NCBI GenBank assembly: GCA_964470365.1
Contig: CAYYCO010000002.1
Coordinates: 1,173 to 65,172 of the forward strand
DNA: 64,000 bases
Reading direction: 5' to 3'
Source: an uncultured Anaeromyxobacteraceae bacterium
GTDB lineage: Bacteria; Myxococcota_A; UBA9042; DTJE01
Part shown: piece after piece, positions 1-64,000 of the stretch
How positions within the stretch are numbered: position 1 is the stretch's first letter
How the letters are laid out: each line of letters begins with the position of its first letter
Program-made: the position numbers and the translations under genes
Notes under the pieces: model-generated
What the model saw: the letters and a program-made list of their open reading frames with translations, nothing else
What the model was told of the DNA's origin: nothing
Databases searched by the model: none

Positions 1-95
1 TGCAACCCGCGGGTTGCCGGCCCGGCTTTATATTATCGACCGGCCGGAAGTCCACGCTTCCGGAAGTGCTTGATATTCCGTCGCCTTTATTCCCC

Positions 96-171
96 GCGCC
101 TGTGGCTCAATGGATAGAGCATCGGACTTCGGATCCGACGGTTGGGGGTTCGAGTCCCTCCAGGCGCGCCC
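96..171 (+). tRNA. tRNA-Arg (anticodon TCG), with encoded CCA
   Basis: Cloverleaf read by hand: acceptor GCGCCTG/CAGGCGC 7 bp, D-arm GGCTCAATGGATAGAGC, anticodon stem TCGGA/TCCGA with loop CTTCGGA (U33, anticodon TCG), T-arm GGGGG-TTCGAGT-CCCTC, discriminator G, CCA. Confidence 0.9.
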
Positions 172-266
172 AATTTCCCAAGATTCCTTAATGAATACGG
201 GCAGTATACCCCGATTGGCATCCATGCCCGTTTCGACTCGTTGACGGTCTTTTCACCTCGTTTCGA
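117..266. repeat. Direct repeat copy A (tRNA-Arg 3' ~55 nt plus ~95 bp downstream)
   Basis: About 85% identical to 1602-1751. Both copies start at gagcatcggacttcgg... and end at ...ggtcttttcacctcgtttcga. Confidence 0.8.
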
Positions 267-442
267 CTTCTTCGGGTTACCAAACGGAATCCACCGCAGC
301 CTTGTCCGCCGCGTCGGCCTGATATACTCTGGCTCCTCCGCGTGCTCTGGCGCCTCCGCGTGGGCTGCGGCGTTGAAGCAGAACGGACTTTGGGCAGAAG
401 ACCAGCCTGGCCAGGCCAATCGGCCCCAATGGGAGGCGAACC

Positions 443-1519
443 ATGAGGTGTTCGGTGAACGGATTGAAGGGAGTTGTTCCTATTCTCGTCTTCGTTACCG
501 CGTGCGGCGTAAGCGATGGCAACGCGGACGCCGATGCGGACCTGGGGGCCGACGTCGCCGTCGGCACGGATGCGGCGCTCGACATGACTTCCGATCTCGA
601 CGTCGCCCCGGATTCGGACTCAGGGCCGGAGATCCTCGAAGACGCCGGGGGTGATGCCTCGGACGCGTTCGTGATGCCAGACTACGCCGGGGTCCCAATC
701 GACTACGCCGAACACGTCAGGATGATGACCTTCAACCTGCGCACGCCTTTCGCCGACGAGGGAGACCGTCTGTGGGAAAACCGCAAGGAGGCCGTGGTCG
801 CTCAGATCGAGGACTACTCCCCGGACATCCTGGTCGTCCAGGAGGCCCTGCTCGTCCCACAGTTGGAAGACCTCGAGAAGGCGATCCCGAGACTCGACTG
901 GGTCGGCATGGACAACTCGGGAACCGTGTACTTCGACGAATATGCGGCCATCTTTTTCGACCATTCGAAGTTCGTGGTACTGGACTGGAAGACCTTCGCG
1001 TTGAGCGACACGCCGGACGTCCTGCCGAGCCAGATCAGCGACGAACAGAGGTTTCCCCGCGCCGCGACCTGGGGGCGCTTCCTGCGCATCGCCGACGGGT
1101 TCCAGTTCGACATCCTCTCGACTCACTGGGACCACGCGGAGGTCGATGGTATCCGTGAGGAAATGGCGCGCATCACCATCCAGCAGATGGATATCCTGAC
1201 GGAAGGAAGGCCTGCCCTGATCGGCGCGGACTTCAACTGCCCTTACGACTCGCTTCCCTACAACATCATGGTTGGGAAGGCTGAATGGAAGGGCGTCTCC
1301 GGAGACCTCACCGACGTCTGGGTGGAACTCGGCTTGCCCGAAGAAGGCACCTATCATTCCTGGGAGGGAGTGGCCAAACCGTCCAGCAGGATCGACTGGC
1401 TGCTCCGCAACGATGGGTTCGTCGGTTTTTCCGCGGACGTCCTGACCTCCACGTACCTTGGCCTGATGACGTCGGACCATTTCCCGGTCGTGGCTGAATT
1501 CGCCATCCGGACGCCTTGA
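443..1519 (+). CDS. Secreted lipoprotein, endonuclease/exonuclease/phosphatase (EEP) family
   Basis: ATG at 443 with GGGAGG 6 nt upstream. Signal peptide plus lipobox VTAC. Acidic low-complexity linker. MTFNLR...QE...SDHFPV motifs typical of the EEP fold. Confidence 0.75.
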   Translation: MRCSVNGLKGVVPILVFVTACGVSDGNADADADLGADVAVGTDAALDMTSDLDVAPDSDSGPEILEDAGGDASDAFVMPDYAGVPIDYAEHVRMMTFNLRTPFADEGDRLWENRKEAVVAQIEDYSPDILVVQEALLVPQLEDLEKAIPRLDWVGMDNSGTVYFDEYAAIFFDHSKFVVLDWKTFALSDTPDVLPSQISDEQRFPRAATWGRFLRIADGFQFDILSTHWDHAEVDGIREEMARITIQQMDILTEGRPALIGADFNCPYDSLPYNIMVGKAEWKGVSGDLTDVWVELGLPEEGTYHSWEGVAKPSSRIDWLLRNDGFVGFSADVLTSTYLGLMTSDHFPVVAEFAIRTP

Positions 1520-1601
1520 CCATGTCAGCGCGTCGCGCTCGGGAACGAGTGATCTTGAACGTCTTGATTCGGTAATCTTACCGGTGCGTTGCAGGCTTCA
1601 G

Positions 1602-1751
1602 GAGCATCGGACTTCGGTTCCGACGGTTAGGGGTTCGAGTCCCTCCAGGCGCGCCTAATTTCCCCAGATTCCTTAATGCATATCAGCAGTATGCCTTAAT
1701 AGGCAATCATACCGGTTTCGACTCGTTAACGGTCTTTTCACCTCGTTTCGA
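1602..1751. repeat. Direct repeat copy B, including a 5'-truncated tRNA-Arg fragment (1602-1658, pseudo-tRNA/att-like)
   Basis: gagcatcggacttcggTtccgacggttAggggttcgagtccctccaggcgcgcc matches the anticodon-arm to 3' end of the tRNA at 96-171 with 2 substitutions. The 5' acceptor/D-arm partner is degenerate. The downstream ~95 bp is also conserved. Confidence 0.75.
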
Positions 1752-1878
1752 GATGTCACTAAAATCGCTGAATTCAAGCATCATTGGGCAGGATGACCTG
1801 ATTCCACAATCAGCACGTGTGACACTCGCGGCGCCACCGGAATGGGCGACCATTGACCGGCCGACTTTCATGAATCCC

Positions 1879-2739
1879 CTACCGTGCGGCAAGGATTACG
1901 GCGAGAGTACGCAGTTTTTCCTGGAAGAATTCGGTGGACCACAGTTTCAAACCGGGCTGTTCGATGACGTGCAGGAACGGGGCGACATCGGCGGCGGCCA
2001 CGGACCAGTCGATTGACGGGATTCTGTCATCGAGGGCGCCAATCAACCAGGCGGCGTCGACGGCCACGTTCCGACCCGACCACGGCCCGGTCTGATTCAG
2101 GGCATTCGCCAGCAGGGCCAGGTTCGGCGGCGTCCGCTCGCGGCAATACCATCCGAAATCGAACCAGTCTCTGCCCTTCAGGTACGGCCGGCACAGCAGA
2201 GCGTGCAGCTTCAGCGCGAAATTTGACGGCAGGTCCTGGGCGCAGACTTCAAAATCCAGCGGAAAGTCGACCAGCCGGAAATCCCACCCCGATCCCGCCG
2301 GCGGGTTCGTGTCGATTTCAAGCTTGACCTTATGATTCTGGCGTCGCCCCGTCCCCGCAAAGGAAAATTCGAGCTGACCGGCGATTGAATCGTCCTTGAT
2401 GAATGCCGCCCGGACGGCGGTGTCGGCACGGCTGCGATCCACGAATTCGCAATGAATCCCGTACTCGGCCAGGACGTCCAGCAGACCGGAAGAGTACGTC
2501 GACCATCCAAAAGCGGGCTGCGGTTCCCGGCAGATGAAGTCCAGGTCTTCGGAAAATCTGGGCAATCCATGCAGGATGCGCAGTGAAGTGCCGCCCTGGA
2601 ATGCCGCAACGGAAAAAAAGTCCACCCGCCACAGCGCGTATAGCACAATCGACTGTAATGTTTCTTTCAGCGCCTGCTGTTCATGGGCGGCATCCGTGGC
2701 CGCGTACCCCGCCAGTCTTTTGCGGATGATTTCAATCAT
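1879..2739 (-). CDS. abiEii: AbiEii-type nucleotidyltransferase toxin (type IV TA / abortive infection, DUF1814)
   Basis: GGTSLRILHGLPRFSEDLDF signature. 4 bp ATGA overlap with the upstream AbiEi-like gene. Confidence 0.8.
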   Translation of the reverse strand: MIEIIRKRLAGYAATDAAHEQQALKETLQSIVLYALWRVDFFSVAAFQGGTSLRILHGLPRFSEDLDFICREPQPAFGWSTYSSGLLDVLAEYGIHCEFVDRSRADTAVRAAFIKDDSIAGQLEFSFAGTGRRQNHKVKLEIDTNPPAGSGWDFRLVDFPLDFEVCAQDLPSNFALKLHALLCRPYLKGRDWFDFGWYCRERTPPNLALLANALNQTGPWSGRNVAVDAAWLIGALDDRIPSIDWSVAAADVAPFLHVIEQPGLKLWSTEFFQEKLRTLAVILAAR

Positions 2740-3395
2740 CGTCTCAAACCTGTTTCAAGAGCCTGGATGCACTGGCGCATGCGGGAATGCTGGTACGTTT
2801 CGGTCAGGCGGCGCCAGACATCGGGCCCGATCGGTTCCATGTCATCGATGTCGATTCGCATCGAGGCCAGGAAAACGGGCATTTCCGCTGGCGTCATTCC
2901 GCGGTCACAGACGATGTCGGCCATCGCGCGCGCAGGATCGGCGACAAGTGCGTACTGATCGCCAAACTGTTGCCTGTCCACGCCCTCAAGGAAACAGCCG
3001 CGCCGCAACGCCATCGGAACGAATTGGTACATACCCGCGATTTCGTGCCGCACATCCAGTGAACGGCGCCCCGGGACGACAGACAGCGTCACGTGGACGG
3101 CCTCAGGGATCAGGCCGTGCCACGCCAGCGCGGTTTCCATCGACACATACGACCCGGGAGCCAGCGCCTGCGCAATGACGAATGGATGCGGCATCTTCCC
3201 CGTCAGCATCGGCGACAACATGTAAATGCCGCGCCGCAAACGGACAAGTTCACCCGCCTTCAACGCCCGGTTGACAAGGTTGTACCGTCGCTGGGGCGAA
3301 CCCTCCAGCAGCCGGGCAACCTGGGCCTGGCCAATGACCCGTTCGCCCAGTTTCGCTTGAATCAACTTTTCGGTGAGGGTTTGCATGTAATGCAT
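2736..3395 (-). CDS. abiEi: AbiEi-family antitoxin/transcriptional regulator
   Basis: N-terminal wHTH-like region with ...LVRLRRGIYML... typical of AbiEi. Operon partner of AbiEii. The ORF track opens with TTG at 3422. The first ATGs are at 3395 and 3386, so the start is uncertain. Confidence 0.65.
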   Translation of the reverse strand: MHYMQTLTEKLIQAKLGERVIGQAQVARLLEGSPQRRYNLVNRALKAGELVRLRRGIYMLSPMLTGKMPHPFVIAQALAPGSYVSMETALAWHGLIPEAVHVTLSVVPGRRSLDVRHEIAGMYQFVPMALRRGCFLEGVDRQQFGDQYALVADPARAMADIVCDRGMTPAEMPVFLASMRIDIDDMEPIGPDVWRRLTETYQHSRMRQCIQALETGLRR

Positions 3396-3524
3396 GATAC
3401 TTTCATTTTTCGAAAGTTTCAAACATTCATGGCACCCGGGAAGCCGCGCAGTTGCGCAATGATGGGGGACTCAAGGCCGCTTTCATGCAACGCCGCGGGT
3501 GCCGACCGACGGGGCGCGCCACCA

Positions 3525-4706
3525 TCACCACCGCTGGAGGCTTTTTTCCGCGAAACCCGGGATGTCGCGCACCTGCAGGACCGTGCAGTCGTCAAGGACA
3601 AGCGTGCCGTTGTACATGCCGTACACCTTGGTGCCGTGCATGTAATATCCGCCGATGTCGAGTTCCGTCGGGACATGGGTGTGCGGGGTCAGTGTGAGGT
3701 CCATCCGGCCGTCGGGGCTCTGGATGACCCACGGTTTCAACGGATCGTCCGGGTCCATTTCCCATGTCATGCCGTCAAAGGCGCCCAGCTTGTGGATGAC
3801 GCCGTCGACGAGGATGCCGTCCGCGCTGGCCTGCTGGTTGGCGTCCAGCCCGGCGCCCATGTTGAACGCCACGTCGTGCCCGTCGATCACGCCATAGCCC
3901 GCGCCCCAGAACCACTGCGATTCGTGCGGCCAGGCGCCCCTGCCCCAGTCCAGCACGCCCCACGCGTCGTCGCGTGAAAAGTCGGCCCGCACGTCGCCGG
4001 CCGTCACCCAGCCGGATGTGCGCCATCCGAAGATCTTGTCTTCATAGAAAAAAGTTCCCGGATCCAGCAGCGGATGGGCCACCGAAAGACTCTCGAAACC
4101 AGGACCGTCCCCGAACACGATTTCGCCCTTGAGGTCGACGTCCCCGAACTTCCCGGGGATGTCGAACGCCAGGATACGTGCGCCGTCGGCGAACGAAATC
4201 GAAATGTGGTTGTCGCCCTGGTTCCAGCCGGCGTCGGCGTACGGCGAATCCGGCAGGATCGGGTTGGTGTCGTCGCCCAGGTCCCAGCCCGAATACTTGT
4301 CGCCCGTTTCATAGTTCAGCAGGGTGACGCCGATGAACGAAAACCAGGAAAGCCGCGCGATGGTGACCTCCGCGTACCAGTCCGGGGACTGCACCGAGTA
4401 GAAATCCCAGTCCTTGACCTGTTCCGCCAGCGATTCCGGGATTTTCGACGGGTCGTATTCAAAAATCGGGCGCCGCGCCCACGCGATTGTCGCCAGGCTG
4501 CCGTCGTCGGCCAGCACCGGCGCCCGGGAAGTCAACTCGACCTGCTCGCAGGGGCTGACGGCACAGGCCGACGGTTCGCAGGCATCGACAGGGGCAGGAT
4601 CGCCCGAACACGACAGCAGTGCCGCGGCCAGCAGCAGCGACGCGAGGGACTTCGGCCGCCGGTGACCGCGTCCGACCGGAAGGGAGCCGGATTGATTCGG
4701 GAACAT
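3525..4706 (-). CDS. Hypothetical lipoprotein (possibly DUF2804-like)
   Basis: Track ORF begins with GTG at 4760. First ATG at 4706 gives a classic signal peptide plus lipobox LLSC. Trp/Gly/Asp-rich beta-rich protein. Family assignment is tentative. Confidence 0.6.
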   Translation of the reverse strand: MFPNQSGSLPVGRGHRRPKSLASLLLAAALLSCSGDPAPVDACEPSACAVSPCEQVELTSRAPVLADDGSLATIAWARRPIFEYDPSKIPESLAEQVKDWDFYSVQSPDWYAEVTIARLSWFSFIGVTLLNYETGDKYSGWDLGDDTNPILPDSPYADAGWNQGDNHISISFADGARILAFDIPGKFGDVDLKGEIVFGDGPGFESLSVAHPLLDPGTFFYEDKIFGWRTSGWVTAGDVRADFSRDDAWGVLDWGRGAWPHESQWFWGAGYGVIDGHDVAFNMGAGLDANQQASADGILVDGVIHKLGAFDGMTWEMDPDDPLKPWVIQSPDGRMDLTLTPHTHVPTELDIGGYYMHGTKVYGMYNGTLVLDDCTVLQVRDIPGFAEKSLQRW

Positions 4707-4786
4707 GCGCAATACCCTGAAACGAGTCCCCCTATTATGTGCCTGCGGCGCGGATTTCACCTATACCGTGCGCCGACTTTCCGGCG

Positions 4787-6865
4787 TTACGGCGCCATCC
4801 ACACCCATGCGCGATCGGAGGGCAGTTCGGCGCAGCCGCCGTCCAGGGGGGTGTCGGTTGCCAGCGCCTGGGCGGGAATGGGCCAGCCCATGGGTTCGGC
4901 GCCCGGTTCCACCTGCCATGAAAATCCCTGGGACGGCCACCAGATGACGGCCGGAGGATGCAGCCTGCGCCCGCAGCCCGGAACCGGTTCCGGGGCACAT
5001 TCGGTGGTGCCCGCCGATACGCCGGGACATTCACGGTCGCCACACGCGCCGCGCATATCCAGTGCAGCCAGGGTTCCACCGACGAACACCGCCCGGGGCG
5101 CGTCCGAGGCATCCCAGGCAATCATGTACTGGCCGGGATCGCCGGCGTCGGGGATTGCCTGCTTCAGGTAAATCGTCAGGCGTTCGCCCGCCTGGACCGG
5201 CAGCACCCGCGGCGGCGGCAGATCCAGCACCAGCCGGTGTTCGACGCCGTCCGGATCCGTCAGCAGCGTTTCCGAGGTGCCGTCCGGCAGGGTCGACTGG
5301 CCCGTCACGTCCACTTCCACCGTCACCTCGAACGTATCGGCCCGCCCGTCCCAGACAAACGAGGCATGGTCGGCCAGCGGCGTTTCGGCAAGGCAGTCCG
5401 GCAGGTCGCATTCGTACCTGTCGCAGTCGTTCGACGCCAGGCGCAACGCCCCGGCCGAAGGATCCGCCCATGACGCCAGCAGCCGGGCGGAGCCGGTCGC
5501 CGGTTCGGCGTCCAGCAGTTCGAAACCGCCGGGCCCGAGATCCCTGGCAATCAGCACATGCCCGAGGTCCGGTGCCGCCAGGACCGGGGCGCCGCCACCG
5601 GCCATGGGCGCGTCCAGGTTGCCGGACGCCGGGTCCAGTGCGCGCGCGGCCACCGGAAACCATTCCATCACGTCGGTCCCGGTGACTTCCTGGAATTCGG
5701 TCAGCATCAGCCGGCCGCCGTCGCCGGACGCGTCCAGTTCGACCGGAGTCCAGTATGGCCGGCCCGCATCACGCCAGATCGACCGTGGCGCCTGACCGGG
5801 GTCGACGCGGAACACCTCGAAGCCGCCCCAGTTATCCCCCGACACGTGCGAGGCCAGCAGCAGTACCCCGCGTGCGCCCTCCAGGGCCAGAGCACGAACC
5901 ACGGTTGACCCCGGATCCACGGTCCGCGTCACGCCATCCTCGGTGATATCGACCTTGACGCCCCCGTCGGCCCAGGTCATCAAGGCACTGGTGCGGCCAT
6001 CCCACGACAGGGAACGGAACCTTGCGGTATAAACCGACCAGCGGTCGATCCATGCGTCCGGCGAGACCTGTTCGCAACGCGCCAGGTCCAGGCGGCACAG
6101 CGCGACCGGGTTTTCCTGGTCCGTGGTCGCGTCGCGCAGGTAAACCTCGATGATGAACGAACCGTCGCCGGCACGCGCCAGCGCGTTGCCGCTGAAAAAT
6201 GCCTCCCGGCCGGCCCAGTCGTGAACCAGGGGCCGGACGACCAGCTGTCCCGCCACCAGCGACAGGACCTTCCATGTGCCGGGGGCGGCACACGTCCCGT
6301 CGTCCGCCTGCGCCCGCACCAGCACGAATCCGCCGGACTCGATGCTGTCGCAGATGGGGAACGGGATCGGCACCCCGGCCCCGTCGGCCAGGTCCGCCAG
6401 AGTCATGCGCGTATAGTCGTTTCCGTTGCGCGGCCAGGCCATCAGCAGGCCGTCACGGCCGGTGGCGAATCCCATGCCCCAGAATTCCGCCACGCCAAGA
6501 TCGGTTTCGACGCCGGCGTCCACGTCGTATGCCAGCAGGCGCTGTCCGTCCCCGTCATCCAGCGTGTACGCGATGTAACGCCCCGATGGCGATGAAGCCA
6601 GGTGCCGCAGCCCGGTCGGGCCGTCGGCCGCCGACAGGCCGGTCGTTTCATCGGACGACGCGTCGTCCAGCGGCAGGCTGGAACCGGGCAGGCGGACGCG
6701 CTGAAGGACGCCCGTGGCCGAATCGTACCTGAACAGCCGCAGGCCGTCGTGGATCCAGCCCACCGGCACGGGCCGATCGACGACCGGGGCCGGGCCGTCG
6801 CCACCCGAACAGGCGGACAGCAGGGCGAGCAAAGCCGCGATGGCCACGATTGGAACGAATTTCAC
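4787..6865 (-). CDS. Lipoprotein with TolB/PD40-like beta-propeller repeats
   Basis: GTG start with AGAGG upstream. MKFVPIVAIAALLALLSAC lipobox. Repeated ...SPSGRYIAYTLDDGDG...-type blades. Confidence 0.7.
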   Translation of the reverse strand: MKFVPIVAIAALLALLSACSGGDGPAPVVDRPVPVGWIHDGLRLFRYDSATGVLQRVRLPGSSLPLDDASSDETTGLSAADGPTGLRHLASSPSGRYIAYTLDDGDGQRLLAYDVDAGVETDLGVAEFWGMGFATGRDGLLMAWPRNGNDYTRMTLADLADGAGVPIPFPICDSIESGGFVLVRAQADDGTCAAPGTWKVLSLVAGQLVVRPLVHDWAGREAFFSGNALARAGDGSFIIEVYLRDATTDQENPVALCRLDLARCEQVSPDAWIDRWSVYTARFRSLSWDGRTSALMTWADGGVKVDITEDGVTRTVDPGSTVVRALALEGARGVLLLASHVSGDNWGGFEVFRVDPGQAPRSIWRDAGRPYWTPVELDASGDGGRLMLTEFQEVTGTDVMEWFPVAARALDPASGNLDAPMAGGGAPVLAAPDLGHVLIARDLGPGGFELLDAEPATGSARLLASWADPSAGALRLASNDCDRYECDLPDCLAETPLADHASFVWDGRADTFEVTVEVDVTGQSTLPDGTSETLLTDPDGVEHRLVLDLPPPRVLPVQAGERLTIYLKQAIPDAGDPGQYMIAWDASDAPRAVFVGGTLAALDMRGACGDRECPGVSAGTTECAPEPVPGCGRRLHPPAVIWWPSQGFSWQVEPGAEPMGWPIPAQALATDTPLDGGCAELPSDRAWVWMAP

Positions 6866-6948
6866 GACGACTTACCTCTATGCGGGCGTTCGGCGAAGGT
6901 CATTCTATGTAAAACTGTTTGGTTAATCCAATCGATGATCCGTGGCCT

Positions 6949-9288
6949 TCACGGACTTGACCACAACGCCTTCTCGCCGCTCATGCCCCCGTCAATCCGC
7001 TGTATGGGATACAAGCCGATCCGATCAGGGCTTCCGCCTGTCGCCAAATGGACGTGGTCCCTGATCAATTCCCATGCGTCGCCCCAGGGCATGAGCCTGT
7101 TCTGGTAATTCAAGCGATATTCCAGCGGTTCAATACTGTGATCCGCAAGCAGGAAGATATGCTTGAATCTGGACAGGTGACGCCGCTGCAATTCCAGCTG
7201 CTCCCGACAGGCAACCAGGTCGGCGGCGGGCGGTCTTGCGGTCGAATCGTTATCCGTAATCGCAATATTCGAGTACTTGCTGGTATTGAATCTGTCCACC
7301 AGGAGATTCTGCGCGAATTCAATACTCGTGCTGACGGGACATTGCGCGGGCCAGAGCTTTTCCACGGGGTAGACGGGGCTTTTCCCGATGATGGCGACAT
7401 ACGGCCAGTCAGCCTGATCCTGTCGATGATTAAATGCAATCACGAGGGAATCCGGAGGCGGATCGAAAGTCGAGACGCTCTTGAAGACCTCGGCAATCGG
7501 CCCCAAGCGGATTCCCGCATACTGGACCCAGCCGAAAACCAGATAGAAAGCCAGAAGGGCCAGGGCCCAGCGGTGGTTCCGGGGTCGCGCAATCCATTCG
7601 CGTATATAGGGGGCGCTGATAATCGCCATTGGAACGTACAGCATGAGCGCATAGCGCCAGAAATTCACGCCCACGGGGCTCAAGGCATTCGAGTATATGA
7701 GCAGGCAGACGATAACGATGAGCTGGTAAGCCCTGGCACGCGGCACCTGCGGATCCTTGAGGGATTTGACGAAAGCCAGCTTCTGCGGAAGAAAAGGCGG
7801 CAGGATGAGTACCGTTGCCAGGAACCATATCGGCAATTTCAGGTACCAGTACGAAACCGTGTCCCCGCCTTTGTTGGCAACCTTGCGCAGGAACGCGCCG
7901 ACCAGCGTGTCGAGATTCCCGGAAAATAACAGAATGAGCATGGCCGCCACGGCCCCCCAGAGGCCGACAATGGCGAAGGCCCGCCAACGCACCCTCCTGC
8001 GCTCGACCCCGTAGTGGCAATATGTCGCCATAAAGGCGACATAGAGTGGCGGCAGGATCATGTAGTCTTTCTTGAGCGCGACGCCCAGCGCCAGCATGAA
8101 CGCAATGGCGACGGAGGCCGCGAACTGCAGCGGCAGGCCCTTGGGCACGGCGTACACGGCCAGCAGCAGGGCCAGATAAAAAACCGGCGTGGCCAGCTGT
8201 TCCTGCACCAGGCTGCCGGCCTGTCCCGTAGTCACGGGCGACAGCAGCACGATGGCGGCGGCAATCAACGCGATGGCCCGTCTGCCATACAGCTTGAAGG
8301 CCAGCAGAAAGGCCAGCACCGGCAACAGCGCCCCCAAAGCGCGACCAGGCAGCAACAGCGCCCCGAAATGATCGCCGAACAACTGCATGGATATATGCAG
8401 CAAGCCGAAAAAGGCCCCGTCATGCTGTCCGTGCCTTGTCCAGACAAGCTGCTGCAACAGCCATGACTTTGAGTGCACGAAAAACAGCGGCGCCGCAAAC
8501 CGGCTGAGCACGCTGAACAACGCAAGCGGCGCATAATAAATGTACGCCCGGACCGGCAGAAGAAACCAGCCGAACACAAGCAGCACAACCAGACAGATGG
8601 TACCGCTGATCAGCCCGAAGCCCCACGGCACATCGGCCATGGGCAAGGCAGGAATCAAGGGTGCGTAGGGGTATTTCGACACGTCGGGGGCCTGCGGCGG
8701 CCCGTCCGGCGACGGGGGCTCCATCTGTTGCGTATCCGCCTGCGCGGGTCCGGATTCGGTCGGCAGCTTTTCATCGTCACGGGCGCTGGTTCTGACCCAC
8801 AATGCCGCCAGCCGTTCGGCCTTGTCGCCCTGAAGAAACCACGATCGCCAGGCATCCACCCCGGCAATGGATACTGCGTTGGACGAAATGCCGCCCGCAC
8901 CATCGGAAAGGCAGATCAGCAGACTCTCATTGCCGAGCACCCGACATTCGCCGGCATCCGGCGGCGCCTGCCCCGCATGGCAGATCGCGAACGAGGGCTT
9001 TTCGGACGGTCCGGTGTCCGTCGTGGTCAGCGTCAGCAAATACTTGTCGAAGGCGATGCGCACATCGACGCTGGCAAATGGCAGGCCGGTGAAGTCGGTC
9101 GGGATCAACAGGTCGGCAGCCGGCCTTTCGGCGGAGCCCGGCACGATGTAGCGGGCATCATCGTCACCCGTGTCGGGCATGCCGTTTGCAGGGCTGGCGC
9201 CGAGCAGGAACAAGCCGGTGAACACGGTCGCGACAATCACCGGTATCGTTGGGTCACGCGCAGGACGCATCGTCGTTGGCCCCGTCAT
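6949..9288 (-). CDS. Large polytopic membrane protein, GT-C-type glycosyltransferase-like (ArnT/PMT-like); family tentative
   Basis: 779 aa. N-terminal signal/exported domain, roughly 11-13 TM helices, C-terminal ~250 aa soluble domain. 4 bp overlap with the upstream rSAM gene. Confidence 0.45.
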   Translation of the reverse strand: MTGPTTMRPARDPTIPVIVATVFTGLFLLGASPANGMPDTGDDDARYIVPGSAERPAADLLIPTDFTGLPFASVDVRIAFDKYLLTLTTTDTGPSEKPSFAICHAGQAPPDAGECRVLGNESLLICLSDGAGGISSNAVSIAGVDAWRSWFLQGDKAERLAALWVRTSARDDEKLPTESGPAQADTQQMEPPSPDGPPQAPDVSKYPYAPLIPALPMADVPWGFGLISGTICLVVLLVFGWFLLPVRAYIYYAPLALFSVLSRFAAPLFFVHSKSWLLQQLVWTRHGQHDGAFFGLLHISMQLFGDHFGALLLPGRALGALLPVLAFLLAFKLYGRRAIALIAAAIVLLSPVTTGQAGSLVQEQLATPVFYLALLLAVYAVPKGLPLQFAASVAIAFMLALGVALKKDYMILPPLYVAFMATYCHYGVERRRVRWRAFAIVGLWGAVAAMLILLFSGNLDTLVGAFLRKVANKGGDTVSYWYLKLPIWFLATVLILPPFLPQKLAFVKSLKDPQVPRARAYQLIVIVCLLIYSNALSPVGVNFWRYALMLYVPMAIISAPYIREWIARPRNHRWALALLAFYLVFGWVQYAGIRLGPIAEVFKSVSTFDPPPDSLVIAFNHRQDQADWPYVAIIGKSPVYPVEKLWPAQCPVSTSIEFAQNLLVDRFNTSKYSNIAITDNDSTARPPAADLVACREQLELQRRHLSRFKHIFLLADHSIEPLEYRLNYQNRLMPWGDAWELIRDHVHLATGGSPDRIGLYPIQRIDGGMSGEKALWSSP

Positions 9289-10283
9289 CTGCCATTAAAC
9301 AATTTCTGACGCACCACATTCGCCACAGCAGAAGGGTTCAGCGCATAAAAAAGGTTGAATTCCAAACGGTTGGCGCACCAGCAATCCGCACAGGTAACTT
9401 TGCCGATCGAATCGAAGGCCGCCTGCAGCCCGACTTCGGCAGCATTCATTCCCGCTCTTGGCACACGACACCGACCACACGGGAAGACATTGCCGAGCGC
9501 GTCAATCCTGCAGGAAACCAGTCCCCCGGCACATTTGATTTCCGTCGGATCCGGCCACCGCCGCAAATGCCGCAGGCCGGCAGGCGAATTGATGATAATC
9601 CGCCTGGCATCCGAACGTTTGCGCGCAATCAATTCATCGATGGCGCGGGTGTACGCCGGTCTTGACGGGGAGAGCGAGTTGTCCAGACCGGAACCGAGCT
9701 GCAGGTGAACGGAAGGCTGAAAACCAACGGGAAGGCGGAGTTCGGAGCAGAGAGTGACCACTTCGCCGATGCGTTCGGCGTTCAATGAATTGATGGTGGC
9801 CGATGCAACGACGTGCAGGCCGCGAGCCCTGGCGGCGTCAATCGCCGAGATCACCTTGTCAAACGTGCTCCTGTGACGAATCCGGTCGTGAATATCGGCC
9901 AGCCCCTCCAGAGACACCGCGATCTGCGACAGCCCGACGATTTCGTTCAGCCGTTCCCCGAGCAGTATTCCGTTGGTGTTCAGCTTTACCAGCATGTCAT
10001 GGCCGCTCGCACGCCTGACGATTGCCGGCAGGTCCTCGCGCAGGAGCGGCTCGCCCCCGGTCAGACTGACTGCGATCGTGCCGCAGGCACGCATCTGGTC
10101 GATCAGATTCAGACACTGTTCCGTGCCCAGTTCGTCGGGAATGCGTTGCCATATGCTGCAGGACGGGCATTGCTCGTTGCAGCGTCCGGTAATGGCCCAC
10201 CCGACAATCAGAGGCCTGCGCACAGGGAGGATTTTCGAGCCCATCAGAGGCAGGGCCCTAATGGCCTTTTCAATCTTTTTCAT
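9285..10283 (-). CDS. Radical SAM enzyme with C-terminal SPASM domain (paralog B)
   Basis: CNEQCPSC (CxxxCxxC), GGEPLL, and C-terminal CAGG...C...PCGRC...CADCWC cysteine cluster. Track start is GTG at 10349. First ATG at 10283 gives an N-terminus the same length as paralog A. Confidence 0.85.
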   Translation of the reverse strand: MKKIEKAIRALPLMGSKILPVRRPLIVGWAITGRCNEQCPSCSIWQRIPDELGTEQCLNLIDQMRACGTIAVSLTGGEPLLREDLPAIVRRASGHDMLVKLNTNGILLGERLNEIVGLSQIAVSLEGLADIHDRIRHRSTFDKVISAIDAARARGLHVVASATINSLNAERIGEVVTLCSELRLPVGFQPSVHLQLGSGLDNSLSPSRPAYTRAIDELIARKRSDARRIIINSPAGLRHLRRWPDPTEIKCAGGLVSCRIDALGNVFPCGRCRVPRAGMNAAEVGLQAAFDSIGKVTCADCWCANRLEFNLFYALNPSAVANVVRQKLFNGR

Positions 10284-11277
10284 GACAATCGTTTTTTGCG
10301 GCTGCGGCTGTGCCGTTCCTGCATAACACTTTACTACCCAACGACGCACGAAACAATGAAACCGCGCCGACGGAGGCCGGCAGCAGGCGCATTATCAAGG
10401 TGACCGCCAGGGCTGACGCGAAGATGGTCGACGCCGGCCCGTCCGAGGCAAAAATCAGAAGAGCCGCGCCCTCCCTGGTTCCAAGCCCGGCAAAAGAAAG
10501 CGGCAGTGCACCGACGACGTGCAACAACAGCAGCTTGTCGAAGAAAACGCCCCCGAGCACCGGTGCAAAAAACGCCACCAGCACCGCGAAGCGCAGGAAT
10601 TCATCAATGTAAACGAGCGCCATCAGGCTGACCCTCGCGGGCACCCTCATGCCGGCGATCGCGGCCAGCGCCCCCTTCAACTGATGAATCAGTTTCCACT
10701 TTTCCGGCTCGCCCTGCCCCTGCTTGACGGCCCCGGGCATTTTGATCAGGCATAGCGCAAGGCATGTCGACAGCATGGTCAACGCGATAAGGGTCCACTG
10801 GAGCGGGGGATTGCCGTAACCGAGCAGCCCCATGCCCAGCGGCAGCAGGCCCAGCAGAGCCAGGAGTTTGTCCAGGCCCCACAGGCTGATTGACTGCCCG
10901 TTGTTCAGTCCCAGGCGCCTGCCCACGACGTAGTACGCGCCGGGATCGCCCAGGAAAAATGGAACGAACGCCTTGATAAACAGCAACAGTGCCCGATTAT
11001 CAATGAGGCGGCCGAAGCCCACAGGCACGCCGATTGCGTTCAGCAGCAGTCGATGGCGCAGGGCCCGCAGGATGAAGTTCGCCAGCACGCTGGCCAGTAT
11101 CGCGAATGCCAGCGCACGCAGGTCAACTGCCATGAGGACCGAAAATTCATCCCGCTCCCCGGCGTGAATCAGATACGCGATGCACAGGCCATACAGAACC
11201 GGCACCGGGGCCAGCTTCAAAATGAATCGGGCCCGGGGCGTCAGTCGACCGAATGAATGTTCGAGAGAAACCGGCAT
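10270..11277 (-). CDS. Flippase-like / lysylphosphatidylglycerol-synthase TM-domain family membrane protein (UPF0104)
   Basis: About 8 TM helices with a ...FAGLGTREGA... motif typical of LPG_synthase_TM. Track start is GTG at 11310. First ATG at 11277. Confidence 0.55.
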   Translation of the reverse strand: MPVSLEHSFGRLTPRARFILKLAPVPVLYGLCIAYLIHAGERDEFSVLMAVDLRALAFAILASVLANFILRALRHRLLLNAIGVPVGFGRLIDNRALLLFIKAFVPFFLGDPGAYYVVGRRLGLNNGQSISLWGLDKLLALLGLLPLGMGLLGYGNPPLQWTLIALTMLSTCLALCLIKMPGAVKQGQGEPEKWKLIHQLKGALAAIAGMRVPARVSLMALVYIDEFLRFAVLVAFFAPVLGGVFFDKLLLLHVVGALPLSFAGLGTREGAALLIFASDGPASTIFASALAVTLIMRLLPASVGAVSLFRASLGSKVLCRNGTAAAAKNDCHEKD

Positions 11278-11321
11278 GCCCACCCCGCCGGCCACGCAAG
11301 GCCGCGTCACAGAGCCATATG

Positions 11322-12752
11322 TTATTTCTTTCGCTTTCTGGTATCCGAATGGACGGCATAGACCAGCATCCGAAGGGCGGTTCGAGCGCCACGCCGGAAT
11401 TCTTCCTTCGAACGGACGCGGGAGAGCGCCCGCAGGACATACGTGGGCCGATAATAGAACCAGTAGTAGGCCATCTTAGTCCACAGTTCGATGCTGCCCT
11501 CGCTCATCTCCGTCCACGGGTTCGGCAGGCGCGCCTCCTCCGCGTTGCCAAGAATGTAATCCCGCCAGAAATCCTTTCCGGTGCGTTTGATCATTTCCGA
11601 ATCGAGATCCGTGCAGGGCTTGGCGATGGTGCGGGAGAACTGGGCGTAATCCAGATCGAGACCGGTGGCATAATCGATGGTACGCAGAAGGCTCATCGGA
11701 GTCTCGCCCGGTACACCGGTCATGAAGAATCCCAGAGCCTTGATTCCGGCCTGGCGCGTCGCACGCAGCGCCAATGAAACCTTCTTCGCATCGACCTTCT
11801 TGTTCATCAGTTTCAGATGGTCTTCCGACGAGGTTTCAATTCCGAAATATATCTTTCGGCAGCCGGCACGGGCCATCAGGTCAAGCAGATCCGGATCCAC
11901 GGCATCTATGCGCGATCGACAGGACCATTCCAGATCCATCTGCCGTTCGATAAGCCCGTTGCAGAGATCGGTGATGCGGCGCCGATTTAGAGGGAAATCG
12001 GCGTCAAAGAAGTCGATTTCCCGCACGCCGTACTTGTCGTAACACTCCTGGATCTCTTCCAGAACGCTCCCGACGCTGCGGGCGTAATACGGGATCTTCG
12101 CGATGGCACAGAATGAGCACTTGTAGGGACACCCCTTGCTGGTAAGCATGATGGTGAAATTGCGGCGCTGGGACGTGATGGAATAATAACGATCATTGGG
12201 CAGCAGATGGCGCGCCGGGAACGGAAGTTCGTCGAATTCGGACTCCGTCGCGGGCGGCGAGATCACGATGCCGCCTTCCCGGCGATAGCAGACGCCCGGA
12301 ATGCCGTCAGGCTCCGTCCCTTTTTCAAGGGCATCGATCAGAAGGGGCAGAGAGTGCAGTGCCTCGCCGGAAATCGCGTAATCAATCGCCTCGTGGGTCA
12401 TCGTTTCCCGCGGATAGAGGGACAGGTTGATTCCGCCGGCCAGAATCGTCGCGCCAAGCGCCTGACGAATCGCCGCGGCATAGGCAAGGGTGTCGTGAAA
12501 CATGTAGGTCGAAAAATAGAAACCCACGTATTTCGGGGCAAATTCGGACAGGGCGGCGATCGTTTCCGGGATGCCGAGCTTCAGTGCATTTGCGTCCAGC
12601 AGAATTACTTCGTGGCCGGCCTTTTCCGCAATCGCCGCCGCATAGGCCAGGTTGATCGGGGGAAAAACCCCGAAATCCTTGTCCACTACCAGGATGTTTT
12701 CTGAAAAACGCTTGTGTTCATAAGGGGCAAAAACAAAAGCGATGCGAGCCAT
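11322..12752 (-). CDS. B12-binding-domain radical SAM enzyme (class B rSAM)
   Basis: N-terminal Rossmann-like B12-binding region (ARIAFVFAPY...VILLDANAL), then KGCPYKCSFC radical-SAM motif and the TIM-barrel core (IYFGIETSS). Confidence 0.85.
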   Translation of the reverse strand: MARIAFVFAPYEHKRFSENILVVDKDFGVFPPINLAYAAAIAEKAGHEVILLDANALKLGIPETIAALSEFAPKYVGFYFSTYMFHDTLAYAAAIRQALGATILAGGINLSLYPRETMTHEAIDYAISGEALHSLPLLIDALEKGTEPDGIPGVCYRREGGIVISPPATESEFDELPFPARHLLPNDRYYSITSQRRNFTIMLTSKGCPYKCSFCAIAKIPYYARSVGSVLEEIQECYDKYGVREIDFFDADFPLNRRRITDLCNGLIERQMDLEWSCRSRIDAVDPDLLDLMARAGCRKIYFGIETSSEDHLKLMNKKVDAKKVSLALRATRQAGIKALGFFMTGVPGETPMSLLRTIDYATGLDLDYAQFSRTIAKPCTDLDSEMIKRTGKDFWRDYILGNAEEARLPNPWTEMSEGSIELWTKMAYYWFYYRPTYVLRALSRVRSKEEFRRGARTALRMLVYAVHSDTRKRKK

Positions 12753-12755
12753 GCG

Positions 12756-13745
12756 TTAATTCACCAGCCGCACAACGTCCGCCAGAGGCCGCGGATCAAG
12801 TGAATACAGCATGTTAAGTTCGAGCGACCCGCAGAAACCGCATCCGCTGCACGATACGGCCGGAAGTTTCCCGATTGCCTCGCCAATGCTGCTGGTACGG
12901 ATGTTCGGCAGCGGCGTCGCGTACGAGACGCGATCGCAGGGCAGAATCGTTCCGTCCGAATCGATCATTATAAATACTTTGCCGGCCGAACATTCCAGGG
13001 GAGGATAGTTGGGCCAGTCGGAGATGTATTTCAGTTCGGCCAGGGAATTTCGGATGCTCCGGTTGCCGCCGCGTTTCTGATCGGTCAGCCAGGCAACAGC
13101 GTCACGCATATCAATGGCATCCGGGGCCAGTTCCCCGACGTTTTCCACCCCACGATATAAATCTTTTACCGGTTGAAATGCCACCACGCACCCAAACCCT
13201 TCAGCAATTTCGAGGATTTGCGGCAAGTGATGAACATTGAAGCGCGTTATCGTGGTCGAAAAACTGATCTTCTTGAGCCGCCGCGAGGCCAGTTCTGCGG
13301 CTTCAATTGCGGCCGCGAAAGCACCCTTCCTGCCACGCACCAGGTCATGAATTTCTTCCGGCCCGTCCAGGCTGATCTTCAGCAGTTCCAGGCCGGCGAG
13401 CTGGTCAATCCGTTTGTGGAGCATGTAACCGCTGCTGTTCATGCTCGGCGCCAGCCCCAATTCGGCCGCGCAGGACACCAGTTCACCGATATCCTTTCGA
13501 AGCAACGGTTCGCCGCCGGAAAATGAAACGTGAACGGTGCCCAGCGATTTCAATTCTGCCAGGCCCCGCTTGATAATCTCGGTCGGAAGTTCCGAAGTTG
13601 CCGAATTTCCCCAGATGTTGCAGTAGGCGCAACGATTGATACAGCGATCCAGCAGATTCCACCGCACCGCCACCGGAACGGGCCGCCCGCCAAGACGAAC
13701 CTTCAGCAGGCAAAGACTGGCCTTGAGTTGTCGCGTGACTCTCAT
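12756..13745 (-). CDS. Radical SAM enzyme with C-terminal SPASM domain (paralog A)
   Basis: CINRCAYC, GGEPLL, and C-terminal ECSAG...PCDRV...CSGCGFCGS. An ATG also exists at 13871. The 13745 start makes its N-terminus co-linear with paralog B. Confidence 0.85.
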   Translation of the reverse strand: MRVTRQLKASLCLLKVRLGGRPVPVAVRWNLLDRCINRCAYCNIWGNSATSELPTEIIKRGLAELKSLGTVHVSFSGGEPLLRKDIGELVSCAAELGLAPSMNSSGYMLHKRIDQLAGLELLKISLDGPEEIHDLVRGRKGAFAAAIEAAELASRRLKKISFSTTITRFNVHHLPQILEIAEGFGCVVAFQPVKDLYRGVENVGELAPDAIDMRDAVAWLTDQKRGGNRSIRNSLAELKYISDWPNYPPLECSAGKVFIMIDSDGTILPCDRVSYATPLPNIRTSSIGEAIGKLPAVSCSGCGFCGSLELNMLYSLDPRPLADVVRLVN

Positions 13746-14059
13746 TACCGAATCCCGATACCGCAGCCGCCCGGCTTGATGAAGGGATGAAGAAACCCCC
13801 ACAACCCCAATTCGGCAAAGTATGCCAATACTGACCGGGTTGTCAAACCGGTCTTCTCCCGATATTCCCATCCGTCGGGGCGGTTCGGTCGACGCGGGTC
13901 GCGGGCGCGGGCTGCTGCAGGTGCTGTGAACGCTCCGGATGTGTCAGGCAAATCTCCGGTTCCGGTTTGACTTCGCCGGACTCCATGAAATAAACTTTTG
14001 TCCGGCAATTCGTCTGATTGTGACAACCGATTGCTCTGACTCATTTTCTGGCAATAAAG
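13746..14059. promoter_or_regulatory. Divergent intergenic region (probable bidirectional promoter/operator) between the rSAM operon and the nitrogenase-like operon
   Basis: 314 bp non-coding (188 bp if the rSAM starts at 13871). Contains an imperfect inverted repeat ggcaattcg...ccgattgc near 14000-14035. No sigma-70 consensus could be assigned confidently. Confidence 0.35.
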
Positions 14060-14878
14060 ATGCAGCGCGAACGGGTGGCGGTGTACGGCAAGGGAGGGGG
14101 TGGCAAGTCTTTCATTTCCGCCAACCTTTCCGTTGAATTCTCGCGCCATGGTTACAGCACCCTGCAGATCGGCTGCGACCCCAAACACGATTCGACCAGG
14201 TCACTCACTTCCGGCAAATCCATCAGGACCGCGCTTTCGTACATGGAAGAAACCGGCCGGCTTGTCGGCAACACGGAATTCGACGTTGTCCAGGGACTTG
14301 AAGGTGTTGCGTGCGTCGAAACCGGCGGGCCGGAACCGGGTGTCGGCTGCGCGGGTCGCGGGATCGTCAGCGCTTTCCAGTTTTTCAGGTCCAGGAACCT
14401 CCTGGACAGATACGACGCCGTGGTGCTTGACGTCCTGGGCGACGTCGTCTGCGGCGGATTCGCCGTGCCGATGCAGCGCGGATTCGCGGAAAAGATCGTC
14501 ATCGTCGTTTCCAATGCCCTCATGTCCATGTATGCGGCGAACAACATCGCACGTGCCCTGGTCCGGTACCGCCGAAACGGGGTATTTCTGGCCGGCATAA
14601 TCGCGAACAATCTTCGCGACGACGACGACGAACAGGAAATTCGACGTTTCGCCGAAGGGTTGAGGGCGCCGGTCATCGCCGCGTTCCGCCATGACCTTCT
14701 GGTCCGCAGGGCCGAAAGGATGGCGCTTCCGCTGCTGGTGGCATTTCCCGACTGTTCCACGGCCGGGGCCTTCCGCGGCCTGGCCGATGCGATAATCAAC
14801 GCCGGCCGGGTCGATGACTGCCCGACGCCATACAGCGAGGAAGAACTGGACTGTTTCTTCAGGAGCCTGCACGAATGA
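14060..14878 (+). CDS. NifH/BchL/CfbC-family ATPase (nitrogenase-like Fe-protein homolog)
   Basis: YGKGGGGKS P-loop, CDPKHDSTR switch I, GGPEPGVGCAGRG (Cys97 equivalent) and VLGDVVCGGFAVP (Cys132 equivalent, switch II). Confidence 0.9.
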   Translation: MQRERVAVYGKGGGGKSFISANLSVEFSRHGYSTLQIGCDPKHDSTRSLTSGKSIRTALSYMEETGRLVGNTEFDVVQGLEGVACVETGGPEPGVGCAGRGIVSAFQFFRSRNLLDRYDAVVLDVLGDVVCGGFAVPMQRGFAEKIVIVVSNALMSMYAANNIARALVRYRRNGVFLAGIIANNLRDDDDEQEIRRFAEGLRAPVIAAFRHDLLVRRAERMALPLLVAFPDCSTAGAFRGLADAIINAGRVDDCPTPYSEEELDCFFRSLHE

Positions 14879-17031
14879 AGCAGTCGCAGCATCGTGCGAT
14901 CCTTGATGAATTTTCGTTCATGGCGCGCCGTCTCGGGTTCAGAATGATGGTCCCCCGTCCCGACGGGTCCCTGTTCATTCTTGTCGAACCGGGGCGCCGG
15001 CTCCTCTGGGTTCCCGAGGCGCGGGCCGGGGATATCGTGGTCAAGGGCATCCCCGGGGGGTTTTCCGGCGACGGGATCGCGCCCGCGGATCTCGAAAACA
15101 CGACACTTCGCCTGCGCGAATCGCTCGAGAGAAAAGAACTGCCGCTTCTGACGTGGCGCACGAATACCGATGTCCCGATTGAACTGTCCAGGTGGCTGGT
15201 CGATTTCCACCTCAGTCCTTTCCTTCAGGAAGAAGTGAGCTCCTGGGGTGAATTCAGGCTGCAGAAAGTCGAGGAACTCGGGGTCGACTCGGTTGCGGTG
15301 ACGTTCCAGGCCCGCGATGCCGTTGTCGTGTGCGAGGTCCGCGCGCTTCGGCTGGTGGATGCGCTAGAACTTTCGCAGTGGCATGTCGTGAATCCGCTGG
15401 CCTGGCGCGTCACTTCCGACACGCGGCTTGATGTCGAGGGCTACAGGGCGCGGCCGGAATACTATCTGTCATATGCCCTTGTTCGAACCTTCGCCCCGGG
15501 CCAGGTGACAAGGGCATTCATTCAGCCGCCAGGCGGGGCCGCGGCCGGCGAGGCCGGCGGTGGAAAAGGATGCACGATCGCTGCCGGCGACGGCTCCGGG
15601 AAAGAGGCCCGCGACACCGTCGCACAGGGATGTTCCTGCGCTTTGCCGCCCGATCCCCGGCAGGAAGTCCCGATCGACAGATTCTTCATGCCTCCGGATT
15701 TCAACCTTCTGGGCGCAGGCGACGTCTTCAGCACCCTTAACAATGCCGGGCCTGAATTCGCGCTGCTTTTCGTTGCGCCGCGCGCCTGCCTGAAGATGCC
15801 GATGTCGGCCAGCTTCAACGCGACAACCTATCTGTGGCACCGGTACGCCAGCCTGCCCATGCAGGTTTCCCGCGCGGTCGCCGCAGTCACCACGATTGAC
15901 GAAATCGACCTGGTGATGAGCATGGAGCGCCAGGTCGTGCAGGTGCTGGACAAGTCGCTGGAGGATCCCGGGGTCAGGATCCTGGTGGTGTTCAGTTGCT
16001 GCGTTGCGGATTTTGTCGGACTTGACGTCGAAGGTATCGTCAGGGAGCGCCTTGGGGATTCGCAAATGCCGCTGATTCTCTGGGGGGCAAGCCCCTGGGG
16101 TCTCGCTTCGGTCGAGGCTTTCTGGCGCCAGGTGTTTGCCATAGCACCACGTCCCCGTTCCGGATTCAAGCCTTCAGGCGTCAACCTTGTCGGGTTCGCG
16201 CCGAATGATTCCCGCATGACGGCGGAACTTGCGCTTGATCTTGGGTCAGCAGGCATCAGGGTGAATTCCACGATGGTGCCGAGCCTTGAATACGACGCTC
16301 TTAACGCGTTCAACAACGCGGAACTCTCCGTGGTTCCGATCGACGACAGCGTCCGCCTGGAACTCGGTTCGGTCCTGGAAGAAACTACATCTCCCCCCGT
16401 TTTGAGGGTTCAAAGACCTTTCGGACTCGATGGAAGCCTGAAGTTCGTCAGGAGCGTGGCATCAACCCTGGGGGTCGCCGAGGCTCCGGGGCTGCTGGAA
16501 AGCGCCGAACGGCACAGGGCCGCCTGGGACGAATACAAAACCCTGGCCTCCGGCTGCACCGTGGCCATCCCTCTCGACATGAGGACGGCTGCCTGCATCA
16601 CCAGACCCGGTGTGCTGTACGGGATCCCGGTGGTGGATCTCATCCGGGAGATGGGTTTCCGTGTCCTGATCATCGTCAGTTACCGCCGTGAAGATGGCGA
16701 AGACGTCCGACAGGTTGTCAGGGAGATCCGCTCCCTATATCCCGAGGGTGTCGATCCCGGCATTGTCATCGAAACGGCGTCGGGCGCCGAAGCGCTTCTC
16801 GATCGACTTGCGGCGGACGACGTTTCGATGGTCATGTCGGAGTTCGCGCCGGACACGCGCGTCACGGAAATGGGAAAATTCAGTTTCGCGCCGCGGCAGC
16901 TTGAGATGGGGCTGGCGGGGGCATTGCGTTCGCAACGGCTGTTGCTGCGGATGGCCCGGTCATCGTCCGTGCTGCGTCGTTTCGACGCCGTCGCCCGGGA
17001 CGCGGTCGGCTTGCCGGGGGAGGTGGTGTAA
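14875..17031 (+). CDS. Nitrogenase component-1-like (NifD/BchN/ChlN-like) subunit with ~235 aa N-terminal extension
   Basis: ATGA overlap with the NifH-like gene. C-terminal ~480 aa carries Oxidored_nitro-like motifs: ...FVAPRACLKM (cf. ChlN GSRTCAH), ILVVFSCCVADFVGLDV (cf. ChlN LVGSCPSEVIKLD, NifD TTCTTGLIGDD) and VNLVGF...AELALDLGSAGIRVN (cf. NLIG...E..LLE.GI.VN). N-terminal 1-235 has no recognisable domain. Confidence 0.7.
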   Translation: MKQSQHRAILDEFSFMARRLGFRMMVPRPDGSLFILVEPGRRLLWVPEARAGDIVVKGIPGGFSGDGIAPADLENTTLRLRESLERKELPLLTWRTNTDVPIELSRWLVDFHLSPFLQEEVSSWGEFRLQKVEELGVDSVAVTFQARDAVVVCEVRALRLVDALELSQWHVVNPLAWRVTSDTRLDVEGYRARPEYYLSYALVRTFAPGQVTRAFIQPPGGAAAGEAGGGKGCTIAAGDGSGKEARDTVAQGCSCALPPDPRQEVPIDRFFMPPDFNLLGAGDVFSTLNNAGPEFALLFVAPRACLKMPMSASFNATTYLWHRYASLPMQVSRAVAAVTTIDEIDLVMSMERQVVQVLDKSLEDPGVRILVVFSCCVADFVGLDVEGIVRERLGDSQMPLILWGASPWGLASVEAFWRQVFAIAPRPRSGFKPSGVNLVGFAPNDSRMTAELALDLGSAGIRVNSTMVPSLEYDALNAFNNAELSVVPIDDSVRLELGSVLEETTSPPVLRVQRPFGLDGSLKFVRSVASTLGVAEAPGLLESAERHRAAWDEYKTLASGCTVAIPLDMRTAACITRPGVLYGIPVVDLIREMGFRVLIIVSYRREDGEDVRQVVREIRSLYPEGVDPGIVIETASGAEALLDRLAADDVSMVMSEFAPDTRVTEMGKFSFAPRQLEMGLAGALRSQRLLLRMARSSSVLRRFDAVARDAVGLPGEVV

Positions 17032-18276
17032 TTGAAAATCGCCCCTTACTTCCTTGACGGCTGCATCCTGACGCTTGCCGGAATGCCCGACCTGGTGTCC
17101 GTTATCGATTCTCCCCTGTGCGAACTCGAGCGGGCCTACACCCTCGATCTCGTCAGCGACGGACACGCGAGCCTTCTTGGCGGCGGCCCTTACGCGAGGG
17201 GCACGAAGCGGCTGTTCACGGTGGACTGGACCCACGGACGCGACGTCAGCGGCGTCGAGCAGAGCCTTGTCGAAAGCATCATGGCCACCGCAGCGATACA
17301 CCCCGACAAACCAATAATGGTCCTCGCCGGTTTTCTGTCGCTGCTGGTGAACACCGACATACCCGGCCTTGTCGCGGATCTGTCCAGCCGTGTCGGCAAC
17401 CCGCTCATCACGGTGAAACAGGATTCTCTGGACGATGACTGGATTGACGGGATTGCTGCCACCCAGGCAGCCGTGCGCGCCGCCATGCCCGTTTCCGGCG
17501 GCGATCCCGGAAGGCCGGTTTTCGAAGGCTACGCTTTCCTTCGACAGAGCGGCGACGAGTGGGGGGACGTGGCGGAACTTGCGGCGTTCGCCAGGTCGGT
17601 CGGCCTGCCGGACCCGATATGGCCTTTTAACGGAATCACGTCTTTTCGAACGCCGTCGCATCCGTCGGCGCCGCGCATCAGGTTCCCGTATGCGCCTGCG
17701 ACCGGGGACGGGAGGGCCGTCGATGTGCCGCTGCCGATCGGACTGGACGACACCGCGCGTTTCATTCGGGTCCTTGCGGACATCGCCGGAAATCCCGCCG
17801 CCGGCGAAGAACTGATTGAACGCGAAACCATGCGCGTGATCAGGATACTCATTCCGCGGATAACGAAGTCCTTCGCGGGCCTGGGCGCTGTCGTGGTGGC
17901 GGACCCGGCGAGGGCCAGGGGGCTGGTGCTGGCGCTTCGCGACCTGGGGATATTCACCCCGCTTGTGATTGCGCTGCGACGATCCGGCATGGGCGAGGAA
18001 GACCTGGCAGCGTGCAGGGGCCCCGGCACCACGGTGATGGTGAATCCGACCCAGCATGACGTGGAAGAAAAGTTCCATGAGGTGGCCTCGAACGGACAGG
18101 CCACCCTGATGATCGGCTCCGGGTTGACGCGGGACGCTGCCCGGAATGCCGGGCTCTCGGTGATCGAGGCGGCATATCCGTGCGTGGCCGAAACCTTTGC
18201 GGCAATGACCCCTCTGATGGGATTCAACGGTTTGCTGCACCTGGCGGATCGCATCGATTCGGCCCTGCTCAGGTGA
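17032..18276 (+). CDS. Nitrogenase component-1-like (NifK/BchB/ChlB-like) subunit
   Basis: TTG start 1 nt after the upstream stop, with GGAGGTG upstream. N-terminus MKIAPYFLDGCILTLAG...VSVIDSPLCELERAY resembles BchB/ChlB MKLAYWMYAGPAHIG...VHAIMHAPLGDDY. Rossmann-like repeats follow. Confidence 0.6.
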   Translation: MKIAPYFLDGCILTLAGMPDLVSVIDSPLCELERAYTLDLVSDGHASLLGGGPYARGTKRLFTVDWTHGRDVSGVEQSLVESIMATAAIHPDKPIMVLAGFLSLLVNTDIPGLVADLSSRVGNPLITVKQDSLDDDWIDGIAATQAAVRAAMPVSGGDPGRPVFEGYAFLRQSGDEWGDVAELAAFARSVGLPDPIWPFNGITSFRTPSHPSAPRIRFPYAPATGDGRAVDVPLPIGLDDTARFIRVLADIAGNPAAGEELIERETMRVIRILIPRITKSFAGLGAVVVADPARARGLVLALRDLGIFTPLVIALRRSGMGEEDLAACRGPGTTVMVNPTQHDVEEKFHEVASNGQATLMIGSGLTRDAARNAGLSVIEAAYPCVAETFAAMTPLMGFNGLLHLADRIDSALLR

Positions 18277-18423
18277 ATGAATCCCGATACCTCCGGCGTT
18301 ACGGCGATATTTCGATAATCCTGCCGCAGGCGGCCTCAATGGAGTCCTGATGGCCTGTCGAAACCACGGACCGAAACTGTGGACTGTCCCGTTGCAACCG
18401 TGACATAATCGAAACACTTTTTC

Positions 18424-19308
18424 ATGGGGGTTATTACCATGACCGTCCGGAAGTGCCAGATTCCGAAGTCACTGTTTTTATTGATGGCGGCAGCTCTGTG
18501 CCTGGGCGCCGGCGGCTGCAAAAAATCCAGCGACACCAAATCAGTCGTCGACAATGCCGCACCCGGAGTTGCCGTCAAGCCGCCTGCCGACAAACCGATG
18601 CCCACCGGACTCCCCGTGGTCGATGAGCCTTCGGACCCGGTCACGCCGCAATCCTCGGATGACAAGCTGGCCCAGCACTTCCGCATCACAATCGACGAAT
18701 TGAAGCAGATCCGGGATACCCATGCCACTTTCCCGGTCCTGGAACTGCCGGCGTGGGCGGCCGAGGCGAAACAGGACAAGGGGCTCCCGAAAAAGAACGC
18801 GGCGATTGCCATGCCGCCTTTCAGGGTCATCACGGCGCAGGAACTGTCGAATGTTGAAACCGTGAAATGGGCCGACATCCTCAATTCCGTAAAGGAAGTC
18901 AGCCAGCGTGCCTTCGCGCTCAAAATCCCCGTATTCACCAAACCGATCGTGTTCCTCGATCTCGTCCCCGACGCCCCGGAGGGACGGGCATCCGCATTCA
19001 TCGGCCTGCCGGTGCCTGACAGCGTCAAGATTCCAAAGGGCCTCCAGACACGCGTCATGAACCAGGGCAAGGCACTTTTCCTGGGCTACAAGGATATCGA
19101 TTCACTGGGAATCTCGTCCGACGCCAAGGAACTGATGAACAAACTGAGCCCCCAGCTGGCGGTCGAAGGGAAATGCGAGGCATCGCTGATGGTCATGATC
19201 GAAGACTGGCCCACGGGGAATCCAGGTCAGCGGGAGGGTGCATCCCCCGCCACCGGCATGGCAAAGCCGACCGACGCCATGAACAGAGTCCTTCTCATCT
19301 GTCGCTGA
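18424..19308 (+). CDS. Hypothetical lipoprotein
   Basis: Signal peptide plus LGAGGC lipobox. No recognisable domain. Confidence 0.6.
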   Translation: MGVITMTVRKCQIPKSLFLLMAAALCLGAGGCKKSSDTKSVVDNAAPGVAVKPPADKPMPTGLPVVDEPSDPVTPQSSDDKLAQHFRITIDELKQIRDTHATFPVLELPAWAAEAKQDKGLPKKNAAIAMPPFRVITAQELSNVETVKWADILNSVKEVSQRAFALKIPVFTKPIVFLDLVPDAPEGRASAFIGLPVPDSVKIPKGLQTRVMNQGKALFLGYKDIDSLGISSDAKELMNKLSPQLAVEGKCEASLMVMIEDWPTGNPGQREGASPATGMAKPTDAMNRVLLICR

Positions 19309-19318
19309 AGGCACTCCG

Positions 19319-20869
19319 ATGAAATTTCTGCGAATGGCGCCGATCCTGCTGCCTGCAATTCTCGCGGCACAGGCCGCGTGTTCCGATGTCGCCGATTCCG
19401 ACGCCGACGACGGGCCTTGCGTCCCGCGGACATGCGACTACGAAAACCGCGAATGCGGCGCGATGTCGAACGGCTGCGGGGGCATGATCTCCTGCGGAAC
19501 CTGCGATCCCGGCTTTACGTGCCGTTTCGGGGCGTGCCGTGAAATCTGCGTGCCGGACTGCACCGGCAGGTGCGGGGGCAGCGACGGGTGCGACGGCTCC
19601 TGCCCCGACCGCTGCAGCCTCACAGGCCAGACCTGCGACGCAAACACCCGTGAATGCATCGGCGAATGCGTGCCCCGTTCATGCGTTTCGCTCGGTTACG
19701 AATGCGGTACATGGGACGACGGGTGCGGCGGCAGCGCCCGGTGCGGCGACTGCCTGCCTGGCGCGCCATGCGATGACGGACGCTGCGGCGCAATCGCGTC
19801 GGAGGGCCTGGGCGTCAGGTGCGAATCCGACCCGGCGGTCTGCCGGGCCCCCTTCCCCGACTGCATCAAGCTGTCCGGCGACCCTGCATTCTGTTCCCGC
19901 GAATGCCTGTCCGACGGCCAGTGCGGCATCGCGGGAACTGACACCCAGGGCAATCCGGTCCCGAACTGCTGCGTCCCGATAGACGGCGTGGGGCGGTGCG
20001 TGTCCGCCGATTTGATGAGCTGGATGTGCGAAGACCCGACGGACGCCTCGTGGTGTACCATCGACGAAACGTGCCTGCCCTCGCCGCTCGGCGCGTGCAT
20101 ATTCTGTTTCCCGGTCGGGCAGCTCACGGTCGGCGACGCATGTTCCGGGTTCAATTCGTGCGACAAGGGCCTTGCCTGCGTGAAACCGGTCGGTGACAAC
20201 AAGGCGGCCTGCCACGAAATCTGCGACCCGGCCGACATGGACGCGTGCATCGCAGACGGCCAGGATCGGCACTGCGTGGCCATGTCGGAACTCGGGGCGT
20301 GGGGCGTCTGCGTCGACGGTCCGCCCCCGTGCGACCCGTCGAAACTGGGGGCCACCTGCCCGACGGCCTGGAACTGCGTTCCCGACGCCGCCTGTTCATC
20401 GTTCGCATGCTCAAAAACAGGCGGCAAGGCGATCGGGGAACCGTGTTCCGAATACGATGCCTGCGCCCGGGGCGGCTACTGCGCCGACGGAACCTGTCGC
20501 GAAATGTGTTCCGTTTCGGACGGCTGCCCTGATTCATATGAATGCGTCCAGGGGTGCGGAACAAAAATCCGGTACTGCAACCCGGTCGGCGGAAACGACT
20601 GCAACCCCCTGCTGCCGAAATGGCTCTGTCTGGCCGGTCAGACCTGCGTGCCGGACAGCCTCTCAAACTGCGCGGCCGGCACATGCGTGGTGGCGGGAAA
20701 GACGGGCGGCGGCGGCGGCTGCGACGCGCATTCCGACTGCGTGTACGGCAGCATCTGTTACAACGATGCGTGCAGGCCGATCTGTACGCTGTCAAGGACC
20801 TGCGAACCGCCTTCGTACTGCTTTTACATATGCGGGGGTTCCGATCTGGGCGTCTGCATGACCGGCTAA
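19319..20869 (+). CDS. Secreted cysteine-rich repeat protein (myxobacterial Cys-rich repeat type)
   Basis: Lipobox AAQAAC. About 10 tandem ~40 aa modules of the form C.P..C...G.CG...DGCGG...CG.C. Confidence 0.75.
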   Translation: MKFLRMAPILLPAILAAQAACSDVADSDADDGPCVPRTCDYENRECGAMSNGCGGMISCGTCDPGFTCRFGACREICVPDCTGRCGGSDGCDGSCPDRCSLTGQTCDANTRECIGECVPRSCVSLGYECGTWDDGCGGSARCGDCLPGAPCDDGRCGAIASEGLGVRCESDPAVCRAPFPDCIKLSGDPAFCSRECLSDGQCGIAGTDTQGNPVPNCCVPIDGVGRCVSADLMSWMCEDPTDASWCTIDETCLPSPLGACIFCFPVGQLTVGDACSGFNSCDKGLACVKPVGDNKAACHEICDPADMDACIADGQDRHCVAMSELGAWGVCVDGPPPCDPSKLGATCPTAWNCVPDAACSSFACSKTGGKAIGEPCSEYDACARGGYCADGTCREMCSVSDGCPDSYECVQGCGTKIRYCNPVGGNDCNPLLPKWLCLAGQTCVPDSLSNCAAGTCVVAGKTGGGGGCDAHSDCVYGSICYNDACRPICTLSRTCEPPSYCFYICGGSDLGVCMTG

Positions 20870-22203
20870 ACGCGACGCACCCCGCGCAGCGCCCACACCA
20901 GCATCGCACCCGTGACCAGCGTGGAAACGACATCCGCGATGGGGGCCGTCCACCAGACCCCGTCAAGTCCCATCAGGCGGGGCATCAGCAGGAGCAGCGG
21001 GACATAGAACAGCAGTTGCCGCGAAAGCGCCAGGAAAGCCGACACGCCCCCTCGTCCGACCGACTGGAAGTACCGTGTCCCGATGGCATGAACGCCGAAG
21101 ATCGGGGCCGTTATGAAGACTATCCTGACCGCATGCACGGCAAGCTTCGCAAATTCGGGGTCCTTCGAAAACAGGCCCACGATGACGTGCGGGAACAGCT
21201 CGACGACCACCGTGCCGGCCATGGCGGCGATCGTCGCCCAGAACAGCGACAGCCAGACGACGCGCCGCACCCTGTCGGGTCGACCCGCGCCATGGTTGAA
21301 ACCGACGATCGGCTGCATCCCGTCGGATATGCCGAATACGGGAAGCGAAACGAACGACGACATCGCAAAGGTGATGCCGGTCACGCCGACCGCAAGTTCA
21401 CCGCCGAACCGCGCGACCTGCGAATTCAGGATTGAAAACTGGACGCTTCCGACAATGTTGGCGAAAAACGGGCCCAGCCCGAGATAAAGCATGCCGGCGC
21501 ACAGGCGCGGATCGAGACGTCTGGTGGCCCTCGTCATCGACGGGACCTCGGGGTGCCGGACCAGCCAGATCATCGCGGCGATGGCGGAAAGCAGTTCGGC
21601 GAGGACGGTCGCGACCGCGGCGCCGGCAACCCCCATCCCGAGCGGGCCGATGAATATCGGGTCCAGAACGATGTTCGCGACAGAACCGATCAGCATCAGG
21701 ACCATTGAAGTACGCGGGTGACCGGCGGCGCGGATGTGGAAATTGAGCACGAAACTGGCGGCCAGGCAGGCGGTGCCCACCATTATCACCAGCATGTAGG
21801 AACGCGCCGACGGAAGGATCGAAGGCCCGGCGCCGGACGCTTTCAGGACGGGGTCGGCCAGGATCACCGAAAGGATCGCCAGCAGGATCGACATCACCGC
21901 CGACATCCAGACCGCGTTGGCGAACACCGACCTCGCGCCGTCCAGGTCCTTCGCCCCCATTCGGATGGAAACCATTGAACCGGACCCGACGCAGATGAGG
22001 ATGATGAACGCGAACTGCACCATCAGGGCAGGGAAAGAGACCGACGACGCCGCAAGGCCTTCCGGTCCCACCATCCGTCCGACCCAGATCCGGTCGACGA
22101 TGTTGTAGGCGGCGTGGACCATCAATGCAACGATCGACGGGATGGCAAACCTGAACAGAAGGCCGCCGATGGGCGCTTTTTCGAGATCGCGTTTCGGATC
22201 CAT
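20866..22203 (-). CDS. MATE family efflux transporter
   Basis: 12-TM protein with N-terminal ...FRFAIPSIVALMVHAAYNIVDRIWVGR... typical of NorM/DinF. Confidence 0.9.
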   Translation of the reverse strand: MDPKRDLEKAPIGGLLFRFAIPSIVALMVHAAYNIVDRIWVGRMVGPEGLAASSVSFPALMVQFAFIILICVGSGSMVSIRMGAKDLDGARSVFANAVWMSAVMSILLAILSVILADPVLKASGAGPSILPSARSYMLVIMVGTACLAASFVLNFHIRAAGHPRTSMVLMLIGSVANIVLDPIFIGPLGMGVAGAAVATVLAELLSAIAAMIWLVRHPEVPSMTRATRRLDPRLCAGMLYLGLGPFFANIVGSVQFSILNSQVARFGGELAVGVTGITFAMSSFVSLPVFGISDGMQPIVGFNHGAGRPDRVRRVVWLSLFWATIAAMAGTVVVELFPHVIVGLFSKDPEFAKLAVHAVRIVFITAPIFGVHAIGTRYFQSVGRGGVSAFLALSRQLLFYVPLLLLMPRLMGLDGVWWTAPIADVVSTLVTGAMLVWALRGVRRV

Positions 22204-22335
22204 CTATCCGCTGCTCCGGGAAAGTCCCGGGCGATTCCGGCGCCCGGGGCCGTGAAGTTTACCCCCGTACGCACAAAAAAGAAGGGGCGGACGCCGGACG
22301 ATCGGGGATATGATGCCGGCCCGGGGGGCTTACGA

Positions 22336-22809
22336 ATGATCAGGACGCTTCACGACACTGTGGACGTTTTTTTCGCCAGGGCGGTCGCCGCTGCCCCGGA
22401 ACAGTTCGCCTGCGGGCCCGGGTGTGTCGAATGCTGCCGCGTCGATCTGTCGGTCTTCCAGGTCGAGGCCGCCCTGATCGCAAAGGCGTTCGCCGCACTT
22501 CCCGACGACATCAGGGCCGCCGCCGCCGAACGCGCCGCCACGGGCATCCACTGCTGCATGATCGACCCGGCCGACGGCCGATGCATCGTCTACGACGCGC
22601 GCCCCGTGATCTGCCGCAGCCACGGTTTGACGGTGCTCGTCGAAGGCGCCGCCGACCACTGCCCGCTTAACTACACGACCGCCCCGGCCGCCAGGGAAAA
22701 CGTGCTAGATCTTGAAAAACTGAACCCCGCACTCGTGGCCGTCAACGCGGCCGCGGGTCATGGTCCGGACCGGGTGCGCATCGCCGACATCGCGACAAAA
22801 AACCGCTGA
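22336..22809 (+). CDS. YkgJ/UPF0153 family Fe-S/zinc cluster protein (CxxCxxCC)
   Basis: CGPGCVECC motif plus downstream CC...C...C. The track ORF begins at 22114 and overlaps the MATE gene. Internal ATG at 22336 chosen. Confidence 0.6.
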   Translation: MIRTLHDTVDVFFARAVAAAPEQFACGPGCVECCRVDLSVFQVEAALIAKAFAALPDDIRAAAAERAATGIHCCMIDPADGRCIVYDARPVICRSHGLTVLVEGAADHCPLNYTTAPAARENVLDLEKLNPALVAVNAAAGHGPDRVRIADIATKNR

Positions 22810-22894
22810 CGAACCCACCGGGCGATCACCATCCGGCACAAACCGCTTGACAATCCCGCGCCTTTCGCAAATAATCTGTCCGCTTTTTGGCTGT

Positions 22895-22967
22895 GGGCCC
22901 ATAGCTCAATTGGTAGAGCAGCGGACTCTTAATCCGGAGGTTGGCAGTTCGATTCTGCCTGGGCTCA
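22895..22967 (+). tRNA. tRNA-Lys (anticodon CTT)
   Basis: Acceptor GGGCCCA/TGGGCTC, D-arm GCTCAATTGGTAGAGC, anticodon loop CTCTTAA (CTT), T-arm GGCAG-TTCGATT-CTGCC, discriminator A. CCA is not encoded. Confidence 0.85.
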
Positions 22968-23104
22968 CCCACTTCCCCACGAAATCACTGGAAAAACTAA
23001 TTTCGGTGGTTACGTATGTCCACGCCGCGGCAGAATCGTAATCGATGCATCTGATGACTTTCCGGACAGGTTGAACGTGCGGGCGGTGTGCAGATGACGG
23101 ACGG

Positions 23105-24508
23105 TTACATCAGGAAGACGACGTACTGCAGGACTTCGGTCATGTCGCCGGTGGAAAGCTGTTCGTCGTTGTGGAAGTTCGTGTAGACGACGCGGCCGCC
23201 CGATTCGCCGAACGGTTCAAACGAAATGAAGAACGGCTGAACCGCGTTTCCGTAAGCGGAATTGGGACCGCGCACATGAACCCGCACGTCCGCCTTCGGG
23301 GTTCCGACGATCGAGGTCAGCGGCCCCAGGCGGTATTCGATCCGGGCGGTCGTGCTGCGCATGTAGGCGGCAAGATCCTCGTCGACCAGTTCCCCGATAA
23401 CCTCGCGCGGGGTGGTGCCGGCGCTGCCGGCAAAATCGCGCGGGAACGACAGGTTGCCGATCATTTCGGGGAAGGCCATATACAGGTACACAAGCGCATA
23501 GTCCGAAGCGTAAATGGATCCGCCCTTCTGGACAAATGCCCGCAGGGTCGAAGTGACTTCGGAACCATACGAATTCATGATCAGGTCCGGCGCGTTGCCG
23601 CAGTTCAGGAAAAGGATGTCGTAGTCGTCGACCAGCTTGTACGGGCCCTTGCCGGTGTTCGTCTTCGCCTCCTGGCCGCGCAGGAGGTTCGAACCTGCCG
23701 ACGACGGGGTCTGGCCGTCTTCCGTCAGGCCGTCGTACTGGTGGTGCTTGAACCACAGCTTGATCAGCAGCTTTTCAATCTGGTCCCACTTGCCGGTGAC
23801 GACCGCGATGCGCGCCGGCTGGCCCGGGAAGCAGAGGTCGCTGGACGTGAAGTCGTTGACCTTGCATTTGTCGACCCATTTCGTGTAGTTGCCCTGGAAG
23901 TTGCCCTTTTCCATGTACACGGTCTGGGTGCCGCAGGGGATGTTGTCCAGGCGGTAGTATCCCGCGTAATCGGAATAGTCTTCAATCTTCACGGGGTTGC
24001 CGTCGCAATCGACCGTTTCGACCCACACGTGGACGTACGGCATCGCGGTGACTTCCGTCATGTTCGGGGCGCACGTCATGCCGGTGATCGAGCCGTACCC
24101 GCAGGGCTGGCACGACCCCGGATTCGCGCACTGGCCGTAATCCGGAATCGGACCGTCGTCCTTCGGGCCGAGGTCGTACCACGTCGTGTCTTCGCGCTGG
24201 ATGTCGTATGAGGCGAGATCGGTGTACCCGCCATCGCCGTGGTTAAGGTCGTACGGCATCACCACATCCTGGTGGGTGACCGTGTCCTGACCGACGACGA
24301 TGTCCATACCGGCGGTGTCGACGCCCGTCAGGTCACGCGGGATGTCGGTGCCGACCACCGCGTCGCCGTTGTTGGCGTCGTAATTGATGATTCCGTTGTC
24401 GGGAATGACGATCCCGTTGTCGGGATTCCGGTTTTCGTCGCCGCAGGCCGCAAAGGCCAGCGCCGCGGTGACTGCCAGCGCCGGAACAAGGTTGAACGTA
24501 CGGGTCAT
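23105..24508 (-). CDS. Hypothetical secreted lipoprotein
   Basis: ATG start, signal peptide plus FAAC lipobox, 467 aa, no recognised domain. Confidence 0.6.
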   Translation of the reverse strand: MTRTFNLVPALAVTAALAFAACGDENRNPDNGIVIPDNGIINYDANNGDAVVGTDIPRDLTGVDTAGMDIVVGQDTVTHQDVVMPYDLNHGDGGYTDLASYDIQREDTTWYDLGPKDDGPIPDYGQCANPGSCQPCGYGSITGMTCAPNMTEVTAMPYVHVWVETVDCDGNPVKIEDYSDYAGYYRLDNIPCGTQTVYMEKGNFQGNYTKWVDKCKVNDFTSSDLCFPGQPARIAVVTGKWDQIEKLLIKLWFKHHQYDGLTEDGQTPSSAGSNLLRGQEAKTNTGKGPYKLVDDYDILFLNCGNAPDLIMNSYGSEVTSTLRAFVQKGGSIYASDYALVYLYMAFPEMIGNLSFPRDFAGSAGTTPREVIGELVDEDLAAYMRSTTARIEYRLGPLTSIVGTPKADVRVHVRGPNSAYGNAVQPFFISFEPFGESGGRVVYTNFHNDEQLSTGDMTEVLQYVVFLM

Positions 24509-24616
24509 GTCGGGGCCCCCAAAGGTTAAGGCGAAGGATACGAACTGCCTTCGCGGCTGTCAATAAACAAAGGAAGTACAGGGTGTTAGATTAACGCAAG
24601 CGTGACATGCCGCGTC

Positions 24617-24654
24617 ACGCATGTGCACGCGGAACTGACGCATGTGCACGCGGA
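24617..24654. promoter_or_regulatory. Tandem 17-bp direct repeat (ACGCATGTGCACGCGGA x2, 21-bp period) upstream of the RND efflux operon; candidate operator
   Basis: Two exact copies at 24617-24633 and 24638-24654, about 130 bp upstream of the adaptor gene start. Each contains the GTGCAC palindrome. Confidence 0.35.
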
Positions 24655-24784
24655 GCAGATGAAGGTCCCATCAGCACGCGCAAAGGCGCCCCTGCTCCTT
24701 CACGCGATGTTCCGCTTTCGGATATAATCCTCGCGATTCCTTTTTCGACATCGGAAACGGCTCCGGCGGCGGCCGGGCCACCCG

Positions 24785-25852
24785 ATGGCACGGCAGCACA
24801 GCATGAACATATCAACACGACGGACAGTATCGATAATTGTCCCGGCAATCGCGTACGCTCTGGCCCTGCTGGCCGCGCCTGGCTGTTCCAACCGGTCCGA
24901 CGTGCCGGCGGTCCTGCCTCCGCTGCCGGTCAGGGTCATCGCGGTCGAATCGGGCCTGCAGGCCATGACCAAGCGGTTTTCAGGGTACACGCACCCGTGG
25001 GAAGCGGCGGGCGTCGGCTTCCTGATCGGGGGCCGCGTGACCTCGATCAACGTCTCGGAGGGTGACCACGTCCGCAAGGGCGACCTGCTGGCGACAATCG
25101 ACCCGGACGATTACGCCCTGATCGAACAGCTGACCGAGGCGCAGGTCGATGCAATCAAACCGAATTACGAACGCGTCGTCGGCCTGATTCGCGAAGACGC
25201 GCTGCCCCGGGCCAAACTCGACGAAGTCGAGGGCATGTACAAGGCGGCGGTCACACAGAAAAAGCAGGCCGAACGCCAGGTGGGCTACACGCGCCTGAGG
25301 GCGCCCATCGACGGCGTCGTCATGAACCGCGGCACGGCCGTCGGCCAGGTGATCGGCCCGGGCATGCCCGCCGTCATCGTCCTGAACCTTTCGAAAATCA
25401 AGGTCAAGTTCGGCGTGACGCAGAAGGAACTGGAGCTTTTCCAGGGCGGCTCGGAAATATCGGTGGCATTCGACGGCATCGACGGGCAGGTCGCGGCCAG
25501 GGTCCTGAACGTCGCGCTGGTTCCGGACCTGACGACGCGGCTATTCGAGGTGACCCTGGAAATCGACAACCCCGACGAAAAACTGCGTCCCGGCATGCTG
25601 GCGAGGGTGGAAACCACGGTCCGCCGGGCCGAGGGCATATTCGTGCCGCTCCGCGCCGTCAAGCGCAACTCCGCACACGAAAAGGTCGTCTATGTCGTCG
25701 GGGCGGGCGACACGGTGGCGGAACGCATCGTGCAGACAGGTGAACTGTTCGGGCAGCAGATACAGATTACGGGCGGACTGCTTGCCGGCGAACGGGTGAT
25801 TGTGGACGGCCTGGCGTTCGTGTCACCGGGCGAAAAGGTGACCGTGCTATGA
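24785..25852 (+). CDS. RND efflux periplasmic adaptor subunit (HlyD/AcrA family)
   Basis: Lipoprotein signal. Beta-barrel, lipoyl and alpha-hairpin regions. 4 bp overlap with the downstream permease. Confidence 0.9.
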   Translation: MARQHSMNISTRRTVSIIVPAIAYALALLAAPGCSNRSDVPAVLPPLPVRVIAVESGLQAMTKRFSGYTHPWEAAGVGFLIGGRVTSINVSEGDHVRKGDLLATIDPDDYALIEQLTEAQVDAIKPNYERVVGLIREDALPRAKLDEVEGMYKAAVTQKKQAERQVGYTRLRAPIDGVVMNRGTAVGQVIGPGMPAVIVLNLSKIKVKFGVTQKELELFQGGSEISVAFDGIDGQVAARVLNVALVPDLTTRLFEVTLEIDNPDEKLRPGMLARVETTVRRAEGIFVPLRAVKRNSAHEKVVYVVGAGDTVAERIVQTGELFGQQIQITGGLLAGERVIVDGLAFVSPGEKVTVL

Positions 25853-28800
25853 ACATTCCCCGGTTTGCCCTGAACAACCGCGTCATCATCTGGATCCTGG
25901 TCGTCGCGATGATGGCCTGGGGGCTGTGGACGTACAACACCATCAGCCGCAGGGAGGATCCGGAAGTCAAGATCGCGTATGCACTGGTGTACGCGATATG
26001 GCCGGGCAAGGGCGCCGAGGACATCGAGCGCATGGTCACGACCAAGCTCGAGGACGAAATCGAAAAACTCGGGTCGCTGAAAACGATGTCTTCCATCACC
26101 AGGGAAAACATCGCGCTGGTGTTCGTAAACATCACGTACAACTCGAATGAACAACTGGAATGGCAGCGGCTGCGCAACCTGGTCAACGAGGCGCGGCCCA
26201 ACCTGCCGTCCGGTCTCATGGGCCCGTTCGTCCTGGACGACCTGGGCGACGTCACGTCCATGGTCTATTCGCTGAGTTCGGACACCGCGACGCCATCGGA
26301 ACTGAAGGAATGGGCCGACAGGCTCCGGCGCGAGGTCAGGTCGGTCGAGTCGGTCGGCAAGGTGTCGTTCCTGGGCGAACAGGAAGAAGTGATTTACATC
26401 GAAGGACCGATGGAGAGCTTCTCCCTGTACAACTTCTCGCCTCTGACCGCGTCGAAGATTCTCGACTTCACCAACGTCAACCTGCCGGCCGGATACGTCC
26501 GGACCCACGAACAGGATCTCCGCCTGGACACGTCCGGCGCTTTCGGGGCCGTGGAACAGATTGAAAACGCCGTTATCGACGTGTCCCGCGACACCGGCGC
26601 CCCGCTCAAGGTCAAGGACGTTTTTTCGGTACGCAGCGCGTATCGCGAGCCGCCGAATTCGATGATGCGGACGATGGGGCTTCCGTCGGTCGGCGTCGAC
26701 ATCAAGATGAAGGACGGATACAACGTCGTCGCCATGGGCCGCGACGTCAAAAAGGCCGTCGCCGCGTTCGAGAAGGACCTGCCGAAAAACATCAGGCTTA
26801 CGCTGATCCACGACCAGCCGCGCGAGGTCGATGAATTCGTCGGGCTGTTCATGGAAAACCTGTTCGAGGGCCTGGTGATCGTCATCCTGGTGATGCTGAC
26901 GCTGATGGGCATCAGATCAACGCTGATCGTCGCGGTCAGCCTGCCCCTGGCGATCATGGCGACCATCGCCCTGATGCCGGCCCTGAAAATCGACCTCGAA
27001 ATGGTCAGCATCGCGTCATTCATCGTGGCCCTCGGCATGCTGGTCGACAACTCGATCATCATGATCGACAACATCCACGTGCGTATGGAACACGGTGACT
27101 CGCCCGTGGACGCTGCCGTCAACGGCACGCACGAACTGATGATCCCTGCGCTGACCGGGACGCTTGCAACCTGCATCGCCTTCCTTCCTCTGCTGCTGCT
27201 GAAGGAGGAAATCGGTTCGTACACCAGGTCGCTGCCATGGATCATAACCATATCAATGCTTTTCTCTTACCTTATCGCGGCGACGATTATCCCGATACTG
27301 GCGGCCAGGTTCGTGAAGGTCAAAAAGGTCGATGTCGAAACGCGGCAGAACCGGCCGGTGGCCCGTTTCTACAACCGGCTGATGCGCGGCGGCCTGCGTT
27401 TCAGGTATGTCGTGGTCGCGGTGACGCTGCTGGCCCTTGCCGGCTCGATCCTGATGATCCCGGTGGTCGGCATTTCGTTCTTCCCGACCTGGGACCGCGA
27501 CCAGTTCACGATTGACGTCAGGCTGCCGGCAGGCGCGGGCGTCGCGAAGACCACGGAGATAGTCGAACTGGTCGAGGCGCGGCTGGCAACCGAACCGGAG
27601 ATCGTCAACTACGCAGCCTACGTCGGCGAGGGCGGCCCCCGGTTCCAGATCGCCGTGATGCCCGAATTCAACGCGCCGAACTACGCAAGGTTCATGGTGA
27701 CGACCAGGGACAAGGAAGTGACGCGGGCCCTCGTTGCGCGGTTGCGCGACGAATTCAGGGCCACGATTCCGGGCGCGCGGGTGACACCGCAGAACCTTCT
27801 GCTGGCAATACCGGTCGAGGCCCCGATTGCAATCAAGATCGAGGGGCCCGACATCGACGTGATGCGATCCGTCAGCCAGCAGATACAGGGAATCCTGAAA
27901 AGCATCCCCGGCACCGACATGGTGCGCGACGACCTGGGACAGGAAATCGAAAGCCTCTCGGTCAACGTGGATTCGGAAGCCGCGTTGATGGCCGGCATTT
28001 CGAACACCGAGGTCGCCCTGGCGATGCTGACCGCCCAGGAGGGCCTGCCGGTCACGGAAATAAGGACGCAGGAAAAGAAAATCCCGGTCGTCCTGAGATC
28101 GGACGAGGCCGCCCGCCAGGGCAACCGGACCCTGGACGAACTGCGTGTCACTTCGGTTGCGACCGGGGCCAAGGTTCCCCTTTCGGCCATCGCCGACATC
28201 AGGCCGGCATGGGCCCCGGGGGTGATCCACCGGCGCGACAACCACAGGGTGGTCACGGTTCTGTCGGACGTCAGCGGCCGATTGGCATCGGACGTGATGA
28301 AGGACGCCTGGCCCCGGATAAAATCACTAAAGATCCCGTCGGGTTACAAGCTACTGTCCGAAGGCGAGGAAAAGGAGCGCACGAAGGCGTTCAACCAGCT
28401 GATCGTCATCTTCATCATCATCGTCCTGGCCATCATGTTCATGCTGACCATCCAGTTCAAGTCAATCAAGAAATCCCTCGTTATCATGTCCAGCGTTCCG
28501 CTGGCGATAATCGGGGCCGTCATCGGCCTTTACATCAGCGGCAGCAGCATCGGCTTCATGGAATTCCTTGGCATCGTTTCGCTGGCCGGCATGGTCATCA
28601 AAAACGCTGTCGTATGGGTCGAATTCGTCGACCAGTCGCTGAAGGCCGGGCACCGTTTCAGCGATTCGATTGTCCAGGCGGGCATCGCACGTTTCAGGCC
28701 GATCGTGCTGACGGCCGGAACGACCATAGGCGGCCTGATTCCGCTGGGGCTGTTCGGCGGACCGCTGTGGGAGGGACTGGCCTGGGCCATGGTGGCCGGG

Positions 28801-28923
28801 CTGGCCCTGTCCACCATCCTGACCCTGTACGTGGTGCCGACTATTTATTACATGTCTTTCCGTGGCGAGTACCGCAGCCGCGACGCCGTACCCCCAGCAG
28901 AACCGCAGCCGCAGCAAGCATGA
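25849..28923 (+). CDS. RND efflux permease (AcrB/HAE1 family)
   Basis: 1024 aa, 12 TM helices with two large periplasmic loops. Typical AcrB N-terminus MNIPRFALNNRVIIWIL. Confidence 0.95.
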   Translation: MNIPRFALNNRVIIWILVVAMMAWGLWTYNTISRREDPEVKIAYALVYAIWPGKGAEDIERMVTTKLEDEIEKLGSLKTMSSITRENIALVFVNITYNSNEQLEWQRLRNLVNEARPNLPSGLMGPFVLDDLGDVTSMVYSLSSDTATPSELKEWADRLRREVRSVESVGKVSFLGEQEEVIYIEGPMESFSLYNFSPLTASKILDFTNVNLPAGYVRTHEQDLRLDTSGAFGAVEQIENAVIDVSRDTGAPLKVKDVFSVRSAYREPPNSMMRTMGLPSVGVDIKMKDGYNVVAMGRDVKKAVAAFEKDLPKNIRLTLIHDQPREVDEFVGLFMENLFEGLVIVILVMLTLMGIRSTLIVAVSLPLAIMATIALMPALKIDLEMVSIASFIVALGMLVDNSIIMIDNIHVRMEHGDSPVDAAVNGTHELMIPALTGTLATCIAFLPLLLLKEEIGSYTRSLPWIITISMLFSYLIAATIIPILAARFVKVKKVDVETRQNRPVARFYNRLMRGGLRFRYVVVAVTLLALAGSILMIPVVGISFFPTWDRDQFTIDVRLPAGAGVAKTTEIVELVEARLATEPEIVNYAAYVGEGGPRFQIAVMPEFNAPNYARFMVTTRDKEVTRALVARLRDEFRATIPGARVTPQNLLLAIPVEAPIAIKIEGPDIDVMRSVSQQIQGILKSIPGTDMVRDDLGQEIESLSVNVDSEAALMAGISNTEVALAMLTAQEGLPVTEIRTQEKKIPVVLRSDEAARQGNRTLDELRVTSVATGAKVPLSAIADIRPAWAPGVIHRRDNHRVVTVLSDVSGRLASDVMKDAWPRIKSLKIPSGYKLLSEGEEKERTKAFNQLIVIFIIIVLAIMFMLTIQFKSIKKSLVIMSSVPLAIIGAVIGLYISGSSIGFMEFLGIVSLAGMVIKNAVVWVEFVDQSLKAGHRFSDSIVQAGIARFRPIVLTAGTTIGGLIPLGLFGGPLWEGLAWAMVAGLALSTILTLYVVPTIYYMSFRGEYRSRDAVPPAEPQPQQA

Positions 28924-30763
28924 CCGCGACCGGCAGCGGGGCCGCCCGGCCGCCGGAGCATCCGCCCGCCGGGCATTCGCAGGGCGTCCGGTCGGGTTCG
29001 CATGCGGTTTCGTCGGTTCCGGCCACGTCCGGCGCGTCGACGGACTGGACCGCGTCCGCGTCATCGACCTCGATCCGCTCGGCCACGAACGGCAGGTCGT
29101 CTTCCGCCGGTTCCGCAACGACGGGCGCCCATTCATCGCCGCCGGTCAAGTTGATAACCAGGCCGCCGAAGCCGGCAGCCACCGTGAGCGTGCCGGAAAC
29201 GGGCACGATATCCTCGGAAGAAAGCGGCACGAAATACCCTGGGTTCGGTTCGTATCGCGGTGAGCTGCTTCCGGCGATCGACAGCCGCAGCGAGTGGCCG
29301 GACGGCAGTTCGACCGCGACCGGGCCGAGTCCGATCTCAACGTCGTAAGCCTGTCCCGGAACGACCGGCGCCGCGGCTGCGTTGTCTGCGAGGAACCGAC
29401 CTCGAACCGCACCGTCGGCAAGCAGCATGACCGCACCGTCCGGCGTGACCTGGCTGAGCCTGGCCACGACGTCGCCGTCATTTCCCGAAAACACGACCCG
29501 CAGGCGGGCCGAGACATCACCCTCGACCAGCGTGTCCGCGGCCACCGGTTCCGTCTGGAACCAGACGACGTCCTGGCGCGCGTCGATGGCCGCCTGGTCG
29601 AAAATGCCGGCCGGCGTCGTCAGGTTGCCGCCACCCCTGGACGGCACAGGATCCAGCGGATTCACGGGGATCTCGATCCACGACGGCTCGAACGGGGGCA
29701 GGCCGGGGGCAAGGGTCCGGTCGGGCATGGTCGAAAGCACGACCTCGCGGCCGGCCGGGGGCCAGCGGTCAGCGGTCCGCCAGGACCCGACCGCGTGGAA
29801 TCCATCGTCGGACAGCCTGCTCCTGAAATACCGTATCGGAGCCCAGGCCGGCCTTTCACCCTCGAGCAGGGTCCATTCCATGAACTCCAGGATATCGAAC
29901 CAGACCAGGTCGTAAGACGCGCCCCTTATGAATTCGACCTCGCCCTCCATCACGGGACTGCCCTCGGCGAACGCCATGCCGCCGTGCGTCCAGGGGCCCA
30001 TCACGATGAACTGGTCCGCGCGTGAACCGGGCGCGACCTGGTCCTGCATATCGCGGTGCATCCTGAGCTGGCTGTGACTGAAAATGTCGAAGAAGCCGCC
30101 GATGTGGAATATCGGGAAATCAATCCTGGCCCGCTCCTCCGGCGTAAGGCGCCCGCGATCCCAGTACGGGCCGCGGGCCTCGTTTGCACGCCATCCGGCC
30201 AGCACTTCCGGGGCGACAAGGCCGTCCAGCCAGGCGGTGGTCATTTCCTGGCGCCAGACGCCATTGCCGATCATGCCCTCGTACACGTCGTCGGTCGCGA
30301 CGAACGGGATCATCCCGACGAGGCCCTGCGGCCCCTCCCCGGCGGCCATGAGCTGCACGACCCCTTCAGCCGAGCCGCCGAACGTGCATACGCGGCCGTT
30401 AGACCAGGGCTGCGAAGCCGCCCACTCGATCGCCGCGCGTCCATCGGCGGCGTCCGTCAGGAACGGCAGGAAGACGCCCCCGCTGGCGCCGCGTCCCCTG
30501 ACGTCCTGGGTGACGTAAACATATCCAAGCGAACTGAATCCGGCAGCGTCCGATTCCTGCACGATCCTGCCGTACGGCGTCCGTCGCAGTACCACGGGCC
30601 AGCCGCCTTCGGGCATTTCGCCGGCCGGCAGCCAGACGTCGGTCGCCAGCGCGGTATCGGCGTCCACAGGAACCATTTCGGTCTGAAGCGTCTGAGCGCC
30701 CGCGGAAGACGACGCGACGACCACAACGAGTACAGGCAGAAATCCCGCCGCGAAACGAACCAT
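28841..30763 (-). CDS. CocE/NonD (X-Pro dipeptidyl-peptidase S15) family hydrolase with MYXO-CTERM-like C-terminal sorting tail
   Basis: Signal peptide. ...TPYGR...YVYVTQDVRGRGASGG... S15-like core. C-terminal ...CECPAGGCSGG-hydrophobic-RRRG. Track start is TTG at 30781. First ATG at 30763. Confidence 0.75.
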   Translation of the reverse strand: MVRFAAGFLPVLVVVVASSSAGAQTLQTEMVPVDADTALATDVWLPAGEMPEGGWPVVLRRTPYGRIVQESDAAGFSSLGYVYVTQDVRGRGASGGVFLPFLTDAADGRAAIEWAASQPWSNGRVCTFGGSAEGVVQLMAAGEGPQGLVGMIPFVATDDVYEGMIGNGVWRQEMTTAWLDGLVAPEVLAGWRANEARGPYWDRGRLTPEERARIDFPIFHIGGFFDIFSHSQLRMHRDMQDQVAPGSRADQFIVMGPWTHGGMAFAEGSPVMEGEVEFIRGASYDLVWFDILEFMEWTLLEGERPAWAPIRYFRSRLSDDGFHAVGSWRTADRWPPAGREVVLSTMPDRTLAPGLPPFEPSWIEIPVNPLDPVPSRGGGNLTTPAGIFDQAAIDARQDVVWFQTEPVAADTLVEGDVSARLRVVFSGNDGDVVARLSQVTPDGAVMLLADGAVRGRFLADNAAAAPVVPGQAYDVEIGLGPVAVELPSGHSLRLSIAGSSSPRYEPNPGYFVPLSSEDIVPVSGTLTVAAGFGGLVINLTGGDEWAPVVAEPAEDDLPFVAERIEVDDADAVQSVDAPDVAGTDETACEPDRTPCECPAGGCSGGRAAPLPVAVMLAAAAVLLGVRRRGCGTRHGKTCNK

Positions 30764-30839
30764 GGCGCCCCCGGAGAACAAATGGACAGGGTAGGATTAT
30801 AACTGCGGCAACGTGGGAACGGTTGGCAATGTCCGACGA

Positions 30840-31826
30840 TTATTCGGGATCGGCGTAGGTAACGGTTTGGGTGTAGAACGAGCCCTTCAGCGCGAAGCCC
30901 TCGTTGACCGAGTCGCCGTTCATGTCGCAGTTCAGCGGAACGCCGAAACCGACGACGACGCCGCCGAAATTGGTCCACGGCATGGCGCCGCAGTGGTGTT
31001 CACAGTAAGACGCCTCGCAGGGAACGGGGGTGACCGACGGATCGGGCGTCACGCTGTCCCACAGGCTGTAATCGGGTGCCGTGAGGAAGTCGCAGATTTC
31101 GCAGGCGGCGTCCTTGCTGATGCAGCCGTCAAGTTCCCCGTCAACCATGCCGGTGCACGTGTCGTTGAAGCGGCCGGCCGCGTGCAGCATGCGGATGGGT
31201 ACGGTGTTCTGCGGCAGGTCGAGCGCCTCGTTGCCGCCGGAGCAGATGAGCCACTTTTCAACCGGGCCCGGACGGAAGTTCAAGTAGGGCTTCGAATTGT
31301 CGACCGGGCTGTTGATCGTTTCGAAATTGCACTGGGCATCGACCCTGATGTAGACGGTCGACGTGTACTCCATGACGTTGAAAAAGAATGATTCCGGCAC
31401 CTTGCCATGATCGATGGCCACGACTTCGTCGAACGGAAGATTGTGCCAGGCGGAACCGGCCGTCGCCTTCAGCAGCAGGCCGTCGCCGTCCTGGGTCACT
31501 TCCTCGATCTTCAGCATGATGTTTAGGCGGTAGTCCACGATGTCCGGCGCCCAGATGCCGTTGAGCAGGTTGGGCAGTTCCATCGGTGTCGACGGTTCGG
31601 TCACGTCGAGCTGCCTGAACAGGTAGGTCTGGCCGGCGGCAAGGCACGACAGGCAGGCATTCGACTGGGTCGTGTCCCGGACGGCGGTGTCTTCCTGAAC
31701 CTGGGTGTCCTCGACCTGCACGACATCCTGCGGATTACCGGTGTCATCGGGATTTTCGTCATCGTTACAGGCAGCGGCGAACGCCGCCACGCAACCAGCA
31801 AGAACCAGAATCCGGAATGCTTTCAC
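30840..31826 (-). CDS. Hypothetical lipoprotein
   Basis: GTG start with GAGGTG upstream. LAGC lipobox. Cys-rich secreted protein. Confidence 0.55.
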   Translation of the reverse strand: MKAFRILVLAGCVAAFAAACNDDENPDDTGNPQDVVQVEDTQVQEDTAVRDTTQSNACLSCLAAGQTYLFRQLDVTEPSTPMELPNLLNGIWAPDIVDYRLNIMLKIEEVTQDGDGLLLKATAGSAWHNLPFDEVVAIDHGKVPESFFFNVMEYTSTVYIRVDAQCNFETINSPVDNSKPYLNFRPGPVEKWLICSGGNEALDLPQNTVPIRMLHAAGRFNDTCTGMVDGELDGCISKDAACEICDFLTAPDYSLWDSVTPDPSVTPVPCEASYCEHHCGAMPWTNFGGVVVGFGVPLNCDMNGDSVNEGFALKGSFYTQTVTYADPE

Positions 31827-32017
31827 GAGGCACCTCGCAAAGTGATGCGGGGATTATACATTTATGGTTTCGCGGGGCAACATCCGGTTTTAACGACGGT
31901 TCGGAAACCATCGATTCCGCCCCGAGGATGAACCTTGACCTCGCGGGCGCGTGCTGGTAACTTCCCGAAGCGGTGAAAGTCGTCACAGTTTTATTCCCTG
32001 ATTTGCGTGGTGCATCA

Positions 32018-33610
32018 ATGATTTCGAAGATGGTCAGGATCATTCCGGCGCTGGCGGCGGTCGCGGCGCTTGCCATTCCAGCGGGCGCCGTGTCGGCCGG
32101 ATTCGAATACGGGCCGCAGGGGCTTCACGCCGTCGGGCGCGGCGGCGCGTTCACGGTCGCGGCGGACGACGCGTCGGCCGTGTACTGGAACCCGTCCCGG
32201 CTCGCGTTGTTCAACGGCACCCAGGCCTACGTCAGCCTGAACATGTCGTACCTCGACATGTCCTTCAAGCGGGCCGACGCCAGTCTCCGGCATGTGTCAC
32301 GAGATCCCGCGACCGGCCAGGTCGTCTACGGCGACTACTACGACGCGGCGACCCAGGCGGCGAAGGGATACCCTCACAGCTTCGACACGGTTGAAAACTC
32401 GGACAAGCTCTTCCCGCTCGGGGCTTCGATCTTCCTGGTCAGCGACTTCGGACTGGAGGACTGGGGCTTCGGAATCGGGTTCCATGCGCCGACCGCCAAC
32501 GGCAAGGTCACGTTCCCGAACGCGTTCGACGCCGCCAACAAATACATGTTCAGCGGCATGGACACGATCGTCGGTTACGTGGATTTCAGCGCCGCCTGGA
32601 AATACAAGGAATGGTTCGGCCTGGGCGTGACGTTCCAGTATGTCATGGTGCCCTACCTGAAGTACCAGATGGCCATCATGGGTCCCGCCGCCTACATCAA
32701 CCAGAACACCCCGGTAAACAACTCGAACGACATCGTTACCGACGTCAACGTGTCCGACTGGGGCTCGTTCTCGATGCTGGCCGGTTTCTGGGTCCGCCCG
32801 TTCCAGATGTTCAAGGGCATGAAAAAATTCGAGATCGGCTTCAACGCCCGCGTCGTGCCGTACGATGTCAAGGCAACCGGCGACATCACGATTTCCGGCA
32901 ACGAACAGTCGGTCTACTACAACTACAAATCGACGATCCCGGGCGAACTCAGCTTCACGTTCCCGTGCCACATCCAGACCGGCATCAGGTACGCGTACGA
33001 CTGGGAAGGGCGGGAACTGTTCGATATCGAGGTCGACTACGTCTGGGAAAACTGGGCGGCGATGGACAACTTCTACATGAAGATGCTCGACGAGGTCGCC
33101 GGACCCGGCGTAACCCTGTCCGCCATGGACGTCACGATTCCGCGAAACAACGTCGACACGCACAGCGTCAGGCTTGGCGGCCAGTACAATGCCATCGATC
33201 CGTGGCTGACCGTCCGTCTCGGGACCTGGTGGGAATCCGCCGCGCAGCCGTACGCATGGACCAACCTTGACCTGCCCTCGTGGGAACGGTTCGGCATCGC
33301 GGTCGGCGCGTCGACCAACATCTACGGTTTCGAAATCGGATTCTCTTACAACCACATCTTCCAGATGCCCCGCGACGTGACGGACGGCGGTATTACCCAG
33401 CAGATCATGGACATCACAAGCGTCGACGGTCAGCCCGGCACCGTCATCCGCAAGGGCTACGTGGTTAACAACGGCCATTACGAAAGCAGCATCGACGTCT
33501 TCACCATCGGCCTCAGCTACACGCACAAACCGAAAAAGCACGTGCAGCCGATCGACGACATCGTCGAGGTTGGTTCCCCGGAAGCCGTGGACGCGCCTGC
33601 AGTCGACTAG
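32018..33610 (+). CDS. Outer-membrane hydrophobic-compound channel, OMPP1/FadL/TodX family
   Basis: Signal peptide, then GFEYGPQGLHAVGRGGAFTVAADDASAVYWNPSRLA (FadL N-terminal hatch/NPA-like motif). Beta-strand-rich. Track start is 31973. Coordinates here are +/-1 because my base count disagreed with the track by one between 31921 and 31981. Confidence 0.75.
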   Translation: MISKMVRIIPALAAVAALAIPAGAVSAGFEYGPQGLHAVGRGGAFTVAADDASAVYWNPSRLALFNGTQAYVSLNMSYLDMSFKRADASLRHVSRDPATGQVVYGDYYDAATQAAKGYPHSFDTVENSDKLFPLGASIFLVSDFGLEDWGFGIGFHAPTANGKVTFPNAFDAANKYMFSGMDTIVGYVDFSAAWKYKEWFGLGVTFQYVMVPYLKYQMAIMGPAAYINQNTPVNNSNDIVTDVNVSDWGSFSMLAGFWVRPFQMFKGMKKFEIGFNARVVPYDVKATGDITISGNEQSVYYNYKSTIPGELSFTFPCHIQTGIRYAYDWEGRELFDIEVDYVWENWAAMDNFYMKMLDEVAGPGVTLSAMDVTIPRNNVDTHSVRLGGQYNAIDPWLTVRLGTWWESAAQPYAWTNLDLPSWERFGIAVGASTNIYGFEIGFSYNHIFQMPRDVTDGGITQQIMDITSVDGQPGTVIRKGYVVNNGHYESSIDVFTIGLSYTHKPKKHVQPIDDIVEVGSPEAVDAPAVD

Positions 33611-33654
33611 TTCCAGGACACTGTCCGGACTGACCCACACCAGGAGGCTTGGCG

Positions 33655-34554
33655 ATGAACACCGGCGTCACCACCAGGATCGACACGGATCTGTGCATCG
33701 GGTGCGGCGAATGCGTCCGCGTATGTCCGCAGGACACGATTTCCATGGTTGACGGGCGCGCGGCCGTGACCGGCCGGCGATCCCTGAACTGCGGCCACTG
33801 CGCGGCAATATGTCCCACCGGCGCGGTGGTGGTCGGCAGCCTGGATCCCTGGATGCAGGAATTCAACGGCTTCACGATGAACCGGGACTGGCGCGAATAC
33901 GGCTGCGGCGGCACCGCGGAACTGGCACGCCTGATGGCATCGCGGCGCTCCACACGCCATTACACCGACAGGGACGTGCCGGCCGGGGCGCTGGAAGACC
34001 TCGTCAAGATCGGCTGCCTGGCACCGTCCAGCACGAACAGCCAGGTCTGGACGTATTCAATACTGCCTTCTCGCGCGCACCTGCTTGCGGTCGGCCGCCT
34101 GGCCATGGAATTTTTCGAAAAGCTGAACCGGATGTCCGCGAATCCTCTCCTCAGGGCGTTTTCCGGCCAGCTCCGCTTTTACCACCGTGAATACGCGGCC
34201 CAGGTCGCGGAAGGTATCGCGGAATTCAAGGCCGGCAAACGTGACATGCTTTTCCACGGTGCGCCGGCCGCCATCGTTATCGGCGCGAAGCCGGGCGGAT
34301 CCGGCCCCTGCGAGGACGCTTTGCTGGCGTCGCAGAACATCATGCTGGCGGCGCACACGATGGGCTTCGGGACTTGTCTGATCGGCATGGCGGTCGAGGC
34401 GGCCAGGCATGATCCGCGAATTCATTCCGCTCTGGGTTTCAACGCGGGCGAACGCGTCTATTCGATGATCGTGGTCGGCGAACCGGACGAACCCTGGCGA
34501 CACGTGGCCGGCAGGATGAGGGCCGATATCCGCACCGCGAAACCGCTGAATTGA
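33655..34554 (+). CDS. 2x[4Fe-4S] ferredoxin domain fused to nitroreductase-family domain
   Basis: CIGCGECVRVCP and CGHCAAICP motifs, then a nitroreductase-like fold. AGGAGG 7 nt before the ATG at 33655. Track begins at TTG 33649. Confidence 0.75.
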   Translation: MNTGVTTRIDTDLCIGCGECVRVCPQDTISMVDGRAAVTGRRSLNCGHCAAICPTGAVVVGSLDPWMQEFNGFTMNRDWREYGCGGTAELARLMASRRSTRHYTDRDVPAGALEDLVKIGCLAPSSTNSQVWTYSILPSRAHLLAVGRLAMEFFEKLNRMSANPLLRAFSGQLRFYHREYAAQVAEGIAEFKAGKRDMLFHGAPAAIVIGAKPGGSGPCEDALLASQNIMLAAHTMGFGTCLIGMAVEAARHDPRIHSALGFNAGERVYSMIVVGEPDEPWRHVAGRMRADIRTAKPLN

Positions 34555-34586
34555 CGCGCCCGTCCCGTGCCGATTATCATCCGCGA

Positions 34587-35276
34587 ATGAACCTCTCGAA
34601 ATACGGCGCAATCTTCGATCTCGATGGAACTCTCGTGGCGTCGGAGGTTCTTTACCAGCGGGCCACGTCCTGGATCCTGAAGAAGGCCGGCCGCTCGCTG
34701 GACGAACTATCCCCAGCCGAAAAGGCAGCGATTCCGGGCAGATCCGCACTGGAAAACATGCGTTTCTACTGTTCGAAATTCGATCTGCCCTGGGCGCCCG
34801 AATTCCTGGTCGCCAAACGGATGGAACTGGTCGAATCGCTTGTCCGCGGACAGGGCGTGATGCTCATCCCTGGCGTCTTCGAATTCTGCGAAACCCTCAA
34901 GACCGCAGGATTCGGCATGGCTGTCGCCTCGTCGTCGCCGGCGCCCTACGTCCGGCTCATCCTTGAGGTGACCGGGATGAACGGCTTTTTCGACACGGTC
35001 CTGTCGGGCGACGACGTGACGCGCCACAAACCGGATCCTGAAATATTCCTGGCCGCAGCCGGCAGGCTGGACGTACCGCCGCGTCAGTGCGTGGTATTCG
35101 AGGATGCGGATTCCGGCCTGCGCGCCGCCAGGGCGGCCGGAATGAAATCGATACTGATCGAAAACGACACGATCCTGCCGCAGCAGCGACTCAACGCCAC
35201 GAGGGTCGTTCCGCACTACTGCGGCCTGGGTGTCCCGGATGTCAAACGCGTGATTGACGGCCTGATAATTATGTAG
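34587..35276 (+). CDS. HAD-IA family hydrolase (beta-phosphoglucomutase/phosphatase-like)
   Basis: IFDLDGTL motif I, S/T motif II, K...VFEDADSG motif III/IV. The track TTG at 34551 is replaced by the ATG at 34587. Confidence 0.8.
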   Translation: MNLSKYGAIFDLDGTLVASEVLYQRATSWILKKAGRSLDELSPAEKAAIPGRSALENMRFYCSKFDLPWAPEFLVAKRMELVESLVRGQGVMLIPGVFEFCETLKTAGFGMAVASSSPAPYVRLILEVTGMNGFFDTVLSGDDVTRHKPDPEIFLAAAGRLDVPPRQCVVFEDADSGLRAARAAGMKSILIENDTILPQQRLNATRVVPHYCGLGVPDVKRVIDGLIIM

Positions 35277-35331
35277 GGACGAACGACGATTCGCCCTCCC
35301 AAGGGGGAAAAATCCCCTTCTGGACAACGAC

Positions 35332-36753
35332 ATGACGATTCGGGATCTTCCGCGAACCATCGGTCTGACCACGGCGACCGCCATCGTGGTCGGCTCGGTC
35401 ATCGGTTCAGGCATCTTCAAAAAGACGGCGGCCATGACCGACGCATTGCCTTCGCCGGCGCTGGTGCTGGCCGTGTGGGTGCTGGCCGGCGCGGTTTCGC
35501 TGGTCGGGGCCTTCTGCGCAGCCGAGCTTTCGGCGGCGTGGCCCGACGCCGGCGGCCTTTACGCACACCTGAAGAGGATCCTCGGGCCGTTCTGGGGGTT
35601 CCTTTACGGGTGGTCGACGCTTTCGGTGATTCAGACCGGTTCCATCGCGTCGATCGCCTACGTCTTCGCGCAGTACCTCCGATATTTCATTCCGTGGGGC
35701 GACGTGCCTCCGGAACTTGCCGGGTGGGGCGTCAACTTCGGCGGGGTGTTCGATCTCTATCCGCTGCGCGACCTCGGGACCAAGGCCGTGGCCATCGCAT
35801 GCATCTGGGTCCTGTCCATCATCAACATCGTCGGGGTCCGGCCGGGGGCTTTCGTCCAGGACGTCTTCATGTACCTGAAGTTCCTGATAATGGCCGGTAT
35901 CGTGGTGGTCGCGGCTTTCGGCGCCGGACACCTGATGCATGCCCTCGGGGGACCGCTGTTCCCCCCTGAAATCAGCCCGCCCTCCCTGGGCGGCAGCGCA
36001 TCGTGGACCGCCTTGCCCGGGGCGGTCGCCATCGCACTTTCGGGCGCTTTCTGGGCATATGACGCATGGATCTGCGCGACGTACATGGCGGCAGAAGTAC
36101 GCGAACCGCAGCGCAACATGCCAAGGGCGCTGCTGCTGGGCATGGGCGCTGCGACCGTGTGTTACATCCTGGTCAACGCGGCATACTTCCATCTTCTTTC
36201 GGTGACGGAAATCCGGACCTCGACGCTGGTGGCGTCGGACGCGCTCGGCAGGGTGCTGCCCGCGGCCGGGGCTTTCGTCGCGGCGGCCGTGGTCCTGTCG
36301 ACGTTCGGCACCATCAACGGCACGGCGATGTCGTCGGCCCGGGTGTACCACGCGCTTTCGCGTGACGGCCTGTTTTTCAGGGCACTTGCGGACGTGCACC
36401 CGGAAAGGCGCACGCCGCACGTGGCGCTTCTGGTTCAGGCCGCGTGGTCGTCCCTGCTCGTCTTTTCGGGGACGTTCGACCAGGTCACGGACATGCTGAT
36501 CTTCGTTTCCTGGGGCTTTTACGCGCTGCTGGCCCTCGCGGTGATCGTCGGCCGGAAACGCTTCCCCGACGCAGCAAGGCCCTTCCGAACCCCCGGATAC
36601 CCCTGGCTGCCGGCCATCTTCATCGCGTTTTCACTGGCCTACCTGGTGTTTTCCGTGGTGGCCAACACCAGGAACGCCTTGATGGGCCTGCTGCTGGTGC
36701 TGCCCGGCATCCCCTTCTTCCTGTATTTCCGTAAAAGGGGCGTCCCGGCCTGA
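35332..36753 (+). CDS. APC-superfamily amino acid permease
   Basis: 12-TM protein with typical APC N-terminus ...LGLTTATAIVVGSVIGSGIFK.... Confidence 0.85.
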   Translation: MTIRDLPRTIGLTTATAIVVGSVIGSGIFKKTAAMTDALPSPALVLAVWVLAGAVSLVGAFCAAELSAAWPDAGGLYAHLKRILGPFWGFLYGWSTLSVIQTGSIASIAYVFAQYLRYFIPWGDVPPELAGWGVNFGGVFDLYPLRDLGTKAVAIACIWVLSIINIVGVRPGAFVQDVFMYLKFLIMAGIVVVAAFGAGHLMHALGGPLFPPEISPPSLGGSASWTALPGAVAIALSGAFWAYDAWICATYMAAEVREPQRNMPRALLLGMGAATVCYILVNAAYFHLLSVTEIRTSTLVASDALGRVLPAAGAFVAAAVVLSTFGTINGTAMSSARVYHALSRDGLFFRALADVHPERRTPHVALLVQAAWSSLLVFSGTFDQVTDMLIFVSWGFYALLALAVIVGRKRFPDAARPFRTPGYPWLPAIFIAFSLAYLVFSVVANTRNALMGLLLVLPGIPFFLYFRKRGVPA

Positions 36754-36763
36754 TACGCCTTCG

Positions 36764-39736
36764 TCAGTCGGGCGATCCCGCGGTCGAGATCATCACGCGG
36801 CCGTTCCTGCCGTCCATGGTGATGGTCAGGGGCTCGGGCGGCCTGTAATGGACGCAGTGCGCCGTTCGCGCGGCCACCTCCCATCCGGCGGTCATTTCCA
36901 GGTTCACCCACGATTCGGGATGCCGGTGCCGGATCTTCATGTAACCGGCATTGCGGGCCACGATGTTGTGGAAAAAGTGCGTGCCCTGGGAGGATTCGAC
37001 CCGGAAGCCGGCAAGATCCATTTCGACGATGGCGACCGCCTGGCTGATGTCGCCCCACATTACCGGCACGCCGAGGAACCGGTCGCTGGACCCCCACCGG
37101 CCCGGCCCCACCAGCACGTAACCGCGTCCAGCTTCACGCATCGCCGCGTTGATGGCCGCGATTTCGTCCTTGATCGCAGCCGTTTCCGTGGTTACGAACG
37201 TTGCCGGATCGACGACCACGACGTCCACGACCCCGCGGACTTCGCCATTACCGAGAGCCTCGGCGGAATAAAGGAATATCCCGGGCCCGGCCGATTCGCG
37301 GGTCATCAGCGGCACGTCCATGAAAGCCTTGTTGACCGCCAGCGGCCTTATCTGCAGCACGAAGAATTCGCGTTGGCCGGAGGGACCCGGACTGATGTTC
37401 GTCGCGAATTCCACCTCGACGGGCAGCCCGAAAGCCTCCTCGCCGAGTGCCATCACGTCCCGCACGATGGAAGGCAGCGGGAAGCCGCCGTACTTCAGGA
37501 CCTTCGCAAAATCGAGCACCCTCGGGCCCGGGCCGTCCAGATCGGTCACCATCATTTCGCTCGACATGTCCCACCTGGACGCCAGCGAATTCAGCACGCC
37601 GTGCTTTTCGGCCTCCGCCAGGGGCAGGCGTACCATCGTGTCGACCTCGCCATCGACAATGCCGGCAACGGGCGCATCCAGCCTCAAAGCCCAGAAATCC
37701 TTCTGCACGTTGCTCATGAGATCCCGCGCCGTCAGGATGTCCGTCCTCGGAAAGGCCGGGCAGAACCTGAAGATCCGTCCGCCGTCCACGATGGTGCGGC
37801 CCAGGCCGAGCGCGATGCCTGCGACGCCGTCCGACGACCGCAGGGACCCGGTCGGATAGAAGTTGTACGACTGCGCGACACCTGAAATGTCCGGATAAAA
37901 ATATTCCCCGTGACGGCGACCCACCATTTCCTGGATGATGACGGCCATCTTTTCGTCACGCGGCTTGAACCCGCTGCCCGCCAGAAATTGCCTGGCCCGT
38001 CTTTCATAGACGCTTGAAAAGACGAGTTTCAACGCCCTGCACAGCTCGTGGTAACGCGTGCCGATCTCGGGCGATGAATTCGGGACCATGACGGTCCTGT
38101 ACACCCCGGCCAGCGGGCACGCCTGGGAATCCTCAAGGAGGCTCGACGACCGAACCGCCAGCGGAACGTCGATTGTCTGCACCAGTTCCAGCAGACTTCT
38201 TTTCAGGTTGGACGACAGGCTGCCGGCCAGGAACCTTTCCCGGATTTCGTCGTCCGACAGATCGTCAAGCTCACCCTCAATCTGATTTATTTCAATAAAA
38301 TCATCATATTCCGACGTTCCGACGAACGCCGTCAGCGGAAGGGATATGTCGACGTCCGGATACCGTTCGATCATCGCCATCATGTTCAGGGACGAATTCA
38401 GGAAGGCCAGCCCGCGGCCCTTTCCACCCATGGATCCCGGGCACAGCCTGACTATCTCGGCCCGCTGGGTCCTTTCCCAGTCGACAACGTCGACGACATT
38501 GCCCCTGTTCGCGGCACGCCTGACCTCCCCGAAGACCTTCAGCAGGTACTGACGCACATCTTCAAGCGAATCGAAATTGGACACGCTGAGCGGCTGGATC
38601 CTGCGTGCGAAATCGATTTCGCCATGTGCCATCAGCCAGCCGGAAAAATGGTTGTACCGCGAGTGCCAGGCCACGCTTTCGACGGGAACCCTTGCAAGGG
38701 CATCGATGAATTCGTCGATGCTGGACACGGCTTCGACTTCACTGTTGTCCGGAAGCCTGAACACGAAATCGCCGAACCCGAGCTGGGTGACGATGAAATC
38801 CTTCAGCGCGACGGTCAGCCAGGACGAATTCTTGTCCGCGAAGTAAGCGCCAAGCCGTTCCGCCTTCGCCCTGTTCGCAGGGTCCGCCGACTGCAGCAGC
38901 ACCGGAAGCGTGGCCCGCTCGCGCCGGATCATCTCCAGGAAACTGACACCGGCCTGGTCGTCCATCTTTCCGTTCCTGCGGTACTGGACGTCAGAAATGA
39001 TTCCTATCAGGTAATCCTTGTATTCGGCGAACGCCTGCGCTGCGGCATCGAAATCGTGGACGGCGATGACCTTGGGTCGGGATCGCATTCGCGCGCGCCG
39101 CACGCTTTCCGACGCCCCCTCGTTGATCAGCATCTGGGTCTGCTTGACGATCTGGGAATACAGAATCGGCAGGAAGTACGAATAATGCTGTATCGAATCC
39201 TCGACCACCAGGATGACGCGCACGTTTCCGACAGACGTGTCGTGCCGGATGTTATGACGATCCTCCGTCGATTTGATCATCGCGAGGAACACTTTGCTGT
39301 CGCCGCTCCAGAGGAAGATGTCGTCCACGACCCCGCGGGCGGCCGCTTCAACCCAGGTCCTGTCGGAAAGGTTGTTCAGCAGCAGCAGGACGGGCAGGTC
39401 AGGACGGCCCGTCTTGATGTCCGACGCCACCTCGGCAAATGTCTTGTCCCCCACCCGGGGCATGATGATGACCATGTCGAACTGGCGCTCGGCAAGTGCC
39501 GACATGGCCTCTGCCGGGGACGCGGCATGGCGCACATGCGGGGGGAAGCTGAGGTTCAGTCCGCTGTATTCGCCGTACAGCTGCTCAGTCAGCACGCCGT
39601 CCTGCTCGAAGATGAACGCATCGTAGTAGCTTGAGCACAGAAGGATTTCATTGACGCGCCACCTGGTCAGTTCGTGGCCGCGATCCTCGATGGCTTTCAG
39701 CCTCTGTAGAGACGATCGGATTTCTGCGTCGAACAT
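36764..39736 (-). CDS. PEP/pyruvate-binding (PPDK_N / PEP-synthase ATP-grasp) domain protein with N-terminal tandem receiver-like domains
   Basis: GSMGGKGRGLAFL and AVRSSSLLEDS motifs of the pyruvate-phosphate-dikinase N-terminal domain. Two CheY-like regions at the N-terminus. Confidence 0.7.
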   Translation of the reverse strand: MFDAEIRSSLQRLKAIEDRGHELTRWRVNEILLCSSYYDAFIFEQDGVLTEQLYGEYSGLNLSFPPHVRHAASPAEAMSALAERQFDMVIIMPRVGDKTFAEVASDIKTGRPDLPVLLLLNNLSDRTWVEAAARGVVDDIFLWSGDSKVFLAMIKSTEDRHNIRHDTSVGNVRVILVVEDSIQHYSYFLPILYSQIVKQTQMLINEGASESVRRARMRSRPKVIAVHDFDAAAQAFAEYKDYLIGIISDVQYRRNGKMDDQAGVSFLEMIRRERATLPVLLQSADPANRAKAERLGAYFADKNSSWLTVALKDFIVTQLGFGDFVFRLPDNSEVEAVSSIDEFIDALARVPVESVAWHSRYNHFSGWLMAHGEIDFARRIQPLSVSNFDSLEDVRQYLLKVFGEVRRAANRGNVVDVVDWERTQRAEIVRLCPGSMGGKGRGLAFLNSSLNMMAMIERYPDVDISLPLTAFVGTSEYDDFIEINQIEGELDDLSDDEIRERFLAGSLSSNLKRSLLELVQTIDVPLAVRSSSLLEDSQACPLAGVYRTVMVPNSSPEIGTRYHELCRALKLVFSSVYERRARQFLAGSGFKPRDEKMAVIIQEMVGRRHGEYFYPDISGVAQSYNFYPTGSLRSSDGVAGIALGLGRTIVDGGRIFRFCPAFPRTDILTARDLMSNVQKDFWALRLDAPVAGIVDGEVDTMVRLPLAEAEKHGVLNSLASRWDMSSEMMVTDLDGPGPRVLDFAKVLKYGGFPLPSIVRDVMALGEEAFGLPVEVEFATNISPGPSGQREFFVLQIRPLAVNKAFMDVPLMTRESAGPGIFLYSAEALGNGEVRGVVDVVVVDPATFVTTETAAIKDEIAAINAAMREAGRGYVLVGPGRWGSSDRFLGVPVMWGDISQAVAIVEMDLAGFRVESSQGTHFFHNIVARNAGYMKIRHRHPESWVNLEMTAGWEVAARTAHCVHYRPPEPLTITMDGRNGRVMISTAGSPD

Positions 39737-39965
39737 GGCGAATCACCTCGGACCGGGGTCGGCAACGAGTGTCGCACACATCGATTCTGCACGGTATTGA
39801 CTAAATGCGGGTATTGGGCTAGGTACGTTACGGCTGCGAGGCGATTCACATGGTGTGGATCCGCCTTGACCGGGCCGGCGGCCTCTGATCGATTTTGTGG
39901 CGTTCGCCCCGAAAATCACGCCCTGCCCCCCGGGGTTTCCCGTACTCGCCTCTGGAGGTTTCCAA

Positions 39966-41303
39966 ATGACTCGTCAGGAATTCTTGGATCAGGTCGCAGC
40001 GAAGAACCCGGCTCAGCCGGAGTTCCTGCAGGCGGTGGCCGAAGTCGTCGACAATATCTGGGATATCGTCGAGGCGAACCCCGCGTTCAAGAGCTCGAAC
40101 GTCCTCGGAAGGATCGTGGAGCCGGAACGCGTGCACACGTTCCGCGTGGCCTGGGTCAACGATCGCGGCGAAGTGGAAGTGAACCGTGGATACCGCATCC
40201 AGTTCAACAGCGCCATCGGACCGTACAAGGGCGGCATCCGCTTCCATCCGTCCGTGAACCTGTCCATCCTCAAATTCCTTGGATTCGAGCAGATCTTCAA
40301 GAACGCCCTGACGACCCTCCCGATGGGCGGCGGCAAGGGCGGCGCGGACTTCAACGCCCGCGGTCGCTCCGACGGCGAAATCATGCGCTTCTGCCAGGCG
40401 TTCATGACCGAACTCTTCCAGTACATCGGTCCTGATACCGACGTTCCCGCCGGCGACATCGGGGTCGGCGGCCGTGAAATCGGTTACATGTTCGGGCAGT
40501 ACAGGAAGCTCACGCACGAGTTCACCGGCGTCCTGACCGGCAAGGGCAGGACCTGGGGCGGCTCGCTGATCCGTCCGGAAGCCACCGGCTTCGGCGTCAC
40601 CTACATGGCCGACGCGATACTCAACAGGAACGGCCAGTCCTTCGAAGGCAAGAACGTCGCGGTATCGGGCTTCGGCAACGTGGCCTGGGGCGCCTGCCAG
40701 AAGGTCACGCACCTTGGCGGCAAGGTCGTCACGGTTTCCGGCCCGGACGGCTACATCTACGACAGGGACGGCGTCGGCACACAGGAAAAGTGGGACTACC
40801 TGGTTGAACTGCGCGCCTCGAACAACGACCGCGTCGAAGACTACGCGAAGCGTTTCGGCTGCGAATTCGTGGCCGGCCGCAGGCCGTGGGAACGCAAGGT
40901 CGACGTGGCCCTGCCGTGCGCGACCCAGAACGAACTCGGCGCCGAAGACGCGAAAAACCTGCTGAACAACGGATGCACCTGCGTCGTCGAGGGCGCCAAC
41001 ATGCCCTGCACGCCCGACGCCGTCCACGTGTTCCAGCAGGCGAAGATCATGTTCGCGCCCGGAAAGGCCGCGAACGCCGGCGGCGTCGCCACGTCCGGAC
41101 TGGAAATGACCCAGAACAGCATCCGCATGTCCTGGGCGCCGGCCGAGGTCGATGAAAAGCTGCACGGGATCATGAATTCGATCCACGAAGCCTGCGTCAC
41201 CCACGGCAAGCGCGAAGACGGCACGGTCGACTACGTGAAGGGCGCCAACGTCGCCGGCTTCATGAAGGTCGCCACCGCCATGGTTGAACAGGGCATCATC
41301 TGA
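39966..41303 (+). CDS. gdhA: Glutamate dehydrogenase (NAD(P)-dependent, GdhA type)
   Basis: KGGIRFHP, LPMGGGKGG and GFGNVAWG motifs. GGAGG 10 nt upstream of the ATG at 39966. Track ORF begins at GTG 39897. Confidence 0.95.
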   Translation: MTRQEFLDQVAAKNPAQPEFLQAVAEVVDNIWDIVEANPAFKSSNVLGRIVEPERVHTFRVAWVNDRGEVEVNRGYRIQFNSAIGPYKGGIRFHPSVNLSILKFLGFEQIFKNALTTLPMGGGKGGADFNARGRSDGEIMRFCQAFMTELFQYIGPDTDVPAGDIGVGGREIGYMFGQYRKLTHEFTGVLTGKGRTWGGSLIRPEATGFGVTYMADAILNRNGQSFEGKNVAVSGFGNVAWGACQKVTHLGGKVVTVSGPDGYIYDRDGVGTQEKWDYLVELRASNNDRVEDYAKRFGCEFVAGRRPWERKVDVALPCATQNELGAEDAKNLLNNGCTCVVEGANMPCTPDAVHVFQQAKIMFAPGKAANAGGVATSGLEMTQNSIRMSWAPAEVDEKLHGIMNSIHEACVTHGKREDGTVDYVKGANVAGFMKVATAMVEQGII

Positions 41304-41353
41304 CCCGGACCACCGGTCCGGGTCATCACGCCGAAGTCGCGCCGCAGGCGCGA
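41304..41353. terminator. Two GC-rich hairpins in the convergent gap after gdhA (CCCGGACC-acc-GGTCCGGG; TCGCGCC-gca-GGCGCGA)
   Basis: Perfect inverted repeats directly after the gdhA stop. No U-tract, which is common in high-GC genomes. Confidence 0.4.
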
Positions 41354-41442
41354 CGAAGGCGGATCACCTCGTTAACCTGGCCTCCCCACCCCGCATCAGC
41401 CAGTTCAAGCCCTCATTGATTTCGGATCGATGATTGAAAATG

Positions 41443-42072
41443 CTATTTCCTGGCGTCCTCGAGCGACCGTCGGAAGTCGCCGAGTGCCTCGTTGACCTGG
41501 GCGTCGCGGACGATCATCGCCGGGATGGAACCGCCCGGCTCGCTGTAAACCTGGTACTGGACGACGCTGCCGCCGGCAGGGTCGGGCGTCACCTGCCAGA
41601 ATCCCTTGACCAGCGGCATCCTGACGTAGCCGGGATCCACCGGGGGCCCGAATTCCGTGGTCGTCTGGAACTCAATCCGCAGTGCCCCTTCCGAATCGAC
41701 ACGACGGATGCGCATCGTATAGTCGCGGTCAGACACGACGGGCGTTTTCACGCGGTCGTAAAAGACGATTTCCCTGGATTCCCGCTTGAAGAACCTTCTT
41801 TCCTGCACGGGCGGCTGATAAGTGAAGAAGCTTTCCCACAGTCTTTCGACGAGTTGATCCGGAGCCACCGGGGATTTCGTGTCGAACCTGGTCACATAAA
41901 ACCCCTTCGTGCGGCCGGGCTTGCGGCTGATCGTTATTCCATCCTTCGTGCGCCGCAGCTCCTTGAAACCGTCGCCCTGCGCCGTGGCCGGAACCGGCGC
42001 CAGGCAGGCCGCCAAAACGACCGCTGTGACAGGCAGCGCCGCCGCCATCGACCGGAAAACTGGCGCAATCAT
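41443..42072 (-). CDS. Hypothetical secreted protein
   Basis: Internal ATG at 42072 gives a signal peptide MIAPVFRSMAAALPVTAVVLAAC. The longer track ORF N-terminus is Cys/Arg-rich and implausible. Confidence 0.5.
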   Translation of the reverse strand: MIAPVFRSMAAALPVTAVVLAACLAPVPATAQGDGFKELRRTKDGITISRKPGRTKGFYVTRFDTKSPVAPDQLVERLWESFFTYQPPVQERRFFKRESREIVFYDRVKTPVVSDRDYTMRIRRVDSEGALRIEFQTTTEFGPPVDPGYVRMPLVKGFWQVTPDPAGGSVVQYQVYSEPGGSIPAMIVRDAQVNEALGDFRRSLEDARK

Positions 42073-42356
42073 GTCGAACACCTCACGAAAAAAGTGACTG
42101 AAAAATTCTAGCATAACGGGGACCGGCCTTCCCGGGCAGATCGACGGAATGCGCGCCGCGACGTGAACGGGGGGCGGACCGTGACGACCGCAGATACAAC
42201 AATGCCGGAATACCCGACAACCGGGGATCACGAACGATACTCGAATGACGGGCCGATTGCAGTCCTTTGACCATGCGCGCATTGACAAACACTGGTTCAG
42301 CACCTACAAATATCTGCGACCGTCCGCAAAGGGCGGCAAACGGTACGGGGGCGACG

Positions 42357-43103
42357 ATGGATTCCCAGGAAAAGCAGGATCTCATGGACGAATTCGGTGC
42401 GAACGGCGGTGACGCGGCAACGGTTCCTCAAGGGGGGCCGGTCGGCTCTGAACAGGCTCGGGACGACTCAAAGGCCTCGGGTTCCGCGGGAACGGCCGGG
42501 GATGCCGGCGACGGACATGAATTTGATCCCGCGGAGACCGTTGGAAGCGACGAAAACACCGTGACCGATCGGATGGTATTCGACGTGATTCATGATGTCG
42601 AACCGCCGGCGGCCGCTTCACTGGCCCGGATCGGCGAAGATCCGACCTCGGTCGAACTGTCGGAAACCAAGGAGCGCCTGCTGCGCCTGGCTGCCGAATT
42701 CGAAAACTTCAAGAAACGTCGCATCAGGGAACGTGAAGAGCATCTCAAATTCGCAAACGAACGGCTGCTCAAGGATTTTCTGCCGGTCGTGGACAACCTT
42801 GAAAGGGCTCTCGAATCGGCGCGGCAGAGCGGACAGGGCCAGGCTATCGTCGCCGGACTGGAACTGGTCATACATGAATTCCTCAACGTGATGGCCCGGG
42901 AGGGCGTCGTCCCGGTTGAATCGGTGGGCAAGCCCTTCGACCCTTCGCACCAGGATGCCCTGCAACAGATCGAAACATCGGAATTCGAACCGGGCACGGT
43001 CGCCGCAGAGGTACTCAAGGGATACCTGCTCAACGGGCGCGTGCTTCGCGCCGCGCTCGTCGTCGTCGCCCGCGAACCCCAGGCGCGCCCCCCCCAGAAC
43101 TGA
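42357..43103 (+). CDS. grpE: Nucleotide exchange factor GrpE
   Basis: ...LLRLAAEFENFKKR... coiled coil and C-terminal beta-domain ...GTVAAEVLKGY. Confidence 0.9.
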   Translation: MDSQEKQDLMDEFGANGGDAATVPQGGPVGSEQARDDSKASGSAGTAGDAGDGHEFDPAETVGSDENTVTDRMVFDVIHDVEPPAAASLARIGEDPTSVELSETKERLLRLAAEFENFKKRRIREREEHLKFANERLLKDFLPVVDNLERALESARQSGQGQAIVAGLELVIHEFLNVMAREGVVPVESVGKPFDPSHQDALQQIETSEFEPGTVAAEVLKGYLLNGRVLRAALVVVAREPQARPPQN

Positions 43104-43197
43104 CGTTCCTCCGGCCAGCCCCCATGTCGTCCTGCCTCTCGCCGCGCCTGCCCCTGCGCGCCGGCGACAATCGCTGGTAACGTGTTTGGCGCCACAC

Positions 43198-44328
43198 ATG
43201 ATAGAATCGGTTGAATTCGACACGGTGCCGATCCGCGGGGGGAACAGAATGGGTGACTTCGACGCCAGGACGCCGGAACTGCTGGAAACGCTGTCCAGAT
43301 ACGCCGGCAAGCGACTGTTCGTGGCGGTGATCGGCTCTCCGGATCCCGACGGACTCGCTTCCGCATGGTCGCTCCGGATGATGGCCAGGTGTGTCGGCGT
43401 GACGATGGACATCCTGACGTTTGAAATCCTGTCGCGCCCCGATAACATCGCGTTCTGCCAGATGCTCGAAATTCCCTTCAAATACGTCGACAGACTGCCC
43501 AGGGTCGGCTACGCGGGATACTGCGTCGTGGATCGGCAGAACGCGCGGCTTCCGATCGGATACACGCGCAAGCTCCCGCTGGTCGCACACATCGACCACC
43601 ACGTCGAAATTCCGACGGGCGCCATGTTCGCACAGCAGGCGCCGGCGTTCGGCAGCACCAGCAGCGTGATGGCGCACCACATGAAACACATGCTGGCCAA
43701 CTTCGAACTCGATCCTTCGGAAGTCTGCCGGATTGCGACTGCGCTGATGTTCGGCATCAGGACCGACACCCAGAACTTCCTGACGGCAAAATCCCAGGAT
43801 TACGAGGCATCGGCGATACTTGCACCGCTGGCGTCGACCGAACTGGTCCGCACGATGGTGAACACCCCTGTCGGCCGCCCCTTCATCAATACGCTTGCGG
43901 TCGCGCTTGATTCCCGGGAAAGTCATATCGGCCTCACGATTGCGTACGCCGGAAACGTCGCGAAAAGCGCGCGTGACACGATCGGCCAGACCGCCGATTT
44001 CCTGATCCGCGGCGACAAGACGGTCGCGATTATCGTTTACGGGGTCGTCGACAATTACATCGTCGGTTCCATGAGGGCCATCGATGCCGACCTCGACCCC
44101 TTCGTATTTATCGACAAATCACTTTCAATAATCTTCCCGTTCCCGATCGACTGCGGTGGCAGGACATTCTCCGGCGGCTTCCAGATCCCGCTGAAACTGA
44201 TCACCGACGAAGACATCGAAACCACCTGCAGAAGAATCAACAAATCCTTCTTCGACGTGTGGTCGGCAACCATGCGCGGCAGGGGTTCCAGGTCCGGCTG
44301 GAACAAAAGGCGCATCTCGCGGCTTTGA
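43198..44328 (+). CDS. DHH-family phosphoesterase (NrnA-like oligoribonuclease/pAp phosphatase)
   Basis: DHH motif HIDHH and DHHA1-like C-terminus. Start is uncertain (43198 or 43249). Confidence 0.75.
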   Translation: MIESVEFDTVPIRGGNRMGDFDARTPELLETLSRYAGKRLFVAVIGSPDPDGLASAWSLRMMARCVGVTMDILTFEILSRPDNIAFCQMLEIPFKYVDRLPRVGYAGYCVVDRQNARLPIGYTRKLPLVAHIDHHVEIPTGAMFAQQAPAFGSTSSVMAHHMKHMLANFELDPSEVCRIATALMFGIRTDTQNFLTAKSQDYEASAILAPLASTELVRTMVNTPVGRPFINTLAVALDSRESHIGLTIAYAGNVAKSARDTIGQTADFLIRGDKTVAIIVYGVVDNYIVGSMRAIDADLDPFVFIDKSLSIIFPFPIDCGGRTFSGGFQIPLKLITDEDIETTCRRINKSFFDVWSATMRGRGSRSGWNKRRISRL

Positions 44329-44400
44329 TCGATTCGTGCTTACAATTCCATTGCAAGCAACGGGCCAATCGCATATACTCACCGCGCTTTTGTGCCCTAT

Positions 44401-44476
44401 GGGCCTATAGCTCAGTTGGTAGAGCCACCGGCTCATAACCGGTTGGTCCCTGGTTCGAGCCCAGGTGGGCCCACCA
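44401..44476 (+). tRNA. tRNA-Met (anticodon CAT; elongator type or tRNA-Ile2), with encoded CCA
   Basis: GGGCCTA acceptor, D-arm AGCTCAGTTGGTAGAGC, anticodon stem ACCGG/CCGGT with loop CTCATAA, T-arm CCTGG-TTCGAGC-CCAGG, discriminator A, CCA. Confidence 0.85.
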
Positions 44477-44585
44477 GAAACCGTGTGGTGGCGATGGGGT
44501 TGGCAACAAAACCCTCGATGAAATCAATGGCTCCGGGACGGCCCGCACCAATGCGTGCAGCCGGGGGCCATGTGGACGGGATGAA

Positions 44586-44612
44586 GGGCGCTCCAGTACG
44601 GGCGCCTTTTTT
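44586..44612 (+). terminator. Rho-independent terminator candidate (GGGCGC-loop-GCGCC + T6)
   Basis: GC hairpin followed by TTTTTTGT about 110 bp downstream of tRNA-Met. Confidence 0.5.
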
Positions 44613-44684
44613 GTATCCGGCCGTTTTCGCAATCCGCACGACACCTTTCCTTTTTGCACCCATTAACTACCAGGAGGCGCCGTC

Positions 44685-45410
44685 TTGAAAGAAGTCATAT
44701 CCGCCCTGCGCGCGCTGCAGGATGTCGATCAGCACAGGATCGATGCAGAAAAGGAACGCCAGGCCATCATGGAACGTGTCCAGAGCCTTTCGGCCCGCGT
44801 CGCCGACCTCGAAAGGGAACAGTCGGAAAAGCGCGACAAGCTGCGCGAAGCCGAAAAATGGTACCTGGAACGCGACAAGGAACTGAAGGAAGACAACGAA
44901 AAGATCCGCCGGGCGCAGATGCGCCTTAACGCGCTCAGCAAGCAGAAGGAACACGCCGCGGTGCAGCGCGAAATCGAAAGCCTGCGCCATGGCAACCAGC
45001 TTCGTGAAGAGGAAATCCAGAAGCTGCAGACCGTGATGAGCGAATTCAAGGCCGCCGTGGACGAAGAAGAAAAACTGCTCGAAGAAATGCGTGAAGATCT
45101 CGCGCGCGAGCAGGCATCATCGGTCGAACGCGTCCAGGAACTGGATCGCAGGATCCACGACCTTGCATCGACGTACAAGGATTACGAAGCCAACATCCCC
45201 GCCGAAACCCTGCGGCGTTACAAACGCATCCAGAAGGCCTGGCTGGGCATGGCGGTCGTTCCGGTCGACACGAAGGGCAGCTGCGGCGGGTGCCACCGGC
45301 GCCTTCCGCCCCAGCTTTACAACACCCTGCTGCGTAACGATTCCCTGCACACCTGCCCCTACTGCAACCGCTTCGTGTTCGTGGAAATCAAGGAATCCGC
45401 AGAAGACTGA
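44685..45410 (+). CDS. Coiled-coil zinc-ribbon protein (COG1579-like, C4 zinc ribbon)
   Basis: TTG start with AGGAGG 7 nt upstream. Long coiled coil. C-terminal CGGC...18...CPYC. Confidence 0.6.
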   Translation: MKEVISALRALQDVDQHRIDAEKERQAIMERVQSLSARVADLEREQSEKRDKLREAEKWYLERDKELKEDNEKIRRAQMRLNALSKQKEHAAVQREIESLRHGNQLREEEIQKLQTVMSEFKAAVDEEEKLLEEMREDLAREQASSVERVQELDRRIHDLASTYKDYEANIPAETLRRYKRIQKAWLGMAVVPVDTKGSCGGCHRRLPPQLYNTLLRNDSLHTCPYCNRFVFVEIKESAED

Positions 45411-45477
45411 ACGCCGCCGTCACTCCGCGACAGCTTCGTCCCGGTGAACGTCCGCCGATGTCGAAAAGCGTTTTCGC

Positions 45478-48400
45478 CTACTTCATGCAGGCGGAAGTGG
45501 TGTTGCGGAGACTGGTCAGCGTCTTGCCCTGCGAATCGGCAGTGACGATGTCGAGACACCCGTCGGCGTCAACGTCAACGACCGACATGTCGATCGGTGC
45601 CGTGCCGGTGTCGAAGCCGTAGGGTTCGCTGAAATGGCGGTTCCCGAGGTTGACGTAGATCCAGGCCATCGACGAATCCTTGTCCAGGACGACGATATCC
45701 ATGTATCCGTCGCCGTTCATGTCGGCCAGTTCCAGCGCCACCGGCGCCGATCCGGGAAACGGAACCGCGACCGGGGGTTCGAAGCCGATGTCTTCACCGA
45801 TCATGCCCACTCCGTCCTTGTCGAGCGAATACGATATGACGATGTTCCGGCTCAGCAGCGCCACGACGTCGGGATATCCGTTGTTCGCGTCGGCAATCGG
45901 CGCCGTGCCGTCAATCGGGCTGCGCAGATATCCGGCCTTTATGTCGACAGGCGCGCCGCCGACCGCGAAATCGCGGCTGCCCTCGGCCTTGGTACGGAAG
46001 ATGCCGAGCCCCTTGGCGAGGAACACCGTGAAGTCGCCCGTTCCCGCATTGGCGACAATCAGGTCGTTGCTGCCGGCCTTTCCCAGGGCGTAGTTTCCGA
46101 GGATGCGCCGCATCGGGAAAGCAATTATCGTGGAGGGCTGGCGGTCCTCCTCAATCTCAAGCGGTGCAATCAGGCTCCCGCTCGACGTCGTGAACTTGAA
46201 CGACCCGTCCATGTTGCCAAGCATCGGCTGGAGCATCCACATCGCATTTTCCCCCTCGACGTGATAGATGAACGCCACGTCCGTCACGTCGTAACCGACG
46301 CTGCTCAGCTCGTCAAAATCGGCGACCGCGGCCAGCGAAGGCAGGTTGCCGGCCACTATCGGCCGTACCGACGCCCCGACCGACATGTGCGAAGTCTCGT
46401 TGAAAAGGACCGCCGCCGATGTCGCGTGATCAGGGGCGTTCTGCGCTTCGGAGGACGTGACGATCAGGTCATCCGGCCTTTCCGCGGCTTCGGTCGACCC
46501 CAGGTAGAGGTGAAGGTCCAGGTTGCCCGCGACGATCCGCTTCGCGGTTCCCAGTCCAAGTTCGATCTCGCCGGACGGAATGATTGGCATACCGACGACG
46601 GAATCGGACGCGAAGACGCCGATCCTGCTTTTGTTGGCCACGGGCGGCAACAGGACGGCGGCATCGACGAAATCGGCCTTGGCGCCCGACAGCGGCTGCG
46701 TGAAGTGGCCTGTGGCCAGGGACAGTGGCACGTCGCCGAGCAGCGCCTGGTACGACCCCATGAAGCGCCGTCCATCCTCCTGCTCGCGATAGTAGATCAC
46801 CGTGAGGGCGTCGCCGTCGCGGTTCAGAAGCACCACGTCCATAAGACCGTCGGCGTCCATATCGGCCATCGCCACGTCGCGGGCAGCGCCCGAAAGAAGC
46901 GATATGTCGCTGCGGACGTATTCGTAGCCCGTGAAATCGCTGTTTCCCATGAAGAGCTGAACCATGTTCGCGCCCGCGCACAGGACCGCCAGGTCGACGA
47001 CGTTGTTGCCGTCGATGTCGCCAATCGCGATGTCTCTGGGATTGAGACCAGTGGGCCATGCCTTGCGGGACTCGACCCTGAAGGACGTGTCAACCAGGCC
47101 GGCGATGCTGAACAGGCCGTCGCCGGACGAATCAAGCACAATCAATGAGTCCGGTGCGGCAGTCATAGATGCGAAATTGACCGCTGCCAGGGCCGAGACG
47201 TCGTCAATCTGCCCGTCTTCGGGAGTAAGTGTGCTGTTTTCACCGCTGGTCACGACACCGTCCTGGTTGACCGGGAACACCGTGACCATGCCGCTGGCCG
47301 GCCTGCCGACCACCACTGCGTTGCGCCCGTTGGCGCTGAACCTGCCGATGGTGACCTGTTGCGGCATAATCGCCCCGGAATAGAAATCTGCCGCACCCCA
47401 GGTTTCAAGGTCGCCGTATTCATCGACCAGCGAAAGGATGATCCCCGTCGAATCGAGTTCGTCATCGTCGACGAAGGCGATGTCGGGGAAGTTGTCGGAG
47501 TTGAGCTTGTCGACCGCCATGCCGATTACGTCGACCGACAAAGGAATCGTGCCGATCTCCACGAATTCAAGATTGTCCGACTGCGCGATGATGACGATGC
47601 GGCGGGTTTCCTGCGCGCCGCAGAAGGCGACGATGTCGTCCATGCCGTCGACGTTCATGTCGACGACGGCGATGCGCTGGCAGCCGTCCGCCAGAACGTC
47701 GGCCACTGGTTCGGCGATTCCGAACCTGATTCGCTGCTGGATGGACAGGCCGTCGGCCTCCGCGACCGCGATCCCCCAGATGCCGTCGTCGGCAGGCCCG
47801 AGCCTGATACCGGCGATGGTGGTGCCGACCGTTCCGAGCGGGAAAGCCACGTTTTCACCGCCCACGAACCCCGGAACCTCGACGAGGTTCATCGAATGTT
47901 CGACCAGAACATCGTGCCCCGCAACGCCGTCGTCGGCCGTAACGGTCATTGTAACAGGCCCACCCAGCCATCCGGCGATCGGAACGACCAGATCAGTGAC
48001 GTTTTCCCCGTCGACGACCCTCGTGTCCACGACCTCGGCCGTTGCCCCGGCCTGTTCGGGCCACGACCATTCGAACCCGTTGACCGAGATGCCCACGTTG
48101 TGGACCTTGTTGCCTTCGTCGGACACCTTTACGCGGATCGTCAGGCCGCCGATGAAATTGGAATCCGCAAGCGGGGTCGGGTCCAGGATTTCGACCAGCG
48201 GGGCCTTGTTGTCGACAAGTATCTTACCCTTGACCGAGACCTCGCGGTTGTCCTGCGAAACGGCCACGATCCTGATGGATTCGTTGCCCTCGAGCAGCTT
48301 CCTGGTGTCGATGTCGACGGTATATGTGCCGGAGCCGTCGATACCCATCACGATGGGCTCAAACGACGTGTTCCTGACCATCGAAACCGTCACGGACGCC

Positions 48401-48639
48401 GGAAGATCCAGCGAATCCTCATAACGGAATTGAGCCTTGTACGTGCCGGAAATCACGGGCCTTGCTGCCGGATCGGGCGCGATGAACGACACGGTCTGCG
48501 TCGGGACGGCCACGTCCTCTTCCTGTCCAATGTCGGCCGGCCCGAGATCGTTCGTCTCCGGGCCGTCGCCGCACCCGCCGACCAGCAACCCGGACGCCAG
48601 AACGCAAAATCCCGTCAGCAACATGGTTTTATTTAGCAT
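45478..48639 (-). CDS. Giant secreted FG-GAP/VCBS-repeat lipoprotein
   Basis: Lipobox GGC. Repeated Ca-binding-like DxDxDG motifs (DIDGNNVVD, DMDADGLMD, DMNGDGYMD, DVDADGCLD). Confidence 0.75.
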   Translation of the reverse strand: MLNKTMLLTGFCVLASGLLVGGCGDGPETNDLGPADIGQEEDVAVPTQTVSFIAPDPAARPVISGTYKAQFRYEDSLDLPASVTVSMVRNTSFEPIVMGIDGSGTYTVDIDTRKLLEGNESIRIVAVSQDNREVSVKGKILVDNKAPLVEILDPTPLADSNFIGGLTIRVKVSDEGNKVHNVGISVNGFEWSWPEQAGATAEVVDTRVVDGENVTDLVVPIAGWLGGPVTMTVTADDGVAGHDVLVEHSMNLVEVPGFVGGENVAFPLGTVGTTIAGIRLGPADDGIWGIAVAEADGLSIQQRIRFGIAEPVADVLADGCQRIAVVDMNVDGMDDIVAFCGAQETRRIVIIAQSDNLEFVEIGTIPLSVDVIGMAVDKLNSDNFPDIAFVDDDELDSTGIILSLVDEYGDLETWGAADFYSGAIMPQQVTIGRFSANGRNAVVVGRPASGMVTVFPVNQDGVVTSGENSTLTPEDGQIDDVSALAAVNFASMTAAPDSLIVLDSSGDGLFSIAGLVDTSFRVESRKAWPTGLNPRDIAIGDIDGNNVVDLAVLCAGANMVQLFMGNSDFTGYEYVRSDISLLSGAARDVAMADMDADGLMDVVLLNRDGDALTVIYYREQEDGRRFMGSYQALLGDVPLSLATGHFTQPLSGAKADFVDAAVLLPPVANKSRIGVFASDSVVGMPIIPSGEIELGLGTAKRIVAGNLDLHLYLGSTEAAERPDDLIVTSSEAQNAPDHATSAAVLFNETSHMSVGASVRPIVAGNLPSLAAVADFDELSSVGYDVTDVAFIYHVEGENAMWMLQPMLGNMDGSFKFTTSSGSLIAPLEIEEDRQPSTIIAFPMRRILGNYALGKAGSNDLIVANAGTGDFTVFLAKGLGIFRTKAEGSRDFAVGGAPVDIKAGYLRSPIDGTAPIADANNGYPDVVALLSRNIVISYSLDKDGVGMIGEDIGFEPPVAVPFPGSAPVALELADMNGDGYMDIVVLDKDSSMAWIYVNLGNRHFSEPYGFDTGTAPIDMSVVDVDADGCLDIVTADSQGKTLTSLRNTTSACMK

Positions 48640-48760
48640 GCTGAACCCCATGAAATCCCGCCATATTGTCACGGATGGGCCATACAGCGTCAAGAAAACG
48701 GCCCGGGATGCGGGTGGGCGATCAATCAGGCATGATGCGGAATTTTATTAAACCGGGGAA

Positions 48761-49042
48761 TCAGGAGGAGCTGCCGTCGATGACCGAAACCACCGCGGCA
48801 TCGGTCAGAACGTCGCGGCTGCGCGGTTCAACGGCGTTTCGGGCCCCGCTTCCGAACGCGATAACGACGTCCTGGCCGACCGATGCGTCGAGATTGTCGG
48901 TGGCGACAACCAGCCGGCCCGTGGTTTCGTACCCGCCGCCGCCCAGGGCGCGCAGTTCAGCAACCAGCAGCAGTTTCATGCCCGATATGCGGGGTGCCTT
49001 CTTCGTGGCCCAGACCTCCCCGACGACGCGGCCACGGATCAT
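48761..49042 (-). CDS. Bacterial microcompartment vertex protein (BMC-P; EutN/CcmL/PduN family), paralog 1
   Basis: MIRGRVVGEVWATKK...GMKLLLV...VATDNLDASVGQDVVIAFGSGAR...AAVVSVID matches the EutN_CcmL pattern. Confidence 0.8.
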   Translation of the reverse strand: MIRGRVVGEVWATKKAPRISGMKLLLVAELRALGGGGYETTGRLVVATDNLDASVGQDVVIAFGSGARNAVEPRSRDVLTDAAVVSVIDGSSS

Positions 49043-49344
49043 ATGTTCACCCCCTGGCCACGGACAGGCAGACCCTCATAAATTTCCACGCCGTCGACGA
49101 TGGCCGCGACCGACGCCTCGACCGGGTACCTGGTGTCGCCCATCGCCCACCTGGCCGGCAGTCCCATGCAGACGACCACGTCCTGGCCGACCTCGGCGCC
49201 GACCGGGTCCACGGCAATCAGGTTGTCGCCGTCATGGTCGGGACGGTGCCAGCACAGCGGCTGGATGATCAGCAGCTTCGTGCCGCCAAGCCGTTCGCAT
49301 TTTCTGGTGGCCCAGAGCTGGCCTATGACACGCCCAAGAATCAT
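49039..49344 (-). CDS. BMC-P (EutN/CcmL/PduN family), paralog 2
   Basis: MILGRVIGQLWATRK...GTKLLIIQPL...IAVDPVGAEVGQDVVV...PVEASVAAIVDGVEI. ATGA overlap with paralog 1. Confidence 0.85.
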   Translation of the reverse strand: MILGRVIGQLWATRKCERLGGTKLLIIQPLCWHRPDHDGDNLIAVDPVGAEVGQDVVVCMGLPARWAMGDTRYPVEASVAAIVDGVEIYEGLPVRGQGVNI

Positions 49345-49356
49345 TCCGGTTCCCGT

Positions 49357-49668
49357 TCAGCAGTCGATCGATGCCGCGTCGACAATCGCGATGACCGCGT
49401 TCTTCGTAGTCACTTCCGGCCCCAGGGCAAGGTCCCGCACGCGGCTGCCGATCGCGACGACGACGATCTGACCCACATCGGCGCCCAGCGGGTCGACCGC
49501 CAGCAGGGTCGAACCGGACAGCATCGGCCCGTCGATGTCGGCCCTGATCGTGGTTCCGGGACCAGCGCCGTCCAGACTGATGCGCCGGATCTCGACCACG
49601 CGCCGGGATACCAGCCCGTCTGACTGCCGCGCGCCCCAAACCGTTCCGATTACCTTGCCCAGGATCAT
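49357..49668 (-). CDS. BMC-P (EutN/CcmL/PduN family), paralog 3
   Basis: MILGKVIGTVWGARQ...LLAVDPLGADVGQIVVVAIGSR...AVIAIVDAASI. Confidence 0.85.
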   Translation of the reverse strand: MILGKVIGTVWGARQSDGLVSRRVVEIRRISLDGAGPGTTIRADIDGPMLSGSTLLAVDPLGADVGQIVVVAIGSRVRDLALGPEVTTKNAVIAIVDAASIDC

Positions 49669-50177
49669 CTGTCCGCGCCCTTTTCCAGCAGCGATTTCAT
49701 GGCCGCCGCCTCGTCGTCGAGTATCTTGCGCGCGGTGTCGGCAATTATCAACTCGGCAATCTTCCCCACCAGGAACACCTTGATCTTCAGTTCACCGGAG
49801 ATGATGCGGCGCGTGCGGCCGCCGCCCAGATCGACGAATTCCATCGTGCCGGTGTTTTCAAGCAGGGGCACGATGCCCGCGGTCGTAGGCACGTTTTCGA
49901 ACGACGCCCGGCAGGCGGCAAGATCGATTTCCGATTCCTCGACCCATTCCATCCACTGCGGCTCGACCTTCTTTCCACCGACGTCGCCGATCAGCGGAAC
50001 AGGAAGATACCTGACCCTGCGGCGGATCCGGTCGCCGTCGCGGGACCATTCGAGCGTTTCCGCGTCCAGCACCGTGATCATGGAACCTTTCAGCCGTTCC
50101 GTGACGCCGTTTTCGAAGATTGCCTCCACCAGGCGGCGACGGTCACACGGGAAATCGTGTTCGTACTTGAATTTCAT
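49665..50177 (-). CDS. Hypothetical protein (possibly SRPBCC/DUF2505-like)
   Basis: Internal ATG at 50177 (MKFKYEHDFPCD...), 170 aa. ATGA overlap with BMC-P paralog 3. The longer track ORF N-terminus is implausible. Confidence 0.5.
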   Translation of the reverse strand: MKFKYEHDFPCDRRRLVEAIFENGVTERLKGSMITVLDAETLEWSRDGDRIRRRVRYLPVPLIGDVGGKKVEPQWMEWVEESEIDLAACRASFENVPTTAGIVPLLENTGTMEFVDLGGGRTRRIISGELKIKVFLVGKIAELIIADTARKILDDEAAAMKSLLEKGADR

Positions 50178-50259
50178 GCCGGTTTCCTTGAACGCGACTG
50201 GCCGACATGATACCTTCCGCACATGTTTCGTGGCAATCCCTCCTTCAGGGTTCCCTATC

Positions 50260-51153
50260 ATGATCAGACTTAACAAATTTATCGCAGACGCCGGGATGGC
50301 CTCGCGCAGGCAGGCAGAACAGATGATCGCCGAAGGCCGTGTGACCGTTAACGGCAACACGGCGACCATCGGCCAATCGATCGATCCGGAAAGGGACCGC
50401 GTAATGATCGACGGTTCCGGCATCCGCAAGATGCCGGCGCGCGTTTACATGATCATGAACAAGCCGCGCGAGGTCCTCTGCACCGCCGCGGACGCCAATG
50501 GCCGCCGCACCGTGTACGATCTGCTGCCTGATCTTCCGTCCAGGGTCCATTCGGTCGGCCGGCTCGATTTCATGAGCGAAGGCGTGCTGCTTTTCACGAA
50601 CGACGGCGACCTCACCCGGAAACTGACGCACCCGTCGGGCGGCCTGGAAAGGGAATACGAGGTCAAGCTGCAGGGGCCGGTGCGCGACTGGGTCCTGGGC
50701 CGCCTGGCCAGCGGGGTCCAGCTCAACGACGGGATGGCGCGGGCGCTGCGCGTGTCCCGTCTGAGGATGGCGCGCACGAACGAATGGCTGACGATCACCC
50801 TGGCCGAGGGCCGGTACCGCGAGGTCAGGCGCATGTTCGAGGCGGTCGGCTACAACGTCCTGAAACTGAAACGCGTCCGCTTCGGGCCGATCCAGCTCGG
50901 CGACCTGCCGATCGGGCGGGTCAGGGATCTGACCGATGAAGAGGTGATGGCGCTGAAGTCAGGCCGCTCGACCCCGCTGCCGAAACCCGGGGAGGTACGC
51001 AGGAAGCACCTGTCGGAACAGAAAAAACGCGAAAAGGGCTGGGCAGTGTCAAAGGAAAAGAAGCCCCGCCCCGGTTCGTCCTCCTCAAGATCGCCGAAGA
51101 CCGGCACCGGAAACGCCAGACCCCGCACCGCGGCCACGCGTCAGAAAGTGTAA
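50260..51153 (+). CDS. rluB: 23S rRNA pseudouridine synthase, RluB type (S4 domain + RsuA-family catalytic domain, basic C-tail)
   Basis: MIRLNKFIADAGMASRRQAEQMIAEGRVTVNG (S4), HSVGRLD catalytic Asp motif, Lys/Arg-rich C-terminus. Confidence 0.8.
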   Translation: MIRLNKFIADAGMASRRQAEQMIAEGRVTVNGNTATIGQSIDPERDRVMIDGSGIRKMPARVYMIMNKPREVLCTAADANGRRTVYDLLPDLPSRVHSVGRLDFMSEGVLLFTNDGDLTRKLTHPSGGLEREYEVKLQGPVRDWVLGRLASGVQLNDGMARALRVSRLRMARTNEWLTITLAEGRYREVRRMFEAVGYNVLKLKRVRFGPIQLGDLPIGRVRDLTDEEVMALKSGRSTPLPKPGEVRRKHLSEQKKREKGWAVSKEKKPRPGSSSSRSPKTGTGNARPRTAATRQKV

Positions 51154-54100
51154 AGAATCCCGAAGTGGATGTTCCCGAATTCGTCGTTCGACTGGCACTG
51201 GCCCGTATCCGGGTCGATTGTCTTGCAGCGCCTGTCAAGTATGATGCCGTAATCAAGCCTGATCGGGACCACGCCTGCCAGCATGTACCGGAGTCCGACA
51301 CCGACCGAGTGCCTGAAACTCGCACCGCTCAGTTCGTCAAACGATTCCGCCAGCGCCCCGAAATCGTAGAAGGCGGCGCCGTACAGGTCGATCTTCCGGA
51401 TGATCGGGAACCGGATCTCAAACGAACCCGAAACGACGACGTCGCCGCCGAACGGCTTGTACCAGGTCGTCTTCATCGCCTGGTTTCCCTGATCGTCCAG
51501 GACCGGGTCCCCGTTTTCATCCACCATCGGTTCGTCATATGACCGAAGTCGCAGCGACTTGTCCGGTTTGTACTGCCCGACCCCGTCGGTCGAAAATCCC
51601 CGCAGCCCACGGTTTCCGCCGAGCGTGTACCGTTCCTCGATCGGCAGGTCGCCTGACGAAGAGAACGATTGGGAGCCGCCGATCCGGGCGAACAGCCCGA
51701 ACGTGACAATCTTGCGGACACTGAAGAATGCCTTGCCGGTGAATTCGTATTTCAGGTAGTTGCCCTGCGAAACATCGTTGATGTACGCAAGGCTGGCCTG
51801 GGCGAAGAACCCCTTGGTCGGGTTGATCGGATGGTCCAGGCCGTCGTATGTGATCGAGGGCATAAGCTTGTTTTCGTAACGCCACGGGTCGTAAGCGGAC
51901 GACATTGACGGGTCGCGGGTCTTGATGACGCCGGTGTCGAACGACAGCGAACCGAACAGGTGCGGCACGAATTCCTTGGAAATCGCAATCTCGGCGCCGA
52001 ACTGGATCCGGTCCAGCGCCTTGGTCGCCCGGTCGTATTCGGCATACGGCGTGACGCGGAACGAAAGGCCCTTCGCGAAGAAGTTCGGGTCGAGGTACGT
52101 CGGCGTGAACGATGCGTAGCGGTCCCAGGCGGTAAACGAAAGCCCGTACTTGACCGGCAGGTACAGCCGCTTCCCGTAGCCCAGGAAATTGGTGTCCGAG
52201 TACCTCACTTCGAGCGTCATCAGGATATCGGGCAGGTTCAGGCCGAGGCTCCGCCCGAAGCCGGTCGTGGTTATGTCGTTGATCGCGACGGTGTTCGTCA
52301 GGATGGACGACACCGCGGCCGGCATGCTGGCCGACCTGGTCGAATCGAGCTTCTCGATCCCGACGGCGATATCGACGAACTTCGATTTCGCCTCGCGTAC
52401 CCGGACGACAAGGCCGACCCGTTCCCTCGCCGGCTTTTCGTCGGCCCCGACGACGTCGACACGCACGGACTCGAATATCCCGAGATTGTTCAGGTACCTG
52501 ACCGCCGCCGACACCTTCTCCACGTCGTAGGGATCGCCGGTCCTGGGGAAGTCCTTCAGTATGACCGAAGTCTTCGTCTTGACGGCGCCCTCCACGAACA
52601 CCTCACCGACGATGGTGCGCGGCCCCTCGTCGATCTCCAGAAACAGGTCGACCATTTCGGACTTCACGTCGGTCGGCCTGCACGATTCCCGATCGATGTC
52701 TGGCGCGGTGCCTTCGCAGGAAATGTTGACGCGGGCGTTCAGGAATCCTTCCCTGGCGTACCGCCTGCCCAGTTCGCGCAGCGCCTTGTCCAGCGTGACC
52801 GGCGAAAACGCCCGCCCCTTGACCAGCCTCATTATGTCCTGGATCTGCCTGGTCGAAAGGAACTTGTTGCCGCTGATGAGAACTGTTCCGATGGAGGTCC
52901 GGACACCCTCGTCGATCGATATGTCCAGATAAACGCCCTCGGTTTCGCCGATGACGACCACCTCGAACGCGCTCTGGACGCCCGAATACGACAGGACCTC
53001 GTTTCCTTCGTCATCCTTGCGTGTGGTGACGCTGTATCCCTTGTCTATCGTCCCGACGAACTTCATGTCCGGGAAACCGCGCTCCCGATAGAGGGTCCTG
53101 ACCTTGTCAAGGTCGATGGCAATCTGTCCAGGCATCACCGCGCCCGTGCCTCCGAAGAAGTCATAAGGCTTCGTCCCCATCACGGCGACGATATCGGCCT
53201 TCTTCACGGACTTGTTGCCCCTTATCCGGATATCCCTGATTTCCGCCTTCCCGCCGGCCGTGATGAAGTACGAAATCCTCCCGGCGACGCCCTGCCCGAA
53301 CCCGGTCGCCGGCCCGGATCTGGGCCTTGACCTGTAATCCAGTACGACGTCGGCGAAGAGGTAACCGCGATCCTCGAACCACTGCTGCAGGCCGGCGCGC
53401 CCGCGGGAGGCCTCCGACAGGTCGAATATGCCCGACTCGTCGAACGACAGCGATTCGAGGAGGTCCGGGTTGTCGACGGGCTTGAAACCGTTCCTGGCGT
53501 CTTCCGGATCGTCCCGGCGGTATATCCTGATGAGCCAGCAGGAATCCCACGTCACATCCACATTCATCGTTCCGGTGGCCTGGATGTATTCGGACTTGAC
53601 CTTGACGCCGGCATAACCGACCTGACGCAGCCGCCTGACCAGCGCCCTGGCGATTTCAGGATTCGTCTTTTCGGTAAGCGGGCTGCCGCGCCTGATGCCG
53701 GACCACGAAACGAGGTCGGCCTCACGGATGGCTGGACACTCCTCGACCGGCTCGACACCTGACTGGAGGCTGCCGTCCGTACGCGCGGGCGCCGCCACCG
53801 CCATGGACCGCCGCATCGCCACACGGACATCCTTGAGTCTGATGCGCGGCCCTTCCCTGATATCGACGCGCAGCGATACCGAATAGTCGTCGACCGGCAG
53901 GATCTCGATTGTCACCGTCGTCCCGGTGTAGCCGTCCTTCTGGTACTCCTTGCGCAGCACGTTTTCCTGACTGTGCAGGAACTTGATATCGCTGACATTG
54001 GATGCGTCGAACGGATCCCCGACCCTCAAGGACAACTTCTCGGCCAGGTACGAATCCCAGAAATGCTTGTTGCCCTTGAACTTTATCTTCGCAATGCGTT

Positions 54101-54443
54101 TCACCGGGATGACGCTCAACCTGACGTCGACGCCGCTGCCGGCGTTGACGCATTCGATGTCGGCGTGCGTGAAGAAACCCAGTTTCGCGACACGGGCCAG
54201 AGCCACGGGGATCTTTCCCGGATCCAGGTAACCGCCGACCCTCACGTCAACAAGGCTTATCAGGCGCGAAACGAAGTCCGGTTCCCTGCACTCCCTGGTG
54301 GCGCAATCGACGATGGACACCGAAAGGACGGGGCCTTCGCCGCAGGACTCGTATTCCGACGCGTACTGCGCGTTCGCGGGCCACGCCGGTACGGTCTGCA
54401 GCAGGGCGGCCGCCAGGGCCGTTATGGCGATACTCCTATTCAA
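51141..54443 (-). CDS. Omp85-family outer-membrane protein (BamA/TamA-like), unusually long at 1100 aa
   Basis: TTG start with a signal peptide. Multiple POTRA-like repeats. C-terminal beta-barrel ending ...IHFGILYTF. Confidence 0.75.
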   Translation of the reverse strand: MNRSIAITALAAALLQTVPAWPANAQYASEYESCGEGPVLSVSIVDCATRECREPDFVSRLISLVDVRVGGYLDPGKIPVALARVAKLGFFTHADIECVNAGSGVDVRLSVIPVKRIAKIKFKGNKHFWDSYLAEKLSLRVGDPFDASNVSDIKFLHSQENVLRKEYQKDGYTGTTVTIEILPVDDYSVSLRVDIREGPRIRLKDVRVAMRRSMAVAAPARTDGSLQSGVEPVEECPAIREADLVSWSGIRRGSPLTEKTNPEIARALVRRLRQVGYAGVKVKSEYIQATGTMNVDVTWDSCWLIRIYRRDDPEDARNGFKPVDNPDLLESLSFDESGIFDLSEASRGRAGLQQWFEDRGYLFADVVLDYRSRPRSGPATGFGQGVAGRISYFITAGGKAEIRDIRIRGNKSVKKADIVAVMGTKPYDFFGGTGAVMPGQIAIDLDKVRTLYRERGFPDMKFVGTIDKGYSVTTRKDDEGNEVLSYSGVQSAFEVVVIGETEGVYLDISIDEGVRTSIGTVLISGNKFLSTRQIQDIMRLVKGRAFSPVTLDKALRELGRRYAREGFLNARVNISCEGTAPDIDRESCRPTDVKSEMVDLFLEIDEGPRTIVGEVFVEGAVKTKTSVILKDFPRTGDPYDVEKVSAAVRYLNNLGIFESVRVDVVGADEKPARERVGLVVRVREAKSKFVDIAVGIEKLDSTRSASMPAAVSSILTNTVAINDITTTGFGRSLGLNLPDILMTLEVRYSDTNFLGYGKRLYLPVKYGLSFTAWDRYASFTPTYLDPNFFAKGLSFRVTPYAEYDRATKALDRIQFGAEIAISKEFVPHLFGSLSFDTGVIKTRDPSMSSAYDPWRYENKLMPSITYDGLDHPINPTKGFFAQASLAYINDVSQGNYLKYEFTGKAFFSVRKIVTFGLFARIGGSQSFSSSGDLPIEERYTLGGNRGLRGFSTDGVGQYKPDKSLRLRSYDEPMVDENGDPVLDDQGNQAMKTTWYKPFGGDVVVSGSFEIRFPIIRKIDLYGAAFYDFGALAESFDELSGASFRHSVGVGLRYMLAGVVPIRLDYGIILDRRCKTIDPDTGQCQSNDEFGNIHFGILYTF

Positions 54444-57400
54444 TCGGAATCCTGTACCTCAACCTGGTGTCGTAATTACGGCCGATGTCTTCCTGGTCGG
54501 TCGAATACTCGACGGCCTTGAGCCTGCCCTCCAGCGAAAGTCCCTCGGTCAGCCTGATCTTGAAACCGGTACTGTACTGGCTGGTGCCGGCCCCCTGCTG
54601 GACCTGGGTCTGGAACTTGAGCCTGCGCCCGATGTGCGCCGACACGTCGAGGTTGACGTCCCCGCTCGCGGAAACGCCGACGCTGACGGAGTCGACGAGG
54701 TCGGCCAGCATCACCTTGACCAGCGAATCGGTGACGCTGCCGGTCAGCAGGTTCATGTTCACGAAGGAACCCGTGCCGGACGTCACCGACTGCCCCGGCG
54801 CAATCCCGGTCAGCAGCAGCACCTGGAGATCGGCCTGGCTGATCCCGCGGTTCGGCGAGGTGATCTCGATGTCGAGGTCCGGGTACCTGCCCGAAAGCGC
54901 AAGATTCACCTGGATCATGTCGCCGTAGAAGGCATCGTTGCCCTCATCTGCCGAAAACCGCGAAGCGGCCACCATGCCGCCGGAAAAGCCGCTGTATTCG
55001 ATGTAAGTCCTGGCCATGACGTCCAGTTCCGGGTGCCCCGCCTCGCCGTCGAAGTCGAGCGTGCCCCGGTAAACCTCGAACTCGCGCCGGACCACGTTGT
55101 ACGTGAACGTGCCGCCGGGAATGACCTCGACGCGGTTCCAGACCTCCGGGTATTTCAATGTTCCGCGCAGGTTCAGGTTCACGCCGAGATCGAGGTTCGT
55201 CTCGCCCACGCCCAGCTTCGTCCTGACGCCGAACGACGACGCCCTGAGCGCGATATCCAGCCTGGCGTCGGCCAGCCAGGGCACCGACTTCAGGAGACCC
55301 GCGCCCGTCCTCCTTGCGACACGGTCGCCCGTGATGCTGGAAAACGCGTTCCGAACGATGTTGAAGTCCTTATGGTACGAACCGTCCGTCACGTCTATCT
55401 GGCCGGAAACCGCAATTCCCGCGTCCGCCGGATCGGCCAGGGCCCCCGGCAGGAGGCCAATCTTCTCGAATGTCGCGGTCAGCCTGGGTTCGGCCACCAC
55501 GAAAAATTCGCCGGTCGAAACATACCTGACCTGCGACCCGTTCAGGCGCAATTCGCCGTTTTCCAGTCGGCCCTCACGGAGCATGGCGCCCCCGGCCAGG
55601 TTGAACGTACCATCCCCGACGGTTCCCGAAATCCAGTGTTCGTCGGGAATTTTCACGGTCGTGTAGGTTCTGCCCGACGGGCCGACCCATGGTTCCAGGA
55701 CGATCTCGCCGCCGCCGTCGATCGATATCGAATCCCCGAAACCCCTGATCCCCATGCCGATCCTGCCGGTTCTGATGATTCCGTCCAGAACCGGGTTTCT
55801 CAGGGTGCCCGACACGAAAAGTCCGCCCTCGCCGGACGCCATTGCCTGATCGCAGCCACCCGGCGCCGCGCGCTGCGCCCCGCCCCTGCCGGAGATCCCC
55901 AGTTCGCCGTCGGCATTGGAAAACACTCCCTTGATGGCCCTCAGCCAGTGCGTGCCGACCGTTCCGCGAACCATCGCCTTCAGGCCCGACGAATCGTGTT
56001 CCCCGCATACTGACAGGCTCGACACGCCGTCGTCCAGGGTCAGTCCGGAAAGCTGGACATGCCCGTCCGATTCAAAAGTCACATGCAGGAAATCACGGTT
56101 TTCGATCCGCGACTGGAGGTTCATCAGTTCGACCCAGAGGCCGCCCGGCGGGGATTCGAGACGACCGGTTATCGCACCGTCCGAAAAAGATGGCATTCCA
56201 ACGTACAGATGGGCCGTCAGGGCGCCGGCGACCTTCCTTTCCGGTATCGACGGGATCACGTCCTGCGGCTTCAGATCGCGTATTTCGATATCGAGATTCA
56301 TGCCGCTGAAGGTGCCGTCCCTCCAGAACACCCTTGAACCCTGTCCCAGTCTCATGGCCCGGAACAGGTGGTCGGAGGACAGCTGAAGATCCCCGCCGGG
56401 AATCCTTTTCGCGGAGGCGCTTACCGGGGCGAAACTGTAACTTCCGTATTCGAAATCCGGCAGATCCACCACCGCTTCCATCGCCGGGTCGGACAGGCTG
56501 CCCGAAACCCGGGCCGTTGCCGAAACGTTCCCCGACAGGACCGAATCGGGCTGCAGCGCAAGGAGTGTCCTTAACGGAACGCCCTTGAGATCACCCGTCA
56601 GGTCCAGCACGTCGTCGTTCAGGTTCCAGCCACCCCTGACCGCAACGGAACCACCCCCGCGCACGAGGGCGTCGGCCGCAAGCATTTCCAGGTTTCCACC
56701 GGTCGCCGACGCCTTGAGGGTGACGAATTCCAGGGCCCTGTCGAATGCCTCGAGCCTGTCCAGGTGGATCACGGCATCACCCGAAACGGTTCCGGCCGGG
56801 TTTGAAAGCGAGAAGCCTATGTGGCCGGAAGCGCCATGCCCGGTGCCCTGGACACCCTTCATGAAAGGCAGCCGGCCGACGTCCACGGCGGCCAGCTTGA
56901 CGCCGTCAAGGACGACCTCGCCGGCACGGCCGTTACGCGCCGGCGAAGGAAGCTCGATTGCCGCGTCGCGGGCCTCCACGCGGGCGAACGGTGCGACCGC
57001 GCGGAAATTCGCGAGCGTCAGCCTTCCGGCATCGAGGGAGGCGATGGCCGAAGCCGACGACACGATCCAGCCGGCGTAATCGAATCCGGCAACCGCAACA
57101 GCGGCGCTTCCCGATGGCGACGACGCCCTTCCCGACAGACGAAGGTCTTCCAGGGCGACCGAGCCGGCCATGGGAACCTTGAACGGCTTCATCAGGGAAC
57201 CGAGGTCCTTGGCGATCCTGCCTGTCGCGAGCAGCCTGTCCCGTTCCAGATCGATCGACCCGCGAAGGTCCATCGTGTCGGTGCCGCACGTCAGGCGGAA
57301 ACCGGAAACGGAAATCGCCGGGCGCATAAGGTTCCTGCCGGACATCGCCGCCGATATGTCGAACTTGTACGTCTTGCCCTGCAGCACCCCGTAACGGCTA

Positions 57401-58776
57401 ATCCTTCCGGATACCGAGCCGCTGGCGGACAGGCGCATCTCCGAAGTGGTGTCGACCGGCCCTGGTCCCTCGGGCCCCCTGACGGAAGACGCTCCCAGCT
57501 TCAGTTCGCCGGAACTGCCGCCGGGGATCGGGATGGCCGCCGGCCTTATCTTCCTGCCGAGCGTACGCAGAATCGCGGCGACATTGACCCTCGTGAAGTA
57601 CAGCGTGGCGGAACTGTTCCACTTCAGTTCGGGATCCGAAGGGAACGGTTCGAACAACCCGTCGGACAGGTAGACCGATGAAACACCGGCCTTCGCGGTG
57701 GCGGCCACGTCGAAAATCCGGTATTCGCCGCCGTCGTCGCGCCCCCCGGACGCCTCGACATGCACGATGCCAAGATCGACCCCGCCCAGTTTCATGGCCG
57801 GCGAATCAAGCTGTGCGGCGAACTCCGGATTCGCGCGGTCGCCGCGCCCGGTGACCGTCAGTGACACCGGCCCCTTCACCAGCCCTCGCCCCGCCGAGTC
57901 CACTACCGGGCTCCCTTCGGGCAGGTCGATACGGGCCGAAAGCGTGTATTTCAGGTTGTCGCCCCACGACAGATACCCGCCGGATGCGTCCAGCGCCCCG
58001 AAGTCGAACCCGGCGCGGAACCGGTCGAACCGAACCTCGTCCCAGTCGTACACCAGGCCGTCGATCAGGCCCTGCCTGAGGATGGTTTCCCCGGGAACCC
58101 CCATGGCCCCGCCGACCCTGACGTGGGCGATGCCCGACAGGTAATTGAAACGCTCCGCATCGACCCTGATGTGCGTCGGGAAGGTCTGGAGACTGAAGTC
58201 GGTCTTCATGTCGATCCCGTCAATCCGGAGGTCCCATTCGGGGAATTCCAGGTACGCCTGGCCGTTGGTGCCGGATACATGCTCGATGCCCATCAGTATC
58301 TGAAGGGGATTCGGGCTCCTGGGTTTCTGGCCCGGAAAATCGAAGGCATCGACCAGTTCGAGGTGGCCCTTGTCGTCAAACTGAAGCAGAACCTGGTAGT
58401 CGTACAGCCTGACCGACGAAAATTCGAGCCGCAGCTTGCGCTGGTCCAGGTTCAGCACGGAATTGACCAGGGGAAGCAGCTTCACGCGGACCCGTACCAG
58501 CCCCGCCTTGATTATCGGCTTGCCGGCCGGTGTCTTGATGGCGAAATCGGTGACGTCGACAATCCACGGTATCGGGCTGATCTGGATCCGGCCGGCCTCG
58601 AAGCTGCCGGGAATCACGCCCGTCAGGGCCTTGAACAGCAGGTCCGGGAAACCGCTGGAATTCAGCACGAAAAACAGGGCGGTGAACACCACGGCGACGG
58701 TAAGGAGCGTCCTCGTCACAAAGATGTACAGGCCGACGCCAACGGCCCTGACAACCTTTCCGAGGGTCACCGCCAT
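54436..58776 (-). CDS. tamB: TamB/AsmA-like translocation-and-assembly-module protein (DUF490-type)
   Basis: N-terminal TM anchor, huge beta-helix-rich body, 8 bp overlap with the downstream Omp85 gene. ATG at 58776 with GGAGAA upstream. Confidence 0.7.
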   Translation of the reverse strand: MAVTLGKVVRAVGVGLYIFVTRTLLTVAVVFTALFFVLNSSGFPDLLFKALTGVIPGSFEAGRIQISPIPWIVDVTDFAIKTPAGKPIIKAGLVRVRVKLLPLVNSVLNLDQRKLRLEFSSVRLYDYQVLLQFDDKGHLELVDAFDFPGQKPRSPNPLQILMGIEHVSGTNGQAYLEFPEWDLRIDGIDMKTDFSLQTFPTHIRVDAERFNYLSGIAHVRVGGAMGVPGETILRQGLIDGLVYDWDEVRFDRFRAGFDFGALDASGGYLSWGDNLKYTLSARIDLPEGSPVVDSAGRGLVKGPVSLTVTGRGDRANPEFAAQLDSPAMKLGGVDLGIVHVEASGGRDDGGEYRIFDVAATAKAGVSSVYLSDGLFEPFPSDPELKWNSSATLYFTRVNVAAILRTLGRKIRPAAIPIPGGSSGELKLGASSVRGPEGPGPVDTTSEMRLSASGSVSGRISRYGVLQGKTYKFDISAAMSGRNLMRPAISVSGFRLTCGTDTMDLRGSIDLERDRLLATGRIAKDLGSLMKPFKVPMAGSVALEDLRLSGRASSPSGSAAVAVAGFDYAGWIVSSASAIASLDAGRLTLANFRAVAPFARVEARDAAIELPSPARNGRAGEVVLDGVKLAAVDVGRLPFMKGVQGTGHGASGHIGFSLSNPAGTVSGDAVIHLDRLEAFDRALEFVTLKASATGGNLEMLAADALVRGGGSVAVRGGWNLNDDVLDLTGDLKGVPLRTLLALQPDSVLSGNVSATARVSGSLSDPAMEAVVDLPDFEYGSYSFAPVSASAKRIPGGDLQLSSDHLFRAMRLGQGSRVFWRDGTFSGMNLDIEIRDLKPQDVIPSIPERKVAGALTAHLYVGMPSFSDGAITGRLESPPGGLWVELMNLQSRIENRDFLHVTFESDGHVQLSGLTLDDGVSSLSVCGEHDSSGLKAMVRGTVGTHWLRAIKGVFSNADGELGISGRGGAQRAAPGGCDQAMASGEGGLFVSGTLRNPVLDGIIRTGRIGMGIRGFGDSISIDGGGEIVLEPWVGPSGRTYTTVKIPDEHWISGTVGDGTFNLAGGAMLREGRLENGELRLNGSQVRYVSTGEFFVVAEPRLTATFEKIGLLPGALADPADAGIAVSGQIDVTDGSYHKDFNIVRNAFSSITGDRVARRTGAGLLKSVPWLADARLDIALRASSFGVRTKLGVGETNLDLGVNLNLRGTLKYPEVWNRVEVIPGGTFTYNVVRREFEVYRGTLDFDGEAGHPELDVMARTYIEYSGFSGGMVAASRFSADEGNDAFYGDMIQVNLALSGRYPDLDIEITSPNRGISQADLQVLLLTGIAPGQSVTSGTGSFVNMNLLTGSVTDSLVKVMLADLVDSVSVGVSASGDVNLDVSAHIGRRLKFQTQVQQGAGTSQYSTGFKIRLTEGLSLEGRLKAVEYSTDQEDIGRNYDTRLRYRIPIE

Positions 58777-59113
58777 CCGGGTTCTCCATGCCTGCGGGCC
58801 GTGCGGCGCATCCGCGCTGCGGGCGCACACTCCCACGGGTACAACAATTTAGCAGACGTGTGGATAAATACACAGTTAACGACCTTTTCACGCGCGTCCG
58901 CGTGGGGCAGGCGCGTCCGCCGGGGCGCCGTAACCCGCATCGCCGGAGTCTTTCGGGCAGCCTGGACAAAACGCGCACACGATGGCGCCCGAGCCACCGG
59001 ATATCCAGCCGGCGCCGAATCGATGCCAAACGAGAACACTTTAATATCAATCGGTTACGCATCAGGCACGCCGATTGCTGCAATGGCCGGGACCCCGTAC
59101 CAGGTTATGGACG

Positions 59114-60643
59114 ATGAACGTTCGGGTATCTTCGGCCGTGTTGTGCGGCATCGACGGGTTGATGGTCGACGTCGAGGTCGACATCCACCCGGGCGTCGGA
59201 CACTTCGACATCGTCGGCCTGCCGGAAGCAGCGGTCAGGGAAAGCCGCGTGCGGGTCACGTCGGCGATGCGCAATCTCGGACACCGGATAACCAGCCGCT
59301 GGATCACGGTGAACCTGGCCCCGGCGGACGTCCGGAAATCGGGCACCCTGTATGACCTGCCGATCGCGGTCGGGGCGCTTGCCTGTATGGACCAGATACC
59401 GCCTGCTTCCCTCGACGGACGCCTCGTGGTCGGCGAACTGTCCCTGGACGGCCAGGTGCGGCCGGTTCCGGGCGTGCTCCCGATGGTCTCCGCGGCCCGC
59501 GACGCCGGCCTTGCCGAGGCGGTCGTGCCGGTCGAAAACGCGTGCGAGGCCGCCGTCGTCCAGGGGATCCGCTGCATACCGGCAGGGTCGCTGTCCGACC
59601 TCATCGCCCACCTCGCCGGCACGGCACCGATCGCCCCCAGCCCCGGCCCGACGGCATCCCCGTGCGCCGGGACGGGAATCGACCTCGCCGACGTCCGCGG
59701 CCAGGCCCAGGTTAAACGCGCCCTGGAAATCGCCGCGGCCGGCCGTCACAACATGATCATGATCGGGCCGCCCGGATGCGGCAAAACGATGCTCGCCAGG
59801 CGGATCGTGTCGATCCTTCCCGGCATGACCTACGACGAAAGCCTCGAAACCAGTCGCGTGTACAGCGTTGCCGGACTCCTGCGCCACCGGGGCGGCCTGA
59901 TATCTGAACGCCCGTTCAGGACGCCGCACCACACCGGCTCCGCGGCATCAATCGTCGGCGGCGGCTCCAATCCCAGGCCCGGCGAGGTGTCGCTGGCGCA
60001 CAACGGCGTGCTGTTCCTGGACGAACTGCCGGAATGGCGCCGGGAAGTGCTGGAAGTGCTGCGCCAGCCGGTCGAGGAGCGCCACGTCGTCATCACTCGG
60101 GTCAGGCAGGCCGTCGCGTTCCCCGCCGATTTCCTGCTCATCGCGGCGATGAACCCGTGTCCGTGCGGTTATCTGGGCGACCCGCGCCACGAATGTTCCT
60201 GCACGTCCGGCGAAATATCGCGGTACCGGGCAAAAGTGTCGGGGCCGCTGCTCGACCGCATGGACATCCAGGTGGAAGTGTCCCCCGTGCCGTTCAGGGA
60301 ACTGTCGTCCGCGCCCCCGACCGGGGGCGGCTCGGCGGCCGCTGGAAAACGCGTCGAGGCGGCGGCTGCCAGCCAGCGTGACAGGTTCGCCGGAACCGCG
60401 ACCAGGTTCAACGGAAGAATGGATTCGAACCAGGTTCGCCGCCACTGCCAGGTACCCGAGGACGCCTTGAGGATCCTTGAACACTCGATGGACAGGCTCG
60501 GACTTTCGGCGCGGGCGCTGGACAGGATACTGAAGGTGGCCCGCACCATCGCGGACCTTGACGGCGGCGGCCCGGTACGGACCGAGCATGTCGCGGAGGC
60601 GGTGCAGTACAGGCTTATGGACCGCTCGATCGCGGACCAGTGA
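59114..60643 (+). CDS. comM: YifB/ComM-family Mg-chelatase-like AAA+ ATPase
   Basis: N-terminal Lon-protease-like domain (...GLPEAAVRESRVRV...), Walker A GPPGCGKT, sensor motifs, C-terminal ChlI-like region. Confidence 0.85.
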   Translation: MNVRVSSAVLCGIDGLMVDVEVDIHPGVGHFDIVGLPEAAVRESRVRVTSAMRNLGHRITSRWITVNLAPADVRKSGTLYDLPIAVGALACMDQIPPASLDGRLVVGELSLDGQVRPVPGVLPMVSAARDAGLAEAVVPVENACEAAVVQGIRCIPAGSLSDLIAHLAGTAPIAPSPGPTASPCAGTGIDLADVRGQAQVKRALEIAAAGRHNMIMIGPPGCGKTMLARRIVSILPGMTYDESLETSRVYSVAGLLRHRGGLISERPFRTPHHTGSAASIVGGGSNPRPGEVSLAHNGVLFLDELPEWRREVLEVLRQPVEERHVVITRVRQAVAFPADFLLIAAMNPCPCGYLGDPRHECSCTSGEISRYRAKVSGPLLDRMDIQVEVSPVPFRELSSAPPTGGGSAAAGKRVEAAAASQRDRFAGTATRFNGRMDSNQVRRHCQVPEDALRILEHSMDRLGLSARALDRILKVARTIADLDGGGPVRTEHVAEAVQYRLMDRSIADQ

Positions 60644-60661
60644 AACCCACAAGGAGGAACC

Positions 60662-61717
60662 ATGGGAAAGAAGCACGAAGAACTGATGGACGACCTTGAC
60701 AGGCTCATCGCAACGATGGACAGACAGTTCGGCAAGGGCGCGGTCATGCGTTACGGCGACGGCCCGGTCGAACGGGTTCCCGCCTTTTCCACCGGCAGCA
60801 TCTCGCTGGACAGGGCGCTTGGTATCGGCGGCATCCCCAAGGGACGCATCATCGAGGTGTATGGACCGGAATCGTCCGGCAAGACGACACTGACCATGGA
60901 GGTGATTGCCCAGGCGCAGAAATCCGGGGCGGTTGCCGCATTCATCGACGCCGAACACGCCTTCGACATCACCTACGCGCGCAACCTGGGAATCAGGGTC
61001 GAAGACCTCCTGGTCAGCCAGCCCGACTACGGCGAACAGGCCCTGGACATCGCCGAAACCCTGGTGCGCAGCGGCTCGATCGACCTCATCGTCATCGATT
61101 CGGTCGCCGCGCTTGTTCCGAAGGCGGAAATCGAGGGCGAAATGGGCGACAGCCACGTCGGGCTCCAGGCCCGTCTCATGTCCCAGGCTCTGCGCAAGCT
61201 GGTCGGGCTCTGTTACAAACAGGACTGCACCGTGATTTTCATCAACCAGCTGCGCCAGAAGATTGGCGTTATGTTCGGGAATCCCGAAACGACGACCGGC
61301 GGTAACGCCCTGAAATTCTATTCCTCCATCAGGCTGGACGTCAGGCGCAAGGGCTCCCAGAAGGACGGCAACGTCGTGACCGCCAACAGGGTCAGGGTCA
61401 AGGTCGCGAAAAACAAGATGGCCCCGCCATTCCTGGAGGCCGAATTCGACATCGTGTTCGGCGAGGGCATAAACCGCACGCTCGACCTTGTGGAGGCGGC
61501 CGAATCGATGGGACTGATCGAAAAATCGGGGTCGTGGCTTTCCTTCATGGGCGAACAGCTCGGGCAGGGACGCGACCAGGCGGAAAAACGCCTGCGGACC
61601 GACGATGCCCTGCGTGCCAGGATGATGGAAGCGGTACGCAACGGTCCCGTGCCGTCCGTCACCGCCGGCGCCTGCCCCGTCCCCGCTTCCCCCGAGGCCG
61701 ACGAAGACGCGGCATGA
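60662..61717 (+). CDS. recA: Recombinase RecA
   Basis: GPESSGKTT Walker A. L1/L2 loops ...SQALRKL... and GNALKFY. AAGGAGG RBS. Confidence 0.97.
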
Positions 61718-62088
61718 CGTCGTTCGATTCGGCGCCGGGTGGCGCGCCACGTGGCCCCGGGGTTATCACCCCCCGTTTTCCCGGGGTTGACACCCCGGGC
61801 TCTGAATGGCGGGCCTCCCTCCGGTCGGGCCGTCCGGGACGATGGCGGGGCGTTTAAGGCGGGACTGCCAATCCGGAGCGAATGCGGAGGATTGCGCTGC
61901 CCGCCAACGTGCCGGCCTGACACGCCGAAGCCCTGGCGGAGGCGGTTCAGGCACAACTGCGTCCATGTCGGCGCGTGCGATCCGGGAGGGCGAATGTCAT
62001 TCGCCCCTACGAGGCGGTCGGGCCGGACGTTGCATCCGGATGGCAACGGGACAATACTCGGTCATCCCATATGAATGGCGGTGACGTC

Positions 62089-62289
62089 ATGGCCGACAGC
62101 GTGAAAGGCCCGATGCCCTGTGAAAACTGCGGGTTCAGGGCGAAATACGACAACAACCCCGCATCACTGCTGGGCAGGATCTGGCGCTGGCATGCCGGAT
62201 GGTGCCCCGGCTGGAAAAAATACATGGCGTCCCTGCCCGACGACAGGCGCCGTGAACTGGCCGAACGTTATCACATGAAAACCTGGTGA
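62089..62289 (+). CDS. Small hypothetical Cys-containing protein (66 aa)
   Basis: MADSVKGPMPCENCGF...WCPGW. The track ORF begins earlier at 61975. Weak call. Confidence 0.3.
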   Translation: MADSVKGPMPCENCGFRAKYDNNPASLLGRIWRWHAGWCPGWKKYMASLPDDRRRELAERYHMKTW

Positions 62290-62344
62290 ATGCAGGGCGG
62301 AACAACGTGGAAACCGGCTGGCGGGCGCGGGAACGAAGTCCCGG

Positions 62345-63130
62345 TCACACGATGAACGGGATCAGGGCCTTGCGGTCCTTCGGGTAATCCGGGAAACTGT
62401 CCTGGTACCACTTGTGCGACGAAATCGCGCGCGGCGCCAGGTTCGCGGTCGTCCACATCACGAACACGAAACCCGGGAAACACCACGTCGCAATCGCATA
62501 CCCCGTCCATTCAAGCAGTTCGCCCAGGTAATTCGGGCAGGAAACGAACCTGAACATGCCGCCGTGCGGAATCTTGTACCCGGTTTCGCCCGGTTTCAGC
62601 AGGTTGCGCAGGATCGAATCGGACTGCTGGTTGATGAAGAACCCGATGAAAAACACGACGACGCCGATGATGAAGCGGGGATCCCACAGCCAGGAAACGT
62701 CGTACGTCGGCCCCAGCGTGTTGATCCAGCGGCTGACGATGTACGCGTTGAGCAGGTTGAAAATGAACCCGAACAGCGCGATCGACAGCGGCATGTCCCT
62801 GCGGTTTCCGCGAAGGCGGAACGGGAAGATGAACGTCCGGTTGATGTAGTGCAGTTCCCAGATGCACAGGAACACAATCGGCAGGACACTGGACGTCCGT
62901 TCACCCATGAAAAACAGGACGGCGAACAGCACCGGCGCCGGGAATTCCATGAGGACCCAGCCCAGGGTGTCGTTCATGCGCGGCCCCCAGCCCTTGCGTG
63001 TCGTGCGGCCGTACGGCGCCGACACGAACAGCAGCGCCGCGAACACGATGGCCCCGAGCGCCAGGAAACCGATCATCAGGTACAGGTGGAACTGGGCCTC
63101 ATGTGCCAGGAACCATTCCATTTTTGTCAC
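62345..63130 (-). CDS. 3-oxo-5-alpha-steroid 4-dehydrogenase (steroid 5-alpha-reductase/TECR) family membrane protein
   Basis: Polytopic protein with C-terminal ...GGMFRFVSCPNYLGELLEWTGYA... matching the Steroid_dh signature. GTG at 63130 overlaps the upstream stop by 4 bp. Alternative ATG at 63121. Confidence 0.75.
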   Translation of the reverse strand: MTKMEWFLAHEAQFHLYLMIGFLALGAIVFAALLFVSAPYGRTTRKGWGPRMNDTLGWVLMEFPAPVLFAVLFFMGERTSSVLPIVFLCIWELHYINRTFIFPFRLRGNRRDMPLSIALFGFIFNLLNAYIVSRWINTLGPTYDVSWLWDPRFIIGVVVFFIGFFINQQSDSILRNLLKPGETGYKIPHGGMFRFVSCPNYLGELLEWTGYAIATWCFPGFVFVMWTTANLAPRAISSHKWYQDSFPDYPKDRKALIPFIV

Positions 63131-64000
63131 CTCTTTTCAAGCAGCCCGGCTTCCTTGAACCAGGCGTAAATGTCCTTGATCGTCTCGTCGAACGGCCTGG
63201 GATCGTACCCCAGTTCGCGCGCCGCCTTGTCGTGACGGATGTCGTGGTTGGCGCGCAGGGCGTTCAGCGATTCCGGAGTGAACAGCGGCGGGATGCTGGT
63301 GTGCATCGAAATGAACAGGGCCGCCGGGGCGACCGCGCGCGCCAGCCACATGGGGCACAGGAACTTCGGCGCCGGCCTTCCACACACCTTTTCGAAGCGC
63401 TGAGCCAGTTCCCTGAAAGGGATGTAGTGCCCGCCGAGCAGGTAAAGCTCGCCGGTCCGGCCCTTCTTTTCGGCCGCGATGGCGCCGGCCGCCACGTCGC
63501 GGACATCCACCCAGTCGAATCCTCCGACGACCCCGCCGGGAAGAGTGCCGCGCGCCAGCGACAGGAAAACGGTGCCCATACGCGACAGCTTGTAATCAAG
63601 CGGCCCGATGACACCGGTCGGGCAGACCACGACCGCGTCCAGTCCCCTTTTCACGGCGTCAAGGATCTTCAGTTCGCCGTCACCCTTCGAGATATCGTAT
63701 GCCGGGGTGCCCTTGCCCCACGACCGCTCGCGCGTTTCGTCGACCGGCTTGTCCAGGTCGGTGTTGATGTTCCGGGCGTGGATCGAGCTGAAGTGGACCA
63801 GCCTGCGGACCCCGCACTGCAGGCAGGCCTCGGCAACGTTGGCCGCACCTTCGACGTTGATGGCGCGGACCAGGCCGCCCTCCGGACCGATGATCGATAT
63901 CCTGGACGCAAGGTGGTAAACCACGTCCGCGCCGGCGAATGCGGCCTTCAGGCTTTCCAGGTCGCGGACATCCCCGTACACCCTCTCGACGTCAAGACCG
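63127..64000 (-). CDS. NAD-dependent epimerase/dehydratase / 3beta-hydroxysteroid-dehydrogenase-like SDR (partial; N-terminus beyond window edge)
   Basis: Extended SDR with YDISK (YxxxK) catalytic motif. ORF is open to the end of the window. Confidence 0.7.
   Translation of the reverse strand, partial: GLDVERVYGDVRDLESLKAAFAGADVVYHLASRISIIGPEGGLVRAINVEGAANVAEACLQCGVRRLVHFSSIHARNINTDLDKPVDETRERSWGKGTPAYDISKGDGELKILDAVKRGLDAVVVCPTGVIGPLDYKLSRMGTVFLSLARGTLPGGVVGGFDWVDVRDVAAGAIAAEKKGRTGELYLLGGHYIPFRELAQRFEKVCGRPAPKFLCPMWLARAVAPAALFISMHTSIPPLFTPESLNALRANHDIRHDKAARELGYDPRPFDETIKDIYAWFKEAGLLEKR

What the first reader, a model, noticed from the sequence alone, without database searches (positions are those of the whole stretch)
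14875..15580. Unprecedented ~235 aa N-terminal extension on the NifD/BchN-like subunit
Motifs resembling component-1 only begin around residue 290 (FVAPRACLKM, LVVFSCCVADFVGLD). Residues 1-235 form a separate domain with no motif I recognise (MKQSQHRAILDEFSF...HVVNPLAWRV...). It is fused in-frame and translationally coupled to the NifH-like gene through an ATGA overlap. Known NifD, BchN, CfbD and MarD proteins lack such a domain. The extension could be a substrate-binding or membrane-targeting module.
Basis: seen in the sequence. Interest (0 to 1): 0.6.

Follow-up and report, generated by a model that had tools for sequence, protein, structure and literature searches.

The report
New domain on nitrogenase-like reductase subunit
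The catalytic subunit of an uncharacterised nitrogenase-like reductase really does carry an extra, well-folded ~215-residue N-terminal domain that matches no known family or solved structure; the domain is conserved in a rare group of (apparently myxobacterial) enzymes and is also found fused to radical-SAM enzymes, so it most likely recruits the pathway's still unknown substrate or partner.

Summary
ORF 14875-17031 (718 aa) overlaps the NifH-like gene by ATGA, and only residues ~266-718 are nitrogenase component-1-like (PF00148). Residues 1-215 show the same coding signature as the neighbouring genes. An independent assembly recovers the same ORF, so it is not an artefact.

It is not unique to this sequence. 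An exhaustive HMMER search of 1.84 billion representative proteins found 16 homologues of the N-domain, always at the N-terminus. Thirteen share the ~700-aa domain+PF00148 architecture, one is a shorter version missing the Cys-bearing half of PF00148, one is fused to a HemN/ChuW-like radical-SAM enzyme, and one to an unrelated enzyme beside a B12-radical-SAM gene. All 11 related loci examined keep the fusion, nine with a NifH-like and a K-like gene and often with radical-SAM genes.

AlphaFold (17 sequences) gives a confident model (pLDDT 92.6). It has no significant Foldseek match in PDB or BFVD and no Pfam, NCBIfam or PDB-sequence hit.

The system fits the uncharacterised "Group VI" nitrogenase-like enzymes of Meheust et al. 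2020. Neither that paper nor a 2026 review mentions this domain.

Best reading, inferred: a flexibly tethered substrate- or partner-recruitment module. Membrane targeting is unsupported.

The parts
14060..14878 (+). NifH-like ATPase/reductase subunit (272 aa)
   Evidence: Pfam Fer4_NifH E 3.9e-76. Best NCBIfam models are CfbC (256 bits) and NifH (248 bits), both far below their cut-offs. The Walker A motif and both [4Fe-4S] cysteines (Cys97 and Cys132 equivalents) are invariant in 5 orthologues. The closest PDB chains are 9fmg_D at 198 bits, NifH at ~190 bits and BchL at 147 bits.
14875..15519 (+). Novel N-terminal domain of the D-like subunit (aa 1-215)
   Evidence: No Pfam, NCBIfam or PDB-sequence hit. 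There are 16 homologues among 1.84 billion representative proteins, and the domain is always N-terminal. AlphaFold2 with 17 sequences gives pLDDT 92.6 and pTM 0.89. There is no Foldseek match in PDB or BFVD: best E 0.03 and 0.0025, TM 0.26 or lower. Invariant residues are D30, G31, L113 and F144. Near-invariant residues are P27, P101, L117, W124, G125, P174, Y197, A201 and R204. No Cys or His is conserved.
15520..15669 (+). Variable low-complexity linker (aa 216-265)
   Evidence: The segment is Gly/Ala/Pro-rich, and its length and sequence are not conserved in the 14-member alignment. pLDDT falls at the end of the domain model.
15670..17031 (+). Nitrogenase component-1-like catalytic domain of the D-like subunit (aa 266-718)
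   Evidence: PF00148 E 7.8e-23. Only C305 and C376 are invariant cysteines. C376 aligns with the 'TCVxxLIGDD' cysteine of NifE and of other component-1 chains in PDB, which is NifD Cys154 by my own knowledge of the family. No conserved Cys/His pair for a FeMo-co-type cluster is present.
17032..18276 (+). K-like partner subunit (414 aa, TTG start directly after the D stop)
   Evidence: PF00148 E 3.1e-28. The N-terminus aligns with 5 orthologues, which supports the TTG start. There is one invariant cysteine, C30, in the motif DSPxCE.
12756..13871 (-). Radical SAM/SPASM enzyme, divergently transcribed from the NifH-like gene
   Evidence: Pfam Radical_SAM plus SPASM. Best NCBIfam hits are PTO1314, PqqE, NirJ and AhbC, all below cut-off.
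11322..12752 (-). B12-binding radical SAM enzyme
   Evidence: Pfam B12-binding plus Radical_SAM. Best NCBIfam hits are HpnJ, ApyD, BzaD, PhpK and BchE, all below cut-off.
10270..11310 (-). Membrane protein with LPG_synthase_TM (flippase-like) domain; association with the system uncertain
   Evidence: Pfam PF03706 E 1.6e-12. It was not seen in the other loci.
9285..10349 (-). Second radical SAM enzyme of the divergent operon
   Evidence: Pfam Radical_SAM E 2.8e-21. NCBIfam gives generic SPASM-type hits below cut-off.

Best explanation
The 718-aa protein is the D (catalytic) subunit of an ATP-dependent nitrogenase-like reductase of the uncharacterised 'Group VI' type (NflH, NflD, NflK). Shown: its first ~215 residues are a genuine, conserved, independently folding alpha+beta domain of a previously undescribed family. 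A ~50-residue flexible linker joins it to the component-1 domain. Inferred: the NifH-like dimer hydrolyses ATP and passes electrons to a simple [4Fe-4S]-type cluster at the D/K interface. That cluster would be held by D-C305, D-C376 and K-C30, plus probably an acidic residue, and it would reduce an unknown organic substrate made or further modified by the neighbouring radical-SAM enzymes. Inferred, most likely: the N-domain is a tethered recruitment module. It would bind the pathway's common substrate, or its carrier or partner protein, and present it to whichever catalytic domain it is fused to. This would explain why the same domain heads a nitrogenase-like D subunit, a HemN/ChuW-like radical-SAM enzyme and a third unrelated enzyme.
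For: The domain is real and conserved. Coding periodicity matches the neighbouring genes. An independent assembly is identical. There are 16 homologues at 29-37 % identity, always N-terminal, 13 of them with the same ~700-aa architecture. The domain HMM hits the D subunit in all 11 related loci examined, including L007 and the second copy in L012, neither of which was used to build it. The AlphaFold model is confident.

The linker varies in length and composition.

The domain is modular. P0005 is the N-domain plus a HemN/ChuW-like radical-SAM domain, flanked by two more radical-SAM genes. P0015 is the N-domain plus an unrelated C-terminal part, directly downstream of a B12-radical-SAM gene. 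In L012 a paralogous D-like protein carries a radical-SAM domain at its N-terminus instead.

Radical-SAM genes flank the H-D-K set in the window (three), in L006 (two) and in L012 (six), and lie within a few genes of it in L003 and L014.

The reductase looks functional. The NifH-like motifs are invariant. Two invariant Cys occur in D and one in K.

The domain has no conserved Cys or His, so it is not a metal-cluster site.
Confidence: 0.45

Rival explanations
1. The N-domain is a protein-protein docking or scaffolding module. It would assemble the nitrogenase-like reductase with radical-SAM partners or into a higher-order complex, and it would not bind substrate.
For: Weak structural neighbours in two libraries are tandem alpha+beta interaction modules: Knl1/Nsl1 RWD, ARPC2, RnlA and an RNaseLS-like protein. 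The radical-SAM::D fusion in L012 shows that D subunits and radical-SAM enzymes can work as one polypeptide. The flexible linker is typical of docking domains.
Against: All structural matches are non-significant (TM 0.26 or lower). The domain is itself fused to a radical-SAM enzyme in P0005, so it cannot simply be a 'radical-SAM docking' domain. Several loci have no radical-SAM neighbour.
Confidence: 0.25
2. The N-domain is a regulatory sensor that binds a small-molecule effector and gates the activity of whichever catalytic domain follows it.
For: It is N-terminal, separately folded and linker-tethered. It is fused to unrelated catalytic domains, as many sensor domains are. Conserved Trp, Tyr, Arg and Asp residues could line a pocket.
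Against: It matches no known sensor family such as GAF, PAS, ACT or CBS. Its distribution is restricted to this one pathway context rather than spread across many enzyme types.
Confidence: 0.12
3. The N-domain targets the enzyme to the membrane.
For: A membrane protein (LPG_synthase_TM) and a MatE exporter lie in the neighbourhood.
Against: There is no hydrophobic or amphipathic segment: the maximum 19-aa Kyte-Doolittle mean in the domain is 1.25, GRAVY is -0.1 and pI is 6.0. The predicted fold is a compact soluble alpha+beta domain. The membrane genes are not conserved in the other loci.
Confidence: 0.03
4. The extension is an artefact: a missed frameshift or stop fusing two genes, or an over-extended start codon in a GC-rich genome.
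For: Long spurious ORFs are common at 62 % GC. For example, a 352-aa antisense ORF overlaps the region.
Against: The coding periodicity is in the right frame. An AGGAG sits upstream of the ATGA overlap. An independent assembly is identical. The same fused architecture occurs in more than 13 independent contigs from ENA, JGI, NCBI and Logan. The N-termini align from residue ~1.
Confidence: 0.01

Closest known systems
Group VI nitrogenase-like (NFL) systems, NflHDK (Meheust et al. 2020, doi 10.1101/765248; reviewed in PMC13474568, section 7)
   Same: The NifH-like subunit has intact ATP and [4Fe-4S] motifs. The D- and K-like subunits are very divergent, keep only some of the P-cluster cysteines and have no FeMo-co ligands. 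No NifB, NifE or NifN gene is nearby. The genes cluster with many radical-SAM genes, including B12-binding and HemN-type ones, and some genomes hold several paralogous copies. The reported taxa include aquatic Myxococcales and soda-lake 'CSSed' MAGs. Relatives found here are labelled 'Myxococcales bacterium' and 'Deltaproteobacteria bacterium CSSed165cm_581'.
   Different: Neither paper mentions an N-terminal domain on NflD. Phylogenetic placement of this NifH-like protein inside the Group VI clade could not be tested, because no reference sequences were available. It is unknown whether the Elusimicrobia members carry the domain. Only 17 clusters in 1.84 billion representatives do, which suggests that most do not.
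DPOR (BchL/BchN/BchB), dark-operative protochlorophyllide reductase
   Same: It is an ATP-dependent three-gene H/D/K-type reductase. It uses a single inter-subunit [4Fe-4S] cluster with mixed Cys/Asp ligation rather than a P-cluster plus FeMo-co.
   Different: BchN has three cluster cysteines and no N-terminal domain. Here D has two invariant Cys and K has one. The NCBIfam BchN model scores 31.5 bits against a cut-off of 420. No chlorophyll genes are present.
[quoted passage not shown]
   Same: The NifH-like subunit scores best against the CfbC model (255.7 bits). It is a tetrapyrrole-modifying NFL enzyme with a simple [4Fe-4S] cluster.
   Different: CfbD is homomeric with no K subunit and has no N-terminal domain. 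The CfbD model scores 11 bits against a cut-off of 268, and the CfbC score is below its 402-bit cut-off.
RiPP recognition elements (PqqD-like RRE domains) fused to radical-SAM and other maturases
   Same: This is a comparison of how it may work. An RRE is a small N-terminal domain promiscuously fused to different enzyme classes of one pathway, where it recruits the shared substrate.
   Different: An RRE is a ~90-aa winged helix-turn-helix. The present domain is ~215 aa with a different secondary-structure order and has no Pfam or PDB match. No precursor peptide gene was found.

Membership tests
Nitrogenase component-1 superfamily (Pfam PF00148) | Significant match to the Oxidored_nitro profile above the gathering score | tested here: met
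   D-like: 81.4 bits against a cut-off of 28.6, aa 317-612. K-like: 99.2 bits. The N-terminal 235 aa lie outside the match.
Group VI NFL (Meheust 2020) | NifH-like subunit with the GxGxxG/Walker A motif and both cluster cysteines (Cys97 and Cys132, A. vinelandii numbering) | tested here: met
   YGKGGxGKS, GVGCAG and GDVVCGGF are invariant in 5 orthologues.
Group VI NFL (Meheust 2020) | D/K-like subunits highly divergent from NifD/NifK, lacking some P-cluster cysteines (at most 4 of 6) and the FeMo-co ligands Cys275 and His442 | tested here: met
   phmmer of the D-like protein against PDB finds nothing at E<=1. Invariant Cys are D C305 and C376 and K C30, which is 3 of 6. The third K cysteine position holds Leu or Ser. 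No invariant His is present.
Group VI NFL (Meheust 2020) | Co-location with radical-SAM genes (including B12-binding and HemN types) and absence of NifB, NifE and NifN | tested here: met
   Three radical-SAM genes, one of them B12-binding, are divergently adjacent. The window holds no further PF00148-type ORF. Relatives are flanked by 2-6 radical-SAM genes in L006 and L012.
Group VI NFL (Meheust 2020) | NifH-like sequence falls inside the Group VI clade in a NifH phylogeny | not testable with these tools
   No Group VI reference sequences could be retrieved. HMM and PDB scores only show that it is closer to CfbC, MarH and NifH (198-256 bits) than to BchL and BchX (147-177 bits).
DPOR BchN | Three conserved cluster cysteines in N, and an equivalog-level match to TIGR01279 | tested here: not met
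   Only two invariant Cys are present. The score is 31.5 bits against a cut-off of 419.95.
NifD / MarD-type (P-cluster plus complex cofactor) | Three P-cluster Cys in D, three in K, and Cys/His cofactor ligands | tested here: not met
   See the cysteine counts. The NifD models score 16 bits or less against cut-offs above 480.
CfbD | Homomeric catalytic subunit without a K partner, and a match to TIGR03282 | tested here: not met
   A K-like gene follows directly and is conserved in all loci examined. The score is 11.2 bits against a cut-off of 268.
Any described protein domain family, for the N-domain (Pfam-A, NCBIfam, PDB) | Significant sequence or fold match | tested here: not met

The most novel reading that the evidence does not exclude
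The N-domain is a new-fold substrate-recognition element. It would mark a whole undiscovered pathway in which several nitrogenase-like reductases and radical-SAM enzymes act in turn on one tethered substrate, such as a modified tetrapyrrole-type cofactor or a peptide- or carrier-bound intermediate. In that case the domain would be the first handle for fishing out the unknown substrate of Group VI nitrogenase-like enzymes.
Probability: 0.3. Interest if true: 0.75.

Novelty: new variant of a known kind. Interest (0 to 1): 0.55.

Why it matters
The 2026 review states that Group VI nitrogenase-like enzymes have no characterised member and that gene context has given little help with their substrate (PMC13474568). 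The domain found here is soluble, confidently modelled and easy to express. It is shared by the reductase's catalytic subunit, a HemN-like radical-SAM enzyme and a third enzyme. That gives a concrete experimental entry point: purify the domain and identify what it binds. It also adds an undescribed domain family, possibly a new fold, to the nitrogenase superfamily. Together with the radical-SAM::D and NifH::D fusions seen in a relative, it shows that these reductases are built modularly with N-terminal accessory domains.

Tried and rejected
- **Word-indexed protein searches.** Searches with the N-domain, the full protein and the 14-member family alignment found nothing beyond the protein itself and one unrelated 410-aa PF00148 protein. 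Only the exhaustive HMMER search revealed the family.
- **Single-sequence AlphaFold.** The full-length model was useless, with pLDDT 36.
- **Genome and metagenome scans.**
  - Two family alignments were too variable for the genome scan.
  - The single-protein genome scan found no relative.
  - A subset alignment found one MAG with two loci.
  - The metagenome scan found one fragment.
- **Internal duplication.** An hhalign comparison of the two halves of the domain gave probability 0.3 %, so the idea was rejected.
- **Weak WCX similarity.** The 'P-x-x-DGSLL' hairpin matches WCX regions of WYL proteins at E 0.15-0.3 over 28 residues. I treated this as chance.
- **Additional copies of the domain.** None was found in the 64-kb window.
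- **Precursor-peptide gene.** No convincing candidate lies in the 189-bp divergent promoter region or after the K gene.
- **Neighbouring unknown proteins.** The window's 692-aa and 779-aa proteins are unrelated to the ~660-aa accessory protein of the divergent subfamily.
- **Organism of the window.** It could not be established. The protein is on an NCBI contig of 155,654 bp, but the record could not be retrieved.
Full report
**1. The observation**

The window holds a three-gene set on the + strand:
- a NifH-like gene at 14060-14878 (272 aa);
- a 718-aa ORF at 14875-17031, whose ATG overlaps the preceding TGA as ATGA, with an AGGAG 9 nt upstream;
- a 414-aa ORF at 17032-18276, which starts with TTG directly after the stop.

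Pfam finds Fer4_NifH in the first protein (E 3.9e-76). It finds Oxidored_nitro (PF00148) in the other two. In the 718-aa protein the match covers only aa 317-612. Residues 1-235 match nothing in Pfam or NCBIfam.

GC content at the three codon positions of the N-terminal part is 0.69/0.46/0.72. This equals the rest of the gene and its neighbours, so the region is translated in this frame. An independent Logan assembly of run SRR10083296 covers window 14435-22930 at 99.99 % identity. It contains the same uninterrupted ORF with a single substitution, G457E.

**2. Is the extension unique?**

Word-indexed searches of 5.8 billion clusters found nothing for the N-terminal 280 aa. For the full protein they found only the protein itself and one distant 410-aa PF00148 protein.

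An exhaustive HMMER search of 1.84 billion 50 %-identity representatives with aa 1-245 returned 16 further proteins. E-values ranged from 1e-25 to 6e-4 and identity from 29 to 37 %. The matched stretch always lies at the N-terminus.
- Thirteen are 669-719 aa and align with the window protein over their whole length, including the PF00148 part.
- P0008 (586 aa) is a shorter version that lacks the cysteine-bearing first half of the PF00148 domain.
- P0005 (750 aa) joins the domain to a HemN/ChuW/HutW-like radical-SAM domain. Two more radical-SAM genes and a methyltransferase flank it.
- P0015 (512 aa) joins the domain to an unannotated C-terminal part and lies directly downstream of a B12-binding radical-SAM gene.

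An HMM built from 17 N-domains detects the domain in the D-like gene of every related locus fetched: L003, L006, L007, L008, L009, L011, L012 (two copies), L014 and L016. L007 and the second L012 copy were not in the training set. The HMM detects the domain only once in the 64-kb window. Orthologous clusters therefore keep the fusion, and no stand-alone version was seen.

**3. Anatomy of the domain**

In the alignment D30, G31, L113 and F144 are invariant. P27, P101, L117, W124, G125, P174, Y197, A201 and R204 are nearly so. No Cys or His is conserved. After about residue 215 the sequences diverge into a Gly/Ala/Pro-rich linker of variable length, roughly aa 216-265 here.

AlphaFold2 with the 17-sequence alignment gives mean pLDDT 92.6 and pTM 0.89, with all five models at 88.7 or higher. 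The model is an alpha+beta domain. Its order is helix, four strands, long helix, then a six- to seven-strand antiparallel sheet, closed by a C-terminal helix.

Foldseek finds no match at E<=0.001 in 350,542 PDB chains (best E 0.03, TM below 0.2) or in BFVD (best E 0.0025, TM 0.25). A profile search of PDB sequences gives only a 28-residue similarity at E 0.15 to WCX regions of WYL proteins, which I regard as chance. None of the 17 members has a meaningful Pfam hit.

**4. The enzyme it belongs to**

The NifH-like proteins keep the Walker A motif and both cluster cysteines. Their best PDB relatives are a nitrogenase-like iron protein (9fmg_D, 198 bits) and NifH (~190 bits), ahead of BchL (147 bits).

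The D-like catalytic domain has only two invariant cysteines, C305 and C376. C376 aligns with the 'TCVxxLIGDD' cysteine of NifE and of other component-1 chains. By my own knowledge of the family this is the NifD Cys154 position. C305 lies 71 residues upstream, the spacing expected for the Cys88 position; this is an inference.

Where NifD and BchN carry their first cysteine, 22 residues before C305, 12 of 14 members have Asp or Glu, and the most divergent member has Cys. This too is an inference.

The K-like proteins have one invariant cysteine, C30 in the motif DSPxCE. They have Leu or Ser at the third cysteine position.

The complex thus has three of the six P-cluster cysteines and no cofactor ligands. 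That points to a simple [4Fe-4S]-type bridging cluster, as in DPOR or CfbCD. Model scores exclude membership of BchN, CfbD, NifD or NifE at equivalog level.

**5. Context**

In the window the set is divergently adjacent to a radical-SAM/SPASM gene, a B12-radical-SAM gene, an LPG_synthase_TM membrane protein and a second radical-SAM gene. Two large unknown proteins and a DUF2804 protein follow. Downstream lie a lipoprotein-like ORF, a Cys-rich secreted protein and a MatE exporter.

Neighbourhoods of the related loci:

| Locus | H-D-K arrangement | Radical-SAM genes near the set |
|---|---|---|
| L006 | H-D-K | radical-SAM/SPASM plus one radical-SAM gene directly after K |
| L003 | H-D-K | radical-SAM genes within a few genes |
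| L014 | H-D-K | one radical-SAM gene within a few genes |
| L007 | H-D-K | none adjacent |
| L008 | H-D-K | none adjacent |
| L009 | D-K only, no H | none adjacent |
| L011 | H-D-K | none adjacent |
| L016 (9.6-kb contig) | D-K-H | none on the contig |
| L012/L013 | four nitrogenase-like systems in 22 kb | six |

The L012/L013 locus comes from a lineage whose cluster includes NMC71299.1, labelled 'Myxococcales bacterium'. Its four systems comprise two with N-domain D subunits, one 983-aa radical-SAM::D-like fusion and one NifH::D-like fusion.

Two MAGs carry two paralogous loci each. The only taxon labels obtained are 'Myxococcales bacterium' and 'Deltaproteobacteria bacterium CSSed165cm_581', a soda-lake sediment MAG. 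The rest of the window encodes ordinary Gram-negative housekeeping proteins: BamA, TamB, FadL, RecA and GDH.

**6. Comparison with what is known**

Meheust et al. 2020 defined 'Group VI' nitrogenase paralogues. Their features are an intact NifH-like subunit, very divergent NifD/K-like subunits lacking some P-cluster cysteines, and no NifB, NifE or NifN. Many radical-SAM genes lie adjacent, including B12-binding and HemN_C types, and some genomes hold several copies. The group occurs in Elusimicrobia, two Gracilibacteria and 14 aquatic Myxococcales, including a 'CSSed' soda-lake MAG and Enhygromyxa salina SWB007.

A 2026 Chemical Reviews article states that Group VI has no characterised member and probably uses [4Fe-4S]-type clusters.

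The present system meets every feature I could test. The phylogenetic criterion could not be tested for lack of reference sequences. Neither paper mentions an N-terminal domain on NflD, and further literature searches found nothing. Database entries for family members are named 'hypothetical protein'.

**7. How it most likely works**

Shown: the domain is real, conserved, globular and linker-tethered. It contains no cluster-binding residues. It occurs at the N-terminus of three different catalytic scaffolds, two of them in radical-SAM-rich loci and the third directly downstream of a B12-radical-SAM gene.

Inferred: NflH2 delivers electrons ATP-dependently to a D/K bridging cluster, which reduces an unknown organic substrate that radical-SAM enzymes also act on. 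The three fusion types (N-domain::D, radical-SAM::D and N-domain::radical-SAM) argue that the three modules serve one pathway. They also argue that the N-domain supplies something both catalysts need.

The most economical reading is recruitment of a common substrate, or of its carrier or partner. This is analogous in logic, not in fold, to RiPP recognition elements. My estimates are:
- substrate or partner recruitment, about 0.45;
- a pure protein-docking or scaffold role, about 0.25;
- a regulatory sensor, about 0.12;
- membrane targeting, about 0.03;
- artefact, about 0.01.

The remainder is unassigned. The HemN/ChuW-like fusion, and the NirJ/AhbC/AhbD/BchE-like (sub-threshold) similarities of the neighbouring radical-SAM enzymes, are compatible with the tetrapyrrole hypothesis of Meheust et al. 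They do not establish it, because the same enzymes score equally with peptide-modifying SPASM families.

**8. Verdict**

The finding is real and was described largely correctly. The extension is not unique to this sequence. It is the hallmark of a rare subfamily, probably myxobacterial, of the already reported but uncharacterised Group VI-type nitrogenase-like reductases. The domain itself appears undescribed and has no recognisable relatives in sequence or solved structure. I rate it as a new variant of a known kind and of moderate interest (0.55). It gives a concrete experimental handle on an enzyme class with no known substrate, but its own function remains inferential.

Noticed in passing
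L012:3230-6181 (+) and L012:21838-22088 (+, runs off the locus); same in L013: In a relative's 22-kb locus holding four nitrogenase-like systems, one D-like paralogue is a 983-aa fusion with an N-terminal radical-SAM domain. Another gene is a NifH-like::D-like fusion of at least 784 aa. I know of no characterised nitrogenase-like enzyme with either fusion.
   Followed up: partly
L016:1846-3828 (+) and L012:18632-20641 (-): An unannotated protein of ~660 aa is conserved next to the most divergent N-domain D subfamily. The two copies share 34 % identity over ~650 aa (blastp 4e-77), and neither has a Pfam or NCBIfam hit.
   Followed up: partly
window 15721-15723 (D283 of the D-like protein): The position where NifD and BchN carry their first cluster cysteine, 22 aa before C305, is Asp or Glu in 12 of 14 family members and Cys in the most divergent one. 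This may be a carboxylate cluster ligand like Asp36 of BchB. It is inference only.
   Followed up: no
window 1879-3422 (-): An AbiEii toxin and AbiEi antitoxin pair (type IV toxin-antitoxin / abortive infection) lies upstream of the cluster.
   Followed up: no
window 18424-20869 (+): Directly downstream of the K-like gene lie a lipoprotein-like 294-aa ORF and a 516-aa very cysteine-rich protein with a signal-peptide-like N-terminus. Neither has a family hit. They are present in the independent assembly L001 but not in the other loci.
   Followed up: no
window 4787-9288 (-): Two large proteins of 692 and 779 aa with clear coding signature have no Pfam or NCBIfam hit. They extend the radical-SAM operon, so they may belong to the same pathway.
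   Followed up: no
P0008 (586 aa, JGI metagenome): This family member keeps the N-domain, with a duplicated 'DGS' hairpin insertion also seen in P0014. It lacks the cysteine-bearing first half of the PF00148 domain, so it is either a degenerate paralogue or an assembly chimera.
   Followed up: no
L009:10001-13383: One genome (2.37-Mb contig, ERZ21869602) has a second D-long/K pair with no adjacent NifH-like gene. Its other locus, L008, has the full H-D-K set, which suggests that one NifH-like protein serves two D/K pairs.
   Followed up: no

Follow-up and report, generated by a model that had tools for sequence, protein, structure and literature searches.

Isolated vertex-protein triplets in described microcompartments

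Twelve pentamers are enough for a microcompartment shell, and it is an open question in the field why bacteria maintain three or more vertex proteins (BMC-P) that differ from one another. In the BMC catalog, BMC-P triplets are common to the FRAG, HO and ACI types and combine one standard pentamer with one 'grey' and one 'orange' member (PMC8217296). FRAG7, as presented there, possesses an isolated BMC-P triplet locus and a second locus with BMC-H, and FRAG4 is described in the supplement with four BMC-P and an ACT-domain protein whose N-terminal domain is unique to it, a standard BMC-H being located elsewhere (PMC8217296, Suppl. Data 2). In all the HO loci covered by the same material the triplet is split between loci; the type I satellite contains two BMC-P and a PF00596 aldolase, and the main locus has the order Tdp-H-P-AldDh-Ts (PMC8217296). 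Also assigned there to the HO type is ADurb.Bin058, an anaerobic-digester deltaproteobacterium, two of whose BMC-P entries, of 96 and 143 aa, have lengths unlike those of the cassette treated here (PMC8217296). A satellite BMC locus has been defined as a locus with one shell-gene class, its shell genes contiguous, the main locus with BMC-H and BMC-P lying elsewhere (Axen, 2014; Sutter, 2021).

The locus analysed here lies in a window (the whole stretch of DNA that was analysed) of 64 kb, in which three distinct BMC-P paralogs, named P1, P2 and P3, co-occur. They are contiguous and represent the only shell-gene class of the window (three PF03319 genes, PF00936 absent in 64 kb), as is typical of satellite loci; the label 'satellite', which takes for granted a BMC-H-bearing main locus in another part of the genome, is not established. 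The aldolase, AldDh and BMC-H/T of the HO type are absent within the window, which also holds three BMC-P only and no ACT gene, unlike FRAG4. Isolated BMC-P triplets being a known layout, the novelty of the cassette is modest; what is new is a conserved syntenic block, with fixed orthogroups and a four-gene sister cassette. The features of the locus are the following (coordinates in the window):

54436-58836, minus strand: tamB (TamB Pfam family), outer-membrane biogenesis, upstream of the operon
51141-54443, minus strand: bamA (POTRA/Omp85 Pfam families), outer-membrane biogenesis, upstream of the operon
50260-51153, plus strand: rluB-type pseudouridine synthase (S4 and PseudoU_synth_2 domains), divergent from the operon
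50207-50236, minus strand: sigma-70-like promoter match TTGCCA-18-TATCAT, 10/12 consensus matches
49665-50177, minus strand: SRPBCC/helix-grip protein, distantly DUF2505-like, 170 aa, first gene of the predicted operon
49357-49668, minus strand: P1 (orthogroup g1), PF03319, 103 aa
49039-49344, minus strand: P2 (orthogroup g2), PF03319, 101 aa
48761-49042, minus strand: P3 (orthogroup g3), PF03319, 93 aa
45478-48651, minus strand: FG-GAP/VCBS-repeat lipoprotein, about 1057-1071 aa, start 110 nt past P3

Organization and conservation of the cassette

Judging from the sequence, the SRPBCC gene and P1-P3 form one putative co-transcribed operon on the minus strand, extending from about 50236 to 48761. 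The close gene spacing given in the original prediction proved correct: the stop codon of the SRPBCC gene and the start codon of P1 share an ATGA overlap, a second ATGA overlap joins P2 and P3, and P1 and P2 are separated by 12 nt. Because the reading frames overlap or nearly so, coupled and roughly equal synthesis of the proteins would be expected. The promoter match lies within the 82 nt that separate the divergent rluB and SRPBCC genes, an interval in which sigma-70-like sites are no more frequent than in shuffled sequence, and it is to be read as a consensus match only. A second promoter-like site is found at 48693-48665, ahead of the FG-GAP lipoprotein gene, which may either belong to the operon or use this site of its own. 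As for rluB, it is probably a conserved syntenic neighbour, with a functional link to the cassette unlikely. Two further readings of the locus were rejected, that of a defence system, since PADLOC gave no defence-system matches, and that of a regulatory RNA, since Rfam shows only three tRNAs in the window.

The block tamB-bamA-rluB-SRPBCC-g1-g2-g3, with rluB in the opposite orientation, was also found by tblastn and gene calls in about 11 other Myxococcota metagenome lineages, usually with the FG-GAP gene after it, and the tamB/bamA/FG-GAP neighbourhood is still kept where the partner genes share 43-54% identity. Assemblies with the cassette include GCA_020047475.1 (JAHZTK01), GCA_964424165.1 (CAYRIB01), JAGOFO01, CAZNJW01, JAKPTZ01 and VGRB01. 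The relatives are labelled Myxococcota, Polyangia or Anaeromyxobacteraceae, in agreement with the Myxococcota origin that had been proposed from the sequence. At least 20 lineages keep the g1-g2-g3 order unchanged, with intact reading frames, and the orthologs of g1, g2 and g3 correspond one-to-one across loci. The three genes represent old and distinct orthogroups, older than the split of the two architectures described below. Compared with close relatives, all four genes show dN/dS values of 0.06-0.2 (SRPBCC gene 0.11, versus the related locus L005; P1 0.16; P2 0.06; P3 0.06), and the SRPBCC gene and P1-P3 are under purifying selection.

In most related loci (architecture A) the FG-GAP gene is located downstream of the cassette; a homolog lies upstream of it in two loci (L020 and L021; blastp, 1e-18), and the gene is missing in two others (L008 and L031). 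A sister architecture, represented by four loci (L017, L018, L020 and L030), contains an extra pentamer gene, g4, together with ACT_6 and DUF711 genes. The g4 product shares 45-52% identity with the HO shell pentamer and retains the canonical GAGVGE and PIDAAVVAIVD motifs, and these canonical features tie the cassette family to ordinary vertex proteins. The ACT-domain protein that follows the four-gene cassette has a private N-terminal extension. The ORFs upstream of the four-gene cassettes were considered as diverged SRPBCC genes and rejected, as they show no similarity to them. The original prediction had missed the deep conservation of the syntenic block, the fixed orthogroups and the four-gene sister cassette.

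The vertex-protein paralogs and their neighbours

The presence of three consecutive EutN/CcmL paralogs, the core of the original prediction, was upheld by the Pfam search, in which P1, P2 and P3 scored 52.5, 84.1 and 69.0 bits, respectively, against PF03319 (EutN_CcmL; gathering cut-off 25 bits; profile positions 1-83 of 83). On this basis P1-P3 are assigned to the PF03319 EutN/CcmL (BMC-P) family. They share 31-38% pairwise identity and fall into separate orthogroups, each with its own signature. P1 has an insertion of about 15 residues and the motifs VWGA[RK] and GSRVRDL. P2 shows the hallmark residues W11, W32, P35, H37 and an invariant C59 in the alignment of g2 relatives, and is devoid of the C-terminal P-F-x-F-x-x-G-x-x-P tail found in most of them. 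In P3, LDA replaces the canonical VGAG and a GSGARN motif is present. The canonical GAGxGE is altered in the cassette paralogs to GA[DE]VGQ or DASVGQ, and a Trp occupies position 11 in all of them.

From a structural perspective, the P2 subunit is predicted to take the fold of solved BMC-P proteins: BMC-P pentamer subunits account for all of the top 44 PDB matches to its AlphaFold2 model (pLDDT 75.6), with TM values of 0.5-0.6. The g1 and g3 profiles likewise match only BMC-P chains in the PDB, and the PDB relatives of P1-P3 are all BMC-P of real shells or microcompartments, e.g., GrpN, the HO shell (5v74), CcmL and EutN. The best PDB match of P3 is the HO shell BMC-P 5v74 (4.4e-10), which P2 also matches at about 4e-10. 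MSM0273 (5l37), the only solved 'grey/special pentamer', ranks 10th-14th in the PDB for the g1, g2 and g3 profiles.

The upstream SRPBCC/DUF2505-like protein of 170 aa had also been anticipated; its match to PF10698 (DUF2505) is marginal (28.3 bits, cut-off 26.9) and covers only residues 108-162, i.e., the C-terminal third. The AlphaFold2 model (pLDDT 89.5) has a beta-alpha-alpha-beta6-long-helix layout, and its top Foldseek matches, with E values of 2e-9 to 1e-6, are TTHA0849, Bet v 1/PR-10, polyketide aromatase/cyclases and the Ups1/PRELID lipid-transfer proteins; the first gene of the operon is thus predicted to encode a helix-grip (SRPBCC) fold. The protein has a conserved motif, VEP.WMEWVEES, and homologs with 43-47% identity also stand alone, without the cassette (L009 and L010). 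Cassette-linked and stand-alone homologs have equal length and no extension, so an encapsulation peptide on this protein was rejected; in the model, the amphipathic helix at its C-terminus belongs to the helix-grip fold itself. To our knowledge, no connection between an SRPBCC protein and microcompartments has been described so far. DUF2505 (pfam10698) is mentioned nowhere in the BMC catalog supplements, and VGRB01 and K_DeepCast, two assemblies of relatives, were not found in them (PMC8217296). Literature searches returned nothing on EutN with FG-GAP, nor on satellite BMC-P in Myxococcota. The downstream gene does encode an FG-GAP lipoprotein, as had been foreseen, with a PF13517 FG-GAP_3 domain (78.4 bits) and a lipobox, LVGGC, in the translation. 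P1-P3 have no signal peptides, unlike this exported lipoprotein.

Possible roles of the cassette and its relation to known systems

The reported lack of shell hexamers and core enzymes in the vicinity could be extended to the whole window. Searches by tblastn with five BMC-H queries recovered no BMC-H in the 64 kb (best E 0.46), and Pfam revealed no PF00936, Aldedh, PTAC, aldolase or other BMC core enzyme in about 45 further ORFs across it, so that the absence spans 48.7 kb on one side of the cassette and 13.8 kb on the other, more than the 15 kb of the original prediction. In genuine HO loci, taken as positive control (all of them type I main loci, each with a single standard pentamer), the same queries do recover BMC-H, with E values of 1e-24 to 1e-54. 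BMC-H was found in 0/20 non-redundant cassette loci, totalling 291 kb. A protein search with HO BMC-H gave more than 8000 matches, and among the 120 listed none shares the accession series of the cassette (HJZ83582 vs HET6149327), a comparison of low power that is not evidence of absence.

Since isolated BMC-P triplets have already been described for FRAG and HO microcompartments, the likeliest reading, with a chance slightly better than even, is that P1-P3 serve as vertex proteins in a shell whose remaining genes lie at another place in the genome. The operon would supply an SRPBCC ligand-binding protein, perhaps a ligand carrier or an accessory factor made together with the paralogs, and after it three old BMC-P paralogs that are not interchangeable, each expected to adopt the PF03319 beta-barrel and to assemble into putative pentamers. 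These would close the vertices of a polyhedral shell, its presumed BMC-H/T facets and cargo enzymes being encoded elsewhere, in the layout of a 'BMC-P triplet in its own locus' as in the FRAG and HO types. This reading is consistent with the PF03319 membership, the BMC-P-only relatives in the PDB, the fixed order, the low dN/dS, the canonical-looking g4 and the resemblance of the ACT-containing sister architecture to FRAG4. It has to accommodate the absence of BMC-H in 64 kb and in the 291 kb of cassette loci, the lack in the window triplet of the standard-type pentamer (g4) present in published triplets, the altered motifs and the shared Trp at position 11, the silence of the catalog supplements on DUF2505, and neighbours that are envelope genes (tamB, bamA, FG-GAP lipoprotein) and not metabolic ones. 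Moreover, none of g1, g2 and g3 is closest to MSM0273, and an assignment to the published grey/orange clades is unproven. A more specific possibility is an HO-type microcompartment similar to the one in Haliangium ochraceum, to which the triplet would belong as a satellite; this agrees with the Myxococcota lineage, with the split triplet of all HO loci in the catalog and with the matches of P3 and P2 to the HO shell pentamer. It is quite improbable, given that the PF00596 aldolase of the type I satellite is absent, that the 96-aa main-locus pentamer is only 27-40% identical to P1-P3 and, with little power, that no listed HO-like BMC-H match shares the accession series.

The lack of a hexamer gene around all 20 independent cassettes, in a search that did recover the positive control, also suggests a cassette that works without a BMC-H shell, its paralogs being recruited elsewhere, for example into small homo- or hetero-oligomers that act together with the SRPBCC ligand carrier, possibly in envelope or lipid biology. 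This is unlikely, although a serious candidate. Housekeeping genes of envelope biogenesis surround the cassette, an arrangement that persists at low partner-gene identity, the FG-GAP lipoprotein adjoins it in two arrangements, and the modelled SRPBCC fold matches lipid-transfer proteins. However, no shell-independent PF03319 function is known to us, and a direct contact between P1-P3 and the exported lipoprotein is unlikely, as P1-P3 have no signal peptides. Furthermore, solo SRPBCC homologs and the loci that lack FG-GAP imply that part of the neighbourhood may be inherited synteny and not function. AhfA, the only characterised DUF2505 protein, has a role in envelope lipid synthesis (PMC9671496); the absence of BMC-H from the flanks, on the other hand, is exactly the pattern of the fragmented BMC types, as published in the catalog. 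In its strictest form, in which the cassette genomes encode neither BMC-H nor BMC-T and g1-g2-g3(-g4) are vertex-protein homologs that have come to act independently of a shell in Myxococcota, together with a helix-grip ligand carrier and in genetic linkage to envelope proteins (FG-GAP lipoprotein, tamB/bamA neighbourhood), the proposal is doubtful. Finally, the missing shell and enzyme genes and the tail lost by P2 of the window could be taken as signs of decaying leftovers of a lost microcompartment, with no present function, but intact frames in a fixed order in at least 20 lineages, the apparent translational coupling and the dN/dS of every gene make this highly improbable, purifying selection already contradicting it.

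Whether its products are vertices of a shell encoded elsewhere or not, the cassette offers a clean and deeply conserved case of paralog retention, with fixed paralog order, coupled translation and a constant non-enzyme partner, and with the hexamer gene absent for at least tens of kilobases around it. If a hexamer gene lies elsewhere, the poorly understood fragmented microcompartments would gain a member from Myxococcota, one whose SRPBCC partner is new; if there is none, vertex-protein homologs would have a second cellular role, and the shell-independent function, if true, would offer a first tangible clue to the reason for which many bacteria maintain several BMC-P paralogs.

Among known systems, AhfA (Cgp_0475) and the SRPBCC protein share a predicted helix-grip fold with a long C-terminal helix, and the C-terminal third of the latter matches PF10698 marginally; DUF2505 proper is almost exclusively actinobacterial and functions in mycolic-acid synthesis, whereas the protein of the window is a distant relative with the VEP.WMEWVEES motif. 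The comparison with Haliangium ochraceum made in the original prediction is loose: the Myxococcota affiliation and the three BMC-P paralogs apart from the hexamer gene are indeed shared with the HO microcompartment (5V74), whereas the window has three contiguous non-standard paralogs, with only 31-40% identity to the HO pentamer, and an SRPBCC gene, and the aldolase is absent. The FRAG1-8 descriptions (Sutter et al., 2021) mention neither an SRPBCC partner nor an FG-GAP lipoprotein nor the tamB-bamA-rluB synteny, all features of the cassette, and they report no Myxococcota, except for one deltaproteobacterial FRAG8 outlier. The ACT-domain protein with a private N-terminal domain adjacent to the FRAG4 cassette, as given there, resembles the sister architecture and not the window. 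The features that FRAG1-8, and especially FRAG7 and FRAG4, share with the cassette according to the same source are three to four distinct PF03319 paralogs side by side in a locus devoid of BMC-H and recognisable enzymes, in lineages that are, as here, mostly uncultured.

The vertex genes and their helix-grip neighbour

The genes treated here, including P1, P2 and P3 (the three tandem vertex-type, or BMC-P, genes), are arranged in the window as follows.

49665-50177, minus strand: SRPBCC gene, 170 aa, upstream of P1
49357-49668, minus strand: P1, 103 aa, PF03319 at 52.5 bits
49039-49344, minus strand: P2, 101 aa, PF03319 at 84.1 bits
48761-49042, minus strand: P3, 93 aa, PF03319 at 69.0 bits
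45478-48651, minus strand: FG-GAP_3 lipoprotein gene, about 1057 aa, starting 110 nt downstream of P3

The ORF coordinates place the three vertex genes on the minus strand where the original prediction had located them, and its assignment of their products to the EutN/CcmL family is correct, all three exceeding the PF03319 gathering score (25) and covering the profile end to end. Since matches to the NCBIfam equivalog models CcmL, CsoS4 and EutN score far under their cut-offs, P1-P3 belong to PF03319 but lie outside its named subfamilies. The PDB relatives of the three proteins and of their ortholog profiles are BMC-P subunits throughout, among them GrpN (4i7a), the Haliangium ochraceum (HO) shell (5v74), CcmL, EutN, CsoS4 and MSM0273, and the first 44 PDB matches of the AlphaFold2 model of P2 (pLDDT 75.6) are BMC-P chains. 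Identity to the HO shell pentamer is 31% for P1, 36% for P2 and 40% for P3.

A tryptophan occupies residue 11 (G-x-V-W) in all four orthogroups, g1-g3 (those of P1-P3) and g4 (that of the sister cassettes); aligned with reference BMC-P proteins, its minus-strand codons are 49636-49638 in P1, 49312-49314 in P2 and 49010-49012 in P3. The residue is Val or Thr in the compared EutN, PduN, CcmL, CsoS4A, GrpN and HO references. The canonical GAGxGE loop reads GADVGQ in P1, GAEVGQ in P2 and DASVGQ in P3. In an alignment of g2 members (A1), Cys59 is invariant, W32, P35 and H37 are kept in at least 90%, and the C-terminal tail conserved in most relatives (P-F-x-F-x-x-G-x-x-P) is swapped for a short unrelated end in the window P2 and its closest kin (window 49039-49100).

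The SRPBCC gene overlaps P1 by ATGA, as P2 does P3, and 12 nt separate P1 from P2. A sigma-70-like site lies within the 82-nt gap between the SRPBCC gene and the divergent rluB, and a search for terminator-like sites inside the cluster returned none. Further upstream, bamA (minus) and rluB (plus) are convergent, their 3' ends overlapping by 13 nt (51141-51153). The DUF2505 match of the SRPBCC protein is marginal and confined to the C-terminal third; its model (pLDDT 89.5) adopts a helix-grip fold, with structural matches to TTHA0849, Bet v 1/PR-10, polyketide aromatase/cyclases and the lipid-transfer proteins Ups1/PRELID and Aster. Among DUF2505 proteins only AhfA of Corynebacterium has been studied; it is a putative lipid carrier required for mycolic-acid synthesis (PMC9671496). 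The SRPBCC protein is predicted to bind a ligand.

Conservation of the block and sister four-gene cassettes

The identical four-gene cluster is present on four metagenome contigs, and searches through collections of genomes, metagenomes and proteins brought up the cassette in roughly 11 more lineages, which bear the labels Myxococcota, Polyangia, Anaeromyxobacteraceae or 'Deltaproteobacteria'. Most of these show the sequence tamB - bamA - <rluB - SRPBCC - g1 - g2 - g3, commonly with the FG-GAP lipoprotein gene next, an order that persists down to 43-54% SRPBCC identity and 59-67% P2 identity; its upstream part is partly missing from view on short contigs and in loci L008 and L031. Orthology of each paralog across loci is one-to-one, with four clean orthogroups in a neighbour-joining tree. 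The dN/dS values against the closest relative (SRPBCC gene 0.11, P1 0.16, P2 and P3 0.06 each) are low, from which it follows that all four genes are functional; decay of the cassette is excluded by this purifying selection. Distant SRPBCC homologs (43-47% identity; L009, L010) are solitary, in another context and without BMC-P genes, and L008 and L031 lack the downstream FG-GAP gene, so that neither partner is obligatory. The g2 type forms a compact family: of 1.84 billion representatives searched by profile, only 9 score at E<=1e-30, within 2317 PF03319-like ones at E<=1e-3, and the only organism name obtained for outlying members is 'Polyangia bacterium'.

P2 homologs at 55-64% identity fall in four-gene cassettes, g1-g2-g3-g4 (L017, L018, L020, L026, L027 and L030, with L028 and L029 truncated), four of which cover these regions:

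L017, 9735-13374: sister cassette
L018, 9736-13538: sister cassette
L020, 9669-13077: sister cassette
L030, 9666-13163: sister cassette

Wherever the locus extends past the cassette (these same four), an ACT_6 and then a DUF711 gene lie 3' of it, the former directly adjacent in L020 and L030 and beyond two ORFs in L017 and L018. The ACT protein bears an N-terminal extension of about 110 residues with the motif LLTPSAREF and a sub-threshold PDU_like match (E 0.26). The g4 product is an ordinary-looking vertex protein (motifs GAGVGE and PIDAAVVAIVD) that shares 45-52% identity with the HO shell pentamer. A homolog of the window FG-GAP lipoprotein (blastp 1e-18; L020 5984-9574) stands directly upstream of the cassette in L020/L021, whereas in the window the gene is downstream; this adjacency has outlasted a rearrangement. 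A small, lysine-rich conserved ORF (motif GSKEKLVD), without a family match, directly precedes g1 in L017 (9372-9725), L018 (9363-9728) and L029 (159-335).

Shell and core genes around the cassette

The absence of shell hexamers and core enzymes nearby, also part of the original prediction, is borne out. In tblastn searches of the 64-kb window with PduA, CcmK2, HO BMC-H, EutM and CsoS1A no BMC-H was found (best E 0.46). This negative is meaningful: in genuine HO loci used as controls, these queries detect BMC-H at E 1e-24 to 1e-54. The 20 non-redundant cassette loci, 291 kb in total, likewise yielded none. Among about 45 other window ORFs scanned against Pfam, no aldehyde dehydrogenase, PTAC, aldolase or BMC-domain protein turned up. 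These ORFs are mostly housekeeping and transport genes (including recA, comM, tamB, bamA, rluB, glutamate dehydrogenase, a PEP-utilising enzyme, permeases, AcrB and MatE), several lacking a family match; other features are:

1879-3422, minus strand: AbiEii toxin / AbiEi antitoxin, type IV toxin-antitoxin pair
9285-18276, both strands: nitrogenase-like/radical-SAM region (Pfam families)
41443-42303, minus strand: 286-aa protein, START domain sub-threshold (20.8 bits, cut-off 22)
96-168, 22895-22967 and 44401-44473: three tRNA genes

In the second region, a nitrogenase-like three-gene set (14060-18276, plus strand) encodes a NifH-family ATPase (PF00142, 256 bits) and two Oxidored_nitro proteins; next to it on the minus strand lie LPG_synthase_TM and three radical-SAM genes, of which one has a B12-binding domain. 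The cluster possibly concerns a cofactor or lipid modification. The gene for the 286-aa protein, some 6.5 kb away from the cassette, possibly encodes another helix-grip protein.

The cassette and fragmented microcompartments

In the microcompartment catalog (Sutter et al., 2021, PMC8217296), a 'BMC-P triplet' of one standard pentamer, one 'grey' and one 'orange' clade member characterises the HO, ACI, PVM and FRAG types. FRAG shell genes are scattered across up to six sites, often without enzymes; FRAG7 combines an isolated triplet with a second locus carrying BMC-H, and FRAG4 has four BMC-P, a standard BMC-H and an ACT-domain protein whose N-terminal domain is private to it. The sister cassettes resemble FRAG4 in their four BMC-P and in the extended ACT protein, and a fragmented-microcompartment reading is therefore supported by homology. 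We lean, by a modest margin of confidence, towards P1-P3 being vertex pentamers of such a compartment, in which BMC-H/T and cargo would be encoded elsewhere; assembly into pentamers and shell incorporation are presumed, and a 'satellite' role of the triplet is plausible but unproven. Neither the aldolase nor the HO-like arrangement occurs here, which makes a strictly HO-type satellite unlikely.

A function independent of any shell appears rather improbable, at perhaps half the weight we give to vertex pentamers, yet three observations leave room for it: no hexamer gene was found around any cassette; the window triplet, unlike the published one, has no standard-type member; and the conserved partners are a helix-grip ligand-binding protein and envelope genes, not metabolic enzymes. 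This would be the interesting outcome, and interest would rise sharply should the genomes prove to be without BMC-H.

As for known systems, MSM0273, the single solved 'grey' protein, is not the nearest relative of g1, g2 or g3 in profile comparisons with the PDB, and SPU-type microcompartments with three P genes have been reported in other deep Myxococcota lineages (2025 preprint, PMC12747264). The catalog supplements (PMC8217296) make no mention of DUF2505 or pfam10698; an SRPBCC partner is undescribed for the BMC-P triplet and fragmented loci, and the synteny of the present locus is unusually deep. The layout of the locus is a recognisable variant of the published BMC-P triplet and fragmented-locus pattern.
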